DNA of 64,000 nucleotides from Terriglobia bacterium (GTDB taxonomy: Bacteria > Acidobacteriota > Terriglobia > 20CM-2-55-15), in the NCBI GenBank assembly GCA_965198225.1, contig CBDAOY010000006.1, forward strand, positions 704,001 through 768,000, given 5' to 3'. The position numbers and the translations under genes are program-made. The notes beneath the pieces were generated by a model that was not told the origin of the DNA, made no database searches, and was given only the letters and a program-made list of their open reading frames with translations. Positions 1 through 64,000 of the stretch are shown piece after piece; positions within the stretch are counted from its first letter, which is position 1; every line of letters starts with the position of its first letter.

Positions 1-160
1 TTATTAAGCGGTCCTGGGAGCTCTACCAAATTTCGGTGGAGTTCGATGGCCAGACTGGAAACTCGACGAGTTGCCATTCCAGCTTCGCATGATCTGGTCG
101 CCCGATGTGGTGATTAAGTGATGCACCAGTGATACACTTCGGCCTGGATTGAGAATAACC

Positions 161-388
161 ATGCCGACGACGAAAAAGCGCATCAACATTACGATCGACG
201 ATGAAACCTATGCTGCGCTCGAGGAGCTCTCGAAGCGTCGATCCCGATCGATCTCCAGCGTCAGCCTCAGTTTGATCGAGCAGTCATTGGAACTCCAGGA
301 AGACAGCCACTTCTCGCGAATCGCTGATGAGCGCCTCGCCGAAAAGGAGGAACGGATCCCTCACGAGAAGGCCTGGAGTGACCTATAG
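161..388 (+). CDS. Ribbon-helix-helix (CopG-like) antitoxin
   Basis: 75 aa; N-terminal RINITID strand then helices; acidic C-terminus ending HEKAW; overlaps downstream RelE-like gene. Confidence 0.75.
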   Translation: MPTTKKRINITIDDETYAALEELSKRRSRSISSVSLSLIEQSLELQEDSHFSRIADERLAEKEERIPHEKAWSDL

Positions 389-638
389 AGTTGAGTATCT
401 CGAGAGCGTCGTGCGGCAAGACATCCCCGGGCTGTCGAGAGCTGCCCGGGGGCGAATCAAGAGAGCCATCGAAGGGAAGCTCGCCACCCGCCCAGTCGAA
501 TTCGGAAAGCCTTTCCGACACAGTCTGAAAGGTGCTCGGGCGCTCCGGGTTGGGGACTACCGTGTCATCTATCGCCTGGAACCCCCTTCGACCGTTGTGG
601 TCCTGAAGATCGGGCACAGAAGAGACGTCTACCGTTGA
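378..638 (+). CDS. RelE/ParE family type II toxin
   Basis: From GTG 378: YRVEY...GKPFRHSLKGARALRVGDYRVIY...VLKIGHRRDVY, typical RelE motifs. Confidence 0.88.
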   Translation: MTYRVEYLESVVRQDIPGLSRAARGRIKRAIEGKLATRPVEFGKPFRHSLKGARALRVGDYRVIYRLEPPSTVVVLKIGHRRDVYR

Positions 639-752
639 CATCACACTGAATCCTCGGCCGAAGGCGATTCATGGAAGTTCGAGATTCGAAATTCGAGATC
701 TCACATCGGGCGGAACCTGTGCCCACTCGTTTGGGCACCGACGCTCATTCCT

Positions 753-1106
753 TCACACCGCGACAAACAGCAGGTAGGCGGCGACAACCGATCCGGCGAG
801 AGCCCCGCCATAGGTGCCGACCACGATCACCTCGTTCAGATGCTTGATCTGTGCGCCGTCGTACAGCGTGTAGCGAAATCGGTGGGCCCAGTGAAATAGC
901 GACAGAACGCAGAGGACGAGCAGGTAGAGACGCGTTACGGGAGATTGGAGCAGGCCGAGGAGGCTCTCATAGCTGGGAGGTTCGATCCAGCCCAGGGGAA
1001 AAGCCAGTCCGAAGAGGAACACGTGGACGGGTAGCAGGAAAGCGGCCGTGACTCCTCCCGCGCTGAATAGCGCCCAGAAGAAAGCAACGTATGATCTCTT
1101 CCCCAT
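753..1106 (-). CDS. frdD: Fumarate reductase membrane anchor subunit D
   Basis: FWALFSAGG and FHWAHRFR motifs, 3 TM helices, last gene of the operon. Confidence 0.85.
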   Translation of the reverse strand: MGKRSYVAFFWALFSAGGVTAAFLLPVHVFLFGLAFPLGWIEPPSYESLLGLLQSPVTRLYLLVLCVLSLFHWAHRFRYTLYDGAQIKHLNEVIVVGTYGGALAGSVVAAYLLFVAV

Positions 1107-1107
1107 T

Positions 1108-1524
1108 CTAGCCTCTCAGGATGAACCAGGCGACGACGCCCGAGATCACGAGCCAAGCCACGTAGTTTGGCGCGATGACCAGAAAGTCGGGAACACGTTT
1201 GCCGCCCAATCGAAGGACGATCGCGCGGGGCGTGAGGTTGAACCAGGTGATGGTGTGCAGGAGCAGAAAGAGAAATGTGACAACATTCAGAAGAACGACG
1301 ACGGGATGCGTCATGAACTCCTGAAACGCCGCGTACGCCGCGGGACCCTGGCCCAATGCTTGAACCTGCATCAGGGTAATCACGATGAAGGAGGCCACGA
1401 ACACGCTGCTCAGTTCCCGCAGGATGAACTTCGTGTAAGACCACTGTGAAAGCCACCAGTAAGTCGATACACGCGTGCGGTACCACTTCGGTCGAAACTC
1501 CCGGTATGCAGGGTTGCGCGTCAT
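1108..1524 (-). CDS. frdC: Fumarate reductase membrane anchor subunit C
   Basis: Start ATG 1524 overlaps frdB stop; [15 protein letters not shown] and [12 protein letters not shown] motifs. Confidence 0.85.
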
Positions 1525-2264
1525 TCCGCTCCCCGCGGCATGATGAAGGATTTGAACCAGTCCGTGGTCGCGGTCACCTTGTACTGTTGGATGGCTCCGG
1601 CCGGATCGACATTCTTCGGGCAAACCTTGGTGCACTCGCCGACGAAAGTGCAGCCCCAGACGCCTTCGTGGTCCGACAGCACTCCGAGGCGCTCCCGGGA
1701 GCCCTGGTCCCGTGAATCCATGTTGTAACGCTGAGCCAGGGCGATCGCAGCCGGCCCTGTGAAAGCCGAATCCAGTCCGTAGACCGGACAAGCCGCGTAG
1801 CACAGCATGCAGTTGATGCACATGCTGAACTGTTTGTATTGGTCCAGTTCCTCCGGGCTCTGCAGGTACTCTCCCTCCGAGAGAGGCTTTTCCTCTTCCC
1901 GGACGATCCACGGCTTGACGCTCTTGAGTTTTTCCATGAAATCCGTCATCTCGACTGTGAGATCGCGGACGATCGGGAAGTAACGCAGCGGCTCGATGCG
2001 GATAGGGCCTGGAGCGTAGTCGGAAACGAAGGTCGCACACGTCAGCTTGGGCTCCCCGTTTACCATCATGCCGCAACTGCCGCAGATTCCCATCCGACAG
2101 GACCATCGATACGACAGCGACCCGTCCACGTTGTCCTTGATGTAGTTGAGGGCGTCGAGGAGCACCCACTCATCGGTGAACGGCACCTCGTACTCTTGAA
2201 TCGTCGGTTCCGTTTCCTGCTCGGGCCGGTAACGTGTGACCTGAAGAACGACCTTCTCTGTCAT
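1521..2264 (-). CDS. frdB: Fumarate reductase iron-sulfur subunit
   Basis: [22 protein letters not shown] and [12 protein letters not shown] cluster motifs. Confidence 0.93.
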
Positions 2265-2270
2265 GTGCGC

Positions 2271-4013
2271 CTACTTTCCATAGACTCGTTCCCCCGGCGG
2301 CCAACGCGTGATCGTGACCGGAAGGTACTCGATTCGGGAAGAGCCATCTTCATTGCGGTGTATGAGCGAATGCGCCAGGAAATTGTCGTCGTCCCGGCTC
2401 GGGAAATCGATCCTCTGATGAGCTCCACGGGATTCGGTCCGCTTCAAACCGCACTGCACGATCGAAGCGGCCACGTCGAGCATGTAAGCAAGCTCGAGTG
2501 CTGAAGTCAATTCGGTATTGAAGGTCCGGCTATCGTCTTCGATGAGGATGTTTCGGAATCGATCCTGGAGTTCGTGGATCTTCTCTGTAGATTTCTGGAG
2601 CGACTGGCCGTTTCTGTAAATGCCCGCACCCTCCTCCATGGTGGCCTGCATCTCGTTCCGTATCGTCGCGATTCGTTCGCTGCCGCCCGTCTTCCGCAGA
2701 TACTGCTCTTCCAGGCGCCGACGTTCGTCGTTGGCCTGAGCCATGACGTGATTCGATGGCTCCTGCTGATCCGACGCGAATAACGCGGCCGCTTTCCCGG
2801 CGCGAGCTCCGAAAACAAGCAGCTCGGGCAGGGAATTCGATCCGAGGCGATTCGCTCCATTGATGCTGACGCACGCGACCTCGCCGGCGGCGAACAAGCC
2901 CGCGATCGGCGTTGCCCCGTCGTTGTCCGTGTGAACGCCTCCCATGACGTAATGAACGACAGGTCGGACGGGAACCAACTCGCGGACGGGATCGATGTTC
3001 TGGTACTTGAGGCAGAGCTCCCGGACGAACGGGATTCTGGCGTTGACCTTCTTTTCTCCCAGATGCCGCAGATCGAGGTTCACGACGTGACCGTGCGGGC
3101 CTTCGATCGTGCGTCCCCTTTCCTGTTCCTTGACGAAAGCCTGGGACAGCCGGTCGCGGGGACCGAGTTCCATCGAGCGCAGCACGGGTTCGGATTCGGG
3201 TTTGCCCAGGTCGTAATCCTGCAGGTAACGGTATCCGTCCTTATTGACCAGGTATCCGCCCTCAGCCCTCGCGGCTTCCGTGATCAGGATTCCGGTGAAA
3301 GGAAGACCGGTCGGGTGGTATTGAACGAACTCCATGTCCTTCAAAGGCGCACCGGCCCAGAAGGCCAACGCCATTCCGTCGCCGTTCTTGATGTTGGCGT
3401 TCGTGGTGAACGGAAACACCTTGCCGCAGCCGCCCGTGCAGAGGATGACCGATTTCGCGGTGATCGCCTGGATTTTTCCGGACATGAGTTCCAGGGCCAC
3501 CACTCCCTGCACTCGCCCGTCGTCGACGAGCAATTTGGTGACGAACCACTCGTCATAGCGGACGATGGGATCGTACTTGAGCGATGTCTGGAACAGGGTG
3601 TGGAGCATGTGAAAGCCGGTCTTGTCCGCGGCGAACCACGTCCGCTTTTTCTTCATGCCGCCAAACGGTCGTACCGCAACGCGTCCGTCCGGGGTCCGGC
3701 TCCAGGGACAGCCCCAGTGCTCCATCTGAAGCAGCTCCTTGGGAGCCTCGTCGACAAACAGTTCGACCGCATCCTGGTCGCACAGCCAATCGCCTCCGGA
3801 AACAGTGTCGTAGGCGTGCTCGTCGAGGCTGTCGTCGGGGGCTACGGCGCCTGCGGCACCACCCTCGGCCGAGACCGTGTGGCTCCGCATCGGGTAGACT
3901 TTCGAGACTACGGCAACGCTGAGTTTGGGGTCGAATTCCGCCACAGCGATCGCCGCGCGGAGACCGGCACCGCCACCGCCAACCAGAAGAACATCGTGAG
4001 AAGAGACGTCCAC
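2271..4013 (-). CDS. frdA: Fumarate reductase flavoprotein subunit
   Basis: GGGGAG FAD motif, [31 protein letters not shown]; start probably GTG 4013 or 4019. Confidence 0.93.
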
Positions 4014-4133
4014 TACCACCCCGAAAAGTGCCTTTAGGCGAAGATTTCGACGAAAAGCCGTCGAGAATTTACACGTTGATGATCGCGCTGTCAAGGAGGC
4101 GCGAGACGGACCCCCCGGTTTGCGCAGGGCCTT

Positions 4134-4892
4134 TCATCCAGTCTCGGGGCGGGAGAGAATAGTCGCCACTACATGGTCGCGGTTCATCCGAGCGACCCAC
4201 TCGAGGGAGATCTCCTTCGGGCAGGCGGCCTCGCATTCGCCGGTGTTCGTGCAGGCTCCGAACATCTCGTCGTCCATCGCCGTTACCATGTTCAGCACGC
4301 GCTCGTGGCGTTCGGGCTGTCCCTGCGGCAACAGCCCGAGGTGGGCCACTTTCGCCGCGGTGAACAGCGTTGCCGAGGCATTGGGACAGGCCGCCACGCA
4401 GGCGCCGCAACCGATGCAGGACGCGGCGTCCATCGCCATCTCGGCCGTCTCTTTCGCAATCGGTATGGCGTTGGCTTCCGGAGCACTGCCCGTCGAAACC
4501 GAAATGTAGCCGCCGGCCTCGACGATCCTGTCCAACGTTCGACGATCGACCACCAGGTCTTTGATGATCGGGAAAGCGCGGGCCCGCCAGGGCTCGATCG
4601 TGATCGTGTCGCCGTCGGCGAACAGTCGCATGTGCAGCTGGCAGGTCGTCGTCGCGGGTGACGGCCCGTGTGGATGCCCGTTGATCACCACTCCACACGT
4701 CCCGCAGATTCCCTCCCGGCAGTCGTGGTCGAAAGCGATCGGATCCTCTCCCTTGAGGATCAGGTCCTCGTTGACGACATCCAGCATTTCCAGGAACGAC
4801 ATGTCCGGGCTGACGTCCGCGGCCCTGTAAGTCTGGAAGCGTCCACGATCCCGTGCGTCCTTTTGCCGCCACACACGGAGTGTGAGATTCAC
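4134..4892 (-). CDS. sdhB: Succinate dehydrogenase/fumarate reductase Fe-S subunit (three-subunit type)
   Basis: [34 protein letters not shown]. Confidence 0.92.
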
Positions 4893-6805
4893 TACCTGTA
4901 GCTCCTTTGTGTCGGAGTGACGAATTCGAACATGAGGGGCTCCTTGTGCTGCATCGGAGTCACGTCCTCGCCCTGGTACTCCCAGGCTGCCACGTAGGAG
5001 AAGTCTTCGTCATCGCGCAGGGCTTCGCCGTCAGGAGTCTGGTGCTCGACCCGGAAATGGGAGCCGCACGACTCGTCTCGTTCCAGCGCATCCCGGCACA
5101 TCAGTTCGGCCAGTTCGAGGAAGTCGGCTACCCGGCCCGCTTTTTCCAGCGAAGGGTTCAGCTCTTCGTTGGTGCCGACAACCCGGACGTCCTCCCAGAA
5201 TTCCTGTCGCAGCGCCGGTATCTTATCGAGCGCGTCTCTCAGACTCTGTCTGTCGCGGGACATCCCGCAGGAATCCCACATGAGCTTCCCGAGTTTGCGA
5301 TGAAATTCGTCGACGGTCCGTTTCCCCTCGATCGCAAGCAGTTTCCGGGTCCGCTCTCCCACTCCGCGCTCCACGCGCTTGAACTCTTCGTGGTCCGGGG
5401 GCACCGAGTCTCGGGCGGAGCCCGCCAGGTAGTGGCCGATCGTGTAGGGAATGATGAAGTAGCCATCTGCCAGACCCTGCATCAGGGCGCTGGCCCCGAG
5501 CCTGTTGGCGCCATGATCCGAGAAGTTCGCCTCTCCGAGGACGAACAGACCGGGTATGGTGCTCATCAGGTTGTAGTCCACCCAGAGCCCGCCCATCACG
5601 TAGTGTACGGCCGGGAAGATGCGCATCGGCACCCGGTAGGGATCTTCGTCCGTGATGCGGCTGTACATGTCGAAGAGGTTTCCGTAGCGCTCGCGGATCG
5701 TCGTGTCGCCGAGGCGTTCGATCGCGGCCGCAAAGTCGAGATAGACTCCCAACCCGGTCGGGCCGACTCCGCGGCCCTCGTCGCAGATGGCTTTGGCGGC
5801 CCGGGAAGCGACATCACGCGGGACGAGGTTTCCAAAGCTCGGGTACCTGCGTTCCAGGTAGTAGTCGCGTTCGGCTTCGGGAATGTCCTTCGGGCGTCTC
5901 CGGTCCCCCTTCTCCTGCGGGACCCATATTCGGCCGTCATTGCGCAGCGACTCGCTCATCAGGGTCAGCTTCGACTGGTGCTCACCGGACACGGGAATGC
6001 AAGTTGGATGGATCTGGGTAAAGGACGGATTGGCCAGCGCGGCGCCGCGCTTGTAGGCACGCCAGATGGCTGGGGTATTGCATCCTTTCGCGTTCGTCGA
6101 GAGATAGTAGACGTTTCCGTACCCCCCCGTGCACAGGGCCACGGCGTCCGCAGCGTGGGATTGGATTTCACCGGTGACCATATCCCGGGTGACGATACCG
6201 CGGGCGTGGCCGTCGACGACGACGAGATCCAGCATCTCGGCTCGGGAGTTCATGACGACCCGACCGGCTGCAATCTGACGGGACAGGGCCTGGTAGGCGC
6301 CCAGCAGCAGCTGCTGACCCGTCTGGCCCCTGGCATAGAAGGTCCGGGAGACCTGCGCCCCTCCGAAAGAGCGGTTTGCCAGCACGCCGCCATACTCGCG
6401 CGCAAAGGGCACGCCCTGCGCGACGCACTGGTCGATGATGTTCCGGCTGATCTGAGCCAGGCGATAGACGTTTGCTTCACGCGATCTGTAATCCCCACCC
6501 TTGATTGTGTCGTAGAAAAGCCGAAATACGCTGTCACCGTCGTTCTGGTAATTCTTGGCGGCGTTGATACCCCCCTGAGCTGCGATGCTGTGGGCGCGAC
6601 GTGGACTGTCCTGATAGCAGAAACACTGGATGTTGTAGCCCAGTTCCGCCAGGGACGCAGCCGCCGAAGCTCCGGCCAGACCCGAGCCGACGACGATCAC
6701 GTTGTACTTTCGCTTGTTAGCGGGGTTGACCAGCTTCAGCCGTGATCGACGGCTGTCCCACTTTCTCTCGATCGGGCCGGACGGGGAGTTTGCACGAAGG
6801 TTCAT
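4892..6805 (-). CDS. sdhA: Succinate dehydrogenase/fumarate reductase flavoprotein
   Basis: [35 protein letters not shown]. Confidence 0.93.
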
Positions 6806-7471
6806 TTAGCTGACGACTCCCATCAGTACGGCTAGAGGGATTGAAACGTAGCCCGCGACGATCAGGGAGCTGAGGATCAAGGCGCTGCGCTGAATCATTA
6901 GCTCATACTTCGGGTGATTCAGACCGACAGACTGGAACATGCTCCAGACGCCGTGCGCGATGTGGAGCCCCAGGCTCGAGACCGCCACGATGTAGAACAG
7001 TGCGACGGGCCATTGCTGGAATCCGCTCACGACGTTCGCGTACACGGCTTCGGCACGGAAATCCGGTTGCGACGGATGGACGGTTCCCAACGTCAAGTGC
7101 AGCAGGTGGTATATGACGAACAGACCGATTATCGGTCCGCTCCAGACCATCGTGCGGGAAGCGTAGCTGGCCTCCTCGTACTTGTGGAGTCGGTAGCCGA
7201 TCGGCCGCGCAGAGCGATTCCGAATAGCCAACTGCGTCGCAGCAAAGATATGCAGACCGAGGGCCGCGAGCAAGATGACTCGGGTGGTCCAGAGCACTTC
7301 CGGCTTTTCCTTCAGGAATCTGGCGTAGGAGTCCAGCACTTCCGGACCCGCGAATATCTGGAGGTTCCCGATGAGATGGCCGATGATGAACCCGAAAAGG
7401 ATCACGCCGGACACGGCCATGACGATCTTCTTGCCGACCGACGAGCTGTAAGGGCGCAGCATCCAGTGCAT
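6806..7471 (-). CDS. sdhC: Succinate dehydrogenase cytochrome b subunit (5 TM, di-heme type)
   Basis: SSVGKKIVMAVSG; conserved His in GHLIGN, LHI, YHLLH, LHIAHG. Confidence 0.9.
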   Translation of the reverse strand: MHWMLRPYSSSVGKKIVMAVSGVILFGFIIGHLIGNLQIFAGPEVLDSYARFLKEKPEVLWTTRVILLAALGLHIFAATQLAIRNRSARPIGYRLHKYEEASYASRTMVWSGPIIGLFVIYHLLHLTLGTVHPSQPDFRAEAVYANVVSGFQQWPVALFYIVAVSSLGLHIAHGVWSMFQSVGLNHPKYELMIQRSALILSSLIVAGYVSIPLAVLMGVVS

Positions 7472-7476
7472 CGTGC

Positions 7477-7977
7477 CTATTCCAGGAAGGAGGGCGATGT
7501 GTCTTCGGCGGTGGGTTCGAGATCGTGCTCCACAATGGTCCGAGCGCACGCATTCCAGCGCAGCACGGCGTCGTCGTTACCCGACGGCCGAATCTGTTCG
7601 GACTTCTCATACCAGTCCATGGCCTGTCGAAGCCAGTCGTAAGCGACGTAACCGGACCCTTCCGAGCCCTGCTTCAGGTGAGCCCTGCCGCGCCTCTCAT
7701 AGATGATGCCCGTGTAGTAGGTCCTCTGGTAGGGGTCTTGAAGCCGGGGCAGCAACTCTCGAGCCCGAGTGTAGGTGGCTCGTTCCATGTGCGTGAACTC
7801 ATCCGTAAGCGCGAGGATGAGTACGACGATCGCTTCCTGGTCGTCGGGATCGATACGCAGAATGTCGAGGCAGATACTCTCCGCCTGCTCGGGCTCGTTC
7901 AGGAGTCGGTAGTTCTTCGCGCGTTCGAGTGCGCGGGGAATGGTCTCGGAGGAGAGCGGCTTGAATTGGAACTCCAT
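7477..7977 (-). CDS. Hypothetical helical (TPR-like) protein
   Basis: RLLNEPEQAESICLDIL...LRWNACAR; 5 bp upstream of sdhC, coding-like composition. Confidence 0.7.
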   Translation of the reverse strand: MEFQFKPLSSETIPRALERAKNYRLLNEPEQAESICLDILRIDPDDQEAIVVLILALTDEFTHMERATYTRARELLPRLQDPYQRTYYTGIIYERRGRAHLKQGSEGSGYVAYDWLRQAMDWYEKSEQIRPSGNDDAVLRWNACARTIVEHDLEPTAEDTSPSFLE

Positions 7978-8076
7978 GATCTCTGCCAACACGCATTTCA
8001 CACGCGGCGCGTGGGGTTTGTCAACAAACCATGTGAGGGGGGCGCTGTAAGGCGCTGTCCCAACAGTAATCCCCCC

Positions 8077-8277
8077 GGATTTGCAAATTGAGATGACAAA
8101 TCGAGCAATTTCGAATCTCCAGCTTCCCGTATTTGAACAATCCACATTGCCAGTTGCTCATTGGAAATTGGTTCATTTCAGATCTTTCCTGCTCGAAGCC
8201 CGGACCGATGACAAATCGAGCAATTTCGAATCTCCAGCTTCCCGATGCGGATTTGTCCACTAACCAATTTGCGATAC
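8077..8277. repeat. AT-rich intergenic repeat element, family A
   Basis: Shares gttgctcattggaaattg.ttcatttcagat...gagcaattt..aatctcca...gcggatttgtcca...caatttgcgata with 17376, 17687 and (inverted) 45830-45975. Confidence 0.8.
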
Positions 8278-8391
8278 ATTCATCTTGCTCTCCCCTCTTA
8301 CTTGTCACTCGTCACTTGTCACCTCTTTCTAGCTGGCCACTGACAACTGACCAGTTCTCTATTACTATTTACTGCTTCCGGGCACACGCGT

Positions 8392-10359
8392 ATGAACAAG
8401 CTGCGAATCGGTATCGACACGGGCGGAACCTTTACGGACTTCGTCCTCATCCGTGACGGACGGATCGAGATCTTCAAAGAGCTGTCCACGCCGGAGCATC
8501 CCGATCGGGCCATCCTGACCGGTGTCGAGCGCGCGGACGCCACGACGCTTGGCGAGATCATCCATGGATCGACGGTGGCGACCAACGCGCTGCTCGAGCG
8601 GAAGGGCGCCCGCACCGCCCTGGTGACGACCGCCGGTTTTGAAGACGTTCTCGTCATCGGTCGGCAGACCCGTCGGGAACTCTACGATATCTTCACGACC
8701 CGGCCCGAACCCCTGGTTGACAACGACCTGCGAATCGGTGTGGGAGAACGCACGCTGCATGACGGATCGATCGAGAAAGCTCTCGATCCCCGGGAGTTGG
8801 AGAAGCTTTGTGGATTTCTGCGCTCGGCAGGCGTGGAGTCGATCGCCGTGTCGCTGCTCTACTCCTTCGCGAACCCGCAACACGAGAAGCAGATCGGCGC
8901 CGTGCTCGGGAGCCTCGGCGTACCCCTCTCGCTCTCGTCTGAAATCCTGCCGGAGTACCGGGAATACGAGAGGACTTCGACGACTTCCATCAATGCCTAT
9001 CTGGCGCCGGTGATGAGCCGGTACCTCGGTCGTCTGGAGTCCAGCCTTTCCGTTCCGCTGCGCGTAATGCAGTCCAACGGGGGTGCCGTGAAGGCGCGCA
9101 CGTCGATGGCCGCACCCGTTAAAACCATACTGTCGGGACCGGCCGGCGGCGTGGTCGGCGCTTTCCTTCTCGCCCAGGAGAGCGGCTATCCCAGGATCGT
9201 CACGTTCGACATGGGAGGAACGTCGACCGACGTGGCCCTCTGTGACGGCGAAGTCCGCGTGACGCACGAGAGCCAAGTCGACGGCTTGCCCATCGGGATT
9301 CCCATGATGGACATCCACACGGTCGGCGCGGGAGGTGGTTCCATCGCCGAGGTCGACGCCGGAGGCGCGCTGCGCGTCGGGCCGGAAAGCGCAGGCGCAG
9401 ATCCCGGCCCGATCTGCTACGGGACGGGCGACGCCCTGACGGTCACCGATGCCAACGTGATCCTCGGACGTCTGTTGCCCAGGTTCTTTCTGGGTGGAAC
9501 GATGGCTCTTCGAGCAGAGCGGGTACCAGAGGCTGTCGGACGCCTGGGCTGGGCAAGCGCATGGCGAAGTGGGGAGGATCTGGCCCAGGGTGTCATCGAT
9601 GTCGTCAACAACAACATGGAACAAGCCATCCGGCTGATTTCCGTGGAGCGGGGACACGATCCTCGAGATTTCACGCTCATGTGCTTCGGAGGCGCCGGAG
9701 CGCTGCATGCGGCAACGCTGGCCCGGGGACTCGGAATTCCGCGTATTGTCGTGCCCCCCCATCCCGGCGCCCTTTCGGCTCTCGGACTGCTGCTGGCCGA
9801 CGCGAGGAAGGACTATTCCCAGACGCTGCTTGGAACGGCGACTCTCTCCCAGTCGAAGATCAAGAAGAGTCTCCGAGAATTGCATCGTGTCGGTATCGCC
9901 GAGTTGCGGGCGGAAGGGTTTAAGCGGGGGGACATCACGATCGTAGACGCCGTGGATGTCCGCTACCGGGGGCAGTCTTACGAACTGACCATACCCTTGT
10001 CGAAGGAATGGCGGGCAGGGTTCCATCAGATGCACGAACGGCGTTATGGGTACGCCAACCCGGACAGCCCCGTCGAAGTCGTCAGCGCGCGGACGACCCT
10101 GTTCGGGAGAACGGACAAGCCGGCGATCCAGAAGGCAAAACGCAAGGCACGCAAGGTGAAGCCCGTCGAAGTTCGACGCGTCTGGTTTGGCGACGGCTGG
10201 GCGAAGACAGGCGTGTATGACAGAGGGTTCCTGCGCTACGGCCACGTCGTTCCGGGCCCGGCAATCGTCGGAGAATACAGTTCGACCACCCTCGTACCGC
10301 CGGACTACCGGTGTGAGGTGGATCGGTTTGGAAACCTGGTGCTGACGAGGAAGAAGTGA
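8392..10359 (+). CDS. Hydantoinase/oxoprolinase subunit A
   Basis: GIDTGGTFTD, SGPAGG, DMGGTSTDV, GAGGGS, SAGADPGP. Confidence 0.93.
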   Translation: MNKLRIGIDTGGTFTDFVLIRDGRIEIFKELSTPEHPDRAILTGVERADATTLGEIIHGSTVATNALLERKGARTALVTTAGFEDVLVIGRQTRRELYDIFTTRPEPLVDNDLRIGVGERTLHDGSIEKALDPRELEKLCGFLRSAGVESIAVSLLYSFANPQHEKQIGAVLGSLGVPLSLSSEILPEYREYERTSTTSINAYLAPVMSRYLGRLESSLSVPLRVMQSNGGAVKARTSMAAPVKTILSGPAGGVVGAFLLAQESGYPRIVTFDMGGTSTDVALCDGEVRVTHESQVDGLPIGIPMMDIHTVGAGGGSIAEVDAGGALRVGPESAGADPGPICYGTGDALTVTDANVILGRLLPRFFLGGTMALRAERVPEAVGRLGWASAWRSGEDLAQGVIDVVNNNMEQAIRLISVERGHDPRDFTLMCFGGAGALHAATLARGLGIPRIVVPPHPGALSALGLLLADARKDYSQTLLGTATLSQSKIKKSLRELHRVGIAELRAEGFKRGDITIVDAVDVRYRGQSYELTIPLSKEWRAGFHQMHERRYGYANPDSPVEVVSARTTLFGRTDKPAIQKAKRKARKVKPVEVRRVWFGDGWAKTGVYDRGFLRYGHVVPGPAIVGEYSSTTLVPPDYRCEVDRFGNLVLTRKK

Positions 10360-10394
10360 TCTAGATGCGGTCTATGACGTGTCCAAACAGAGGT

Positions 10395-10417
10395 GTAGGT
10401 GCGGTCTATGACCGCAC
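10395..10417 (+). repeat. GTAG-type REP palindrome
   Basis: GTAG GTGCGGTC TAT GACCGCAC. Confidence 0.8.
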
Positions 10418-10438
10418 ATTCTTCGAACAGAAAAAACG

Positions 10439-10505
10439 TTTCTGCTTAGTCAACACCCGGGGACAGGGCCAGGCCCCTGTCCCCCTCACAGTGGCTCTCT
10501 CGCGG
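10439..10505. repeat. GGGGACAGGG...CCCTGTCCCC hairpin repeat, family B
   Basis: Near-identical ~67 bp copy at 46061-46127; shorter copies at 17299, 17596 and 17906. Confidence 0.8.
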
Positions 10506-10527
10506 GCCGTTTCGGGAAACTAAAGCC

Positions 10528-12102
10528 ATGGCATTCGACCCTGTAAAACTTGAAATCTTCAAGAGCCTCTTCCACTCCATAGCGGAGGAGATGGGCGCCA
10601 CACTGAAGCGTACGGCCTACTCTCCCAACATCAAGGAGCGCCGCGACTATTCGTGCGCCATCTTCGACGAATCCGGCCGGATGGTGGCCCAGGGCGACCA
10701 CATGCCGGTCCACCTGGGGTCAATGCCCCTGTCGGTCGAAGCCGCGATTGCCAACCGCTCCATCGGCCCCGGTGACATGATCGCGCTCAACGATCCTTAC
10801 AAGGGAGGGACCCATCTGCCTGATATCACGCTTGTTTCGGGTGTTTTCGTGAAGCGCCGCCTCCTGTTCTTCGTCGCGTCGCGAGCCCACCATTCCGACG
10901 TCGGCGGCATGACCCCCGGTTCGATGCCGCTGGCCCAAGAGATTTACCAGGAAGGGCTCCGAATCCCTCCGGTGAAGCTGCTCAAGGCCGGAGAGATCAA
11001 CCGGGATGTCTGGGACCTGGTCCTGCACAACGTTCGGACCCCTGAGGAACGCGACGGGGACCTTGCCGCGATGCTCGGCGCGAACCGCACCGGCGAGCGC
11101 CGGCTGGTGGAGATTCTGCGGAAGTACGGCAGAAGAGAGGTGAACCTCTACATCACCGAGTTGCTCGACTACACCGAACGCATGACCCGGCACGTCATCT
11201 CTGCGATTCCAAACGGCGCGTACGAGGCGGAGGATGTTCTCGACGACGACGGCATCGGCGACCAGCCCATAAAGATCCGAGTCCGTATCACGATTCGAGG
11301 AAGTAACGCCCGCGTCGACTTTTCCGACTCCGATCCACAGGTAGCCGGGAGCGTCAACGCCGTCTATGCCATCACGGCGTCGGTTGTCTCTTACGTCTTC
11401 CGGACGCTGGTGGGGGTTCCGATACCGGCCACCGCCGGCGGGATGAGACCGCTGGAGATCATCGCTCCCGAGGGAACGGTCGTAAACGCCCGGCCTCCGG
11501 CGGCCGTCTGCGGAGGAAACGTCGAAACCTCGCAGCGCATCGTCGACGTGCTGTACCGGTGCCTGGCTCCGGCGCTGCCGGACACCATCCCGGCTGCCAG
11601 CCAGGGAACGATGAACAACGTCACGTTCGGGGGAACTGACGATCGTACGGGAGGTGCCTTCGCCTACTACGAAACGATCGCGGGCGGTATGGGTGCCCGC
11701 CCGACCATGGATGGCATCTCGGGAGTGCATACCCACATGACCAACTCCATGAACACGCCCATCGAGGCTCTCGAGTATGCGTATCCCGTCCGAATCGAGC
11801 GTTACGGGTTGCGTCCCGGATCGGGCGGGGCGGGCCGGCATCAAGGCGGAGATGGAATCGTTCGCCATATCCGCTTTCTGACACCGGCTCAGGTGACGGT
11901 CCTGTCGGAAAGACGCCGCGTCGAACCCTACGGCCTGAGGGGAGGTCGGCCCGGGGAGTCCGGCCGCAACAGGGTCCTACGGACAGGTGGCGGCGTTGAT
12001 CGGTTCCCCTCCAAGTTCACGACCGCAGTTGAGGCCGGCGACGTTTTGTCCGTTGAAACTCCAGGTGGCGGCGGTTGGGGCCGGCCACGGAAGAAGAAAT
12101 GA
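10528..12102 (+). CDS. Hydantoinase B/oxoprolinase subunit B
   Basis: SPNIKERRDYSCA, NDPYKGGTHLPD, HHSDVGG, ETPGGGGWG. Confidence 0.93.
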   Translation: MAFDPVKLEIFKSLFHSIAEEMGATLKRTAYSPNIKERRDYSCAIFDESGRMVAQGDHMPVHLGSMPLSVEAAIANRSIGPGDMIALNDPYKGGTHLPDITLVSGVFVKRRLLFFVASRAHHSDVGGMTPGSMPLAQEIYQEGLRIPPVKLLKAGEINRDVWDLVLHNVRTPEERDGDLAAMLGANRTGERRLVEILRKYGRREVNLYITELLDYTERMTRHVISAIPNGAYEAEDVLDDDGIGDQPIKIRVRITIRGSNARVDFSDSDPQVAGSVNAVYAITASVVSYVFRTLVGVPIPATAGGMRPLEIIAPEGTVVNARPPAAVCGGNVETSQRIVDVLYRCLAPALPDTIPAASQGTMNNVTFGGTDDRTGGAFAYYETIAGGMGARPTMDGISGVHTHMTNSMNTPIEALEYAYPVRIERYGLRPGSGGAGRHQGGDGIVRHIRFLTPAQVTVLSERRRVEPYGLRGGRPGESGRNRVLRTGGGVDRFPSKFTTAVEAGDVLSVETPGGGGWGRPRKKK

Positions 12103-12203
12103 ATCTACTCTACCGCTAGGACGGGACAGACCCGTTGGACAGGAGCCCCAGCTTCAAGTCGCCACCAAGGCTTCGGCGCCTGAGAAGCGAAACTTTGGGT
12201 TCG

Positions 12204-12275
12204 GGTGTAGGTGCGCTCTATGAGCGCACAGTGTTTCGGTTCGAAGAATGTGCGGTCATAGACCGCACCTACACC
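12204..12275. repeat. REPIN (inverted pair of GTAG REPs)
   Basis: GGTGTAGGTGCGCTCTATGAGCGCAC-spacer-GTGCGGTCATAGACCGCACCTACACC. Confidence 0.85.
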
Positions 12276-12426
12276 TCCTCAGGAGATGCGCCTCTCCAAA
12301 TCTCCTCCCCTCGAAAGACTGTCTTGGACAAGGATGGCTGCACCTCAAACCCCTACGAGCGGCCGAGCCCTTCTGACAAAAATTGGCTCCAACACGACTA
12401 TTTTCTTTATACTTTCCCCATCGTTC

Positions 12427-12771
12427 ATGAGCCGTCTTGTGACATCCGGGATCGCCTTCTTTCTGCTGCCGGCCCTACTGGTTTTCAGCTTCCAGTCGGC
12501 GCTCGAGGTCTTGCATCCGATCGAGGAGGAGAGTTCTTCCCATCCTGATTTCGCCGGTGAGGGGGATATCCTTCACGATCCGTCCGAAGGCGATCACGGC
12601 GACCACGATCCGCATTTCTGTCCCCATTCGCATGCGTTCGCCCCTCTCGTACATTTAGCGGTTGCTTTCAACGACGATGCCTTCGGCGAGACCAGCGCCT
12701 CATTGTCCGATGCGCCTGTCGTGGGTTCCACCTCACGCGCTTCAGAACGCGGCCCCCCAGTCCTCCGGTAG
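12427..12771 (+). CDS. His-rich leader protein with C-terminal RGPP (DUF2946-like upstream ORF)
   Basis: Hydrophobic N-terminus, HDPSEGDHGDHDPHFCPHSH, ends ERGPPVLR; directly upstream of the TonB receptor. Confidence 0.6.
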   Translation: MSRLVTSGIAFFLLPALLVFSFQSALEVLHPIEEESSSHPDFAGEGDILHDPSEGDHGDHDPHFCPHSHAFAPLVHLAVAFNDDAFGETSASLSDAPVVGSTSRASERGPPVLR

Positions 12772-12832
12772 AAGCCCTGTTTCCTGTCCCGGGCGACGCC
12801 CGCCCGCCGCCTTCTCTATTCCGGAGGACTGA

Positions 12833-15108
12833 TTGAAGCGTTTTTCCGTTTTTCCCCTTTTAGCCTTGCTGGCGCTGCCGGTGATGCTGTCCGCCGAGGC
12901 GGGGGGCCTGTCCGCGCAGGCGGGAGGGGTCGTCGAGGGCGTTGTCTCGCTCCCCACCGAAGCCCCGGCTCACCGAGCAACCGTCATGCTGGTTCAGCTC
13001 AGTCGCATCGTCGAGACCGACGAAGAAGGGCGATACCGCTTCGAGAACGTTCCAGGAGGCACGTACGAAGTCGTCGCCATCATGTCGGCAATGAGTGCGC
13101 CGAGCCAGGTCGTCGAGGTGTCGGCCGGAGTCACAGTTTCGCTCGACATCCAGCTGGCTGTCTCGCGCCTGAGGCAGCAGATCACGGTAACTGCAACCGG
13201 CCGTGAAGAGCTGACGTTCGAGGCCGTCCCGTCGGTCACGACCTTGGATTCTTTCGAATTGTCCGAGGCCATGGCGACGTCCATCGGCGAAGTCCTGAAT
13301 GGACAGTTGGGCGTCGCGAAGCGCAGCTTCGGCGCAGGCAATGCCCGGCCGGTGGTGCGCGGTTTTGACGGCGACCGGGTTCTCGTGATGCAGGACGGGA
13401 TCCGCGTCGGTTCGCTCGGCGCTCAATCAGGCGATCATGCGGAGCCGATCGACACCAGCAGTGTGGAGCGGGTGGAAGTCGTCAAGGGACCGGCTACGCT
13501 TCTCTACGGCAGCAACGCCGTCGGCGGCGTCGTGAACGCGGTGAGCAGTCACCAGAAATTCACCAGCGGCCCCACCAGGGTCTGCGGGGCCAGGTTTCGA
13601 CTTCCTTCGGAACGGGTAATGAACAGGCGGGCGGCAGCTTCAGTTCCGAGTACGGCTTCGAGAACTGGCTCGTTTGGGTGGGTGGCGGCGGACAGCGAAC
13701 CGATGACTACTCGACGCCAATCGGAAAGATCGAAAACTCGAAGAGCCGAATAAGCAACGGGTCCGCCGGAATCGGCTGGTACTCGGACGGTGGCTTCGTA
13801 AGCGCCGGCTACAAGGCCAACGATGGACGCTCCGGCATTCCGTTCGCCGGAAGTTTGCTCGGGCGCCATGAGCCAGGAGGCGAAGAAGCGGCAGCGGGAG
13901 AGGAAGAGGTCGAAGCCATCGACGTTGCCTTCCGCCGGCACAACGTGCACTTCACCGGCGGTCTCCGAGACCTCGGATCCACCATTGAGGGTTTCGAGCT
14001 CTCGCTGAACTACACGGACTGGAACCAGGACGAAGTCGAAACGCTGCGAGGCGGGATCCAGGAAGTCGGAACGACGTTCGAAAACAAGCAGTTCGTGTAC
14101 CGCGGGGTGTTCGAACAGGCGCGCCGCGGGGTGCTCGGCGGAAGCTTTGGTTTCTGGGGCATGACCCGGGACTACGAGCCCAAGGGCGAGGAGGCGCTGT
14201 CGCCTCCCGTCGACAAGAGAGCGTTCGCGGCTTTTGCGCTGGAGGAACTGGTGTACGACCGCGTAAAAGTTCATCTCGGAGGACGACTCGAACACACCCG
14301 GTACGAGCCAAAGGCGCCGGGCGCCGAGCGGACGGAGTTTTCGAGCCAGGCTTTCACCGGGCTCTCCGCCGGCATCGGCGCCCGCTTCGACCTGTGGTCG
14401 GGCGGGGCGTTCGTCGCCAACTACACGAGCTCGTTTCGCGCTCCAGCGTTGGAAGAGCTTTACAACTTCGGTCCGCACGTCGGCAATCTCACCTTTGAAA
14501 TCGGTAACCCGGACCTTGAACGCGAGCGTTCCAACGGCCTCGACTTCTCCCTCCGGCATCAACAGAGCCGCATCAGCGGTGAGGCCAATTTTTTTTACTA
14601 CGACCTCGACAACTTTGTATTCCTGGCGCCGACGGGTGAAATCGAAAGCGGTCTGACGGAGGCCGTATACGATCAGGGCGACAGCCGGTTCCTGGGAGCG
14701 GAAGTCAAACTCGACGTCGGGATCAACGACAGCATCTGGTTGACCCTGGTCCTGGATACGGTGGACACGCGACTCGAGGCAACCGATGGTGCGCTGCCCC
14801 GGATACCACCACTGCGGGGCACAGTCGGGCTTGACCTCCGGTCCAACGATTTCAGCGTGAGACCGGAAGTGGTCATGGCCGATTCACGGGACGACGTGTT
14901 TTCGACCGAGACGTCGACACCGGGCTACACCGTCTTCAACCTCAGGGCTTCCTACACGATTCCGCAGCAACATCTCGCCCACCACTTGTCGGTCAACTTC
15001 TTCAACATCGGCGACCGGCTCTACCGGAACCACGTGAGCTTCATAAAGGATCTCGCTCCCGAGATCGGGCGCGGGATTCGGTTCTCCTATGCGGTCAAGT
15101 ACTTCTAG
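12833..15108 (+). pseudogene. TonB-dependent receptor, frameshifted at ~13555 (pseudogene or sequencing error)
   Basis: Plug motif VERVEVVKGPATLLYGSNAVGGVVN, FRAPALEELY, C-terminal Phe; one added base restores HQ(E)IHQRPHQGLRGQVSTSFGTGNEQAGG into ORF 13678-15108. Confidence 0.85.
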
Positions 15109-15356
15109 GTGAGTGGGAAGTGACGAGTGATGAGTGACAAGTGACGGGTCGGAGCCTTGTCTCTCGTCACCATCCCTTGCCCCCAACTGACTACTGACAA
15201 CTGACTACTCGCTGGTGTATAAGGGTCGCCAAATCTCAGATTAGGAATCTTGCGGAGGCGACCAGCTCGATGCTGATCGCCCACAGCACGCTGGATCTTC
15301 TCTGCGCCCGGAGGGCAAACGCTTCAGACATGGGGATCCGGCGTCCAGGAGGACAC

Positions 15357-17231
15357 ATGCAGTCCACCAGGTACGATTTGTACACAAAGTGTTGGCTTCT
15401 CTTGCTCACGACTGTTCTGGTGCTGGCAGGCGACGCCAGAGCGCAGAGAACGGTTAAACCCACCCTGCACGGCAAGCACTGGGTCGCCATCACTGGTAAG
15501 CCTCTGGGCGCGACCGCCGGCGCGATGATGTTTCAGAAAGGAGGCAATGCCGTCGACGCGGCCTGCGCCATGCTGGGTGCGACCGCGACCATGTTTGATG
15601 CACTGAGCTGGGGAGGCGAGACCCAGGCGCTGATATTCAATCCTCACACCGGCAGAGTCCACGGAATCAACGCTCTCGGTGTGGCCCCGACCGGAGCAAC
15701 CCCCGAATTCTTCCGCAAAGAAGGCATGCCCTACCCGCCGGCCTACGGCCCTCTGGCCGCCGTGACCCCGGGAACACCGGGGGGCCTGCTCGTGATGCTG
15801 GCGGAGTACGGCACACTGAGCCTCAAGGAGGTTCTGGAACCCTCGATGCAGATGGCGGAAGGCTATCCGATAGAGCAGCAGGCCGCCGACAGCATCGAGG
15901 AGCAAAAGGATCGGATCAAGCAGTGGCCATACTCCCGAAAGGTGTTTCTGCCCCACATCGGTGAGGACCGCGAAGCGCCCTACGCGGGCGAGATCTTCCG
16001 ACAACCGGAACTTCTGGAGACTCTGCGCAAGCTGATCGAGGCCGAGGAGCGTGCACTGGCGGAAGGCAAGACCCGAAAAGAAGCCATCTACGCGGCATAC
16101 GAGCGATTCTACAAGGGCGACATCGCCATGGAATTCGTGCGAGGGTCTCGAGAGCAGGGTGGCCTGCACACGCTTGAAGACCTTGCGAACTGGGAGGTGT
16201 ACATCGAAGACCCGGTCGTGACGAGCTACCGGGATATCGACGTGTACAAGCTGACCACCTGGGTCCAGGGGCCGGTCCTGCTGCAGACCCTGAACATACT
16301 GGAGAATGCCGACCTCCGATCGATGGAATACAACAGCACACGGTACATCCACACGCTGTACCAGGCGATGAACCTCGCCTTCGCCGACCGCGACTTCTAC
16401 TACGGCGACCCGTACTTTCCTCCCGAGGAGCCGATCCGGGGGCTGCTGTCCAAGGACTATGCCAGGCAGCGCTATGCCGAGATCGATTGGGAACGGAACG
16501 ATCCCAACACCAAGCCCGGAGATCCATATCCATTCCAGAGGGAAGAGAATCCGTACCTCGATCTTCTGGAGCGATGGAACAAACCCGGGACCGAGTCCGA
16601 GGCGGCAGTAGCGTCTTCAGGAGAGCGTTCGTTCGAGGAAGGTTTCTTTGCCGGAACCACGTCGATTCAGGCCGCGGACGAGGAAGGGTGGGTGGTCTCG
16701 ATCACTCCAAGCGGCGGGTGGATTCTGGCGACCCTGGCGGGTCGGACGGGAATCGGGATGAGCCAGCGCATGCAGAGCTTCGTCCTCGACGAAACCCAGA
16801 ACCCGTTCAACGTCGTCGAGCCGGGCAAGCGGCCGCGCGCAACTTTGACACCGAGCCTGGCTCTGAAGGATGGCCGGCCGTTCCTGTCTTTCGCGGTTCA
16901 GGGGGGAGACAGTCAAGACCAGAATCTTCTACAGTTTTTCCTGAACGTCGTCGAGTTCGGAATGAACGTGCAGCAGGCGGTCGAAGCATCGAACATCAAC
17001 AGCTTCCAGATGAGGAGCTCGTTCGATGCGCACGAGTCTCAGCCCGGGCGGCTGACCCTGAACGATTCCGTTCCACCGTGGGTCCGGGCCGAACTGCAGA
17101 GGATGGGCTACAGCCTCGCTTTCAGTCCACGGACCTCCGGTCCCATCACCGCCATTTTCTTCGACCGCGTGCATGGAACGATGTGGGGAGGAGCCAGCCA
17201 CCATGGGGAGGACTACGGCATAGCGTGGTAG
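15357..17231 (+). CDS. ggt: Gamma-glutamyltransferase family protein
   Basis: AGGAGG RBS; GGNAVDAA, AFADRD, GTTSI nucleophile, PGKRP. Confidence 0.88.
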   Translation: MQSTRYDLYTKCWLLLLTTVLVLAGDARAQRTVKPTLHGKHWVAITGKPLGATAGAMMFQKGGNAVDAACAMLGATATMFDALSWGGETQALIFNPHTGRVHGINALGVAPTGATPEFFRKEGMPYPPAYGPLAAVTPGTPGGLLVMLAEYGTLSLKEVLEPSMQMAEGYPIEQQAADSIEEQKDRIKQWPYSRKVFLPHIGEDREAPYAGEIFRQPELLETLRKLIEAEERALAEGKTRKEAIYAAYERFYKGDIAMEFVRGSREQGGLHTLEDLANWEVYIEDPVVTSYRDIDVYKLTTWVQGPVLLQTLNILENADLRSMEYNSTRYIHTLYQAMNLAFADRDFYYGDPYFPPEEPIRGLLSKDYARQRYAEIDWERNDPNTKPGDPYPFQREENPYLDLLERWNKPGTESEAAVASSGERSFEEGFFAGTTSIQAADEEGWVVSITPSGGWILATLAGRTGIGMSQRMQSFVLDETQNPFNVVEPGKRPRATLTPSLALKDGRPFLSFAVQGGDSQDQNLLQFFLNVVEFGMNVQQAVEASNINSFQMRSSFDAHESQPGRLTLNDSVPPWVRAELQRMGYSLAFSPRTSGPITAIFFDRVHGTMWGGASHHGEDYGIAW

Positions 17232-17296
17232 TCGCGGTTGTTTAGGCGAGTCCGAAATCATCGAGCGGCGACTTACCGACGCTCCTGCTTGCCGGA

Positions 17297-17956
17297 CACC
17301 CGGGGCCAGGGCCAGGCCCCTGTCCCCCCCTCACATTGGCTCTCTCGGGGTTCGTATCGCGAAACGTAGACGCCCGGATTGCAAATTGCGGTATTAAAAA
17401 CAATCCGCATTGCACGTTGCTCATTGGAAATTGCTTCATTTCAGATTTTTCTGCTCGACCGATCACCAATTGAGCAATTTCCAATCTCCAAGCTGCAATG
17501 CGGATTTGTCCATTAATCAATTTGCGATAGATCGATTTCATCCCTGACACGGGAAAAGGTCGGTCGCTTCGCGACCCTTCGTCCTAAGCGAAGACCCGGA
17601 GACAAGGCCAGGCCGCCTGTCCCCCTCACATCGGCTCTCTGGGGTTTCGTGTCGCGAAACGTAGACGCCTGCAAAGACCGGTGTCTGGATTGCAAATTGC
17701 GGTATTGAAAACAATCCGCATTTCACGTTGCTCATTGGAAATTGCTTCATTTCAGATTTTTCTGCTCGACCGATCACCAATTGAGCAATTTCCAATCTCC
17801 AAGCTGCAATGCGGATTTGTCCATTAATCAATTTGCGATAGATCGGTTTCATCCCTGACACGGGAAAAGGTCGGTCGCTTCGCGACCCTTCGTCCTAAGC
17901 GAAGACCCGGAAACAGGGCCAGGCCGCGAGTCCCCCTCACACTGACTCTCTCGCGG
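17297..17956. repeat. Tandem duplication (period ~311 bp) of a composite repeat block (families A and B)
   Basis: 17376-17650 nearly identical to 17687-17950. Confidence 0.88.
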
Positions 17957-18098
17957 TTCCTTATGGTTCTAACTGACTACTGACTACTCGCCGCGCCAGC
18001 GGCGTGTCACTCATCACTCGTCACCAATCGCCTCCCAACTGACTACTGACAACTGACTACTCGCGCCGCGCCAGCGGCGCGCCCCCTTTTGTCCTTGA

Positions 18099-18563
18099 TT
18101 GCTTCTTCGACTCTGCATTAGCGTCTTGGGCATGCAATCCGTACGAATCGCGATGCTTGTCACCACTCTCACGATGCCTGTAGTCCATGCGGAGGCTCAG
18201 TCGTTGGTCCAGTTGCGGGATGTGCTCGAAGACCTCGTGGAAGTTCCGGCGGTCTCGGGCCACGAGGGTCCGCTCGCCGGGTTCATCGCGGATCGATTGC
18301 GGGAGAGTGGATTCGAGGTGGACATCGACCGGATGTCCAATGTGACAGTCACGATCGGCTCGGGGAGCCCGCACCGGTTGCTGGTTGCGAACATCGACGA
18401 GCGCGGTTGCGTTGTGTCCGGTTGGACCGACGACGGGTATCTGCGAATGGCCCGCATCGGCCTCAGTCCGTCTCACCACTCTCACTCACCCGTCGAGGTG
18501 CTCGCGAAGAATGACCTGGAAGCCCTGGCCGAGATCATCCGTTATCTCGTCGTCGAGTTCTGA
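18099..18563 (+). pseudogene. Internally deleted M42/M20-family peptidase remnant
   Basis: N-terminal motifs (VPAVSGHE, DRMSNV, LLVANIDE, DDGYLR) joined directly to the C-terminal motif HSPVEV...DLE; only 154 aa. Confidence 0.65.
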
Positions 18564-18584
18564 CGTCTCTCCGGACCATAAGCG

Positions 18585-19274
18585 ATGCCCGTAACGACAC
18601 GCATCCCGGAAGGCTGGTTTTGGATGGGTTCCGACGATTACCACCAGTCCGAGGCGCCCCGCCACCGGGTGTGGCTCGATTCCTTCGAATTGGCTCGGAC
18701 GACGGTCACGCACCGCGATTACGCGCAGTTCCTCGCGGCCACCGATCATGAACCGCCGAAGGGTTGGGGTGATGAGAATTTTTCCCTTCCGGAGCAACCC
18801 GTGGTGGGCGCGAGTTGGTTCGACGCCGTTGTCTACTGCGAGTGGTTGAGCGACTTGATGGGCAGGACTTATCGGTTGCCAACCGAGGCCGAATGGGAGA
18901 AAGCCTGTCGGGGCTCCGAGGAGGGCGGTCTCTACTACTGGGGAAACGAACCGCCCGAGACCCTCGACTACTTCCAGGGTAACTGGGACGGGCCGCGCTC
19001 GGTCGCGGAGTGGCGACCGAATAACTACGGCCTGTGGAACATGGGCGACAACGTCCACGAATGGTGCCAGGACTGGTATTCCGCCGATTACTATGCGATT
19101 TCACTCGGCCACAACCCGACCGGGCCCGTGAAGGGAACGCGTCGTGTTTCGCGGGGGGGATCGTGGCGTCACGAAATCAAGGCTTCCCGCATCACCCAGC
19201 GAAGCAGCATCCCGCCTTCCTACCGGTACACCGACTACGGTTTCCGGGTGGCCGCGAGCGTTGAGGCCCAGTAG
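18585..19274 (+). CDS. Formylglycine-generating enzyme (FGE-sulfatase) family protein
   Basis: FWMGS, PVVGASWFDA, RLPTEAEWEKA, NNYGLWNM, RGGSW, GFRV. Confidence 0.9.
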   Translation: MPVTTRIPEGWFWMGSDDYHQSEAPRHRVWLDSFELARTTVTHRDYAQFLAATDHEPPKGWGDENFSLPEQPVVGASWFDAVVYCEWLSDLMGRTYRLPTEAEWEKACRGSEEGGLYYWGNEPPETLDYFQGNWDGPRSVAEWRPNNYGLWNMGDNVHEWCQDWYSADYYAISLGHNPTGPVKGTRRVSRGGSWRHEIKASRITQRSSIPPSYRYTDYGFRVAASVEAQ

Positions 19275-19297
19275 CCGTTGCCTGCCCAACTTACCGT

Positions 19298-20281
19298 CTA
19301 TGGTGCGAAGTAGCCGTTGCGGGTCCGAACCGTGGACCCATCGCGGGTTCGAACGCGGATGTCGTGCCACCCGCGCCGCTCGACGTTGGAGGGGTAGTAA
19401 CCGAGCGTGTACTGGCTTCGAAGCTCGGCGGAGACCTCATCGAGGACCACGTCGATTTCGGTGGCGCTCCCACCCGTCCAAGTGCTCGAGACCAGGTATG
19501 CCTTGCCCCCGCTCGCCTCACCGAATGACCGCAGTACTTCCATGTCGACCGGTTCGTCGACGATGTTGGACGGCACTCCCCGCACACCCGGTACCGGAGA
19601 CAACGGCCAGTCGAAGGAGACGTGCTCGGTAGGGTCGGCGAACCGGGTTGGGTCGATCCCCAGGCCGTAGATCAGCATTTCTGACTTACGGACCGCCTCG
19701 AGGGTTTCCTCAAACTCCAGGGAACTGCTCGTGTCGTCTCCGTCGGTGAGCAGCAGTACGGCCCGCTTGTCGTGACGTCCATCCACGACTTTGTCGAGCC
19801 CCGCCGAAAGCGCATCGTAGAGGGCCGTCCCCCCGACGGCGCGAACTCTTCTCAGGGATCGCGACAGCTTCTCTCGGTCGCTGGTGATGTCTTGAATCAG
19901 CGAAACGCCTCCCGAGAAAGTCATGATGAACACGTCGTCATCCTCGTGCAATGTCCCGATGAATCGGTCTACCGCTCCCAGCGCCGTCCGCATTCGACGT
20001 TGCATGCTGCCGCTGGTGTCGATGACGATGCCCACGCTGGCCGGGATGTTCCGGTCCTGGGTGAAATGCACGATCTCCTGGGGGATCCCCCCGTCCTCGA
20101 TGATGAAGTCGTCTGCCGTGAGGTCGTCGACGTAACGCCCGTCTTGGTCCGTGACCGTCGCGACTACACTGACGAGCTGGATGTCGACCTGGAGAGTGTC
20201 CTGCTGTTGGCCGAACGATGGCAGGATTGCGACGACAAACGCCACGGCGAGTCCGGCAGCTGTTGGTACTCGTTTGCTCAT
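19298..20281 (-). CDS. Secreted VWA-domain protein (acidobacterial VWFA-related)
   Basis: Signal peptide, DTSGSM MIDAS motif, TALYDA, LLTDG, LRSQYTLGY. Confidence 0.88.
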   Translation of the reverse strand: MSKRVPTAAGLAVAFVVAILPSFGQQQDTLQVDIQLVSVVATVTDQDGRYVDDLTADDFIIEDGGIPQEIVHFTQDRNIPASVGIVIDTSGSMQRRMRTALGAVDRFIGTLHEDDDVFIMTFSGGVSLIQDITSDREKLSRSLRRVRAVGGTALYDALSAGLDKVVDGRHDKRAVLLLTDGDDTSSSLEFEETLEAVRKSEMLIYGLGIDPTRFADPTEHVSFDWPLSPVPGVRGVPSNIVDEPVDMEVLRSFGEASGGKAYLVSSTWTGGSATEIDVVLDEVSAELRSQYTLGYYPSNVERRGWHDIRVRTRDGSTVRTRNGYFAP

Positions 20282-20418
20282 GGCTTCAGCCTGATAGGGC
20301 CCACCGCCCGGTGGTCAGGGAGTTCGAACGCCCCTTGAATTGCTCCACCGGGCGGCTTACCCATGCGCTATGAACTAAGACGGTGATTGCCCATGATCGT
20401 TAACATGAGACTGCGATT

Positions 20419-21795
20419 TCATACTTCGCGGGCTACCTGGATTCGTCGATCGATTTCCGGGACGCGGGCCTGTTGGGAGAGCCACCAGTTTTCGTCCAAC
20501 TGCCGGTCGAGTTCGTCGAGGGTCCGGCCCTGCTGTTCAACCCAGGTGTAGTACTTCAGGTTGTGCCACTGGCGTCGCTGTCCCGGCGTGCCGTCCTTGA
20601 TCCACTGCGTCCCCTGTCCCCGGAAGATGTCAATTCGCTTGATCGCTTCGCCCTCATCCATGGGGCCGAAACGATCCGGCATGGCGGCCATCACCGAGCC
20701 GTACCGGTCGATCGCATCGGTGCAGATCGTCACAATCGTGTCGGCCTGTCCAAGCCGGTAATGCCTGGCGGTCTTGATCGCACCCAGGACGTTACAGACG
20801 CCGCTGATGCCGAAGATGGCGGCCAGCAGATCCACCCTCTGTCTGTCGATCTCGAAGTTCTCTTCCAGGACCTTGCGGCCGACCTCGTCCGTCAGCAGCT
20901 GCAACCCCTTCAAACACTCGGTATCGTCGACGCACATGATAGCGTCCATGTTCGTCACATGGTGGATCCATGTGACGTGTTTGTCTCCGATTCCCTGGAT
21001 CTCGTGAGATCCGTAGCCGTTGTCGTAGAGAGTGGAGCATTGGACTGGCTCCAGCCCGACGATCTTTGCGTCGGACCACTCCTGCTTGATCCTGTCGCCG
21101 GCCGCAATCGTTCCGGCCGAACCCATCGCGCTGCAAAAGGCGGCGATCCTCCCGTTTCCGATTCCCACCGCGGCCAGCTCCGCAGCCAGTTCGACGATCG
21201 TGTTGCCGGTGACGTAGTAGTGAAACCGGTAGTTGCCCATCACCTCGAACTGGTTCATGACTCGAACCTGGGGATCGTCTTCGAGCTCCCGCACCTTCTC
21301 ATAGATCTCCCGGACGTTGCTCTCGCTGCCGGGGGTCTTGATGATTCGAGCGCCGTAGCCTTCGATCTGCTCGAAGCGTTCCCGGCTCATGCCTTCCGGC
21401 AGGACCACCAGGCTGTCGAACCCCATCCGGCAACCGACCCAGGCGCCACCGATTCCGTAGTTGCCCGTCGATGGCCAGACCAGGGTGTGGATCGCCGGAT
21501 CGACTTCACCGACCGTCTCCATCTCGACGGCAACGGCGTATGCGGCCCCGACTTTGTGGGAGCCGGTCGGGAAATCGACCGAGTAGAGGACCACAACGGT
21601 CGCATCGACACCCGTAAGCTCGGACGGCAGGACGATATGTCGGACCCGGTTCGTGCCATCCCGCCAACTGATGTTGTACAGGTTGATCGGATCGAGCGGA
21701 TCAGCGACGAGAGCTTCCAGAGCCGCCGCGCGTGTTCCGGTAGCGATCGTATCCGGATGGAGCATCTCCTCGAACGTGGGTCCGGCGAACTTCAC
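20419..21795 (-). CDS. PLP-dependent cysteine-synthase-like enzyme
   Basis: TGSHKVG, STGNYG, GSAGT, IQGIG. Confidence 0.85.
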   Translation of the reverse strand: MKFAGPTFEEMLHPDTIATGTRAAALEALVADPLDPINLYNISWRDGTNRVRHIVLPSELTGVDATVVVLYSVDFPTGSHKVGAAYAVAVEMETVGEVDPAIHTLVWPSTGNYGIGGAWVGCRMGFDSLVVLPEGMSRERFEQIEGYGARIIKTPGSESNVREIYEKVRELEDDPQVRVMNQFEVMGNYRFHYYVTGNTIVELAAELAAVGIGNGRIAAFCSAMGSAGTIAAGDRIKQEWSDAKIVGLEPVQCSTLYDNGYGSHEIQGIGDKHVTWIHHVTNMDAIMCVDDTECLKGLQLLTDEVGRKVLEENFEIDRQRVDLLAAIFGISGVCNVLGAIKTARHYRLGQADTIVTICTDAIDRYGSVMAAMPDRFGPMDEGEAIKRIDIFRGQGTQWIKDGTPGQRRQWHNLKYYTWVEQQGRTLDELDRQLDENWWLSQQARVPEIDRRIQVAREV

Positions 21796-21838
21796 GGAAC
21801 CTTTATAACGCAGGCGGAGTCGTGTAGAGAAAGATCAA

Positions 21839-21900
21839 ACCACGGAGGCGCAGAGACTCGGAATTTCTGTTCTTCCTCCGTGACTCCGAGCCTCCGTGGT
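21839..21900. repeat. ACCACGGAG...CTCCGTGGT hairpin repeat, family C
   Basis: Related copies at 22722-22772 and 24600-24665. Confidence 0.75.
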
Positions 21901-21925
21901 AGTTTCTTCCTTCTACTCGTTAGAT

Positions 21926-22339
21926 TCAGGCCGCAAGCAGGGTCTCGAGTTCTCCAAGCTCCGAGTCCCAGCCGCCGGTGTTGTCCTTGAAATGCTCCTC
22001 AGTTTTGAAACCCGACTCTCGCAGCTCGAGCAGCGTGCCCCCGTTTTCGAGCGGAGTGAGGAACCACTCGACAAGTGTCGAGCCGGCTTCGGAGAACCCC
22101 TTGCCGGGTGAGTGGGCCATCCAGCGCCAGGAGATGCGACGGGGAGCCTCGACGTTCTCGATACGCATGGCGAAGCGCCCATGCTTCTCCCAGCCGAACC
22201 ATCCTTCGCTTCCCGGTGTCAGGCTGAATTCCGCGCTGTCACCGAACCATTGTGCGACTTCCGTCGGGTCGGTGATCGCCCTCCAGACACGATCGGCCGG
22301 CGCCTTCAGTTCCAGCTTCTTCTCAATCGTCATCGTCAT
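21926..22339 (-). CDS. SRPBCC/AHSA1 domain protein
   Basis: APADRVWRAITDP...WF, TLLELRESGF, GGW. Confidence 0.88.
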   Translation of the reverse strand: MTMTIEKKLELKAPADRVWRAITDPTEVAQWFGDSAEFSLTPGSEGWFGWEKHGRFAMRIENVEAPRRISWRWMAHSPGKGFSEAGSTLVEWFLTPLENGGTLLELRESGFKTEEHFKDNTGGWDSELGELETLLAA

Positions 22340-22649
22340 CAGTCCGCTCCCTGTCGAGGTATTCACGTAGGTTCTCCAGACGCCGATCCCATTCCGCCGC
22401 GTACGGTGCGAGCCAGGTATCGAGCTTTTGAAGGGGTTCGGTTTTCAATCGGTGGAGCCTTTCCCGTCCGCGCCATTCCTGTTCGATCAAACCCGCCTCA
22501 GAAAGCAGGTTCAGGTGTTTGGTCACCGCCTGGCGGCTCATCGGTAGCGGTCCCGCTAGCTCGTTGACCGATTGCGAGCCGCTCCGACGCAACCGTTCGA
22601 GAATCTGCCTGCGGGTCGGATCGGCCACGGCCGCAAAGACATCCAGCAT
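22323..22649 (-). CDS. ArsR/SmtB family regulator
   Basis: FAAVADPTRRQIL, SRQAVTKHL, GRER. Confidence 0.9.
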   Translation of the reverse strand: MLDVFAAVADPTRRQILERLRRSGSQSVNELAGPLPMSRQAVTKHLNLLSEAGLIEQEWRGRERLHRLKTEPLQKLDTWLAPYAAEWDRRLENLREYLDRERTDDDDD

Positions 22650-22657
22650 TGAGAATC

Positions 22658-22687
22658 ATGATATGCAACCATATAGTTGCATGTCAA
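22658..22687 (-). promoter_or_regulatory. Sigma70-type promoter with palindromic operator (probable ArsR autoregulation)
   Basis: TTGACA-N18-TATCAT on the minus strand, enclosing ATGCAAC-N6-GTTGCAT (22663-22682). Confidence 0.7.
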
Positions 22688-22770
22688 GCGGCTGAAGTAG
22701 AAGGCGTCATAGGAAAAGATGAACCACGGAGACACAGAGCTTCCATTTCATGTCCTCCGAGTCTCCGTGG

Positions 22771-24045
22771 TTATATCCGATTCGCGACCTGCTCGATCAG
22801 TTGCACCGCCTTCGAGACACCGTCTTCGTTCCGCATCCGCTGCCCGAGCAGATCCGCCTTCGACCGCATCTCGGGTTTGTCCAGAACCGTGCGGAGTCGC
22901 GCCGCAAGTCGATGGGCGGTCAGCTTCTTGATGGGCAAGGGCTTGGGAGCGACGCCCAGTCGCTTGAGCTCCTCTGCCCAGAAGAACTGATCCGCGACGT
23001 GCGGTATGACGACGGAAGGTACGCCGGCCTGCAGGGTGGACTGGGTGGTTCCGGCCCCACCGTGGTGAACGACCAGTGCGCAGCGAGGGAGCACCAGGCG
23101 GTGGTCGACGAACGAAGCGTGGTGGATTGCGTCGTTTGCCGGCAGGTGAGGTATCGCATCTTCCCGAACCTGCACGACGGCCCGGCCCCCTGCAAGCCGG
23201 ATCGCCTCGTGGAATACCCTCACCAGAGGGAGCAAGTGCTCCATCTGGCGGGGCGTCATGCTGCCGAGGGAGATGAAGGCCGGTCGGTCGCCAGCTTCGA
23301 GGAACTCGTTCAGTTCAGCCGGCAAATCACCCGCATCGGTCTCAGGCAGATTGAAGAAGCCCACGACATGGTGGCGGTCGTCCCAGTCATCGGGTCGTTC
23401 GCTGATCGTCGGGCTGACGGCGACCAGATTCAAATCCCGTCCCACCCACGCCTCCCGAAGAAGATCTTCTAGCGGCGCCAGGCCTTCTCGCTCTCGCGTG
23501 GCGTTCACGGCCGCCAGGAAATTCCGATTCAACATCCATCGCACGATCCACCACGCTACCCGGTTCGAAAATCGACCGAGGTTGGGAAAACCGGCGGGGC
23601 AGATCTCAGGAGACGGGATCGTGTTATGGACCAGCGACACCGTGATTTCCGGGACACCGAGTTTCGCGGCGGCTGTCTGCATGGGATGCAGGAAGAAATG
23701 ACGAATGACGAGATCGCTCGTGCGACACAGTGCGAGGGAAGCTTCCAACATCTCCGGAACCTTCAGTTCGAACAGGTCGTTGATGATGATCTTCGCCTGC
23801 TTGAGCGGGTTGGGTGCTTTGAGGAAGGCCATCCCGACTCGATCCATTTCCTCCGGCGGGAGAACCGGAGTCGCAACCGGCGTCAGCCGGAACCCCGATT
23901 CACGGGCAATCTTGCTGTAGTCCAGATCCAGGAGGTCGGTCGCACAGAGATGGACCTCGTGACCAGCCTTGCTCAGGCCAGCCCCCAGCGCGATGAAGGG
24001 GTTGATGTCACCACGACTTCCCCAGGTCTGAATCCCAATACGCAT
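22771..24045 (-). CDS. GT1-family (sterol/UDP) glycosyltransferase
   Basis: GSRGDINP, VHHGGAGTT, PHVADQFFWA. Confidence 0.9.
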   Translation of the reverse strand: MRIGIQTWGSRGDINPFIALGAGLSKAGHEVHLCATDLLDLDYSKIARESGFRLTPVATPVLPPEEMDRVGMAFLKAPNPLKQAKIIINDLFELKVPEMLEASLALCRTSDLVIRHFFLHPMQTAAAKLGVPEITVSLVHNTIPSPEICPAGFPNLGRFSNRVAWWIVRWMLNRNFLAAVNATREREGLAPLEDLLREAWVGRDLNLVAVSPTISERPDDWDDRHHVVGFFNLPETDAGDLPAELNEFLEAGDRPAFISLGSMTPRQMEHLLPLVRVFHEAIRLAGGRAVVQVREDAIPHLPANDAIHHASFVDHRLVLPRCALVVHHGGAGTTQSTLQAGVPSVVIPHVADQFFWAEELKRLGVAPKPLPIKKLTAHRLAARLRTVLDKPEMRSKADLLGQRMRNEDGVSKAVQLIEQVANRI

Positions 24046-24051
24046 GCCGGT

Positions 24052-24414
24052 TCAGGATTCCAAGGGGAGGTTGGCGATCTCCTTCTGCACTTTCTTGGGG
24101 AGTTTCGAAACGACGAGGTCGTAGGATTGCTGTATCAGCCGTTCGATTTCGGCGCGATCGAGGCCACACTCATCGGGCTGGATCTGGACCCATTTTGCTC
24201 GAGCCAGGTAAGGGGCCGGGCGGATGCCGGGCATTTCGGTCAGCTCGTGGAAATTCTCGTCGCTGCATTTGAATGAGTAGCCCAGACCGGGCTCGAGTCC
24301 GGGGACAAGAAACATCTTCTTGGCCACCTTGAACACGAGGTCGTCGTCCCATTGGACCTGCTCGGTGGTTCCCGGCAGGGACAGGCAGATTCCCCGGATC
24401 TGATCGATGTTCAT
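24052..24414 (-). CDS. MmcQ/YjbR family DNA-binding protein
   Basis: LVFKVAKKMF, PAPYLAR, SYDLVVSKLPKK. Confidence 0.88.
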   Translation of the reverse strand: MNIDQIRGICLSLPGTTEQVQWDDDLVFKVAKKMFLVPGLEPGLGYSFKCSDENFHELTEMPGIRPAPYLARAKWVQIQPDECGLDRAEIERLIQQSYDLVVSKLPKKVQKEIANLPLES

Positions 24415-24692
24415 CGAAACCGTTTCCCGCCCAGAGGGGTATTGATCATCTGCAGATTGTGCACGCATTCGAGGCGACCGTGAAGCAGATTGTCGCCGGG
24501 ACCGGACACCCCGTTTGACCTCTGCCGTTGCTTGACTTCAAGACCGAGGTCCGTGGGATACTTTCGTGCCAATCCTAGGAGATGTCTGAAGAGAAGATGA
24601 ACCACGGAGGCACAGAGGCACGGAGGTTTCTATTTTCATCCTCCGCGTCTCCGCGACTCCGTGGTTAAGGACAGACTGTCGGGAGGGTCAGA

Positions 24693-27062
24693 ATGCTACC
24701 GCGCATGAATCGAATCCGTCATCGAATGCTCGCGATCTTGCTGGTGAGCTCTTTTGTCTCGGTTCCAGGCTTTGCCCAACAGGTAGGCGCGCTCAGCGGG
24801 GCCGACTACGAGCGTGCCGAGCAGTTCCTCGGGTACAACACCAACCCGCTGGTGTTGCGTTCCGGCGTGCGCCCAAGCTGGCTCGAAGACGAGCGCTTCT
24901 GGTACCGCATCACGACAGGGCGCGGAGACGAGTTCATACTCATCGATCCGGCGGATGGAACGCGCGGACCCGCCTTCGATCATGCGCGCCTCGCGTCGGC
25001 CCTCTCCGAGGCCGCAGGCGAGAGCTATGAGGCCTTCGACCTTCCGTTTACCACGTTCGAATTCTCCGAAGCCGGCGGATCCGTCTCGTTTCGCGCCGCT
25101 GAGCGGAACTGGGAATGCGACCTCGAAGCGGGTCGTTGCGTCGAAGACGAAGCGGCCGGACGTTCCCGCGGGGGAAGCCGTGGAGGACGTGGCGGACGCG
25201 GAGGCGGGCCGCCTCCAAGCGTCGCCTCTCCGGACGGCAAGCGTGCAGTGTTCATTCGAGACTGGAATCTCTGGGTCCGGGAAGTTGAGGGCGGGGAAGA
25301 GACCCAACTGACCACCGATGGCATCGAAGACTACGGTTACGCTACCGACAACGCCGGATGGCGGAAGAGCGACCGACCGATCGTGGTGTGGTCCCCGGAT
25401 TCGAAGAAGGTCGCAACTTTTCAGCAGGACCAGCGCAACACGGGCGAGATGTACCTTGTCGACACCTCGGTAGGGCATCCTACCCTCCAGGCGTGGAAGT
25501 ACCCACTGCCTGGGGATGAGGAGATCACGATGATCGAACGGGTCGTCGTCGACGTCGAGAACCCGCGCGTGATCCGCTTCTTGATGGAACGCGATCAGCA
25601 CCGGTCCACGTTGTGTGACGACCTCCCGTGTCGCGGCAGTTGGCGCGATGTGCAGTGGAGCCCGGACAGTTCGGAAGTCGCCTTCGCTTCGACCTCGAGA
25701 GATCACAAGATCACCCGCCTTCGGGTCGCGGGTTCGTCGAGCGGCGAGGTGCGCGACGTTCTCGTCGAGACGGTCGAGACGTTCTTCGAGTCCGGAGACG
25801 GTGCCGTGAACTGGCACTTCCTGCCGGAGTCGAACGAAGTGATCTGGTTCTCTGAGCGCGACAACTGGGGTCACCTCTACCTCTATGATCTCGCGACCGG
25901 ACGCCTGAAGACCCCGATCACGCGCGGCGACGGCAACGTTACACAGGTGTTACGCGTCGACGAAGAAAACCGGATGATCTACTTCGTCGGCGTCGGCCGC
26001 GAAAGCGGACGCAATCCCTATTACCGCCATCTTTACCGCACGGGGTTTGACGGCGGCGACGCAGAGCTGCTTACAGAGGAGGATGCGGATCACAGCATCG
26101 CGGTCTCCCCTTCAGGACGGTTCTTCGTCGACAGCTTTTCGAAACCGGATGTCCCGGCGATCGCCGTGTTACGCGACGCCGATGGCGAACGGCTCATGAC
26201 CCTGGAGGAGGCAGACACAACCCGCCTGACGGCGACGGGTTGGAAGCCTCCGATTCCGTTTGTGGTCAAGGCACGTGACGGCGAGACCGATATCTACGGG
26301 ATGATGTTTCGGCCGACGAACTTCGACCCCAATCGAAAATACCCAATCATCAACAACATCTACCCGGGGCCCCAGTCGGGAAGCATCCGGGGCTGGAGCT
26401 TCTCCCCCGCGCGTGGGGACACCCAGGCGATCGCCGAGCTGGGTTTCATCGTGGTCCAGATCGATGGCATGGGAACTCCGGGTCGCTCGAAAGAGTTCCA
26501 CGAGGCCTACTACGGCGACATGGGCGACAACACGCTGCCCGACCAGGTGACCGGAATGCAACAGCTCGGAGAACGGTATTCCTGGATCGACATCGATCGT
26601 GCCGGAATCTACGGGCATTCCGGCGGCGGCTTCGCGACGAGCGGCGCCATGTTCCACTACCCCGACTTCTTCAAAGTCGGCGTGTCCCAGGCGGGGAACC
26701 ATGACAACCGCGTCTACGAGGACGACTGGGGGGAGAAGTGGCAGGGTCTCCTGACCCGCAACGAAGACGGTACCGACAGCTACGATAACCAGGCGAACCA
26801 GAACTTCGCGAAGAACCTCAAAGGCAAACTGCTGCTCGCCCACGGCACCCTCGACGACAACGTGCCCTACTACAGCACCCTGCTCGTCGTGGACGCGCTG
26901 ATCGAGGCCAACAAGGATTTCGATCTGATCCTGCTGCCGAACCGGCGGCACGGTTTCGGGAACGAGCCCTACATGATGCGACGCCGTTGGGACTACTTCG
27001 TCGAGCACCTCATGGGTGCCCAACCGCCCGACGACTACGAGTTCAGCCCCCCGGTGAATTGA
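24693..27062 (+). CDS. Dipeptidyl peptidase IV-like S9 peptidase
   Basis: Signal peptide, beta-propeller, GHSGGG, HGTLDDNV, RRHG. Confidence 0.92.
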   Translation: MLPRMNRIRHRMLAILLVSSFVSVPGFAQQVGALSGADYERAEQFLGYNTNPLVLRSGVRPSWLEDERFWYRITTGRGDEFILIDPADGTRGPAFDHARLASALSEAAGESYEAFDLPFTTFEFSEAGGSVSFRAAERNWECDLEAGRCVEDEAAGRSRGGSRGGRGGRGGGPPPSVASPDGKRAVFIRDWNLWVREVEGGEETQLTTDGIEDYGYATDNAGWRKSDRPIVVWSPDSKKVATFQQDQRNTGEMYLVDTSVGHPTLQAWKYPLPGDEEITMIERVVVDVENPRVIRFLMERDQHRSTLCDDLPCRGSWRDVQWSPDSSEVAFASTSRDHKITRLRVAGSSSGEVRDVLVETVETFFESGDGAVNWHFLPESNEVIWFSERDNWGHLYLYDLATGRLKTPITRGDGNVTQVLRVDEENRMIYFVGVGRESGRNPYYRHLYRTGFDGGDAELLTEEDADHSIAVSPSGRFFVDSFSKPDVPAIAVLRDADGERLMTLEEADTTRLTATGWKPPIPFVVKARDGETDIYGMMFRPTNFDPNRKYPIINNIYPGPQSGSIRGWSFSPARGDTQAIAELGFIVVQIDGMGTPGRSKEFHEAYYGDMGDNTLPDQVTGMQQLGERYSWIDIDRAGIYGHSGGGFATSGAMFHYPDFFKVGVSQAGNHDNRVYEDDWGEKWQGLLTRNEDGTDSYDNQANQNFAKNLKGKLLLAHGTLDDNVPYYSTLLVVDALIEANKDFDLILLPNRRHGFGNEPYMMRRRWDYFVEHLMGAQPPDDYEFSPPVN

Positions 27063-27089
27063 GTCCAGATTCTCAACGATAGGACTGGC

Positions 27090-27166
27090 AGGCTGCTGAA
27101 AAACTCAGTCTTTCGGCAGTCTGCGGCGATGCTGAGAAAAGCCATGGAAGGCTTTTTCAGCATCCT
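27090..27166. mobile_element. Short MITE-like element with 14-bp terminal inverted repeats
   Basis: AGGCTGCTGAAAAA ... TTTTTCAGCATCCT (13/14 match). Confidence 0.5.
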
Positions 27167-27267
27167 AACTAGTCGCCTGATGAGAGTCATTAGTGGCAAA
27201 CACGGGTGAAGGCCCGTGATAAATTTTAGCTGCTAAAGGGGATTCCGCTTCTAATCTAAGTTAAGCC

Positions 27268-28629
27268 ATGCCCTACGTACCCGGATTCGACTACGACATC
27301 TTCGTCAGCTATGCGGCGGGCGACAACGATCAGGGAGTCGTGGAGCAGTTTGTCGCCACGTTAGAAAAGCAGATCTCCGACAATCTGGTAAACGCTTTCT
27401 CGAAGGAGAAAGTCCGGATCTACTTTGACCGCCAGCGGTTGGGCACTCCAGCCGGCGTCAATTGGGAGGAGCACCTGAAGGCGGCGGCGTCTTCTTCGGC
27501 CATTCTGGTTCCGTTGCTGTCGCCGAACTACCTGAGCTCCCATTACTGCAGCAAGGAGCGGGCCTGGTTCGGCACGCAACCGCATGTGGCCCAGGGTTGT
27601 CCATACGCGGTGGCGGGCTGGGTCCCCATTGGCGAGCATCCGCAACCCCGGGAGCTTGAAAAGGCCCAGCGGCATCCGGCCGGGGATTCGTGGCTGGCTC
27701 TGGCGCCGCCCGAAGATCGGCTCGAAAGCTGCAACGAATTTGCCCTCAAGTTGCGCGACGCCCTCGTGGAGATGCGGGCATCGGTAAGCGCCGTGTTCCT
27801 GGGCCCGGCCGCCGAGGGCCGCGGGGCGGCAGTGCGCAGCCGCCTCCGGGATGAGCTCGAGGTATCCGGTCACCGTGTCGTGCCGGTCCCCGACTTCGTG
27901 TACGAAAACGCCGAGGCAGTGCGAGCCGACCTGAATTCGTCGTTGCTTGCGATCCATTTCCCGGGCGATGGCCTGGATCTGGAAGGACTGATGGCCATCG
28001 AAGAGTCCTTCACGTCGGCGCCGAAGACGCTGCTCGTTCAACCCATCGGTTCCGCCCTATCCGACGACGAAGCCGCTCTGCTCGAAGAGATCGATGCCGG
28101 GTTGGTCCGTGGCGGACGCTTCGCTGGAGCGGCGTATTCCAGGTTCGCCGGCAAGAGCGACGATCAGATCTGGGAAGTGGTTCGCCGGGAGGTGCGGGCG
28201 GCCCGGTTCCAGAAAAACAAGAGCGAGTTTGCCGTGGGTATCGCGTGCGAGGCGGGCGATCTTTCCGGTGCGAAGGCCTTGGCGGCGCTCATCGGTGAAT
28301 TGGGCGTGCCGACACGGTATCCGTCGTTTGAAACCGCCACAAGCATCACCGAGAAGTTGAAGGCGCTGCGTGACACCATCACGGAGAGCCCGGCGCTGAT
28401 CTGTTACTGGGCGGCGTCGGCCGGGACCGGTCTCGAAAAGCGGCTGGCGCAGGATGCCCGCCGCCGGTACAAGGCCAGGGCCTGGTATCTGGGTCCGCCC
28501 CTGGATGCTCCGGCCAAAACGAATTTCACCCGGACGAACGAATTGGTCCTCCGCCAGGCGGCGGACACCGCGGATCTGACCGTGCTGGAACCATTCCTCC
28601 GGGAGTTGGGTTGGGAGCCCAAGGCATGA
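27268..28629 (+). CDS. TIR-domain protein with uncharacterised C-terminal region
   Basis: YDIFVSYA, IYFDR, LLSPNYLSSHYCSKE with the putative catalytic Glu. Confidence 0.85.
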   Translation: MPYVPGFDYDIFVSYAAGDNDQGVVEQFVATLEKQISDNLVNAFSKEKVRIYFDRQRLGTPAGVNWEEHLKAAASSSAILVPLLSPNYLSSHYCSKERAWFGTQPHVAQGCPYAVAGWVPIGEHPQPRELEKAQRHPAGDSWLALAPPEDRLESCNEFALKLRDALVEMRASVSAVFLGPAAEGRGAAVRSRLRDELEVSGHRVVPVPDFVYENAEAVRADLNSSLLAIHFPGDGLDLEGLMAIEESFTSAPKTLLVQPIGSALSDDEAALLEEIDAGLVRGGRFAGAAYSRFAGKSDDQIWEVVRREVRAARFQKNKSEFAVGIACEAGDLSGAKALAALIGELGVPTRYPSFETATSITEKLKALRDTITESPALICYWAASAGTGLEKRLAQDARRRYKARAWYLGPPLDAPAKTNFTRTNELVLRQAADTADLTVLEPFLRELGWEPKA

Positions 28630-30507
28630 CGCCGAGCGCGATCCCACATAATCCTTACCCGGGCCTTCGTCCGTTCAAGCCGGAAGAGTCGACCCTCTTT
28701 TTTGGCCGCGACGAGCAGATCGGCGAAGCGCTGGACCGGCTGATGCGGCAGAAGCTGCTGGCCGTGGTGGGTGTGTCGGGCTGTGGCAAGAGCTCGCTGG
28801 TCACCGCGGGTATGGTGCCGGCGCTCGAGATGGGTCTGGCGGGCGACCCGGCTCAGCAGTGGCGGATCGAGATCATGCGGCCCGGCGACGGTCCGTTACG
28901 CGAACTGGAACGCTGTCTGGGCTTTGACAGCGGGCCGCTGGTCGAGCGGACCTATGGCCTCCGGGAGGCTGTGAAAGCGAATCTGCCGGAGGCCCAGAAC
29001 CTGCTGCTGGTTGTGGATCAGTTCGAGGAGATCTTCCCCTTTCGCGATCGTATGCGGGAAGGCGGAGGCACCGAGGCCGATCTCTTCGTCAGTTACATGC
29101 TGAGCGCCGCGCAACAGCCGGCCGCCCGGATCTACATCATTCTCACCATGCGGTCGGACTACCTGGGTGAATGCGCCAGGTTCCATGGACTCCCAGAGGC
29201 CCTGAACGACGGCCAGTATCTGGTGCCGCGCATGACGCGTTCGCAGTTGCAGGAGGCGATCGAGAACCCGCTGGGGGGGGATCGAGAGCGCCGACGGCGA
29301 GTCGGTCGAGTTCCATCCGGGTCTGGTCCAGAAGCTGCTGAACGACTGCGACGAAGAACCCGACAACCTTCCGCTGCTGCAGCATCTGCTGCGCCGGTTG
29401 TTTGAACAGTGGCAGGATGCGGGCGCCCGAGGGCAGATCACGCCGGCGATGGCCAGGGACGTCGGAGAACTCGCCGACGCCCTCAACCAGGATGCGGACA
29501 CGGTTTTCAAGGCGCTTTCGACCGAGCGGCAGGGGATCGCGGAAGTGCTCTTCCGCCGGATTACGGAATCGCGCCAGCAGGCAGGCGGCGCCGAGGACGA
29601 ACGGCCCGTGCGGCGTCCGCAAACCGTCGCCCGTCTGGCAGAACTGGCGCAAGTACCCGTGTCCGAGCTGCGCGCCGTGGTGGATCCCTTCGACGAGCGG
29701 GGGCTGCTGGTATTGCGGGCGACGGACGAAGGCGACAAGGTCGACCTCCCCCACGAGTGCCTATGCCCGAAGTGGAACCGGCTGCGGCAGTGGATCGAAG
29801 ACGAAGCGCAGGATGCCAAGGCTCTGCGCTTTCTTCGAGACTCGGTCGGCAAGAGCCACCTCACCGGCTCCGCCCTGGCGGAAGCGGTCGGCTGGCAGGA
29901 CGCGGGCCGGCTGAAGGCCGCCTGGGGCGAGCGCTACTTGAGCCGCGAAAGCGTCCGCGAGGTGGGTGCCTGGGTCACCGGGAGTCGGCGCAGGGCCCGG
30001 GCGACTCAAATCATCCTCGCCGTCGCAGCCGTCGCGGCCATCGTAGGCCTGGGAGGGATGGCCTACTACCAGACAGTGATCGCACAGCAACAGGAAGACC
30101 AACTGATCGCTCAGCAACAGCAGTTGTTCGATGCCGCGATCGTCGTCGACGACCAAACGACCCGGGAGGACCAAAAACATCTGTGGTGGATACGCTTTGA
30201 TAACAGTCGAGACCCTGACTACGGCTCGGACATCAACTGGGATGAAGCAATGGCGTACTGCGATCAGCTATCGCTGCTTGACTATCGAGGTTGGCGACTC
30301 CCGACGATCGACGAACTGGTAGCGATCTGGAACCCAGCCACTAGGTCCAGCCGCTTGCCAATGGCGACTCCCGTGTATGCGTGGAGTTCTGATTTGGAAG
30401 GGTCGGGCTCCGCGTGGCTCTTCTTCTTCCACGACGGCTACCGGCTCTCGAGCTCGGTCGTCTCCCCCTACTTCCGCGCCTTGTGCGTGCGCGTTCCGGA
30501 TGAATGA
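28626..30507 (+). CDS. nSTAND1-like ATPase + TM helix + Lcl/DUF1566 (C-type-lectin fold) DGR target; split by a G8 tract at 29273-29280
   Basis: NPYPGLRPF, FFGRD, GVSGCGKSSL, VVDQFEE, MRSDY; after the shift LPLLQHLLRRL, HECL..W.RL..W, TM helix, NWDEAMAYC, WRLPTIDEL, ALCVR. Confidence 0.85.
30398..30500 (+). repeat. DGR variable repeat (VR)
   Basis: Matches TR 31078-31183 with 18 substitutions at TR adenines, 1 non-A mismatch and one 3-nt gap. Confidence 0.92.
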
Positions 30508-30568
30508 TGTGGGTGATTGGGTGATTTGATTATTTCTTTTGTGCAGTCGAACTGAAAAGGTTATCGCG

Positions 30569-30958
30569 ATGGCGCGCTACGAGCACCTGCCGATCTACAA
30601 ACGGACGCTGGACTTGCTGCTCTATTTCGAGAAGATCGTCCCGAAGTTCTCCCGCTACGACAAGTACACCATCGGTACCGACCTGAGAAACACGACGCGA
30701 TCCGTCCTGAAGTTGATTGTTCGCGCCAACAGCAGCCGGGACAAGCGGCCGGTGCTTGAGGAAATCCGCACCGAATTGGAGGAGCTGATGATTCTGGTGC
30801 GCGTGGCCAAAGAGGTCCGGGCGTTCGAGAATCTGAACTCCTATCAGTATTCTGCCGGCGAGATCATAGAGATCAGCCGGCAGAATGAGGGGTGGCTGAG
30901 AAGTCTGGAACGGAAACAACCAGAATCATCCTCTCGATCACAACCGGTAGAGAGATGA
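30569..30958 (+). CDS. avd: DGR accessory protein Avd (four-helix bundle)
   Basis: HLPIYK...FSRYDKYTIGTDLR...EISRQNEGWLR; lies between VR and TR. Confidence 0.85.
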   Translation: MARYEHLPIYKRTLDLLLYFEKIVPKFSRYDKYTIGTDLRNTTRSVLKLIVRANSSRDKRPVLEEIRTELEELMILVRVAKEVRAFENLNSYQYSAGEIIEISRQNEGWLRSLERKQPESSSRSQPVER

Positions 30959-31077
30959 GCGTGTTGACTTCATCATTCTGAGTCCTTCCCGCCCATGTGG
31001 CATATGCATTCAGGGCGTCCTACCTTCGGGCTGGGCGCCCGGTGGCCGGTCTTCGGATCGGACGAAGTGGAAGGATC

Positions 31078-31183
31078 AAGGGTCGGGCTCCGCGTGGAAC
31101 TTCAACTTCAACAACGGCAACCGGAACTCGAACCCGGTCGACAACCGCAACAACAACCGCGCCTTGTGCGTGCGCGTTCCGGA
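31078..31183 (+). repeat. DGR template repeat (TR)
   Basis: 11 AAC codons in the frame homologous to VR; between avd and RT. Confidence 0.92.
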
Positions 31184-31185
31184 GA

Positions 31186-31600
31186 ATGATGCGTTCCCTG
31201 TTTTCATTCGAAAAGATTCACGAAGCGTACCTGAGCTGCCGCAAAGGCAAGCGCCGGAGCCGCAATGCCCTTCTTTTCGAGGAGCGCCTGGAGGAGAATC
31301 TGTTTCGACTCTCGGGCGAGCTTCAGGCCCGGACTTATCAGCCATCCCCTTCGACCTGCTTCGTGACCGCGAAACCGAAACACCGGGAGATCTTCGCGGC
31401 CGAGTTTCGCGACCGCGTGGTGCACCACCTGATCGTCACCCACCTCGAACCCATCTGGGAACGGATCTTCATCCACGATTCCTACGCGTGCCGGCCCGGT
31501 AAGGAAACGCATCGGGCGGTGTTCCGACTGCAGGAATTCATGCGGCGTGCGACATCGAACGGGACAAGGACTGCGTATTTTCTCCAGGTCGATGTCCGAC
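31186..31600 (+). pseudogene. DGR reverse transcriptase, 3'-truncated
   Basis: AYLSCRKGK, PKHREIFAAEFRDRVVHH, FIHDSYACRPGK, YFLQVDV; RT similarity then stops and no YxDD follows; the frame runs on antisense into the next gene. Confidence 0.85.
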
Positions 31601-31719
31601 CCGGCTCGGCGCCACAGTGGTTCGTATCCGGATTCCGAACTTCGAGGTACTCGAAGGGCGTGAGAACGATGTCGCGGGTCAGAGACCGCGATGGCGGACA
31701 ATGCGCTGGACCCGACCGT

Positions 31720-33327
31720 TCATGGGCACCCGACGTCGATGCCCAAGTCAGCGAGTTCGGCCAACGAATCCGCGAGAGACAGCGGGGCCCCGTGAGTTGG
31801 GATGATCGTCAGCGGGACCGCGGAATTGCAGCTTGTATCGATGATGTCAAGGTCACGCAGGCCAGCAAAGAGCGACTCCGGGCCACCGAGGACCAGCGTC
31901 AGCCCAAACGCCGCGTTGTAAAGATCCGCCTCGTACACAAACACTTCCCCGCCGGTCTCGACAACAGTAATCAGCATGTCGTCGGCGTGTGGGTTGGCGC
32001 TCAAGTGGTGCGCAGTGATCGTGACGTTGCCATCTTGGATCGAAAACGCGCCGTCCAGCGGGACTTCCTCTACATCCGGCACTACGCCCGCAGCAGCCAG
32101 GGCATCCGGACGAATGGTCGACTCCGAAGTCAAGACGTCGTCCCAGAACCCGCTCACACCGTTGCCAACGATTGCCCTCGCTCCCGCGGCTACCAGAGAT
32201 CGAACGCCCGCGGCGTGGTCCTGGTGAAAATGGCTCTGCACGACATGCGAGATGGCGACGCCGGGAAACGTTGCTTCGACCGCATCGACCAGGTTACTTC
32301 CATGTTTCGGCGATCCGGGTGCTTCGACCAGGAGCAGCCCTCGCTCGTATGAAACCGCGATCGAGTTGCCAGTGCTGCTCCCCAGTAGGGTCACACCCGG
32401 CACGATCTCCGACGGCGTCACGGGGGACTCCTCGCCGTAGAAAAAGCCAAGGTTGAAAAATGCATCCTGCACTTGATGGGTCTGCTGGCCGAACGCGAAT
32501 GCGTCGGCGTCCAGCGTCGGGTCGACGGCCTCGGGCGGAAGATCGAAGGTCCCCGCAGGAAAGTCCGGCCCGATTTCGACGGCCGTGCGTGTTTCGTCAT
32601 GCACCAGAGCCCCTCCAGCATAGAGCTCAACGGCACCGGGGAACGCAAGCACCCCCTGCGCTTGCCAGTCCAGGTAGCGGACCTCAATTGAAACGTCGCG
32701 AACCAGGATGTTGTTCTCGACGGTCTCGAGCTTCGAGATGATTCCCGATTCGTCATCCACGAACATGCGGATCTCGGCAACCTTTCCAGCGAAGCTGACA
32801 ATCCGATGCGGCCGGCCGTCGAATTCCCCCGCTCCGCCGTCTCCGATCAGCGCCGGGTCTTGAAGCCCTTCCCGAAGGTAAAAGTGGGGGTTGAACAAGC
32901 GTTGCTGAGTACGCAGCGCGGCGACGTAATGCGACGGCACGGCTCCAGGAGGGCTGAACCCCGCCTGCGCACTCAGCCCACCCACGTCCCCGTTGAGCAC
33001 AATGCTGAAGCTCGCTCGCGGAAACGACTGCAGCGCCTCGAAGAGCGGCGTGCGATCTGTGTCCGTGCGGAGGTTCTCGTTCGCGAGGTCGAACATGTAG
33101 CGCGTTGTGTAGGTGCTCACATCCATCAAACCGCCCGGTCTTGGCGTCTCGTGGTCGATTCTTCGGCTTCCGCGCGCCTCGATCTGCAGTCGCTCGAGGT
33201 CGGTGAGGGCCACCGCTCCGCCGATGGCCTCCACCGCCTGTTCAAACGGGGTCCGCCCGTCGCCCGCCCCGCAACCTCCGGAGAGAAGGCCGGCAAGAGC
33301 AATCATGAGTAAGTATCTGTTCTTCAT
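31720..33327 (-). CDS. Lipoprotein with C-terminal MBL-fold domain
   Basis: LSGGC lipobox, SHFHQDH motif, EADLY, PTHG; resembles 47671-49149. Confidence 0.75.
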   Translation of the reverse strand: MKNRYLLMIALAGLLSGGCGAGDGRTPFEQAVEAIGGAVALTDLERLQIEARGSRRIDHETPRPGGLMDVSTYTTRYMFDLANENLRTDTDRTPLFEALQSFPRASFSIVLNGDVGGLSAQAGFSPPGAVPSHYVAALRTQQRLFNPHFYLREGLQDPALIGDGGAGEFDGRPHRIVSFAGKVAEIRMFVDDESGIISKLETVENNILVRDVSIEVRYLDWQAQGVLAFPGAVELYAGGALVHDETRTAVEIGPDFPAGTFDLPPEAVDPTLDADAFAFGQQTHQVQDAFFNLGFFYGEESPVTPSEIVPGVTLLGSSTGNSIAVSYERGLLLVEAPGSPKHGSNLVDAVEATFPGVAISHVVQSHFHQDHAAGVRSLVAAGARAIVGNGVSGFWDDVLTSESTIRPDALAAAGVVPDVEEVPLDGAFSIQDGNVTITAHHLSANPHADDMLITVVETGGEVFVYEADLYNAAFGLTLVLGGPESLFAGLRDLDIIDTSCNSAVPLTIIPTHGAPLSLADSLAELADLGIDVGCP

Positions 33328-33567
33328 TCCTGGTCCTTCGCTGAGTCGGTTCGGAGAGGTCTTGTAGTCCTTCGGCGAGAGCCGCAGGCCGTGATTCCTG
33401 CCTGGCCGGCAACCCGTCGCCCTGTGGTTAAACTAGCGCAAATGATACGAAAGGGGGAAGTTGGAGGCAATCACAGAGTCACATTCCCGCAAAACCGCCT
33501 GGTCTGACATCTGAATTGGCCCATATTCATGGGGTCGCGGGAAGAATCCAACTTACCGCGATGGCGA

Positions 33568-33702
33568 CTTCTCGGGAATTGAGAATAGATCGGTAAGCAC
33601 TACGGCCTTACTCGCGAGTAATCGTCGTCGATCGCACCCTTCTCGGGAATTGAGAATAGATCGGTAAGCACCGGCCTTACTCGCGAGTAAGTGATCGCAC
33701 CC
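33568..33702. repeat. Tandem ~71-bp duplication containing palindrome TTACTCGCGAGTAA
   Basis: Units start at 33568 and 33639; palindromes at 33608-33621 and 33677-33690. Confidence 0.85.
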
Positions 33703-34269
33703 AAGATCGTCCAGTGAAGATCCGGCGGTCATGATGAAACTTTGGCCGACAGGTAAACCAGCGGGGTTCGCAGTGCAGGGGGTGGCAAGCGGCACGGCCT
33801 TCACTACATCCACAACCGACTCAGCTCAGCGCGTGATTTGCTGAGTAAAACTATGTTTTGTTGAATCACCTTCGGGATTCTTTGCCAGCAGAAAATGTGA
33901 AAAGTTGAGCGCCCGTCGATCGTCACTCAGAAGATAACCGGTTGTTTCCACGGGGCGTGCTCCAGTAGCATCGCGCAATGGAGACGAATACCAGGGAGAT
34001 CGCTAATGGGATTTTTCGTTACTTCGTCCAGGATCCGAAACGCCATGTCGGGACCGAATACGATCAAACTTTTCGACGAGGGGGGCCGTATCTGGAAGTC
34101 TCTCCTGCTGACGAAAAGTGGTGGCACCGTTGGACGAGAGGCGCTTCAGGCGGTAGCTCAACCGCCCTTCCTGTCGGCGAGATAAACGATCGGTGGCCGG
34201 GGGCCCGAGCGCGATGTACCCGCTCGCACACGGTCTCATGCCGGCGGGCATTTCAAGGCAGGGGGGCTC

Positions 34270-35511
34270 ATGCCTAGGATCGACTGGGAAGTCTCGGGGC
34301 AGGTGCAGGTGGAGAATTGGCTCCTCTTCCGTGGAGACGGTGCGGCCAATCTTGCCCCGCTGTCAGGCGTGACCGTGGAGGTTGCAGCGTCGACGAGGTA
34401 CGACGGAGGTTGGAGGCGTTGGGGCCGGACGAAGACGGACGGCGAGGGGCGGTTTCAGCTCCCGCCCAAGAGAAAGTCCGATAAGCGTCGGCGCTTCCGC
34501 GTCCGGGTCTTTCTCGAAGACGACCGACTCCGCGTCGTGAAGTTGAAGGTCGATGGAAAGTTCGGTGTGGCGCCCATCGTCGCTCACAAGGACACCGCGC
34601 CGTACACGAGCCGGAGCTTCCGAAGCGGCCCCCTCGTCGAGTTACCATCGGCGGTTATCCGCGAAGGCGCGACCCGGGCGACCAGAAACCACGCCCGCCG
34701 GGCGAACATCTGGTACGTGCTCAAGACCGTGCAGGACGCGCTGCGGGAGCAAGACCCGTGGCTCGCCTACCTCAAGAAGCTCACCGCCGTCTATCCGACA
34801 ACGGCCACGACGTGGGCTGCGGGAAACAGCGCGAACATTGGTCCGGGGTACTACAAGGTCGGCACGGTCATCCACGAGGCGATCCACGTCTGGGACTACC
34901 AGCACAACACTGGGATGACCAACTGGGTCTGCGCATGGCTGATCGGTGGGACGCACGGACGCCGTGAGCCACCCAGCGTGGCGTTCCACGAGGGCTTCGC
35001 GAGCTGGGCCTCTCGGCAGCTCCTTCACGATCTCTGGGGCCACGGCCAGTACAAGCCCTTCAACAAGAAGCATCTGGACGACGAGCACGACATACGCTCC
35101 CTCTCCGAGCTCGAGAGGAACGACGACGGTGTGATGTCGGTGCTCCGACTTCTCACACACGAGGACCCGTACGGCCTGCTCCTCGGCACTCTGATCGAGG
35201 CGCCAACGAACGACGAATGGGCGGGGAAGATGCGCCGGACGGACCGCAAGCGGCTGGTGTGCCCGAAGGGGCCGATCCTCGACACCTGGGACCTCTTCTC
35301 CGCGTTCCGCGCGAACCGGGCGGCAGGATGGCGTACGAATCTTCAAGTGGGGAAGGACCGCTACGGAGTTCTCCGGTTCATCGAGCGCCTTTCCGACTTC
35401 TATCCGGATCGATTCGGGGATAACGTGAAGGAGGCGCTTCTGAACGTCGTCGATCCGATCCGGACCGACGAGATGTCATCGCTGTGCAGGCGCGCCCGTC
35501 GGGCGAAGTGA
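34270..35511 (+). CDS. Hypothetical basic protein with gluzincin-like metalloprotease motif
   Basis: VIHEAIH plus downstream FHEGFA; N-terminal KTDGEGRF beta-sandwich-like segment. Confidence 0.6.
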   Translation: MPRIDWEVSGQVQVENWLLFRGDGAANLAPLSGVTVEVAASTRYDGGWRRWGRTKTDGEGRFQLPPKRKSDKRRRFRVRVFLEDDRLRVVKLKVDGKFGVAPIVAHKDTAPYTSRSFRSGPLVELPSAVIREGATRATRNHARRANIWYVLKTVQDALREQDPWLAYLKKLTAVYPTTATTWAAGNSANIGPGYYKVGTVIHEAIHVWDYQHNTGMTNWVCAWLIGGTHGRREPPSVAFHEGFASWASRQLLHDLWGHGQYKPFNKKHLDDEHDIRSLSELERNDDGVMSVLRLLTHEDPYGLLLGTLIEAPTNDEWAGKMRRTDRKRLVCPKGPILDTWDLFSAFRANRAAGWRTNLQVGKDRYGVLRFIERLSDFYPDRFGDNVKEALLNVVDPIRTDEMSSLCRRARRAK

Positions 35512-35999
35512 GCCGATAAGGGAACAAGCGGGGTTCGCAGCGCAGGGGGCGGCAAGCGGCACGGCGGGAATGTCGGAGGTGGCGTGTTAGGAGAACCGCA
35601 TCCCAGATTCGGCAGACCCCTTGGGAGACGACGTAATCCGTTTCAGACTCGTCGTAGCTCGTCACATCGTCCAAAAGCCAGTCAAAAGGGATTTCCTGCC
35701 TCAGGAAGCACAGACGCGCGGAGGGATGGAGAGAAGCTGGACACCCGCGGGCGGTGGTAGTCACGCGCCAACTACCTGTAAAAGTGAGAACGATGCCGTG
35801 GCGAAACACCGGACTACTCCTGCCTTGTCGCCAAGGGTTTACCCATCCTGCGGAAGCGAATGGCTCTACCCTTCGGCGTTACTCGGGGGCAATCGGTGTC
35901 GACAGTTGGGTCAACGAACCTCGCCCCAAAATGACTTCTACGGTTTGCCGTGAGTGGACTGCCAATTGTCTGCTCAGGAGTCCCGAGACTCACTTCGAT

Positions 36000-36224
36000 T
36001 TATGCCTGGTTTTCTTCGAATGTGGGTTGCACGGTGGAACCGTCGATCGCGTAACGAAGCCCGGCGGCATAAGACTCCAGCCTGCCGCGGTTGATGTTCA
36101 GACGTATCTTCTCTTCGAGTGTCCGTTCAGGATTACCGATCTGATTGATGAGTTGAGCAACCCTGAGCTCGGTCTCGCGGATCTTTTCCAGAAGTTCGCC
36201 CGCGCTTGGGGAATTGTCTTTCAA
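36000..36224 (-). CDS. Small hypothetical helical protein
   Basis: 74-aa coiled-coil-like ORF downstream of a sigma28-like promoter. Confidence 0.45.
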   Translation of the reverse strand: MKDNSPSAGELLEKIRETELRVAQLINQIGNPERTLEEKIRLNINRGRLESYAAGLRYAIDGSTVQPTFEENQA

Positions 36225-36371
36225 TTCACGTCTCTCGATACTGGCCGGATTCTCAACAAGCTTCTCTGATGAAACGTCGGGACTCTTATGGAGTCCCTTC
36301 TAGTAAACCGAGTCAGCCACTCCCGACGAGCAGCCCTCGAGCCTCAAGAAAGAAACCGTCTTCTCTTTATT

Positions 36372-36478
36372 CTATCGGCGATATCCGTTCAGAAGTTTAA
36401 GGAAAAGTTCGAGTTTCGGTCGCGGGACAAACGCTTTTCACGAAATCGACTAAAGTCCTGAAGTTTCTTGTCCGATAA
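36372..36478. promoter_or_regulatory. Divergent pair of sigma28-like promoters
   Basis: Minus TAAA-N16-GCCGATAG (36399-36372); plus TAAA-N16-TCCGATAA (36451-36478). Confidence 0.5.
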
Positions 36479-36700
36479 GAGGAAAGAGGGGGTTTCTACC
36501 CGTACCTTCAGAATAAAGAGTTATAAGAAAAAAATGGAGAAAAGGGACCGATCAGATATTGGTGCCCCCATCGAAGCCCGCGTCCCGCGCGGCACGGAAC
36601 TGCTCCAGGTGGTACTTCCACTGTAACTGGAGGTGGATACTGCCCTGTCGACGACTTGGCCTAGCTGATAGACATCTGACTTGACATGCGGAGCGCTTAC

Positions 36701-36721
36701 AGGCATAGAATGCCTATGCCT
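36701..36721. promoter_or_regulatory. Probable PadR operator overlapping its start codon
   Basis: AGGCATAG-N5-CTATGCCT, with TTGACA at 36681. Confidence 0.55.
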
Positions 36722-37045
36722 AGGGAAACTGGCCTACCGCCGGGAACACTCGTGATGCTTGTCCTGAAGGTCCTGGCTACCGGGCCGCTTCACGGGTACG
36801 CCATCGCCCAACGCATTCACAAGCTGTCCAGCGAAGAGTTGCGCGTGGAAGAAGGGTCGCTGTACCCGGCACTGCAAAAACTGCTGCTGAAAGGATGGGT
36901 CCAGGCAAACTGGACCGTGTCGGATTCGGGCCGCCGGGTGCGTGCCTACCGTGTCACGCCTTCGGGAAGACAACAACTCGATCTCGAACTTGCCGAATAC
37001 CGCCGCATGAACCGTGCCATAGAGGCGCTTCTGGAAAGTGCATGA
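36710..37045 (+). CDS. PadR family regulator (acidobacterial type)
   Basis: GPLHGYAIAQRI, EEGSLYPALQKL. Confidence 0.92.
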   Translation: MPMPRETGLPPGTLVMLVLKVLATGPLHGYAIAQRIHKLSSEELRVEEGSLYPALQKLLLKGWVQANWTVSDSGRRVRAYRVTPSGRQQLDLELAEYRRMNRAIEALLESA

Positions 37046-37055
37046 GGGAAAGATC

Positions 37056-39665
37056 ATGAGACCGCTTGGAGAGTTGTGGCGCCGCTTCTGGTACCTGTTC
37101 AACCGCAGGCGCATGGAAGCCGACCTCCGCGAAGAGATGGAATCGCACCGTGCGGAAATGGGAGAACCTGCCCGCTTCGGCAATACGCTACGGCTTCGGG
37201 AAGAGTCCCGCGACGTGTGGGGATGGAACTGGGTGGACGACACCTTCGGCGACATCCGCTACGCCTGTCGGACGATCATTGGAATGCCCGTCCTCACGAT
37301 CGTCGTGGTCTTGTCTCTCGGGGTGGGAATCGGAATCAACACGACGGTTTTCTCATGGATCCAGGCCGTTGTCCTTCAACCGATCCCGGGTGTCACGGAT
37401 CCATCCGACTTCTACCTGATCGAGCCGCGCGCCGACGCTGGAGCCTATCCAGGCGTTTCGTGGCCCGAGTACCGGGACCTCTGGGAAGGCGTCGTTTCGT
37501 TCAACGATCTGGCGGCTTTCCGGATGGTTCCCATCAACCTGAGCGAAGACGGACAAGCCGAGCGTGTGTACGGGCTTCTCGTCTCCACCAATTATTTCTC
37601 CACGCTGGGCCTCGAACCGCTTCTTGGACGTTTCGCCTGGAACGGCGACGGTTCGGACAACATGGAGGTCGTAGTCTCGCACGGCTTCTGGCAGAGGCGG
37701 TTGGACGGCTCCGGCGATGCGATGGGCAGCAGGGTGCGAGTCAATGGCCAGGAACTGACAGTGGTCGCCGTCACGCCTCCCGGGTTTCAGGGAACCGTCC
37801 TCGGCCTGGAGTTCGACCTGTGGGTTCCGGCGGGGCTGGCGCCGATCCTGTACGACGGATCGCGCGAACTGGAAGCACGGAACCAGCGAGGCTACTCGGT
37901 GATGGGCAGGCTCCTCCCGGGCACCTCCCAAGCCCTGGCCCAGGCCGACGTGGACGCCGTAGCGGCGCGAATCGAAGGGGACTTTCCCGAAGCCAACGCC
38001 GGATTCCGGAGCGAGGTCCTTCCGTTCTGGCGCGCACCCAGGGGAGCCCAACAATTCGTATTACCTGGGCTGACAGTTCTTCAGGCCGTCATGCTTCTCC
38101 TGCTGCTGGCTGTCTGCGGCAACACGGCGAATCTTGTCCTGGCGCGAGCAACCGTTCGGCAGCGTGAAGTAGCCGTGAGGCTTGCAATGGGCGCCAGCCG
38201 CTCACGCGTCGTCCGACTATTGATGACCGAAAACCTGATACTGGGGCTTGCCGGCGCCACGATGGGAGTGCTGATCGCTAGCTGGGGAACGATCGCGCTC
38301 CGCGCCGTCCGCTTCTCCACCTTGTTCCCGGTCCGGTTTGAGACCGGTGTCGATGCGATCGGCCTCTCGTTCGCGGCGGCACTCGGCGTCGTATGTGCGG
38401 TCGCCTTCGGAACGGCTCCGGCCCTGCAGTTGCTGCGAGGATCCCATCTCAGCCTTCGATCGCACAGCAGCAGGATCGAGCCAAAGAGGATGCGAAAGAC
38501 CCTGATGAGTATCGAAGCGGGGTTGGCTCTCATGGTCCTGCTGGCGGCCGGTCTCTTCCTTCAGGGTTTCCGCGAAACCCTCGATACGGATCCGGGTTTC
38601 CAGCCTGAGGGCCTTCTTCTCTCAGCCTACGATCTGTCCGGCGGCACGGCAGGGCACCTGGTATCGGGAGCCAACGTCGACAGAACGTTCGCCCGGACAT
38701 TTACCGGAAGACTCCTCGAAGACCTGAGGGCCCTACCGGAAGTGGAGTCGGCTGCGATCGCGACCTTCATACCGATCGACATTCACGGCCTCCCGCTGGG
38801 ATCGTTCAGTCTCGAAGGCCGCCCACAGACCGATCTGGCTCCAGACCGGGCACTGCTGAACGTGGTGACCCGTTCATACTTCGGGACCATGGGCATCCCA
38901 TTGGTCCGGGGAACCGATTTCACGATTCTCAGCGACTCCACGACTCCTCCACAGGTCATCGTCAACGAAGAATTCGTCCGCCGATTCCTGGCGGGCTCCG
39001 AGCCTATCGGACAACGGCTCGATGCGAGCGGACAAACCTTTACGATTACCGGCGTCGTCAGGGACTCGGTGTACGAATCGTTCGGCGAACCGCCGATCCC
39101 GTTCACCTACTACGCATACAGAAACCGCATGCCCACCGATGGTCAGATCCATCTTCGGACCCGCGCAGGCGGTGAGGCTCTCCTGGCGACGGAGGTCCGG
39201 CGGGTCGTTCGCGAACTGGATCCGGCGCTTCCCGTGTACGACGTACGAACGATGACCGAGCATGTCGAAACGAACCTCTTCCTTCGGCGGATTCCCGCGC
39301 AGATGTTCGCGGTCATCGCGCCGCTGCTGCTCCTGCTTGCGGCCATCGGGATCTACGCGGTCGTGGCCTATAATGTCACGCGCCGCACGACCGAAATCGG
39401 CATCCGTCTGGCAATGGGCGCCCGCACGCGCACGCTCGTCAGACAAATTGTGGGCGAAAGCATGGGCAGCATCGCGGTCGGGATGGCGATCGGATGGCTC
39501 CTCGCATTCGTCGTCTACACCCACCTTGTACCTGGAGACCCCCTCGACCCAGCCGTCTTCGTGGGCATGCCCTCGTTGCTGGCAATTGTAGCGATCACCT
39601 CATGCTGGATCCCGGCGCGGCGCGCAACGAGACTGGATCCGATGACGGCATTGAGAGAAGACTAG
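37056..39665 (+). CDS. ADOP-type duplicated MacB/FtsX permease
   Basis: EEMESH, DIRYACR, CGNTANL, REVAVRLAMGA, EIGIRLAMGA, DPMTALR. Confidence 0.9.
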   Translation: MRPLGELWRRFWYLFNRRRMEADLREEMESHRAEMGEPARFGNTLRLREESRDVWGWNWVDDTFGDIRYACRTIIGMPVLTIVVVLSLGVGIGINTTVFSWIQAVVLQPIPGVTDPSDFYLIEPRADAGAYPGVSWPEYRDLWEGVVSFNDLAAFRMVPINLSEDGQAERVYGLLVSTNYFSTLGLEPLLGRFAWNGDGSDNMEVVVSHGFWQRRLDGSGDAMGSRVRVNGQELTVVAVTPPGFQGTVLGLEFDLWVPAGLAPILYDGSRELEARNQRGYSVMGRLLPGTSQALAQADVDAVAARIEGDFPEANAGFRSEVLPFWRAPRGAQQFVLPGLTVLQAVMLLLLLAVCGNTANLVLARATVRQREVAVRLAMGASRSRVVRLLMTENLILGLAGATMGVLIASWGTIALRAVRFSTLFPVRFETGVDAIGLSFAAALGVVCAVAFGTAPALQLLRGSHLSLRSHSSRIEPKRMRKTLMSIEAGLALMVLLAAGLFLQGFRETLDTDPGFQPEGLLLSAYDLSGGTAGHLVSGANVDRTFARTFTGRLLEDLRALPEVESAAIATFIPIDIHGLPLGSFSLEGRPQTDLAPDRALLNVVTRSYFGTMGIPLVRGTDFTILSDSTTPPQVIVNEEFVRRFLAGSEPIGQRLDASGQTFTITGVVRDSVYESFGEPPIPFTYYAYRNRMPTDGQIHLRTRAGGEALLATEVRRVVRELDPALPVYDVRTMTEHVETNLFLRRIPAQMFAVIAPLLLLLAAIGIYAVVAYNVTRRTTEIGIRLAMGARTRTLVRQIVGESMGSIAVGMAIGWLLAFVVYTHLVPGDPLDPAVFVGMPSLLAIVAITSCWIPARRATRLDPMTALRED

Positions 39666-39828
39666 TACACAAAACAGAAAAAAACGCACTCCGGCTCTCC
39701 CTCGAAAGATGGTCCAGTTGCGCCTCGCTGTTCGGTGCGAGACCACGAGCTTCGTTCAGTCATTTCTGGATGAAGACTCTCAGATTCATGATCCGTGTGT
39801 TGCCGTCTTTAGGGTTTAAACTCCGGAC

Positions 39829-40659
39829 ATGCCACGTCGACCGGTACTCCCCGATGAGATTGAAGACTACCGCGACGCACGCTGGCTGCGGTCGGAAACG
39901 GCGCCTGTGAACACGGCGCAACAAGCGGAGCGCTTTATTGAGCAGATCGGGTTCGCGGCCTGCATGACAGACTCGCGTCGGCCCGGCCCATCGCTTTACA
40001 TCGCCGTCTGTGGAAGGCGCGACGCCATCATGCCGCGGAACGTCCAGAAAGACCCGGAGAGCTCGCACACGTGGCGATTGAAGGACGATCTCATGCGGCG
40101 CGGCCGTGTTTACTACGCCAGGCTTTCCCGGGGTAGAGCGATGTTTCTGGCTCCGCGAATGGTCCCGTATTTCAATGCCCTCTGGGGCGTTCCGCGGCGA
40201 CAGGAGAAAATGCGTTTGAGCAGGGAGGCCCTCGCCATGCTCGCAGTGCTGCGCCGGGAGTGGGAAATGGCCACCGCCGATCTTCGTTCTGAATCTGGCG
40301 TGACGGATCGGAAAACGTTCACACGTGCCATGGATGAACTTCAGGGAGCAATGCTCGTCGTCCCCAGCGAAGCCGTCTATCGCCCCAAGTTCACCTACCT
40401 GTGGGAGCTGGCAACGGAGCGTTTTCCCGAGGAACTCTCCGTGAGAACGAATCAGGCAACCGCTGTACGGGAAGTGGCGCGATGCTTTCTCGACGGCGCG
40501 GGACTCACGGTGCCCGGTGAGCTGGCGCGTGTCACGGGTTTGTCGCGAGTCGAAGCTGGAATCGGAAACAAGGTGCTGGTCAAGGAAGGATACGCGACAG
40601 CGGTTGCGCGGGGAACATATCGCCTGACCAGTCTCAGTGAGTCACCTAGTGACCAGTAA
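39829..40659 (+). CDS. Winged-helix protein (AlkZ/YcaQ-related)
   Basis: 276-aa ORF with PSLYIAVCG and W..KD.L motifs; family call tentative. Confidence 0.5.
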
Positions 40660-40998
40660 CAGAGGTGTCGCCCCCGGCGTTCGGAGCGCAACGGGGCCGG
40701 ATGACTTTTTGGTCAAACCACAAGATCAACCGCGGAAAGTCGCTAAGGCGCTAGCTCATTGCGGACAGAATCCGTCAACACTTGGGCGTTACTCGCGGGT
40801 AATTCTAACGGAGGATCCCCAACGACCCGGGTCCTCCGTACGGTCTGGCGGTTTTACGGCGAAGTAGTTGCTCTGCCCAACCAACGCACGGCACAAGCCA
40901 CTGATTTAATTGGATGATCTTAGTTCGGTCACGGATCTACAACAATAGGCATTTGCGAGCAAAAGAGACTTAGTGGGCGTTGAGGATGGTCGTGCAGT

Positions 40999-41026
40999 TT
41001 GACAAGGACTCGCCACCCTGTATACT
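40999..41026 (+). promoter_or_regulatory. Sigma70 promoter of the RRM gene
   Basis: TTGACA-N16-TATACT. Confidence 0.65.
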
Positions 41027-41164
41027 TGAGTTCGCAACACAAGTTGCTAATCCTGTTTAGGCACCTCTTGCCTCTGTTCGGAAAGTAGTTGGATCCTGTT
41101 TATCGACCCGCCTTTCCCCACAAAGCTCTCGAAGTTCCTCTACATACAAATTCAAGGAAATTAA

Positions 41165-41464
41165 ATGACTCAAAAACTATACGTTGGAAATCTGTCGTTC
41201 CAGACGACGGAAGGCGATCTGGAGACCCTGTTTGCGCAAGCCGGCGCCGTCGAATCGGTCCGGATCATTACGGACCGGGACACCGGCCGATCCCGAGGCT
41301 TCGGTTTTGTGGAGATGAGTGATGAAGATGCAAAAAAAGCGATTTCGCAGTTCAACGAAAGCGACTTGGACGGCCGCGCACTCACGGTCAACGAAGCGAA
41401 ACCTCAGGTGAAGCGCGAAGGAGGAGGCGGGTACGGACGCGGAGGCGGGCGCGACCGGTACTAA
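41165..41464 (+). CDS. RRM RNA-binding protein with Gly-rich tail
   Basis: RNP2 LYVGNL, RNP1 RGFGFVEM. Confidence 0.95.
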   Translation: MTQKLYVGNLSFQTTEGDLETLFAQAGAVESVRIITDRDTGRSRGFGFVEMSDEDAKKAISQFNESDLDGRALTVNEAKPQVKREGGGGYGRGGGRDRY

Positions 41465-41475
41465 AAGTTACGGAA

Positions 41476-41506
41476 GACACGGCAGTCCCGCTGCCGTGTC
41501 TCTCTC
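41476..41506 (+). terminator. Intrinsic terminator-like hairpin
   Basis: AGACACGGCAG-TCCCG-CTGCCGTGTCT followed by a pyrimidine run. Confidence 0.65.
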
Positions 41507-41901
41507 ACTCTCCGCCAAGCGATCAGATACAGAACGCGGACGACCCGGGCACTCCAGACAAGTTAGTCGTCAATTTTTGGGTGTTTGATAAGAGGCCGCG
41601 TAATGACCCGTGAGCTCGAAGCCGACGCATCGTCTGGCAAGAAGCTCGTTGCTCGGGCGGGGAACCGATCCTCATGAGGAGTCCGTCAGGGTCAACGGTC
41701 AGGGCGCCGCACGGAAAGGCCGGGCGCATGACTGCTAGCCCAAACCACTGCCGCACGCCATCAGAACCACTTGCAAATCAGGGGCCCCGGCTACTCGCAG
41801 GCGGCCAGGTGCACAACGAAATGCTGGATCAGTCGCGGAAAGTCGCCTAGCGGTTAGGAACGCTCGTTTGACCTGCTGTTGAGGCTACTTGGTCGGTTAA
41901 A

Positions 41902-42288
41902 CTAGTCAGTCTCGCCCGACGATTCCGGTGCTTGCATGAGTTCGATCCGATTCCCGAACGGGTCGGCGATGTGACCCCGTGGGCGTCCGTCCAGGGGTTG
42001 GGCCGCCGCGAACTCCACTCCTGACTCGCTCAGGTTGGAGAGGGCCTCGTCGAAGTTCTCGACCAGCAGGGCGGGATGCGCCTTTCGGGCTGGTCGAAAC
42101 CCCGGTTCGACGCCCACGTGGATTCGGATTCCATCGCTCTCGAACCAGGCGCCTCCCTTATTGGCCGATGCCGGCGGTTTGGGCACTTCAGGCAGACCCA
42201 GCAGACCGGAATAGAACGCCCGGGCCTCTTCCTCCCTCCCCGGGGGCATCGCCAGTTGGACGTGATGAATGCCGACTACCCTAACCAC
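41902..42288 (-). CDS. VOC/glyoxalase family protein
   Basis: HHVQLAMP, FYSGLLGL, KAHPA, DPFGNRIEL. Confidence 0.88.
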   Translation of the reverse strand: MVRVVGIHHVQLAMPPGREEEARAFYSGLLGLPEVPKPPASANKGGAWFESDGIRIHVGVEPGFRPARKAHPALLVENFDEALSNLSESGVEFAAAQPLDGRPRGHIADPFGNRIELMQAPESSGETD

Positions 42289-43417
42289 AGGTGCGTCGCT
42301 CCAGCAGCGGGTTGATTCGCGCGAGGACTTCATACGGGATCGTGCCGATCTTTTCGGCGAGTTCCTCGGCTGTGATTTCGGTGTCACCCTGTCGACCGAG
42401 CAGGACCACTTCGTCATCGAGAGACGGTGCGGCGTCCGTGACATCCAGTATCATCATGTTCATGGCGACACGACCGACGACCGGTACCGCCTTTCCACCA
42501 ACCAGTGCCCGGCCCGCGCTCGATAGTCGGCGGTCGTATCCTTCGTAGTAGCCAACAGGGATGACGGCCAACGTGGTCCCTCGGCCGGCCTGGAACGCCA
42601 GGCCGTACCCCACATATTCACCCGCAGCGATCGTTTTCAACTGTGCGATATTCGCCTTCCAGGTCAGGGCGGGCGACAGGTCCAGTTCCCGTCCGCGTTC
42701 GCGCGCAGCGATGCGGGTCTCGCGCGAGGGCCAGATGCCGTAGGTGCCGATGCCGAGGCGGACCATCGAGAAATGAGTCTCGGGGTAGAGCAGGATGCCG
42801 GCGGTTGCGGCGGCATGAATCTGGGTTGGTCGGATGCCAGCGCCGGCGAGTCCTTCGACTGCCTCGTTGAACCGCCCAAGCTGCATCCGGGCAAAAGAAG
42901 GATCGAGCGTGTCCTCGATGTTGGCAAAGTGGGTGTAAACGCCTTCGACCTCAACATCCGGGAGGGCGGCGACTCCTTCTCCAAAAGAGACAATTTCTGC
43001 CGGGCCGACACCCTGTCGATTCGTTCCGGTCTCGACCTTGACGTGGATCCTCGCCCGTTTACCCGACGCACCGGCGGCGTCGGAAAGCGCATGAGCCAGA
43101 TCCTGTCGGTAGATCACCTGGCGGAAGCCGTGTTCCACGATCGTCCGCGCGTCCGACTCTTTCGAGTGACCCAGGATCAGGATGGGTTTGCCCGGTGCGA
43201 CCTGCTCGACGGCCAGGGCCTCGGCCAGCGAATCGACGCCGAACCAATCGGCTTGATCGATGACGGCTCGGGATGCGGCCTCCAGTCCGTGTCCATAGGC
43301 GTTCGCCTTGACCACCACCATCAGATTCGTGCCCTCGGCCAGGACGCTCCGGAAAGTTTTCAGGTTTTGTCGAAGCCGGTCGCCGCTGACCTCGATCCAC
43401 GAACTGTTCAGACTCAA
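42281..43417 (-). CDS. alr: Alanine racemase
   Basis: VVKANAYGHG, GRVAMNM, GTIPYEV. Confidence 0.95.
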   Translation of the reverse strand: MSLNSSWIEVSGDRLRQNLKTFRSVLAEGTNLMVVVKANAYGHGLEAASRAVIDQADWFGVDSLAEALAVEQVAPGKPILILGHSKESDARTIVEHGFRQVIYRQDLAHALSDAAGASGKRARIHVKVETGTNRQGVGPAEIVSFGEGVAALPDVEVEGVYTHFANIEDTLDPSFARMQLGRFNEAVEGLAGAGIRPTQIHAAATAGILLYPETHFSMVRLGIGTYGIWPSRETRIAARERGRELDLSPALTWKANIAQLKTIAAGEYVGYGLAFQAGRGTTLAVIPVGYYEGYDRRLSSAGRALVGGKAVPVVGRVAMNMMILDVTDAAPSLDDEVVLLGRQGDTEITAEELAEKIGTIPYEVLARINPLLERRTCG

Positions 43418-43469
43418 ATGACGTTCACCTCGGCTAATTGGGGCCTCAATTATACGGTATGCTTGACCG

Positions 43470-44204
43470 ATGCCAGCCGCCGCTATCGAGTTCGAAGACG
43501 CTTCCTATCTCCTCGATTCCGGTCGCAGCATCATCGACAACCTCAGCCTGTCGGTCGCCCCAGGAGAGACCGTCGTATTGCTCGGACGCAGCGGTTCGGG
43601 CAAGACGACGACGTTGAAGTTGATCAACCGTCTTCTCGAACCATCGGCGGGTCGGGTCCTTGTCGAAGGCGAGTCCACCGACGAATGGGACGCCATTCGA
43701 CTGCGGCGCCACATTGGCTATGTCATCCAGGAAATCGGTCTCTTTCCGCATTTCACGGTTCGGGAAAACGTAGCCCTGGTTCCCTCGCTGGAAGGCTGGT
43801 CACCCGAGAGGATCGGTGAACGCGTTCGCCGGATGCTCGAACTGGTGGGCCTCGATCCGGATGGCTTCGCGAGCCGCTATCCGGACGAATTGTCCGGTGG
43901 TCAGCGCCAGAGAGTCGGCGTTGCGCGGGCTCTGGCCGCCGACCCTTCGATCCTCCTGATGGACGAGCCATTCGGAGCGCTGGATCCGATCACACGAAGC
44001 GAGATCCGGTCCGAGTTCAAGGATCTCCGGCAGCGACTGGGCAAGACCATCGTCTTCGTGACGCACGATGTCGCCGAGGCCTTCGCGCTGGGCGATCGCA
44101 TCGGACTGATGAAACAAGGGAAGCTTGTGGTCCTGGCGGAACCCGAGCGGTTCAGGGAGTTCGACGACCCCGAGGCGCGAGCTTTCCTGGAATCGGCGTC
44201 ATGA
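43470..44204 (+). CDS. Osmoprotectant ABC transporter ATP-binding subunit
   Basis: GRSGSGKT, LSGGQRQR, MDEPFGALD. Confidence 0.92.
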   Translation: MPAAAIEFEDASYLLDSGRSIIDNLSLSVAPGETVVLLGRSGSGKTTTLKLINRLLEPSAGRVLVEGESTDEWDAIRLRRHIGYVIQEIGLFPHFTVRENVALVPSLEGWSPERIGERVRRMLELVGLDPDGFASRYPDELSGGQRQRVGVARALAADPSILLMDEPFGALDPITRSEIRSEFKDLRQRLGKTIVFVTHDVAEAFALGDRIGLMKQGKLVVLAEPERFREFDDPEARAFLESAS

Positions 44205-44860
44205 GCGTCGTCCAGTACATGCTCCAGAACCGTGCCGAGGTGTTCCAATTGACGCTGGAACACATCGTGTTGGTCGGCGCTTCGACCTTGCTGGCAGTGT
44301 TGATCGGCCTTCCCCTCGGCGTTTTGATGACCCGTCGGGAAGGACTGAGTCGCCCTATCCTGACGTTTGCGAACGTGATGCAGACCGTACCGAGTCTCGC
44401 CCTGTTCGGGTTCCTGATCCCGATTCCCTTCATAGGCGGCATCGGTGCGCGGACTGCCATCGTCGCGCTGATTCTGTACTCGCTTCTGCCGATCATCCGG
44501 AACACTTACACGGGAATCACCCATGTCGACCCGGCTGTCCGTGAAGCCGCTATTGGCATGGGTATGACCGATTGGCAGTTGTTGAGGCAGGTCGAGCTTC
44601 CTCTGGCGATGGGCGTGATCTTCGCCGGTATTCGAGTCGCCACAGTGATCGCTGTTGGTCTGGCGACGATCGCGGCGGCGATTGGTGCCGGGGGGCTCGG
44701 GATGTATATCTTCCGTGGCGTGTCCATGGTGGATTCCAGGGTCATCCTGGCCGGCGCCATCCCCGCGGCGACGATGGCGCTGGTCGCCGATTTCGCGCTC
44801 GGCCGGGTGGAGCACAAGTTGAGCCGGCGGACGAAACACGATCGCGGGGGTGAGAGCTGA
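44201..44860 (+). CDS. Osmoprotectant ABC transporter permease
   Basis: QTVPSLALFG, EAAIGMGM, IGAGGLG. Confidence 0.92.
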   Translation: MSVVQYMLQNRAEVFQLTLEHIVLVGASTLLAVLIGLPLGVLMTRREGLSRPILTFANVMQTVPSLALFGFLIPIPFIGGIGARTAIVALILYSLLPIIRNTYTGITHVDPAVREAAIGMGMTDWQLLRQVELPLAMGVIFAGIRVATVIAVGLATIAAAIGAGGLGMYIFRGVSMVDSRVILAGAIPAATMALVADFALGRVEHKLSRRTKHDRGGES

Positions 44861-45750
44861 TGCGACCGAGGGGGCATGTCGCCGGAGCCGTGATTCTCGC
44901 GTTGGCGCTGAATGTGCTGTCCGCAGGATGTTCCAGAGAGAACAGGATCGTGATCGGGTCGAAGAACTTCACCGAGCAGATCATTCTGGGTGAGCTGATC
45001 GCGCAGCATCTGGAAAGGCACACCGATCTCGAGGTGGATCGGCGTCTGAACCTGGGGGGCACTTTCGTCTGCCACGAGGGGATGATCGCCGGACAACTCG
45101 ACATTTATGTGGAATACACCGGGACCGCCCAGGCGGCGATTCTGAAAGAACCGCCGTCCAATGACCCGGAGGCGGTGCTCGCTGCGGTCCGGTCCGCCTA
45201 TCTTGATCAGTTCGGAGTCGAGTGGACCGAGCCGCTGGGCTTTAACAACACCTTCGCCATCATCGTACGCGGCGACGACGCCAGCGATCTCGGACTCGCA
45301 ACAATCTCCGACGCGGCGCCGCACACCGCCGACTGGAGTGCGGGCTTCGGCTATGAATTCATCGAGCGTGAGGACGGGTATCCGGGTCTGAGGGAAACCT
45401 ATGGTTTGCAGTTTCCGACCGCGCCGCGCGTGATGGACCTGGGCCTGACCTACCGCGCTGTAGCGGACGGCGACATCGACCTGATCGCCGGCAATTCCAC
45501 AGACGGACTGATCGATGCCCTCGGCCTGGTCATACTCGAAGACAATCTGCGATACTTCCCTCCCTACGACGCCGTTCCGCTCATCCGAACCGAAGTTGCC
45601 GAAGCCCACCCGGAAGTCCGAGAGGCCTTGAGAATTCTGGATGGACAGATCACCGAATCCGACATGCGCCGGATGAATTACCGCGTGGACGGAGAACGTG
45701 AAGACGTAAAGGTTGTCGTGCGGGAGTTTTTGGAAACTAAGGGCCTATAA
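44860..45750 (+). CDS. Glycine betaine/choline-type ABC substrate-binding lipoprotein
   Basis: LSAGC lipobox, GSKNFTEQ, EYTGT, FPPY. Confidence 0.92.
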   Translation: MRPRGHVAGAVILALALNVLSAGCSRENRIVIGSKNFTEQIILGELIAQHLERHTDLEVDRRLNLGGTFVCHEGMIAGQLDIYVEYTGTAQAAILKEPPSNDPEAVLAAVRSAYLDQFGVEWTEPLGFNNTFAIIVRGDDASDLGLATISDAAPHTADWSAGFGYEFIEREDGYPGLRETYGLQFPTAPRVMDLGLTYRAVADGDIDLIAGNSTDGLIDALGLVILEDNLRYFPPYDAVPLIRTEVAEAHPEVREALRILDGQITESDMRRMNYRVDGEREDVKVVVREFLETKGL

Positions 45751-45757
45751 CGGGGGG

Positions 45758-46127
45758 GGTGTAGGTGCGGTCTATGAGCGCACATTCTAATCGATCGAGG
45801 GGGGTGGCTGGGACCTCGTCCGACAGCTATTGCAGATTGGTCATTGGACGATTCCGCATTGGAAATTTGGAGATTGCAAATTGCTCGATTTCTTATTGGT
45901 CGGAAATCTGAAATGAAACAATTTCCAATGAGCAACCTGCAATGTGGATTCTTTCAAATATCGCAATTTGCGATAGGTGTAGGTGCGGTTTAAGACCGCA
46001 CATCTTCGCTCGTCCGCGGATTTTGTGCGCTCATAGAGCGCACCTACACGCTCTATAACTTTTCTGCTTAGTCAAGACCCGGGGACAGGGCCAGGCCCCG
46101 GTCCCCCTCACAGTGGCTCTCTCGCGG
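45758..46127. repeat. Composite intergenic mosaic: REP, inverted family A element, REPIN, family B
   Basis: GTAG REP at 45761, family A 45830-45975, REPIN 45976-46049, family B 46061-46127. Confidence 0.8.
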
Positions 46128-46142
46128 CTCGTGGAGTGTGTC

Positions 46143-47414
46143 CTAAAATTGGCCCACAACGTCCCTGATCGCCACAACCGCAAAGAAGACCAGGACCAGA
46201 ACCAATACGACGTTGGCGCCCCAACCGTTCTTTTGGAGGGGGGAATCCCACTGAATCTTGTTGTTGAGATAGAGCAGCGTTATCGCCAGGAACGGGATGA
46301 AGAAACTGCCGACGATGGTGTATGTCACCAGCAGGAAGAGCGGCCGCCCGATGAAGGCGAGGGGTATCGGTACGAACGTGATGAACAGAAGCGCGATCCG
46401 GTACGGTTTGCTCGTAACCTGGGTGATTTCGTCACGGCGTTCGCGCGAGAACTTTTTGATGATCCCGTAGAAATCCGCAAACATGTAGGGGACGCCCTGC
46501 CAGACTCCCAACAGGGATGAGAACACCGCTCCCCAGAAGCCGATCGAGTACGCAAACGACCCCAGCGGTCCGATGGTCTGACCGAGCATCTCCGCCATCT
46601 GGGGGACGACCGTGGAGCTGTTGAGCTCGACTCCGGTCACGAAGAATGCCTGGTTGGCCAGCAAGAGGACGGCAATCGCAAGGATCGCCGTGACGAAGTA
46701 AGCGACGAACAGATCGATCCGGACGTATTTAAGGAAGGCCGGGCCGCTCATCCGTTTTTCGTGCATCCAGTAGTTGTAGTTCAGGATCGTGATCGTTCCC
46801 CCCACGCCACCGATAAGCGCGAACAGTGAACCCGTACTACCGGCCGGTATCGTCGGGATAAACAGTCCGCTCAGGGTCCCCCCGATGTCGCTGAACGTCA
46901 GGGCCGCGCAGGCCACGATGCTGACTACCATCAGGGCGATCAGCACCTGCATGACTTTCTCGAAACCTTTGAAACCACCGATCCAGACGAACACACACCC
47001 GATCAGACTGTGGAGGACCGCACCCCAGGCCGTCGGAAGCACACCGCCGGTGAGATTTGACATGCCGAGTCCGCATGCGTTCGCCAGTGCCGCGCTGACC
47101 GAGACGGTCCAGAGGACCATGTAAACCCCGAAGTACACTTTGACCCATCCGGGCAGGTACTTTCCCCATCCCTCCATGACTGTCGTGTCGGTTGCCAGCT
47201 GCCACCGGGCGATGCCTTCCGTCAGCACGTATTTGAAGAAGGCACCGATGGCGATCGCCCAGATCAGGACGAGTCCGAAATTTGCGCCACCCACCGTCGC
47301 AGCCGCCAGGTCGCCTGCGCCCACGCCGGTGGCGGCGACCATCAGACCGGGGCCGATCAGTGTCGCCAGGCCGATCTTCGGAAGCGCACCCGTTTTGCCT
47401 TCATCTACGGACAT
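46143..47414 (-). CDS. Nramp-like divalent metal transporter
   Basis: GPGLMVAATGVGAGD, about 11 TM helices. Confidence 0.8.
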   Translation of the reverse strand: MSVDEGKTGALPKIGLATLIGPGLMVAATGVGAGDLAAATVGGANFGLVLIWAIAIGAFFKYVLTEGIARWQLATDTTVMEGWGKYLPGWVKVYFGVYMVLWTVSVSAALANACGLGMSNLTGGVLPTAWGAVLHSLIGCVFVWIGGFKGFEKVMQVLIALMVVSIVACAALTFSDIGGTLSGLFIPTIPAGSTGSLFALIGGVGGTITILNYNYWMHEKRMSGPAFLKYVRIDLFVAYFVTAILAIAVLLLANQAFFVTGVELNSSTVVPQMAEMLGQTIGPLGSFAYSIGFWGAVFSSLLGVWQGVPYMFADFYGIIKKFSRERRDEITQVTSKPYRIALLFITFVPIPLAFIGRPLFLLVTYTIVGSFFIPFLAITLLYLNNKIQWDSPLQKNGWGANVVLVLVLVFFAVVAIRDVVGQF

Positions 47415-47623
47415 TTGTCTCTAGTCCTCCTCCGCCGGTCGAGTGGTGGGAAGCTAACAGATATCGTTGGAGGCGAGCAAGGGCTATTAGCGTAGGCCGT
47501 AGGCCGTTGAGGTGTTGCCTCTCGAGGGATTGCTTCTTAACTGGCGACGCATCGGAAGGCGGCCACCTCGCCAGTCAGCAATGCCTCGCCACTCACCAAT
47601 GAGTGTCGGTAAGAGAAACCACA

Positions 47624-47675
47624 ACGGCCTACGGACAACGGCCTACGCGCAACGGCCTACGGACAACGGCCTACG
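47624..47675. repeat. Heptamer tandem repeat (CGGCCTA/CGGACAA)
   Basis: About 7 units; complementary units cgtaggccgtaggccgttg near 47491. Confidence 0.7.
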
Positions 47676-49149
47676 GTTCCTGTTCCCTCTCCGCCTCCGC
47701 CTGCGCGGCTGCCCGGACCTCTGCTATCGGAACAATCCGTCCATGAATGGGCATCACCCGGTCCACACGCAGTCCGAGGTTCTCGATGTTTGCAAGCAAG
47801 TTGGCTACGAAGGGAAATCGCGGCAGGGTGACGGCGTTCGGTGCGGCCGGCGTGAAGACGTCGGCGAAAGTCAGGATGCGCTGCCCGGGAAAATAAACCA
47901 TCAGCAGTGTGCCGGCATGACGGCTTTCCTCGATCGGATACAACTCGATCGCTCGAGTGCCGTCCTCCAGGACATGCCTCCCGCTGATCGTCTCCAGCAT
48001 CAGTGGTTTCGGATTCCGCTGCAGCACATCCGGTGACAACCGGTGGGATCGTGTAGCGATGTCCTCAAACAGTGCGCGGTTCCGCTCGTGCGTGATGATC
48101 GTCAGCCCTTCCGAGATTGCCGCGCGGATTCCCCCCGAATGATCAAAATGGTGGTGGGTGTTTATGACGTGTGTCAGGGGCTTGTCTGGATTCAGCTGCC
48201 GCGCTCGTTCGATCACCGCCAGTGTCCTCGTATCGTTCTGAGGGGCCTCGATCAACACCAGGTGATCCGAGAGCTCGGCCACGACGCTGTGATGGGACTG
48301 TCCCGTCAAATACCAGATCCCGCGCGCGACCTCCTCCACCTCGACCGTTGCCCGCGGGGCCGGCACCGTTGCCGACTTTACGGAATCGGGCGAGGAGAGG
48401 TCGCCGGTGTCACTGTTCAGACTGTTTGTCAGTGTCAACTCCGCAACCATAAACCGGTCCACCATCTGCGTGAACCGTGTCGGGAGCAGGAGGCCGTCGA
48501 CCGGGTCGTAGTCCGCGAACGCCATTTCCGCGATCACATCGCCCAGGGCCGCGTGGTAGATCGTCGTCTGGATCTGCGCAGGCAATTTGGTCTGAGCGTC
48601 GACGTAGAGAGTGAACTCGCCGTCACTTGCGATGATGTCGAGGCTCTCGAACTCTCCCACCGAACGCTTGTTCAGAACCTGGCTTGCGGGATCGAGTGCG
48701 GCGCGCAGGAGCCCGATCGGGTGCATGCTGTTGAGTTGGGTCCTCCTCAAGCGACCCTCCATTTCCGACATGCGCTGGAGGCTTCCGTTTGCCGTGACGT
48801 TGAAGGCCACGCCGTTGTCCAGACCGAGAGTCTGGATGCGAGGATTCGTGTTGCCGGTCAGGTAGCGTGGTTCGCGGGTCCAGCGCAGCTGCCAGCGTCC
48901 GTTCGCGAAATCAATCGCCCTCCGGTACTCCGTGACCTCGAACATCGGGAGCTCACCATCCGGATTCGCATTCTGTCCGAGGTTGTAGCTGGATCCGCCT
49001 CCTTCGAGCACCAGGGTGTTCGCGCCACGGATTGCTTCTTCGCCCCCAACGGCCGTGACCACTTCATCGAGAAGCGCCATTTCAGGATTGGACGCAGAGC
49101 AACCCGCCAGAGCGGCGGCTATGATTGTCACGAGGAGTCGGGGTCTCAT
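47671..49149 (-). CDS. Lipoprotein, MBL-fold metallo-hydrolase
   Basis: LAGC lipobox, THHHFDH, PIHG. Confidence 0.85.
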   Translation of the reverse strand: MRPRLLVTIIAAALAGCSASNPEMALLDEVVTAVGGEEAIRGANTLVLEGGGSSYNLGQNANPDGELPMFEVTEYRRAIDFANGRWQLRWTREPRYLTGNTNPRIQTLGLDNGVAFNVTANGSLQRMSEMEGRLRRTQLNSMHPIGLLRAALDPASQVLNKRSVGEFESLDIIASDGEFTLYVDAQTKLPAQIQTTIYHAALGDVIAEMAFADYDPVDGLLLPTRFTQMVDRFMVAELTLTNSLNSDTGDLSSPDSVKSATVPAPRATVEVEEVARGIWYLTGQSHHSVVAELSDHLVLIEAPQNDTRTLAVIERARQLNPDKPLTHVINTHHHFDHSGGIRAAISEGLTIITHERNRALFEDIATRSHRLSPDVLQRNPKPLMLETISGRHVLEDGTRAIELYPIEESRHAGTLLMVYFPGQRILTFADVFTPAAPNAVTLPRFPFVANLLANIENLGLRVDRVMPIHGRIVPIAEVRAAAQAEAEREQEP

Positions 49150-49260
49150 TGGACTCTCTTGCAGTGTCTGGCCCCCGGCGCGCCGGCGACCCGGAGCCGG
49201 GAAAACATCGCTGCGTATGCTAGCATGACAGGCTCCAGCAACCCGAACCCACGTTTATTG

Positions 49261-51930
49261 ATGACCATCCGTACCGAAATCAGCGGTTCCGCTGCCGAGC
49301 AACTGTCCGACACCTGGTTTCTGGAGCGCATCGCCGAGTGGGCCACAGCCGAGCCCGACAGGTTCGCCTTTGCCGTCGATCACGCCGACACGGTCGAAGA
49401 GTACACCTACGCCGACGTGATGGAGAAATCCGGCCGTATAGCGGCGGCGCTCCATGCCAGCGGCGTCCGGCCCGGAGACCGGGTCGGTATCGAGATGGAC
49501 AACAGTCCCCACTGGGTCTTCATCCTGCTGGGGGCGCTCCGCCTTGGCGGGGTAGGCGTTCCGCTTTCGGTGCTTCTTCCGGCATCTTCGATACGCCGGC
49601 TAGTCGATCACTCCGAATGCAGGCTCGTGTTTGCAGACGAATCCAACATCGAGACGGCCCTGGAGGCTTGCGACACACAGAAAGTGATCGGTGTCGGGAG
49701 CGCCGAGGGCGGCATCGGATGGGACGAATTTCTCCGACGAGGCGAGGGGGCGGACTGGGAACAGAGGGTATCTCCCGACGGAACCGCAGTTCTGATGTAT
49801 ACGTCGGGAACGACGGGCGACCCGAAAGGGGTGCGGATTTCGGCCCGTGGGCTGTCTCATGACATCCGCGGCTTGATCGAACTCCTGGAACTGACCCCCG
49901 GCCACCGGATTCTGTCGGTCCTGCCCTTTTCCCATGTCCTGCCGCTGGTAGCCAACGGGCTGGGTTCGCTGGCGTCGGGCGCTGGAGTGGTCTTCCTGTC
50001 CGTCATATCTCCGCAGGCCATCGTCGACGCATTCAAGCGCCAACGGATCAGTTTCTTTGTGTGTGTCCCACAGTTTTTCTATGCCGTGCACAAGCGAGTC
50101 TTCGCCCAGGTCGCGGAGCAGCCTTGGGTCGCCCGGAAGCTGTTCGGCCTCCTGTTCGGCTTCTCCCGCAGGATCAAGAACCAGCAGCTCAGCCGCAAAC
50201 TCTTCTCGCGAATCCACAAGGGGATCGGGCCCGACCTGACGTTGTTGATAACCGGCGGATCCCGCTTCGAGCCGCGTATTGCCAGGGATTTCCAGACGCT
50301 CGGCTACACGATGGTCCAGGCATATGGATTGACCGAGACCACCGCCGCCGCGACCGCGACGCCGGTCAGCAACAATACGGTCGGAACCGTGGGTTTGCCG
50401 GTCCGGGGCGTTTCGATACGGATCGATCGGCCGAACGAGGAAGGCATCGGCGAGGTCTGCATTGCTGGCGACATCCTGATGCAAGGCTACTATCTCAATG
50501 AAGCAGCGACTGAGGAGGCGATCCGTGACGGCTGGCTTCATACCGGGGACCTGGGCCGCCTCGATTCCGGCGGCAACCTGATGATCACGGGCCGCAGTAA
50601 GGACGTGATCGTGCTGTCGAGCGGCAAGAACATCTACCCCGAGGAGGTCGAGGAGCATTACGAAAAGTGTCCGTTCGTCAAGGAAATGTGCGTGATGGCG
50701 ATGCCCGAGGCATCCGGTCCGGGTGACACACTCCACGCCGTCGTCGTTCCCGATCTGGAGGAGTTCCGCAAGCGAAACCAGACCGCGATCGCCGAGATGA
50801 TCCGCTACGAGTTGGACAACAGGTCGAAGCAACTGGCTTCGTTCATGCGCGTGCACTCCCTGACGGTGCGGAACGAACCCCTGCCGCGGACCGTCACTCG
50901 GAAACTCAAGCGGTTCGAGATTTACGAGGAGGAGGTGAGGGGTTCCGAGACTGCGGATGCGGCCGTACAAACCGAGGACCATCCCAGGCTCCGCGAAGGC
51001 GTCGGTGCGGTCGTGGCAGAGGTCATTCACGAGGCCAAACCCGATCTGGGCGGCCTGCAGCCGGACATGAACTTCGAGCTCGACATGGGCTTTGATTCCC
51101 TCGGTAGAGTCGAACTGCTGGGCGACATCGAAGCACGACTCGACCTCGAGGTGGACGAAGAAAAGGCCAATCAGATCTTTACTCTCGAGGAATTACTCCA
51201 GGTCCTGGACCAGGCTGCAGGGACAGAGAGTTCCCAGCCCCGGAGTTGGAAAGAAAAGCTGACCGAGGACGGAGACGACGAACTTGCCTCACGGTTCATC
51301 CGTGAATCTCGTAAGAGCCTGATTTTATTCGGGTTTCCGACGATCCGACTGCTGGGCTCTATCGCGAAGATTCCGTTCCGGACGAAGGTCCGGGGACTGG
51401 AGAAGCTTCCGCGTCAAGGTCCCTACCTGATATGCCCGAACCATGTTTCTTACCTCGATCCCTTCCTGGTTTGCTCGGTACTGCCGTTTCGAGTGATCCG
51501 GGACATCTTTATCCTCGGCTACACCGACTACTTCGACGGTGCCGTGATGGGTTGGCTCGGGAGCACCGTCAACATCGTGCCGGTCGATCCGAACTCGAAC
51601 CTGACCCGCGCGATGCGGATCGCAGCGGTGGGCCTGCGGAAGCGGCGAATCCTGCTCGTCTTTCCCGAAGGAGAAAGGAGCATCGACGGCAACCTGACCG
51701 AATTCAAGAAGGGATCGGCGATCCTGTCGATCGAGTTGGGCGCCCCGCTCGTACCGATCGGGATGAGAGGTACCTTCGAAGCGTGGCCGCGGGGTGGGAG
51801 CTTGCGCCCCCATCCGGTCGAAATCGTGATCGGCGATCCGATCCTTCCGGACGCTTTCACCGAAGCGCCCGACCCCTATGAGGCGATCAATGACGCTCTG
51901 CGCGAAGCGGTCGCAGGCCTGCTGGAGTGA
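49261..51930 (+). CDS. Fatty acyl synthetase (AMP-binding) + acyl carrier domain + PlsC acyltransferase fusion
   Basis: YTSGTTGDPKG, YGLTE, TGDLG; GFDSL phosphopantetheine site; NHVSYLD, FPEGERS. Confidence 0.9.
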   Translation: MTIRTEISGSAAEQLSDTWFLERIAEWATAEPDRFAFAVDHADTVEEYTYADVMEKSGRIAAALHASGVRPGDRVGIEMDNSPHWVFILLGALRLGGVGVPLSVLLPASSIRRLVDHSECRLVFADESNIETALEACDTQKVIGVGSAEGGIGWDEFLRRGEGADWEQRVSPDGTAVLMYTSGTTGDPKGVRISARGLSHDIRGLIELLELTPGHRILSVLPFSHVLPLVANGLGSLASGAGVVFLSVISPQAIVDAFKRQRISFFVCVPQFFYAVHKRVFAQVAEQPWVARKLFGLLFGFSRRIKNQQLSRKLFSRIHKGIGPDLTLLITGGSRFEPRIARDFQTLGYTMVQAYGLTETTAAATATPVSNNTVGTVGLPVRGVSIRIDRPNEEGIGEVCIAGDILMQGYYLNEAATEEAIRDGWLHTGDLGRLDSGGNLMITGRSKDVIVLSSGKNIYPEEVEEHYEKCPFVKEMCVMAMPEASGPGDTLHAVVVPDLEEFRKRNQTAIAEMIRYELDNRSKQLASFMRVHSLTVRNEPLPRTVTRKLKRFEIYEEEVRGSETADAAVQTEDHPRLREGVGAVVAEVIHEAKPDLGGLQPDMNFELDMGFDSLGRVELLGDIEARLDLEVDEEKANQIFTLEELLQVLDQAAGTESSQPRSWKEKLTEDGDDELASRFIRESRKSLILFGFPTIRLLGSIAKIPFRTKVRGLEKLPRQGPYLICPNHVSYLDPFLVCSVLPFRVIRDIFILGYTDYFDGAVMGWLGSTVNIVPVDPNSNLTRAMRIAAVGLRKRRILLVFPEGERSIDGNLTEFKKGSAILSIELGAPLVPIGMRGTFEAWPRGGSLRPHPVEIVIGDPILPDAFTEAPDPYEAINDALREAVAGLLE

Positions 51931-52156
51931 GGCGGCAGCGCGGGCTGGGCGCCGTCACCGGCCCCCGGGTTCCGGGTGGGGATGCGACATAAGGTTGCGC
52001 TCCAGCGCTCCCAAGTTATAATTGATAGCGACTCCACCATCCATTTTCCTTGGAGTAGTGCCCCTTTGGTGACCCTCTCATCCCTTTTGATGAACCCTGG
52101 TGGTCTTATGCTGGCCGCGTCTGCCGTGCGTTGCCACGATCGGCCCGGAGGAGATC

Positions 52157-52594
52157 ATGGGTAGGAAGTACAAGCAGGAGGGCTATCAGGACAACGGCGG
52201 CAACAGGGATAAAAAAGCAAGGCCGCAACAACAGCCGAAGAGAACCAGAGAGGGACCGCGCTCCCCGAGAATGCCCGGATTTCAGGAAGTGATGCGCTGC
52301 GCCATGTGCGGCAACATCATTTCTACCCTGGTAGAAATCCGGGGCGACAGCCAGTGTCCGAAGTGTCAGGCGGACCTGCGCACTTGCAAACAATGCCGTC
52401 ACTTCGATACTGCTGCTCAATTCGAGTGTACACAGCCGATTCCAAAGCGCATCCTGAAGGACGTCCGGAACGACTGCGAGTTCTTCGACGCGCGCACGTC
52501 GGTGGAACGGGAGACGACCTCCCCGTCGCCGTCCTCTCAGGGGAGTGCAAGTCCCAGGGACGCCCGGAGCGCTTTCGACGATCTCTTCCGCTAG
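52157..52594 (+). CDS. Hypothetical Cys-rich (Zn-finger-like) protein
   Basis: CAMC, CPKC, CKQC, NDCEFF; ends AFDDLF; GGAGG RBS. Confidence 0.75.
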   Translation: MGRKYKQEGYQDNGGNRDKKARPQQQPKRTREGPRSPRMPGFQEVMRCAMCGNIISTLVEIRGDSQCPKCQADLRTCKQCRHFDTAAQFECTQPIPKRILKDVRNDCEFFDARTSVERETTSPSPSSQGSASPRDARSAFDDLFR

Positions 52595-52762
52595 CAACCT
52601 CTTCCGGCAAGGAACCTTGGTTCCGGTGCCGTCGATACTTAAGCTATTTGGTACTAGTGATTTCGCACCCAGCCCGACCCTGCGGCACCGGCCTGAAGGC
52701 CGGCGCGTCAGTAAATTGGGTCCGGCGGGCGCGCCTGTCCAGAAGGACAGAAGGGAAAGAAT

Positions 52763-54247
52763 TTGACAGAAGAAAACCTGAAGATCGCCGTATTCGTCGA
52801 CTTCGACAACATCGAAATCGGAGTCAAGAGTACGCTGAACAAGAATTTTGACATCGGCGCGGTTCTCGAGGCCATCAAAGAACGCGGCGAGATCGTGACG
52901 AAAGTTGCCTACGGAGATTGGAAACGTTCCGGGGATTACGGGCGTGCCATGGGGCAGCATGCCATCCACATGGTCCAGAGGAACCTGACGCCCGGGGGCG
53001 ACAAGAATGGGGCCGACATCAACCTGGCGCTCGACGCGTTGGAGATGGCGTTCATCCGAGACCACATCAATGCTTTTGTTATCGTCGGTGGCGACAGCGA
53101 TTTCATTACGCTGGTCGAAAAACTCAAGCAATACGACAAGAAGGTGTTCGTCGTCGGAGGTCGCGCCTTCACCAGCGCAATCCTCCAGAAGAACTGCCAC
53201 GAGTTCATCGCGTATGAGAACCTCATCCGCTCGCAGTCTTCCGGACGGAAGCAATCGCGTTCGCGAAGCGCGAGCGAAGCACCGTTGGAGAAGGCCGTTC
53301 CGCTCGTACGTCGCGCGCTGAAGATCCTGACGGATCGCGAGGTCTCCCCGCAGTTGGGCCTGCTGAAGAGCACACTGCTCCAGCTCGATTCGACGTTTTC
53401 GGAGCGGGACTATGCCGCCACGACATTTCGCGATTTCATGGAAAAGCTCGCCCGGACAGGCGTGATCAACCTGAAGCAGGTTGATCGCTCGTGGCTGGTG
53501 GAGCTCCGCGAGGAGAAATCCGACAACGGCGAACGGGATCGGACGACTCGCAGCAGGAAGGCGAAGGCGTCGTCTCGGAGGAAGCCGGAGGGTCCGGGAC
53601 CCGACAACGGCGAGGAGCCTGCCGGTGCCGAGAATGGTTCGGCCCGGCAGGAAGAGGGGGTCCAGGTGATCCGATCGGTTGTAGAGACGATCGATGCGAC
53701 CCAGAAATGGCCGATGTACCTGCGGAACGTCAAACAGCTCCTCAAGTCCGCCCGCCCCGACTTCGACGAGAAGGAATACGGATTCTCGAGTCTGCTGGAC
53801 GCCGTGCGACAGAGCCAGAGGGCCGGTGTTTTCCGGCTCGAGCGGAACCGGCAGGGTGTGCTCCGGATATTCCCGGGTGAGATGTCAAAAGCCCCGGAGC
53901 TGGCGGCCTCCGACACGCCGCGGGAAGCGGAAGCCTCTGTAGACGAGTCAGTTACGTCCAGTGAGGTTGTGCCCGAAGCCGTGGAACCCGGATTGGATCA
54001 GGCGGAGGCTGTTCCCGAGGCCGCGGCCGCCGGGAAGCCGACCCGGAAACGAAAGACCACGGCGACCAAGACTCGCAAGACGACGAAGAAAGCCGCCAAG
54101 AAGGTCACGAAAACTACCAGGAAGAAGACTACCCGGACGACGAAGAAGGCCACCAAGACAACTCGCCGCGCCGCCAAGAAGGAGCCTGCCGCAGCCGACA
54201 AGCCCGTAGAGCCCGCGGTCGCCGCGAAACTTGAGGATCAAGTGTAG
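52763..54247 (+). CDS. NYN-domain protein with LOTUS/OST-HTH domains and K/T-rich tail
   Basis: FVDFDN, KNGADI, GDSDF; FSERDY and FDEKEYGF LOTUS-like motifs. Confidence 0.85.
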   Translation: MTEENLKIAVFVDFDNIEIGVKSTLNKNFDIGAVLEAIKERGEIVTKVAYGDWKRSGDYGRAMGQHAIHMVQRNLTPGGDKNGADINLALDALEMAFIRDHINAFVIVGGDSDFITLVEKLKQYDKKVFVVGGRAFTSAILQKNCHEFIAYENLIRSQSSGRKQSRSRSASEAPLEKAVPLVRRALKILTDREVSPQLGLLKSTLLQLDSTFSERDYAATTFRDFMEKLARTGVINLKQVDRSWLVELREEKSDNGERDRTTRSRKAKASSRRKPEGPGPDNGEEPAGAENGSARQEEGVQVIRSVVETIDATQKWPMYLRNVKQLLKSARPDFDEKEYGFSSLLDAVRQSQRAGVFRLERNRQGVLRIFPGEMSKAPELAASDTPREAEASVDESVTSSEVVPEAVEPGLDQAEAVPEAAAAGKPTRKRKTTATKTRKTTKKAAKKVTKTTRKKTTRTTKKATKTTRRAAKKEPAAADKPVEPAVAAKLEDQV

Positions 54248-54424
54248 GTGCGCTCTATGAGCGCACGTCTTTCGGTTCGAACACTCTGCGGTCCTAGACC
54301 CTTGCCGTCGAAAACATCTTGAGGGAACTCTTCGGAGACAGGTTCAACCTGTTGGAATCGGTCGGCCCGCCGGCGTGCCGATGAAAAGGGTCTCGGGAAT
54401 GAAGAGGGCGAAACTTCAAGATCG

Positions 54425-54495
54425 GGTGTAGGTGCGCTCTATGAGCGCACATCGTTTCGGCTCGAAGAATGTGCGGTCATAGACCGCACCTACAC
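54425..54495. repeat. REPIN (degenerate copy at 54242-54300)
   Basis: Same arms as 12204-12275. Confidence 0.85.
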
Positions 54496-54527
54496 CTCGC
54501 CAAAAATTTCCAAATTTTGGGGTAGCG

Positions 54528-55139
54528 CTAATGGACGGCGAAGTGGACCGCCTTCAGGACTTCGTCGACGATTGCGGGATCAAACTGCGTTCCCTTGCCG
54601 ATGATGAGCTGCTCGGCCGCTTCCCGCTCGGTCCGTCGCGTGCGATAAGACCGTTCGCTCGTCATTGATTCATAGGCATCCAGGACAGCGATAACCCGCG
54701 CCGCAAAGGGTATGGCGTCCCCTTCGAGACCGTCGGGATAACCCCTGCCGTCGTACCGCTCGTGGTGGTGCAGCACGACGTCGGCAATGTGGGCAAAGTC
54801 ATCGGCATGCTCCAGGGCCTCGAATCCCAGCCGGGCGTGTCCCTGCATGATGATCCGCTCATCCACGGTGAGGATGCCGGGCTTGTGGAGGATAGGGTCG
54901 GGTATGGCGATGGTTCCCAGGTCGTGCAGGTGAGCCGCCGCCTCGGCAACAGCAATTTCGTCAGCCGACAGTTCCATCCTTTGGCAGACGTCTCGCGCAA
55001 GAAGCCGCATGCGCTCGCTGTGTAGCCCGACTGTGCGGTCGCGCATCCGGACCAGGTTGGCGAACGTTCCGGTCTGCGCCTCGGCCGGGTCTTTTGTAAG
55101 CCTGTCTAGCAACGTCGACATACTGAGTTCCTCGTCCAT
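54528..55139 (-). CDS. Stand-alone HD-GYP phosphodiesterase (copy 1, divergent)
   Basis: HDLG, HHERYDGRGYP, GTQFDP. Confidence 0.9.
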   Translation of the reverse strand: MDEELSMSTLLDRLTKDPAEAQTGTFANLVRMRDRTVGLHSERMRLLARDVCQRMELSADEIAVAEAAAHLHDLGTIAIPDPILHKPGILTVDERIIMQGHARLGFEALEHADDFAHIADVVLHHHERYDGRGYPDGLEGDAIPFAARVIAVLDAYESMTSERSYRTRRTEREAAEQLIIGKGTQFDPAIVDEVLKAVHFAVH

Positions 55140-55252
55140 TCTCCTGCGCCCCGTTGGACGCCTGATGAGTGTTGAAGAGAGCCGAGAGCCCTTGTAAAAG
55201 AGTCCCCGGCGTGTGGGGCGCGACCTGCGCGGAATCCCCGCTTCACCTTTGC

Positions 55253-55280
55253 TTATCGGCCCGAACACCCCGGAGCATTA
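55253..55280 (-). promoter_or_regulatory. Sigma28-like promoter
   Basis: TAAT-N16-GCCGATAA upstream of HD-GYP copy 1. Confidence 0.5.
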
Positions 55281-55293
55281 ACTTTTTTTCGGG

Positions 55294-55732
55294 TCACGGG
55301 GCCATGCTTTCATCCAGCGACATCCGAACGACTTCCCGGATCCGGGCGATCGGTTCGATTCTTCCTGTCGTTGTTTCGATGAGGAACGCCGGCAATATCC
55401 TGTAGCTCTTGAGGATCCCGACGCCCAGCTGTTCCAGTTCAGAGGCGAGGTCTTCCTTCAGTTCGGGTCGCGTGCGCACCAGGATGCGGACTGCCTGGTC
55501 GGAAGTTCCATCCTGATCCCGAATCCCTTCCACCATCTTCCGGAGCGCTTCGTCGAGTTTGTCCGTGAATGTCCCTTCGGATTCTGCTGAACCGGAGTCG
55601 GTCATTGTGTTTCCCGTTTGTGATTGTGCCGCGGCCGGGACCCAGCCCGAAAGGACCAGGCTGACCACGACCGTCCGGGACCCAGCCCGAAAGGACCAGG
55701 CTGACCACGACCGTGTAAAAAATCTTCTTCAT
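55294..55732 (-). pseudogene. Secreted subtilase-propeptide-like protein, frameshifted by a 40-bp tandem duplication
   Basis: MKKIFYTVVVSLVLSGWVP signal; exact repeat 55635-55674/55675-55714; mature part KLDEAL..VRILVR..MSLD resembles the neighbours' prodomains. Confidence 0.65.
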
Positions 55733-55823
55733 GATTGTCCCATCCTGGTCAGAGCGGAGATCGCTCCAACCTTGACTGCGGTTTCGGAAAGCAGCCGAGG
55801 CCGCATTCCGAAGGTAAAGGTTG

Positions 55824-56426
55824 TCAGTGAAGCTGGACCCGGCAACCGATGACTTCGAGCAAAGCGTCGACGACATCGGGGTCGAACTGAGTCCCTTTTC
55901 CACCCAGCAACTCAATGCCGGCGGCCTGTATCGTCCGTCCCTTACGGTACGGACGATCCGTCGTCAGCGCGTCGTACGCATCCACTACAGCGATGACGCG
56001 CGAGCCGAACGGAATGTTGTCCCCAGCGCGATGGCTCGGATAACCCGTGCCGTCGTACCACTCGTGGTGATGGAGCACGATCGGGGCGAGATGGCTGAAC
56101 TCGTCCATCTCGCGCAGGGCTGCCGCGCCCAAGGCCGAGTGGGTCTGCATGATCTCCCACTCGTCGGCGCTGAGGCGGCCCGGTTTCCGCAGGATTTCAT
56201 CCGGGATGCCGATCTTGCCGATATCGTGCAGGTACGCAGCGGCCTCGATCGTTTGAGTGTCTGCCGGACCGAGGCCGAATTGCTCGCAGATCTTGCTTGC
56301 GAGATCCAGCACCCGGTCGCTGTGAATCCCCGTGTAGGGGTCCCGGACCCGGAGCAGGCTCAGGAACGATTTCGCCTGCCCCGCGATCTGGTCTAACTGA
56401 AGTTCTTGCATGATTACAGTCGACAT
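55824..56426 (-). CDS. Stand-alone HD-GYP phosphodiesterase (copy 2)
   Basis: HDIGK, HHEWYDGTGYP, RPYRK. Confidence 0.92.
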   Translation of the reverse strand: MSTVIMQELQLDQIAGQAKSFLSLLRVRDPYTGIHSDRVLDLASKICEQFGLGPADTQTIEAAAYLHDIGKIGIPDEILRKPGRLSADEWEIMQTHSALGAAALREMDEFSHLAPIVLHHHEWYDGTGYPSHRAGDNIPFGSRVIAVVDAYDALTTDRPYRKGRTIQAAGIELLGGKGTQFDPDVVDALLEVIGCRVQLH

Positions 56427-56440
56427 CGGAACCTCCTGCC

Positions 56441-58451
56441 TTAAAAGTCGTCCCAGGTAATGGTCTTACCCCAGACGATGGTTTCCGCGTCGACCTCGTC
56501 CCAGACGATGGTCTTACCCCAAACGATGGTTTCGCCTTCGACCTCTTCCCAGGTGATGGTCTTGCCCCAGACAATGGTTTGGCCGTAGGACGTCTCGTTG
56601 TAGTCGAAGTTGTCGGCTTCATAGAGGCCCTTGCCCCAAACGATGGTCTCGCTCCAAACGGCCGGATATCCGGAAATCACGTTGGAGTAGTCCAGGCCCA
56701 CGCCGTTGTTGAGGAGCCAGTAGTCTCCTTCAGCGGTCGTGGCGTCGACGTTGGCGGCCAGGTTGACCGCACCGGCAGCGTTCATGTAGCCGGCGCCCAC
56801 CGCGTACGGGTTGCCGAAGTTGCCCTCGGCCGTGTACATCAGGATGGCCTTGACCTGGTTCGGCGTCAGGTACGGGTTCTGCTCCAGCATCAATGCGACG
56901 GCGCCGGCGACGACCGGGGCCGACATGCTGGTGCCGCTGAGCCACATATAATTGTTGTCCACAACGATCTGCGGGTGGTTGGTCGCCAGAGCGTTTCCGG
57001 CGGCGCGGGCCGCAACGATCTGGGTTCCCGGAGCCGCGATGTCGGGTTTGATCAACTCTTCAAACCGCGTCGGTCCCCGAGAGCTGTAAGAGGCGACTGT
57101 ATCGTCGGACCGGGATGGCGTATCCCAGGTCGTCATCGCACCGACCGTGAGGGCCGACGCTTCGGTACCCGGGCTCGTGATCGCACCGTATTGGATCTCG
57201 CCATCCGCATTCTTACCGCCGTTGCCGGCCGACACGACGACGACGATACCGGCATCGACTGCCGCGCGAACCATCAAGGTCATCGGATCGGTGTCGGCCG
57301 ACTCGTACGGCATGTGGCCGAGCGAGAGGTTGATGACGCGGATGTTGTAGATGTCGCGATTCAAGATTGCCCATTCGAGCGCCTCGATGACGTCGCTGGT
57401 CTGGCCGCCGCCGCTGGCGCTCAAGACCTTCAAGTCGATCAGGTGGGCCCCTGGCGCCATGCCGGCGTACTGTCCGCCCGACGCCATGCCGTTACCGGCA
57501 ACGATCCCGGCCACGTGGGTGCCGTGCCCGAACTCGTCCCCGCCGGTGTTACCGCCCGTGAAATCCACCGTGTGGACCACGTTGGGCAGATCGACATGAC
57601 CGCCGATGCCGCTGTCGATGACAGCGATTCCGATGCCCGCGCCGGTGACCCCGTATGCCAGGGCCGCATCTAAGGCGCCGGTGACGGTGGCCAGCTCACC
57701 GGGCGTGCCGTTTCCGTTCTGCGACAGTTCGATATTCGCATCCAGGTGCAAGGAGGCGACGTCGTAGTTGTCGGCCAGCGTGTCGAGCAGATCGGCCGGA
57801 ACTTCGACCACGATCCCGTCAAACAGCTGGAACTTGCCGATGCCGTCCTGGATCGCGGCGCCCTGGCTGGAAAGGTTCTCCAGGCTCGCTTTGTAGCCCG
57901 GCTGTGCCCGAATGATGACCCGAACGGTTTCGACTTCCGTGTTGACGGAATCGATCTTCTCGTTTATCGCTTTTTCAAACTTCTTCCGGATCTCATTGTC
58001 GATCTTCGAGTCGATGCGGGCCAACGTCTCTGCCAGCTTCGCCTGCCGTTTGGCCTTCTCTACGGCGGCCTTGTCGGCAGCCTCATTTTTCAGCGCGGCG
58101 GCCTTGTCGGCAGCCTCATTTTGCTCAGCGGCGGTCTTATCGGCAGCCGCCATTTCCAACACGGCGGCCGTCTCCAACGTGGCGGCCGTCTCGTTAGCCA
58201 CCATTTCGAACTCGGCAGCCGCTATTTCCAACGTGGCGGCCGTCTCGTTAGCCACCATTTCGAACTCGGCGGCCTTGTCGGCAGCCTCATTTTCCAGCGC
58301 GGCGGCCTTGTCGGCAGTCTCCATTTCCAACGCGGAGGCTGTCTCGGCAGCCTGTTCCATGATTTTTGCGAGGCCGAGCTGCTGGGCGCTCGCGGTATAC
58401 GGCGCGACCAGCGTCAGGCTCAACATTAAGAGTTATAAGTAAACGCTTCAT
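56441..58451 (-). CDS. S8 subtilase with Trp-rich C-terminal repeats (copy A; 1-nt frameshift in the signal peptide)
   Basis: VIDSG, HGTHVAG, GTSMS; RBS-linked ATG 58451 is out of frame with ORF 56441-58426. Confidence 0.88.
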
Positions 58452-58520
58452 TAAGCTCCTCCAAATGAAAGGGACGGGAAGACGGGGTCTGCAGCGCAGA
58501 CTCTCCCGCTTCATTCGTAC

Positions 58521-58547
58521 GTATCGACGGGAATAGCCAAAGGTTTA
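58521..58547 (-). promoter_or_regulatory. Sigma28-like promoter of subtilase A
   Basis: TAAA-N15-GTCGATAC. Confidence 0.6.
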
Positions 58548-58615
58548 GTATTTTTTGGCAGGCGAGTGAGGATTTCGCGGAAGAACGCTCGGTTTTCTGG
58601 AAGGACAATGGAGGG

Positions 58616-58648
58616 TTCGGAAAGCGGCCAAGGCGACCGCTTTCCGAA
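58616..58648 (-). terminator. Hairpin after HD-GYP copy 3 (degenerate copy at 55783-55812)
   Basis: TTCGGAAAGCGG-N9-CCGCTTTCCGAA. Confidence 0.55.
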
Positions 58649-58659
58649 GGTTAAGGTTG

Positions 58660-59262
58660 TCAGTGAAGCTGGACCCGGTAACCGATGACCTCGAGCAGGG
58701 CGTCGACGACATCGGGATCGAACTGGGTTCCCTTGCCGGAGAGCAACTCGATGCCGGCCACCTCGATCGACTGCGCCTTGCGGTACGGACGGTCCGACGA
58801 TAGCGCGTCGTAGGCATCCAGTACGGCGATGACGCGCGAGCCGAACGGGATGTTCTCGCCGGCGCGCCGGCTCGGGTAACCCGTGCCGTCGTACCGCTCG
58901 TGGTGATGCAGCACGATCGGGGCGAGATGGCTGAACTCGTCCATCTCTCTCAGGGCTGCCGCGCCCAGGGCCGAGTGGGTCTGCATGATCTCCCACTCGT
59001 CGGCAGTGAGGCGGCCCGGTTTCCGGAGGATGTCGTCCGGGATGGCGATCTTGCCGATATCGTGCAGGTACGCACCGGCTTCAATTGTCTGGGTGTCTGC
59101 CGGACCGAGTCCGAACTGCTCGCACATCTTGCTTGCGAGATCCAGCATCCGGTCGCTGTGAACCCCCGTGTAGGGGTCCCGGACCCGGAGCAGGCTCAGG
59201 AACGACTTGGCCTGCCCCGCGATCTGGTCTAACTGAAGTTCTTGCATGATTACAGTGGACAT
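58660..59262 (-). CDS. Stand-alone HD-GYP phosphodiesterase (copy 3)
   Basis: HDIGK, HHERYDGTGYP; near-identical to copy 2. Confidence 0.92.
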   Translation of the reverse strand: MSTVIMQELQLDQIAGQAKSFLSLLRVRDPYTGVHSDRMLDLASKMCEQFGLGPADTQTIEAGAYLHDIGKIAIPDDILRKPGRLTADEWEIMQTHSALGAAALREMDEFSHLAPIVLHHHERYDGTGYPSRRAGENIPFGSRVIAVLDAYDALSSDRPYRKAQSIEVAGIELLSGKGTQFDPDVVDALLEVIGYRVQLH

Positions 59263-59274
59263 CGGGACCTCCAC

Positions 59275-61281
59275 CTAAAAGTCATCCCAGGTAATGGTCT
59301 TACCCCAGGTGATGGTCTCAGCGTCGACTTCATCCCAGGCGATGGTCTTGCCCCAGGTGATGGTTTCGCCTTCGACTTCGTCCCAGACGATGGTCTTGCC
59401 CCAGACGATGGTCTCGCCCTCGACTTCTTCCCAGGTGATGGTCTTGCCCCAGACGATGGTTTCGCTGTAGGACGTCTCGTTGTAGTCGAAACCGTCGACC
59501 GAGTAGAGGCCCTTGCCCCAGACGATGGTCTCCGCCCAGACAGCGGGGAAACCGGCGATCACGTTGGAGTAGTCCAGGCCCACCCCGTTATTGAGGAGCC
59601 AGTAGTCTCCCACGGCGGTCGTGGCGTCGACGTTGGCGGCCAGGTTGACCGCGCCTGCGGCGTTCATGTAGCCGGCACCCACTTCAAATGGGTTGCCCTT
59701 GCCGGCCTCGGCCGTGTACATCAGGATGGCCTTGACCTGGTTGGGCGTCAGGTAGGGGTTCTGCTCCAGCATCAACGCGACGGCGCCCGAGACTACCGGA
59801 GCCGCCATGCTGGTGCCGCTGAGCCACATGTAGTTGTCATCGACGACGACCTGCGGGTAGTTCTTCGCAAGATCGTTCTTGTCGCCCCTGGGGGCTACGA
59901 TCTGGGTTCCCGGAGCCGCGATGTCGGGCTTGATCAACTCCTCGAACCGCGTCGGTCCCCGAGAGCTGTAACCGGCGACCGTGTCATCGGCCCGGCTGGG
60001 GGTATCCCAGGTCGTCATCGCGCCGACGGTCAGCGCGGACGCTTCGGTACCGGGACTCGTGACGCCGCCGTAGACGATCTCGCCCTCGATCCTGCCGGCG
60101 TTACCGGATGAAACCACGACGACGATGCCCGCGTCGACGGCCGCGCGGACCATCAACGTCAGCGGATCGGTATCGGCCGACTCGTAAGGCATGTGGCCGA
60201 GCGAGAGGTTGAGGATGCGGATGTTGTACTGGTCGCGATTCAGTAGCGCCCATTCGATGGCTTCGATGACGTCGCTCGCGCTGCCACCACCGTTATTCTT
60301 GAGCACTTTGAGGTCGATCAGGTGGGCTCCCGGCGCCATGCCGGCGTACTGTCCCCCCGACGCCATGCCGTTACCGGCAATGATCCCGGCCACGTGGGTG
60401 CCGTGCCCGAATCCGTCGCGCCGGTTGTTCACTCCGTTCTGGCTGGCGTTGGTGGTGAAGTCCTCGGTATGGACGACGTTGGGAAGGTCGATGTGGTCGT
60501 CGTCGATGCCGCTGTCGATGACGGCGATGCCGATACCTGCGCCGGTGACCCCGTATGCCTGGGCCGCCTCTAGGGCGCCCGTGACGGTGGCCAACTCACC
60601 GGGTAGGTTACCCCCCGTAGCCGTGGATCCGTTTCCATTGTTGGACTGGCCGTTGCCCGCACCGTTTCCATTCTGCGACAGTTCGATGTCCGCATCCAGG
60701 TGCACGGAGGCGACGGCAAAATGGTCGGCCAGCGTGTCGAGCAGATCGGCCGGAACTTCGACCACGATCCCGTCGAACAGCTTGAACTTGTTGACGCCGC
60801 CCTTGATGTTAGCGCCCAAGCTGGAAAGCCTCGCCAGGTTCGATTTACTGCCTGGCTGGGGCCGAATGATGACCCGAACGGTCTCGACCTCCGCGTTGAC
60901 GGAATCGATCTTCTTGTTTTTCGCTTTCTTGAATTTCTTCAGGACCTCGTTGTCGACTTTCTTAGAGATCCGCGCCAGGGTGTCGGCCAGCTTCTGCTTG
61001 GCGGCGGCCAGGGCTGCCTGAGCCTTCGCAAGCCGCTTTTCCGCTTTGGCGTTTTGCTTGGCGTTCGCATTCTTTTTGTTGGCAGTTTTTTCAGCTTTGG
61101 CTTCGGCCCTGGCGACGCCTTTCTCCGCCTGGTTGACCTTCTTGTTAGCCTTCTTGACTTGGTTGGCCCCTTTCTTGGCCGCCTGTTCGATGATCTTAGT
61201 AAGGTTGGGTCCTTGGGCGCTGACGCCATCGGGCGCGACCAGCGTCAGGCTCAACATCATAGTTATTAGTAAACGCTTCAT
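59275..61281 (-). CDS. S8 subtilase with Trp-rich C-terminal repeats (copy B, intact)
   Basis: Signal peptide, K/A-rich extension, prodomain, VIDSG/HGTHVAG/GTSMA, TIxWGK repeats. Confidence 0.92.
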   Translation of the reverse strand: MKRLLITMMLSLTLVAPDGVSAQGPNLTKIIEQAAKKGANQVKKANKKVNQAEKGVARAEAKAEKTANKKNANAKQNAKAEKRLAKAQAALAAAKQKLADTLARISKKVDNEVLKKFKKAKNKKIDSVNAEVETVRVIIRPQPGSKSNLARLSSLGANIKGGVNKFKLFDGIVVEVPADLLDTLADHFAVASVHLDADIELSQNGNGAGNGQSNNGNGSTATGGNLPGELATVTGALEAAQAYGVTGAGIGIAVIDSGIDDDHIDLPNVVHTEDFTTNASQNGVNNRRDGFGHGTHVAGIIAGNGMASGGQYAGMAPGAHLIDLKVLKNNGGGSASDVIEAIEWALLNRDQYNIRILNLSLGHMPYESADTDPLTLMVRAAVDAGIVVVVSSGNAGRIEGEIVYGGVTSPGTEASALTVGAMTTWDTPSRADDTVAGYSSRGPTRFEELIKPDIAAPGTQIVAPRGDKNDLAKNYPQVVVDDNYMWLSGTSMAAPVVSGAVALMLEQNPYLTPNQVKAILMYTAEAGKGNPFEVGAGYMNAAGAVNLAANVDATTAVGDYWLLNNGVGLDYSNVIAGFPAVWAETIVWGKGLYSVDGFDYNETSYSETIVWGKTITWEEVEGETIVWGKTIVWDEVEGETITWGKTIAWDEVDAETITWGKTITWDDF

Positions 61282-61352
61282 TAAGCTCCTCCGATTACAA
61301 GGGGACAGGGAGACGGCGGTCTGTCGCGCAGACTTCCCCGATTCATTCGTTC

Positions 61353-61435
61353 GTATCGGCGCGAATAGCCAAAGGTTTAGTTTTTTTGTGTCCCGGATGA
61401 GGAAAAGCTAAAGTCAAAGGGTTCCGGGCCGATAA
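61353..61435. promoter_or_regulatory. Divergent sigma28 (FliA/WhiG-type) promoters
   Basis: Minus TAAA-N15-GCCGATAC (61379-61353); plus TAAA-N15-GCCGATAA (61409-61435), an exact consensus match. Confidence 0.75.
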
Positions 61436-61463
61436 AGATGGAAACCCTTGGAGGTGGACTGCG

Positions 61464-63725
61464 TTGGGTAAGGAAAATACCTATAAGGATCTGCCGATCG
61501 GCGCCCGCATCGCGATTGCCGTGTCCGTTACGGTCGGTGTGGGACTATTCTCTATCTCGCTGATCCGTTTCGACTGGACCCAGTACTGGGCGTTTTTGTT
61601 CATCCTGGCGGTAGCCGGCGTCACGGCCAACACCACGGTTCGGCTACTGGGCGGCTCGTCGCTGTCCCTTCTGACTTCCGTTGTCTTGATGTCGTTGATT
61701 TCATTGGGTCCGGATGGGGCCGTGATGATCGCCATCTGTGGGGTGGTCTTCCAGACCGCAGTGCCGGCCCGGACGGTCTTTTCCTACACTCTGGCCTTCA
61801 ACGTCGGGATGATCGGTGCGACGGTATGGGGCGCCGGGCGCGCGTACCAATTGCTCAGCGATTACGCTTCCGCAGGCTCGCTGGTCGCACTGCTGGTGGC
61901 GTCGCTCGTCTATTATTTTGGCAACTCCGTCTTCGTTTCGATGATCGTGGGGCTGTCGAGCCGAAAGTCGCCGTTCAAGATCTGGCACGACCACTTCCTG
62001 TATACCGCTCCGGCATTCTTCATGGCCGGGGTTCTGGCCTTCGCGGCCAATGAGATCTTGAAGTCGGTCCACTTCAGTGTGCTGCTGGTGCTCGCGCCGA
62101 TCCTTTATTTCAGCTACTACTCCTACAAGGTCTACCTGGAGAACCTCCAGAGCGAGAAGAAACATGCCGAGGACATGGCCCTGCTCCACGGGTCGACGCT
62201 CGAGACTCTCGTCCTGGCGATCGACGCGAAAGATCGGAACCAGGGACACGTCGTCCGTGTCCAGAAATACGCCAGGGAACTCGCCGTAGCCATGAAGCTC
62301 GACGAAGAAGAAGTCGAAGGGATTGCTGCCGCCGCCCTGCTTCACGATATCGGGAAGCTGGCCGTGCCCGAGCATATCATTAAGAAGAAGGGCGCACTGA
62401 CCGCCGAGGAGATGGCGAAGATGAGGCTGCACCCGGAAACGGGCGCCGACATCATCGCCAATATCAAGTTCGCGTATCCGGTCTCCGACACCATCCGTCA
62501 CCACCACGAGCGCTTCGACGGCTCAGGCTATCCCGCGGGACTCAAGGGTGAAGACATCCCGCTCGGCTCGCGGGTGCTGGCTGTTGTGGACTCGTGCGAA
62601 AGCTACATGTCGCGTCACCAGGGTCGAGCCGACGATTCCATGGCGATGCTGGAGCGAGATTCAGGAACTCATTTCGACGCCACGGTCGTGGCGGCATGGA
62701 AAGAGATCTACCGCGACGTCCTTGATTCCGGAGTCGACACGACCGCGACGCCGGATCAGATGGCACCTTTCCAGGACATCGGGCGAGCAGCGTCGGAAGT
62801 CGAGACGCTCGACGAACTGGCGGAGACGGTCAACGCGATGGATTCGGTTCAAGAGATCGCGGCGACCGCGACCCGGATGCTGGAAGGGATCGTGCCCAGC
62901 ACCGCAGTTTTCTGGCTACCCAACGGTGACGAAATCGTGACCTGTGTTGAGGAGGGAGAAGACGCGCAGATGTTGCCGATCGGAGCCGGTGTGTCGGGCT
63001 GGGTGGCCGCCGAGCGCAGTTCGTGCGTGAACATGACGGCGAACTTCGGTCCATACAAGGGTTCCCGCGTCGTTGCGGTCCCGGTTCTGTTCGAAGACGA
63101 GCTTCTCGGAGTGCTGTCGGTCTACCGCGGCAACCCGGAGTTCAGCGACGACGAGGTCCGGCTCGTGACCGCTGCCGCCGACCGTATTGCGAGCAGCCTC
63201 CAGAGCGCCAGCGCGCTCGAAGTCGTGCGGCGGGACGCCACGTCGGACCGCCTGACCGGTCTGGCAAACCGCAGGGCGCTGGAGAAGGCTTTCGAAACGA
63301 TCGCGGGCGGGTTCTCTCTCGTCCTGATCGACATCAACGCGTTCAAGGCTGTCAACGACACCTTCGGTCATCAGGCTGGTGATGACGCCCTAGTACGGAT
63401 TGCCGAGCACCTGCAGACTACGTTCGATTCCTCGGACATCGTCTGTCGGCTGGGCGGGGACGAGTTCCTCGTTGCCAGTGAGGAATCTTCCTTCGCGCTG
63501 CGGAGAAAGGTCCGGGAATTCAGGAAGATGGTGGCCCAGGATCCGGTCTTCGAACGGTACCAGAGCCTCGGATTCGGCGTCAGCTGGGGCGTGGCCGCTG
63601 CCCCCGACGACGGCCCCGACCTCGAGAAGGTGACCGCCGTAGCCGACGGACGGATGTACAACCTCAAGACCCGGATCAAGCAGAAAGTTCGCCTGGCCTT
63701 TCCTATGGCCCACGCCAGCCGGTAA
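61464..63725 (+). CDS. Multi-TM sensor + HD-GYP + GAF + GGDEF protein
   Basis: About 7 TM helices, HDIGK/HHERFDGSGYP, GAF-like GVSGWVA...VPV, DRLTGLANR, RLGGDEF. Confidence 0.92.
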   Translation: MGKENTYKDLPIGARIAIAVSVTVGVGLFSISLIRFDWTQYWAFLFILAVAGVTANTTVRLLGGSSLSLLTSVVLMSLISLGPDGAVMIAICGVVFQTAVPARTVFSYTLAFNVGMIGATVWGAGRAYQLLSDYASAGSLVALLVASLVYYFGNSVFVSMIVGLSSRKSPFKIWHDHFLYTAPAFFMAGVLAFAANEILKSVHFSVLLVLAPILYFSYYSYKVYLENLQSEKKHAEDMALLHGSTLETLVLAIDAKDRNQGHVVRVQKYARELAVAMKLDEEEVEGIAAAALLHDIGKLAVPEHIIKKKGALTAEEMAKMRLHPETGADIIANIKFAYPVSDTIRHHHERFDGSGYPAGLKGEDIPLGSRVLAVVDSCESYMSRHQGRADDSMAMLERDSGTHFDATVVAAWKEIYRDVLDSGVDTTATPDQMAPFQDIGRAASEVETLDELAETVNAMDSVQEIAATATRMLEGIVPSTAVFWLPNGDEIVTCVEEGEDAQMLPIGAGVSGWVAAERSSCVNMTANFGPYKGSRVVAVPVLFEDELLGVLSVYRGNPEFSDDEVRLVTAAADRIASSLQSASALEVVRRDATSDRLTGLANRRALEKAFETIAGGFSLVLIDINAFKAVNDTFGHQAGDDALVRIAEHLQTTFDSSDIVCRLGGDEFLVASEESSFALRRKVREFRKMVAQDPVFERYQSLGFGVSWGVAAAPDDGPDLEKVTAVADGRMYNLKTRIKQKVRLAFPMAHASR

Positions 63726-63766
63726 AAATCCCGAGATCTCTAATACGCCCGAAACCTCAGAATCGA

Positions 63767-63993
63767 GTGTAGGTGCGCTCTATGAGCGCACACGTTTCGG
63801 CCCGAAGAATGTGCGGTCATAGACCGCCCCTACACTTGCGTGTCGACATTGTCCGTAATGGTTACGGAATTCTTCGCCCGGGTGTAGGTGCGCTCTATGA
63901 GCGCACATCTTTTCGGTTCGAAGGATGTGTGGTCATAGACCGCCCCTACACTTGCGTGTCGACATTGCCCGTAATGTCATAGACCGCACCTAC
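63767..63993. repeat. Tandem REPIN cluster
   Basis: Two REPINs (63767-63834, 63881-63951) with a shared 3' tail, plus a half copy. Confidence 0.85.
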
Positions 63994-64000
63994 ATTCCCC

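Follow-up and report, generated by a model that had tools for sequence, protein, structure and literature searches.

The locus lies within a 64,000-nucleotide stretch of Terriglobia bacterium DNA (the window), where a TIR-domain protein gene is followed by a gene for an nSTAND1 ATPase with a C-terminal lectin domain, and then by avd, TR and the start of a DGR-type RT (Table 1). The initial annotation had interpreted this order as a DGR that hypermutates the receptor domain of a TIR-coupled, membrane-anchored STAND ATPase. The positions that it gave for VR and TR were confirmed, as were the TIR gene and, after the target gene, avd, and profile searches returned Pfam matches to all four expected families, nSTAND1, Lcl_C, TIR_2 and Avd. 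The TIR stop codon and the ATG of the nSTAND1 gene overlap as ATGA (28626-28629), also as first described.

Table 1. Features of the locus, in coordinates of the window
Feature	Position	Strand	Basis or place
Two ~40-nt repeat units, side by side, MITE-like ends	27084..27166	.	Spacer 5' of TIR gene
TIR-domain protein gene, intact, 453 aa	27268..28629	+	Pfam TIR_2
Target gene, first open frame: N-terminal nSTAND1 half (P-loop)	28626..29405	+	Pfam nSTAND1
Target gene, second open frame: C-terminal nSTAND1 half, membrane helix, Lcl_C	29257..30507	+	Pfam, hydropathy
G8 homopolymer with +1 frameshift	29273..29280	+	Three-frame translation
VR: last ~35 residues of lectin domain	30398..30500	+	Gapped alignment to TR
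avd, intact, 129 aa	30569..30958	+	Pfam bAvd
TR: 106 nt, 26 adenines (23 in core), 11 AAC codons in VR frame	31078..31183	+	Alignment to VR
DGR-type RT stump, first 137 residues only	31186..31596	+	Homology to P0014-P0016
Post-breakpoint sequence up to convergent gene's stop, no RT homology	31597..31719	.	tblastn, three full-length RTs

The TIR_2 match (PF13676; 39.4 bits against a cut-off of 28, 1e-09) covers residues 11-98 of the TIR protein, which continues through a linker into two more alpha/beta domains. S91, C94 and E97 are invariant across 32 relatives, and we take E97 to be the catalytic glutamate of TIR. A search of the PDB sequences with the TIR-protein profile gave no match at E<=0.01. 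The AF2 model (mean pLDDT 73), searched as a whole with Foldseek, returned only generic alpha/beta matches (TM 0.14-0.24), with a plant TIR-NLR at E 1.8e-4; in the protein atlas the C-terminal part falls, at a borderline 0.91, among other TIR or DUF4062 clusters. PADLOC v2, whose models include Avs and bNACHT, assigned no family at E<=0.001 to the TIR protein or to either STAND half. Upstream of the TIR gene, both repeat units recur at six other places in the same genome (blastn), where they are ~127 nt apart. The stretch that holds them folds into two hairpins. Between 26500 and 34000 there was no Rfam match at E<=1, and promoter and terminator scans gave about as many matches as chance would (1 against 0.9 expected; 5 against 3.8).

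The target had been described as one nSTAND1-TM-Lcl gene; its domains and membrane helix are all present, but they occupy two reading frames, broken at a G8 run. The nSTAND1 match (PF20703) covers model positions 1-200 of 379 in the N-half (2.7e-53, 182 bits) and, in a different frame, positions 200-367 in the C-half (1.8e-30, 107 bits), breaking exactly at position 200, where the G8 shift lies. A single hydrophobic segment (~29995-30069, residues 247-271 of the second frame) separates nSTAND1 from an Lcl_C domain at ~30157-30492, which covers the full Pfam model (3.9e-13) and outscores FGE-sulfatase. Four K/R residues flank the helix on its N-side and none on its C-side, which predicts a lectin domain outside the membrane, in keeping with the extracytoplasmic receptor first proposed. 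The best Foldseek match to the AF2 model was the C-terminal domain of Legionella Lcl (8q4e_A, E 4.4e-5), followed by C-type lectin-like chains. Two metagenomic proteins, P0002 (643 aa) and P0003 (638 aa), have the same nSTAND1-TM-Lcl_C layout, a single membrane helix and a C-terminal end in RALCVR, and are 50-52% identical to the target over the C-half; the N-half is 87% identical to that of P0002. In contrast to the target, both have an unbroken reading frame. A pattern scan of a collection of genome contigs found no relative of the C-half. Of 401 genomes in the phylum, 28 (its own genome counted) have matches to the Lcl_C part, all of them distant relatives (<=48% identity).

The adenine bias of the TR/VR pair held on formal gapped alignment. 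Depending on gap placement, 16-17 of the 18 substitutions fall at TR adenines, which account for 24-25 of 103 columns in the alignment (hypergeometric p 1.5e-12 to 4.2e-11, about 1e-11), and the adenine changes are at codon positions 1 and 2 in all cases. The earlier count of 18 altered adenines out of 23 is reached only if a lost AAC codon is included, VR being 3 nt (one codon) shorter than TR. One or two differences lie outside adenines: C31134 to T, and G31147 to C, the latter gap dependent. No further TR- or VR-like copy was found in the genome. The Avd protein matches bAvd above its cut-off (3.3e-13, 50.5 bits against 40) and the NCBIfam equivalog DivGenRetAVD under its cut-off (2.3e-15, 56.8 bits against 80), and avd is the sole copy in the genome.

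An RT had been reported after TR, and a DGR-type RT does start there, 73-76% identical to P0014 (518 aa), P0015 (520 aa) and P0016 at their N-termini; what remains is a stump from which the catalytic core is gone. Homology to P0015 and P0016 ends at residue 137 (~31596), and among the relatives (the best 120 of 299 proteins at E<=1e-5) the closest measure 490-520 aa, so the stump is without ~70% of the length, catalytic motifs included. RVT_1 matches it at positions 8-76 of 205 alone, with 19.8 bits against a cut-off of 29.6. The rest of the RT was found nowhere in the 6.4-Mb, 97% complete genome. P0016 is an RT of 334 aa with YVDD, listed on the same 9,563-nt contig as P0013, whose TIR and nSTAND1 parts are 86% and 92% identical to those here; judging from these records, the closest relative kept more of its RT. 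A DGR-type RT match was found in 2 of 34 genomes of the order, including this one.

The same locus was compared in assembled contigs from four public runs (X1, X2, X4 and X6) of three studies. The interval 28600-32000 is covered without gaps in contigs of X2 and X4, with 0 and 1 other letters, respectively, and the contig pieces of X1 and X6 show no differences. The X4 change is a SNP at 29588, which marks X4 as a distinct strain. VR is identical in contigs of all four runs; contigs drop rare variants, and such a comparison may miss a minority of cells that carry different VRs or have kept the RT intact. Three genomes of the same genus lack the locus at the DNA level, with poor synteny, and a DNA search of 30 relatives matched solely the neighbouring peptidase gene.

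The TIR-nSTAND1 pair has a wider distribution. A TIR gene stands directly upstream of nSTAND1 in 15/15 close metagenome loci with at least 1.5 kb upstream, in 28/47 distant loci and in both loci on contigs of Bryobacterales (acidobacterial) MAGs, so that the pairing on which the initial annotation relied is conserved. In the sensor regions of related loci, 38/59 show a WD40-family match, and none of 80 related loci has avd, RT or a membrane helix with lectin; no DGR was found there. Two-gene loci with TIR and nSTAND1-WD40 (L011, L012, L033-L049, L090) resemble the present one in gene order and close abutment, in the TIR protein (64-72% identical over its full length; 82% in the partial locus L046) and in the nSTAND1 N-half (72-79%; 88% in L046), but their sensor is a cytoplasmic WD40 propeller. 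Complex prediction for the intact L033 pair scored 0.57 against 0.18 for the best of three controls, with runs sharing at least 53% of contacts and a partner pLDDT of at least 76. Of 80 solved complexes, 58 attain the mark used, as do 2 of 110 mismatched pairs; with a score of 0.60 or under, just 7 of the 80 attain it, along with both mismatched pairs. The prediction gives the pairing weak support.

We propose, with a probability of about 0.7, that the locus is the remnant of a DGR-armed TIR/nSTAND1 sensor module and is apparently dead, its VR frozen and drifting. In the intact form, the target would be a single-pass inner-membrane protein with the nSTAND1 ATPase in the cytoplasm and Lcl_C outside, and Avd, TR RNA and RT would act on 23 adenine positions to rewrite the last ~35 lectin residues. 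A ligand bound on the outside would make the ATPase inside oligomerize, which would switch on the separate TIR protein, presumably an NAD-consuming effector. Here, a deletion or rearrangement would have taken all of the RT past its first 137 residues, and a one-base insertion in the G run would have split the ATPase domain, lesions that probably abolished function. Loss of the RT would make rewriting impossible and leave VR frozen; the non-adenine changes and the codon slip in the AAC repeats could instead date from the last retrohoming event. Since the TIR gene, avd and TR remain undamaged, the decay looks recent. The same intact genes also fit a locus still partly in use.

How far the target has decayed depends on the eighth G. 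With G7 in place of G8 the gene becomes one continuous frame, and homologues read straight through at this site. It is possible, if unlikely, that the eighth G stems from a sequencing error, or from a reversible (phase-variable) or bypassed slip, so that a full-length receptor with a fixed VR still signals to TIR and diversification alone has been lost. The lesion is indeed one base in a homopolymer; apart from it, both target halves, like TIR, avd and TR, remain open and well conserved, with the 87% given above for the N-half. The genome is probably long-read based, because it consists of nine large contigs, and a systematic G7-to-G8 miscall may lie behind the frameshift. The L046 contig and P0013 also carry single-base frame breaks, at other sites, which hints that some such breaks are assembly noise. 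Against this reading, G8 is shared by contigs of all four runs, without indel or length variation, and by a second assembly that carries the X4 SNP, whose protein P0001 is called from a start 3' of the frameshift; the frameshift is therefore not an artefact of one assembly. Relatives have no homopolymer at this position, and the run is thus no conserved switch. In a genome-wide census of runs of 7 or more bases, a one-base edit lengthened the frame at 25 of 635 runs against 17-31 of 635 random positions, the controls being as high as the test set.

A more elaborate version, which we regard as improbable, makes the locus a domesticated end state. The DGR cassette would have replaced the WD40 sensor with an outward variable lectin, giving a membrane-spanning, NLR-like receptor that reports periplasmic ligands to a cytoplasmic TIR; loss of the RT would have locked in a useful specificity, and G8 would be an on/off slip-strand switch.

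Continued rewriting of VR, whether through the local RT or through one acting in trans, is very improbable, even with a canonical anatomy, a strongly adenine-biased TR/VR pair and intact avd and TR. The stump has nothing past residue 137, and no substitute DGR-type RT was found among the 34 RT matches of the 97% complete genome: all 34 RVT_1 matches give better scores with group II intron RTs than with the DGR RT P0014, and three tested representatives pass the group II equivalog cut-off (369-419 bits against 300). VR does not vary in the contigs of the three studies, and it departs from TR at non-adenine sites and in length. Together with the frameshift in the target, these observations speak against the present-day hypermutation that had been claimed, while a DGR anatomy directed at the C-terminal lectin of a STAND ATPase stands. 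Scarcely credible, finally, is that the truncation is a chimera joining two unrelated regions at ~31597, which would account for the abrupt end of RT homology with nothing further: independently built contigs from X1 (record 5), X2 (record 9), X4 (record 15) and X6 (record 29) all bridge the junction, and we rejected it.

The DGR of Bordetella phage BPP-1 (Mtd, bAvd, bRT) is active and varies the phage tail-fibre receptor-binding protein. The locus shares with it the order of Avd, TR and RT and adenine-specific VR rewriting at the C-terminus of a C-type lectin fold, but here the target is a cellular membrane STAND ATPase and the RT is truncated. The BPP-1 DGR is described in PMC7159879; conflict systems of STAND NTPase-FGS type (C-type lectin fold) linked to DGRs are the subject of Kaur, Iyer, Burroughs and Aravind (eLife 2021, PMC8195603), who introduced the name nSTAND1 and, in the passages concerned, propose hypervariable invader sensors with effectors such as TIR. 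As presented there, those systems likewise have a central STAND NTPase and a C-terminal lectin fold diversified by an RT and a four-helix accessory protein. Their effector or adaptor, however, is fused to the NTPase N-terminus, whereas here the TIR protein (453 aa) is encoded separately and the NTPase domain of the target begins at residue 10; their lectin-like NPCBM/FGS sensors are termed "intracellular invader-sensing," whereas this lectin is predicted outside the membrane, matches Lcl_C better than FGE-sulfatase and belongs to an apparently decayed copy.

For Thiohalocapsa PB-PSB1 DGR 3 and DGR 6 and for DGRs of clade 5D, Doré et al. (PNAS 2024, PMC10907252) report targets of nSTAND1 or NACHT type that carry one C-terminal CLec VR each, TIR effectors in some, some targets predicted to be periplasmic, and an RT disrupted or deleted at some loci. 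Those DGRs belong to another phylum, whereas TIR relatives here occur in Bryobacterales MAGs; they have two targets where this one has one, and here no trans-acting RT was found and no VR variation was seen. Minority RT-intact variants are given there for two loci of another organism. Its STAND NTPase carries a lectin fold targeted by the DGR, and an effector gene is adjacent, which makes the locus one of the STAND-lectin-DGR type. Kaur 2021 and Doré 2024 have already published immune-like systems of this type with TIR effectors, to which the locus adds a decayed member. In the literature we found no acidobacterial TIR-nSTAND1-lectin DGR; the architecture and taxon supplements of both papers may hold such cases.

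For annotation, the locus is best recorded as a pseudo-DGR with a truncated RT, the target being probably a pseudogene, and it illustrates that DGR anatomy by itself is no proof of activity. As a remnant, it suggests an order of decay for such loci, with the RT lost first and the target afterwards. The intact proteins P0002 to P0005 would be better subjects for STAND ATPase signalling across a membrane. More broadly, the comparison with its relatives suggests that a conserved TIR-nSTAND1 pair can exchange a cytoplasmic WD40 sensor for a membrane-anchored, DGR-variable lectin.

The window carries five plus-strand elements, flanked on one side by a dipeptidyl-peptidase gene (24693-27062) and on the other by a convergent gene of the metallo-beta-lactamase fold (31720-33327, minus strand). 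The initial annotation described this locus largely correctly. The segment of the target gene that matches Lcl_C also matches FGE-sulfatase, more weakly. The G+C content of avd (55%) and the reverse transcriptase (RT) stump (59%) is lower than that of the TIR (64%) and STAND (64.5%) genes (30569-31596 versus 27268-30507), which would be compatible with an outside origin of the DGR cassette. Directly upstream of the TIR gene (27084-27166), two units of ~40 nt lie 3 nt apart and fold into two hairpins; at six other places in the genome the same units are ~127 nt apart and resemble small MITE ends. A downstream open frame of 413 aa (34270-35511) matched no Pfam family above threshold (DUF6795 only, 0.0085) and had no PADLOC match.

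Features of the locus, with template region (TR) and variable region (VR)
Feature	Position	Strand	Evidence or detail
TIR protein gene	27268-28629	+	453 aa; N-terminal TIR_2, 39.4 bits versus cut-off of 28
Target gene	from 28626	+	start ATG within ATGA overlap; nSTAND1 match, then Lcl_C (3.9e-13) at the end
VR	30398-30500	+	103 nt
avd	30569-30958	+	
TR	31078-31183	+	106 nt
Reverse-transcriptase-like frame	from 31186	+	ATG start

In a Kyte-Doolittle scan, a single hydrophobic segment separates the ATPase from the lectin domain of the target protein, and intact homologues share this arrangement. Four K/R residues stand just before the segment and none after it. Given the positive-inside rule, and because an ATPase has to be on the cytoplasmic side, the lectin domain is expected outside the membrane. 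AlphaFold2 models the last 202 residues (mean pLDDT, 80) as a long helix leading into a compact domain, whose top Foldseek match is the C-terminal domain of Legionella Lcl (8q4e_A; E value, 4.4e-5); the next matches are C-type lectin-like chains, Bd2740, and FGE/EgtB-type folds.

The TR/VR pair proposed in the initial annotation is real and adenine biased. The best gapped alignments contain 18 substitutions, 16 or 17 of them at TR adenines depending on the placement of a 3-nt gap (hypergeometric P, 1.5e-12 to 4.2e-11), and every adenine change falls at codon position 1 or 2. What the earlier comparison left unmentioned is that the two repeats also differ at one or two non-adenines and that one codon is missing from VR within AAC repeats.

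The enzyme expected to drive this exchange is truncated. A search with the RT start returned 299 proteins at an E value of ≤1e-5, and most of the best 120 of these are 490 to 520 aa long. The window's RT start is 73 to 76% identical to three RTs, P0014 (518 aa), P0015 (520 aa), and P0016, and in tblastn its homology to P0015 and P0016 ends at residue 137-138, at ~31596-31599. A formally longer match to P0014 in the same open frame was of low identity and was discounted as homology. The YVDD region of the relatives falls within the missing part, and for these ~380 residues tblastn gave no good match in any part of the genome (6.4 Mb; 9 contigs; 97% complete). The genome has 34 RVT_1 matches, for all of which group II intron RTs outscore P0014; they form 19 groups defined by identical C-terminal 200 residues, and the three representatives tested all exceeded the group II intron equivalog cut-off. 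Several of the groups are multicopy and identical, and the intron load of this genome is unusually heavy. There is one copy of Avd, and no second TR- or VR-like sequence was found in the genome. The working hypermutation system envisaged earlier is unsupported: the RT is broken, and no other DGR RT was found in the 97% complete genome. Many full-length relatives of this DGR RT (~490 to 560 aa; P0029, P0035, P0045, and others) carry, besides RVT_1, a precomputed match to PF01624 (MutS domain I), and the lineage may thus have a distinct domain as its C-terminal extension.

The stretch is present in six public sequencing runs from three studies, and contigs of four (X1, X2, X4, and X6) were compared with the window. 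In X2 and X4, a single contig spans 28600-32000 without gaps, with 0 and 1 other letters, respectively; contig pieces from X1 and X6 show zero differences. The contigs of the four runs, which mask rare variants, showed no indel, and neither VR nor the joint at the RT breakpoint had an alternative form. The RT junction is solid, because these contigs bridge the breakpoint without an alternative joint. The sole single-nucleotide difference, 29588 G>A in X4, recurs in P0001, a protein from another assembly whose gene is called with a start downstream of the frameshift described below. One higher-depth X1 contig (record 8, 84 nt) matches part of TR (31131-31165) with 5 differences and then continues into unlike sequence; it probably stems from the TR or VR of a DGR of some other organism in that sample.

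The target gene is interrupted as well. Frame 0, beginning at 28626, meets a stop at 29405; frame 1 is open between 29257 and 30507; and homologues have an uninterrupted frame across this region. The frame changes within a G8 run (29273-29280), which as G7 would give one continuous frame; the Pfam nSTAND1 match of the two halves breaks at model position 200, and the site is not a homopolymer in relatives. The frameshift is probably real, with the proviso that run platforms are not on record, that the window itself may derive from one of the runs, and that a systematic homopolymer miscall would recur in all runs. A homopolymer census is of no help in judging it, because one-base edits lengthened the frame at 25 of 635 runs of at least 7 bases versus 17 to 31 of 635 random positions. 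The closest metagenome contig, L046 (TIR, 82% identical; nSTAND1 N-terminal half, 88%), carries a one-base frame break too, within a short G run elsewhere in this gene (820-850 of the contig), and P0013, another relative, also appears fused and cut by frame breaks. The main rival, a receptor that is frozen yet still expressed, is unlikely. We favor a recently inactivated DGR-sensor locus, with a probability of about 0.7.

In an alignment with 31 relatives, S91, C94, and E97 of the TIR protein are invariant, presumably the TIR catalytic glutamate motif. Its AF2 model (mean pLDDT, 73) comprises the TIR domain, a disordered linker (residues 109-146), and two more alpha/beta domains; Foldseek matches to the model as a whole were all generic, and neither the TIR nor the STAND protein has a PADLOC model. 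For an intact TIR/nSTAND1 pair from a metagenome locus (L033), complex prediction scored 0.57 versus 0.18 for the best of 3 controls. Of 80 solved complexes, 58 reached this mark, as did 2 of 110 mismatched pairs; those reaching it at 0.60 or below were only 7 of the 80 and both of the mismatches. Runs agreed in at least 53% of contacts, with partner pLDDT of at least 76, and the prediction lends weak support to a possible contact between the two proteins.

Systems of this kind are already known from published descriptions. In the parts of their paper that treat these proteins, Kaur et al. (2021; PMC8195603) named nSTAND1, described STAND NTPase-FGS proteins with effectors such as TIR, in many cases associated with a DGR RT and its four-helix partner, and proposed them to be hypermutating invader sensors. 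The corresponding parts of Doré et al. (2024; PMC10907252) show DGRs targeting nSTAND1/NACHT-CLec proteins, some with a TIR and some with lectin domains in the periplasm, the RT being disrupted or deleted at some loci, and Roux et al. (2021) state that the majority of cellular DGR targets are membrane anchored. Compared with the systems in those parts of Kaur et al. and Doré et al., the window locus is particular in its separate three-domain TIR partner, its Lcl_C lectin type, its probable acidobacterial host (judged by the Bryobacterales MAG relatives of the TIR protein), and its decayed state; this architecture may already be among the supplementary tables of the three papers.

TIR and nSTAND1 form a conserved two-gene module. 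At two loci from Bryobacterales MAG contigs, a 68% identical TIR protein is encoded directly upstream of an nSTAND1-WD40 protein. Among 80 nSTAND1 loci from a metagenome scan, the gene immediately upstream encodes the TIR protein in all 15 close loci that have at least 1.5 kb of upstream sequence and in all 3 close loci that have less; the same is true of 28 of the 47 distant loci whose upstream sequence is long enough. The closest relative, P0013 (TIR, 86% identical; nSTAND1, 92%), and the 334-aa RT P0016 each come from a 9,563-nt contig, from which we infer that the P0013 locus retained more of the RT. Intact proteins of the same build carry Lcl_C (P0002, 643 aa; P0003, 638 aa) or an FGE-sulfatase domain in its place (P0004 and P0005), each with one membrane helix. 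At the DNA level the locus is absent from three same-genus genomes, and a DGR-type RT match occurs in 2 of 34 genomes of the order, the window's own included. The window's Avd, RT stump, and Lcl_C part had matches in 0 of the 80 metagenome loci, while the same RT query detected DGR RTs in 15 of 15 control loci from other phyla, and 38 of 59 scanned sensor regions matched WD40 families. Therefore, the lectin-plus-DGR sensor is a rare swap within this clade.

Follow-up and report, generated by a model that had tools for sequence, protein, structure and literature searches.

A tandem subtilase and HD-GYP array divergent from a MASE9-like c-di-GMP sensor: a candidate protease-linked signalling module of Acidobacteriota

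Why should genes for exported proteases lie beside a membrane sensor that carries c-di-GMP domains, and do the two act together? The question is raised by a locus in a 64,000-nucleotide stretch of Terriglobia DNA, hereafter the window. Open reading frames and Pfam domains define a minus-strand array of three units, pairing subtilase B with HD-GYP1, subtilase A with HD-GYP2 and a propeptide-like protein with HD-GYP3, from which the gene of the membrane sensor diverges on the plus strand (Table 1). All genes of the layout proposed in an earlier note on this DNA were found where it had placed them, and its description of the sensor as a polytopic TM protein with HD-GYP and GGDEF domains, divergent from the array, agrees with the Pfam assignments, which also include a GAF domain.

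Table 1. Features of the locus, numbered from the first letter of the window
Feature	Position	Strand	Details
Membrane sensor, 753 aa	61464..63725	+	Pfam HD_5 1.4e-37, GGDEF 2.8e-30, GAF 5.7e-9; MASE9-like TM aa 1-245 (nt 61464-62198), HD_5 255-408, GAF 463-579, GGDEF 592-737
Divergent intergenic region, subtilase B/sensor	61282..61463	.	Duplicated upstream segment: one copy in the B-proximal part
Subtilase B, 668 aa	59275..61281	-	Pfam Peptidase_S8 E 1.3e-54
HD-GYP1, 200 aa	58660..59262	-	Co-transcribed with subtilase B; HD_5 E 2e-36
Hairpin directly 3' of HD-GYP1 stop	58616..58648	-	14 bp, -27.7 kcal/mol, z -6.4
Duplicated upstream segment of subtilase A	58427..58556	-	Holds RBS and conserved ATG 58451; repeat families D10, D12, D13
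Subtilase A, 661 aa as listed	56441..58426	-	Pfam S8 E 3.6e-51
HD-GYP2, 200 aa	55824..56426	-	HD_5 E 4.2e-37
Hairpin 3' of HD-GYP2	55784-55812	-	z -3.6
Secreted propeptide-like protein	55294..55732	-	ORF frame 55294..55668; upstream ATG at 55732
HD-GYP3, 197 aa	54528..55121	-	HD_5 E 3e-38

MASE9 domains are polytopic, with ~8 TM segments, and precede the outputs; the N-terminal part of the sensor has this general character. Its score against MASE9 (PF20972) is 18.0 bits (E 0.0029), under the Pfam gathering cut-off of 24.3, which homologues in the same TM profile family exceed (L050 31.2, L038 30.5, L067 26.2, L061 25.2 and L027 24.8 bits); PF20972 is also present in 11-24% of the members of the nearest Atlas clusters. 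The sensor matches the profile of this TM-domain family at E 1.8e-60, and its TM domain deviates from the best-conserved motif of the family. Judged by these profile comparisons, the domain is best called MASE9-like. AF2 modelled it with a pLDDT of 90.7 and helices at residues 12-35, 38-55, 70-99, 107-132, 138-166, 170-201 and 204-244. In a Foldseek comparison with the PDB, 17 of the 20 best listed matches were S components of ECF transporters (probability 0.75-1.00, best E 9.4e-4, target TM-score 0.55-0.69, identity 7-18%), among them CbiM (5x3x), NikM (4m5b), RibU (5kbw/3p5n) and BioY (4dve). ECF S components are small membrane proteins with an outward-open pocket for a small substrate; the predicted resemblance of the TM domain to their fold suggests a small ligand in a membrane pocket. 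The MASE9-like domain differs from them in being fused to signalling outputs or encoded beside a protease, and the general window scan showed no ECF module genes at 1-48 kb. At the output end, the GGDEF domain scores 105.7 bits against a cut-off of 23.8 with its active-site motif intact, and no RxxD site, the inhibitory site of GGDEF cyclases, lies just upstream.

[quoted passage not shown] The same source, in the part available, describes MASE9 as a promiscuous integral-membrane sensor domain whose ligand is thought to be bound within the membrane and for which neither a ligand nor a partner is known. The available text never uses the words 'protease' and 'ECF', and a subtilase partner, histidine-kinase or stand-alone forms and an ECF-S-like fold are absent from it. 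The subtilase-MASE9 pairing was not found in the literature searched; the pairing is newly described here, and the sensor architecture is already published.

Both proteases are S8 peptidases, scoring 185.9 bits (B) and 174.6 bits (A) against PF00082 (cut-off 21.8), and are 69% identical to each other. Subtilase B comprises, in order, a signal peptide assigned by reading the sequence only, a Lys-rich helical linker, a putative propeptide, the S8 catalytic domain and a Trp-repeat tail (aa 586-668, nt 59278-59526). Its triad D256, H293 and S491 and oxyanion N394 are invariant in a 36-sequence alignment (A1), and the same motifs recur in A, which has an acidic linker of 33-nt repeats (family D1) and a Trp-repeat tail at ~nt 56444-56659; the net charge of the linker is -12 in A versus +21 in B. 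No Pfam match to an I9 propeptide was obtained, and AF2 places a strand-helix-strand unit at aa 134-200 of B. The closest solved S8 structures are those of Tk-SP-type subtilisins (3afg, E 2.9e-52, and 9ues), with which the catalytic domain and ~60 residues beyond it align; Tk-SP-type subtilisin itself has no hexapeptide-like repeat tail, helical charged linker or sensor partner.

The subtilase-HD-GYP unit was duplicated together with ~105 nt of upstream DNA, at offsets of 2830-2954 nt, which upholds the duplication at about 2.83 kb proposed earlier. HD-GYP1 and HD-GYP2 are 90% identical, and the ~105 nt 5' of the A and B start codons, RBS included, align at ~87%. The tight spacing of at most 15 bp between protease and HD-GYP holds for B, where the HD-GYP1 ATG lies 12 nt past the stop and an alternative GTG at 59274 abuts it, and for A, where HD-GYP2 starts 14 nt past the stop, but not for the third pair, whose members are ~170 nt apart. 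Each of the two tandem units is followed by a stable hairpin, of which the one after HD-GYP1 is a probable operon end; lacking a U-tract, it escaped the terminator scan. In the intergenic DNA between subtilase B and the sensor we found no sigma-70-like site and no sigma-54 consensus at ≤3 mismatches.

All four HD-GYP domains of the locus, that of the sensor included, reach 126-132 bits against the HD_5 cut-off of 27.2 and keep the metal-binding H, HD, H, HHE and D residues. They differ in the substrate-binding motifs KPG and RxY[K/R] (10.1101/2021.11.05.467447, in the part available): in the sensor KPG reads KKG and another sequence, with a gap of 4 residues, stands in place of RxY[K/R], whereas HD-GYP1, 2 and 3 have both (RPYR or RSYR). 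HD-GYP1 retains all of HD, HHHE, GYP, KPG and RPYR, and its top PDB matches are 5z7c (E 3.6e-40), a cGAMP-specific enzyme and the best solved relative, and 4mcw (E 2.7e-34). HD-GYP3, 49% identical to HD-GYP1, has HDLGT for HDxGK, with KPG and RSYR retained, and has stand-alone relatives of 197-198 aa at 54-79% identity. By their canonical motifs, HD-GYP1-3 are predicted phosphodiesterases.

The third unit, with the secreted propeptide-like protein and HD-GYP3, is older. Its small ORF gave no Pfam match and no BLASTP similarity to subtilases A or B, yet it matches the propeptide part (nodes 22-108) of the subtilase-family profile at E 3.6e-8. Among 1.84 billion representatives, only two stand-alone homologues were found, P0241 (133 aa, 93% identical), an intact version with an intact signal peptide, and P0242 (134 aa, 47% identical). 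In the window, a 40-nt tandem duplication (55632-55711; D14) splits the upstream ATG from the reading frame, creating a frameshift; in copy A of the tandem units, a 1-nt insertion puts the conserved RBS and ATG out of frame with the subtilase A ORF. Disrupted 5' ends in two of the three units indicate that part of the array may be decaying.

Whether the neighbourhood of protease and sensor is kept elsewhere was answered by a survey of 78 related subtilase loci, nearly all from Acidobacteriota, drawn from the best 80 of 613 tblastn-confirmed matches; all are 33-51% identical, with no closer relatives among them. Adequate flank, defined as at least 750 bp downstream, was available for 67 loci. 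A homologue of the TM domain, as a full sensor or as the TM domain alone, adjoins the subtilase in 44 of these 67 (L036 reassigned by hand) and is absent in 22. The linked genes lie directly downstream on the same strand in 41 loci, upstream on the same strand in two and, as in the window, divergently in one (L062), and the gap to the subtilase is often -12 to +20 nt between stop-to-stop ORFs. Enrichment near the subtilase was strong: the 212 kb lying no more than 1.5 kb from an S8 gene held 45 TM-domain ORFs, and the 181 kb at 1.5-3 kb had none. Each of the three main clades of the subtilase tree contains linked loci, and the linkage needs at least 14 gains or losses on that tree. Finding the same pairing in many related genomes suggests a joint function, and makes it highly improbable that sensor and array are mere neighbours in the window, with the small HD-GYPs as co-transcribed passengers. 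Such independence would fit the divergent rather than downstream position of the window sensor and the damaged 5' ends, but not the adjacency kept elsewhere, the divergent case included, nor the existence of homologues 80% identical to the sensor and 78% identical to the subtilase, which by inference share a contig.

The pairing persists across different cytoplasmic outputs of the sensor: linked loci encode HisKA-HATPase-REC, PAS-kinase-REC, HD-GYP-GAF-GGDEF, HD-GYP-GAF, HD-GYP alone or no output. Varied output domains are as expected of a sensory input, which supports the TM domain as the sensor. No locus among the 78 has a stand-alone HD-GYP of ~200 aa after the subtilase; the conserved partner of the protease is therefore the MASE9-like domain rather than an HD-GYP protein. 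The earlier interpretation as a whole therefore stands in part: its predicted linkage of subtilase and TM domain is conserved, but the protease-HD-GYP pairing is not, and the linkage does not need Trp, tails in 11 linked loci being without it.

This last result weakens the idea of a quorum-sensing-like loop in which Trp-containing peptides cut from the protease's own tail act as autoinducers of the sensor. The tail is built of 16-aa units (period 48 nt; repeat family D2) separated by acidic spacers and varying in copy number among relatives, AF2 gives it no stable fold (pLDDT 22-42, against a confident core), and oligopeptide ABC-transporter genes occur in 21 of the 78 loci, including 18 of the 44 that are linked, all of which would suit a peptide source. 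However, C-terminal tails of short hydrophobic-Gly repeats are common to the whole family, including unlinked subtilases, and the Trp repeats, far from being particular to this locus, have counterparts in related S8 proteins by the thousands (5938 matches at E≤1e-10, with tails read in the best 120 of 5938). Matches to the Pfam beta-roll families LbR_Ice_bind and RTX in some relatives' tails point instead to a structural domain, and we consider an autoinducer of this kind decidedly improbable.

In another reading, MASE9 would hold, position or gate the subtilase at the inner membrane while the cytoplasmic domains set its state. The tail, predicted to be unfolded by itself, and the conserved Trp-acidic-acidic-hydrophobic ending present in 20 of the 41 nearest relatives would suit it. 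Tight gene coupling would agree with such docking, and stand-alone TM partners could be plain docks. The model is LapD holding LapG, where a c-di-GMP receptor controls a periplasmic protease and the signal flows outward; the likeness lies in the functional coupling of an exported protease with an inner-membrane protein linked to c-di-GMP. LapG, however, belongs to the cysteine proteases, and LapD combines a periplasmic domain, a HAMP domain and a degenerate GGDEF-EAL. A LapD-LapG type system was rejected for the window, where the protease belongs to S8 and no EAL domain is present; the match of the NCBIfam LapD model is confined to the GGDEF part of the sensor (33 bits vs 1020). Inside-out control would be improbable, given that all defining parts of the Lap system are absent, that histidine-kinase outputs normally carry the signal inward, and that the periplasmic loops of MASE9 are only short (10.1101/2021.11.05.467447, available part).

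A somewhat unlikely but possible explanation is that the protease is the target, MASE9 reading an unrelated membrane or nutrient cue and acting by way of c-di-GMP or a phosphorelay on the expression of the protease and peptide-uptake genes next to it. Two-component genes often adjoin their regulon, and both hybrid kinases and enzymes of c-di-GMP turnover typically serve as regulators; sigma-54 activators occur in 18 of the 78 loci, one (L027) with a C-terminal PilZ, and oligopeptide transporter genes share the operon in Sulfotelmatobacter-type loci. Regulation alone hardly explains the output-less stand-alone MASE9-like proteins that are common subtilase partners, encoded directly 3' of the subtilase, often with translational coupling, and in some loci alongside a full-length sensor; nor does a sigma-54 site (≤3 mismatches) precede the window subtilases.

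Systems in which an exported protease feeds a sensor offer a further comparison. In NisP/NisK, Agr and Phr-Opp, an exported protease (S8 in NisP) makes a peptide that is read by a polytopic kinase or imported by Opp; the Opp-type genes of the related loci recall them, but no precursor-peptide or modification genes were identified among the annotated genes of those loci, the window host is diderm, and the outputs here include c-di-GMP enzymes. In DbfQ-DbfRS (PMC12714742, as far as available), the gene of an exported protein lies next to that of a membrane sensor, which the protein directly modulates with an effect on the biofilm lifecycle, but DbfQ is no protease and the sensor domain is unrelated to the MASE9-like domain.

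We tentatively favour, at a little under an even chance, a protease-dependent periplasmic cue read by MASE9 and coupled to c-di-GMP; with similar reserve, the locus may be a lineage-specific version of a module, widespread in Acidobacteriota, of an exported S8 subtilase and a MASE9-type sensor domain. The cue would be the subtilase itself or a small product of its activity, such as a peptide from its substrates, propeptide or tail, read in the membrane-embedded MASE9 pocket. The sensor would respond mainly through its intact GGDEF cyclase, since its own HD-GYP has degenerate substrate-binding motifs, and the co-transcribed stand-alone HD-GYPs would break down c-di-GMP at times when the protease operons are expressed. 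Protease production would thereby be connected with the c-di-GMP level and with the choice between sessile and dispersed life. The oligopeptide transporter genes of the related loci speak in favour of this reading. Against it count the common output-less MASE9-like partners, which cannot signal alone, as well as the loci that lack the TM domain, the gains or losses needed on the tree, the absence of the subtilase-HD-GYP arrangement from the 78 loci, the sub-threshold MASE9 score and the possible decay of part of the array. The narrower proposal that MASE9 is an ECF-S-like receptor for a short periplasmic peptide supplied by the partner subtilase, possibly from its repeat tail or propeptide, is rather unlikely. 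Were it true, Acidobacteriota would possess a widespread protease-gated module able to connect with c-di-GMP enzymes or with histidine kinases, and in certain lineages with an Opp importer too, and the orphan sensor domain MASE9 would gain its first ligand class.

Acidobacteriota are abundant soil bacteria whose signalling is, to our knowledge, almost unstudied. The conserved, often translationally coupled protease partner offers a concrete experimental route to what MASE9 senses. A natural variant is found in the window, where small enzymes expressed together with the protease seem to have taken over phosphodiesterase activity from the sensor. A real link would mean that extracellular proteolysis, together with peptide uptake in some lineages, bears on whether cells live attached or dispersed.

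The subtilase gene and the MASE9-like transmembrane (TM) domain of the sensor form a conserved pairing that extends well beyond the window. We aligned 36 close members of the subtilase family and took 78 loci from species-representative genomes, drawn from the best 80 of 613 confirmed matches and chosen by similarity to the subtilase; their subtilases are 33–51% identical, all but five loci are titled Acidobacteriota, and the closest relatives (65–99% identical subtilases) are not among them. With adjacency sharpened by an iterated TM-domain profile, the domain was found directly downstream of the subtilase on the same strand at 41 loci (L036, with overlapping open frames, being counted by hand), upstream on the same strand at two and divergent, as in the window, at one (L062). 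At one further locus it lay only 4.4 kb away, 22 loci whose downstream flank reached at least 750 bp lacked it and 11 had flanks too short to tell. The neighbourhood link proposed in the earlier note is thereby borne out by 44 of the 67 informative loci, and a new search of the 22 unlinked loci with all filters off returned no TM partner. In a distance control on the same DNA, 45 TM-domain ORFs occurred within 1.5 kb of an S8 gene (212 kb), none at 1.5–3 kb (181 kb), ten at 3–6 kb (313 kb) and two beyond 6 kb (338 kb); those in the 3–6 kb ring are presumably explained by ten loci in which a full-length sensor and an oligopeptide-transporter operon precede the subtilase by a few kb.

Linked loci fall in all three main clades of a FastTree subtilase phylogeny, requiring at least 14 changes; the tree holds one subtilase per locus, extra paralogues of L002, L009, L028, L050, L062, L067 and L074 being excluded. 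BLASTP with the sensor returned full-length homologues beside the subtilase (27–35% identity over ~790–810 columns) or, in the same position, matches to the TM domain alone. Among closer relatives, source contigs of the same length yielded a subtilase and a sensor of 78% and 80% identity, respectively (530398), a subtilase and an HD-GYP of 71% and 87% identity (2728329), and two more subtilase–sensor pairs (5271 and 4404). If the members of each pair do share one contig, this would be an indirect hint that the set stays together in close relatives. That sensor and protease are without functional link in the window is very improbable, given that their adjacency is conserved elsewhere. Several MASE9-less subtilases are directly followed by a GNAT acetyltransferase gene, and tandem subtilase paralogues, five in L074 (218-11851) and three in L028 (451-7572), have no MASE9 neighbour. 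L013 (2704-4296) has a full-length sensor upstream that is split into several short frames, together with an intact stand-alone TM gene behind the subtilase.

Genes and features of the window and of related subtilase loci (L numbers), with the output types of the MASE9-like partners
Feature	Position or loci	Strand	Remarks
Subtilase B	window 59275..61281	minus	668 aa; ORF and Pfam
HD-GYP1	window 58660..59262	minus	ORF and Pfam
Subtilase A	window 56441..58426	minus	661 aa; ORF and Pfam
HD-GYP2	window 55824..56426	minus	ORF and Pfam
Small ORF	window 55294..55668	minus	ORF; without Pfam match
HD-GYP3	window 54528..55121	minus	ORF and Pfam
Sensor	window 61464..63725	divergent from the six minus-strand genes	753 aa: polytopic N-terminal domain, HD-GYP, GAF, GGDEF
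REP-like palindromes	window 10393, 12205, 12250, 45759, 46025, 54242, 54426, 54471, 63767, 63811, 63882
Activator–sensor–transporter–subtilase–MASE9-like operon	L027 745-12377; also L007, L012, L016, L017, L018, L031, L044, L051		conserved
GNAT acetyltransferase	L001 11353-12144, L009 12214-12978, L054 11818-12531, L022 11915-12865, L040 6486-7439
Hybrid histidine kinase output	L011, L019, L020, L049, L057, L065, L075
PAS-kinase-receiver output	L047
Plain kinase output	L067
HD-GYP-GAF-GGDEF output	L027, L041, L050, L061
HD-GYP-GAF output	L008, L010, L034, L035, L056
HD-GYP alone as output	L015
Output-less partner	e.g. L027, L038		~250 aa

Several partners pass the Pfam MASE9 cut-off; the TM domain of the window scores 18 against 24.3 bits and is therefore called MASE9-like. 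The outputs joined to this domain are variable, and such an exchange of outputs behind an unchanging membrane domain is typical of a sensory input. A model of the TM domain built from 52 sequences (pLDDT 90.7) has an S-component-like fold, S components of ECF transporters accounting for 17 of the 20 best PDB matches listed. Such S components, themselves small membrane proteins, bind a small substrate in an outward-facing pocket. A docking or inside-out role, by analogy with LapD and LapG, would suit the stand-alone TM partners and is judged unlikely.

A conserved neighbourhood, of the Sulfotelmatobacter type, comprises in order a divergent sigma-54 activator (PAS, PilZ), a full MASE9-HD-GYP-GAF-GGDEF sensor, an oligopeptide ABC transporter (two permeases, a family-5 binding protein and an ATPase), the subtilase and a stand-alone MASE9-like protein. 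Binding-protein homologues were found at 21 of the 78 loci, 18 of these being among the 44 linked ones, and sigma-54 activators at 18 of the 78; the first 54 kb of the window contain no oligopeptide transporter. The sensor might regulate the protease and peptide-uptake genes while reading some other cue, which we regard as possible but somewhat unlikely: stand-alone, output-less TM partners speak against pure regulation.

The repeat tail of the subtilases proved less distinctive. The family is very large (5938 matches at E<=1e-10; AprX is a frequent label from one source), and the C-termini of the best 120 of these matches are composed of short repeats, for example a hydrophobic triplet with Trp-Gly. 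Six-residue repeats are frequent in the 78 related loci, and the repeats of one major clade are entirely free of Trp; a Trp-acidic-acidic-hydrophobic terminus occurs in 20 of the 41 nearest relatives, and the tails of two relatives match Pfam beta-roll families. The tail is a family trait and not special to this locus. The earlier note had proposed that Trp peptides cut from the tail serve as autoinducers; this is improbable, as loci with Trp-less tails are still linked and subtilases without the linkage carry tails too. The tail of subtilase B shows no fold in a whole-protein AF2 model (pLDDT 22–42), and a co-fold of the TM domain (aa 1-245, TM-domain alignment) with this tail (aa 545-668, subtilase alignment) scored 0.00, which has no bearing on binding either way. 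P0004, a subtilase of 71% identity encoded in a different assembly, ends in a Pro/Gly/Lys-rich stretch that looks like the repeat tail read in its alternative frame, which suggests a frameshift.

In the window itself, the subtilase–HD-GYP unit has been duplicated in tandem, as had been proposed, with offsets of 2830–2954 nt and identities of 69% between the subtilases and 90% between the HD-GYPs. The spacing of less than 15 bp between each subtilase and its HD-GYP gene holds for B (12 nt from stop to start) and A (14 nt); the small ORF and HD-GYP3 are separated by ~170 nt. The two copies also have ~105 nt of upstream sequence in common, with the ribosome-binding site in it. Both duplicated upstream segments lack a sigma-54 site with up to three mismatches allowed, and a sigma-70 scan of intergenic DNA gave no site. 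As to operon structure, stable hairpins lie 3' of HD-GYP1 (z -6.4) and HD-GYP2 (z -3.6), so each unit is probably a two-gene operon. A REP-like palindrome has 11 intergenic copies in the window (0 expected by chance), some on both sides of the cluster; because they occur across the window, they were rejected as mobile-element borders. Just upstream of the cluster (48043-54247) lie genes for a 1295-aa adenylation-carrier-acyltransferase protein and an NYN-plus-LOTUS-domain protein, with no visible link to it. A possible defence or diversity-generating element lies at 27265-30955; it would comprise a TIR-domain protein, a STAND NTPase (nSTAND1; C-terminal domain Lcl) covered jointly by two ORFs, and a bAvd-like protein.

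The Asp-His-Ser triad and the oxyanion Asn are preserved in subtilases A and B alike. Relative to B, subtilase A has a 1-nt insertion right after the conserved start (58427-58452), placing its ribosome-binding site and ATG (58451) out of frame with the long ORF; the listed ORF starts at an internal ATG, and its signal peptide is reduced to a stub. In each subtilase a helical linker of ~100 aa lies between signal peptide and propeptide (58031-58378 and 60890-61210), acidic in A (33-nt tandem repeats, net -12) and Lys-rich in B (net +21); such opposite charges might permit pairing of the paralogues. The small ORF showed no similarity to the subtilases by BLASTP and no Pfam match, but it matches the propeptide part of the subtilase-family profile (E 3.6e-8), and 'propeptide-only protein' was therefore a fair name for it. 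A 40-nt tandem duplication (55632-55711; copies 98% identical) splits it by a frameshift from its ATG (55732) and signal peptide, and may reflect either a recent mutation or a fault in the assembly. Among 1.84 billion representative proteins it has just two stand-alone relatives, the intact P0241 (133 aa, 93% identical) and a form of 134 aa (47% identical).

The motif state differs among the HD-GYP domains. HD-GYP1 and HD-GYP2 have all metal-binding and substrate-binding motifs, and HD-GYP3 has a single change, in HDxGK. The sensor HD-GYP retains its metal ligands, reads KKG for KPG and has lost RxY[K/R]; the GGDEF motif of the sensor is intact. According to the MASE9 preprint (Galperin and Chou, 10.1101/2021.11.05.467447), c-di-GMP specificity is largely due to RxY[K/R]; its text is silent on proteases and ECF transporters. 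The small HD-GYPs were rejected as recent sensor fragments, being only 38% identical to the sensor domain and closer to stand-alone relatives of 187–206 aa (61–95% identical; HD-GYP3 has a separate group of 197–198 aa), and they are established genes. Their pairing with the protease, described in the earlier note, does not generalize: in none of the 78 loci is the subtilase followed by a small stand-alone HD-GYP, and the arrangement belongs to the window's own lineage.

The component parts are of known kinds and the sensor architecture is already published; in open-access papers and preprints we found no description of the subtilase–MASE9 pairing or of a likeness between MASE9 and ECF S components. 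We tentatively favour, as a real possibility, a protease-dependent circuit in which the MASE9-like domain would read a cue dependent on the exported protease, and the small HD-GYPs, co-produced with the protease, would lower c-di-GMP.
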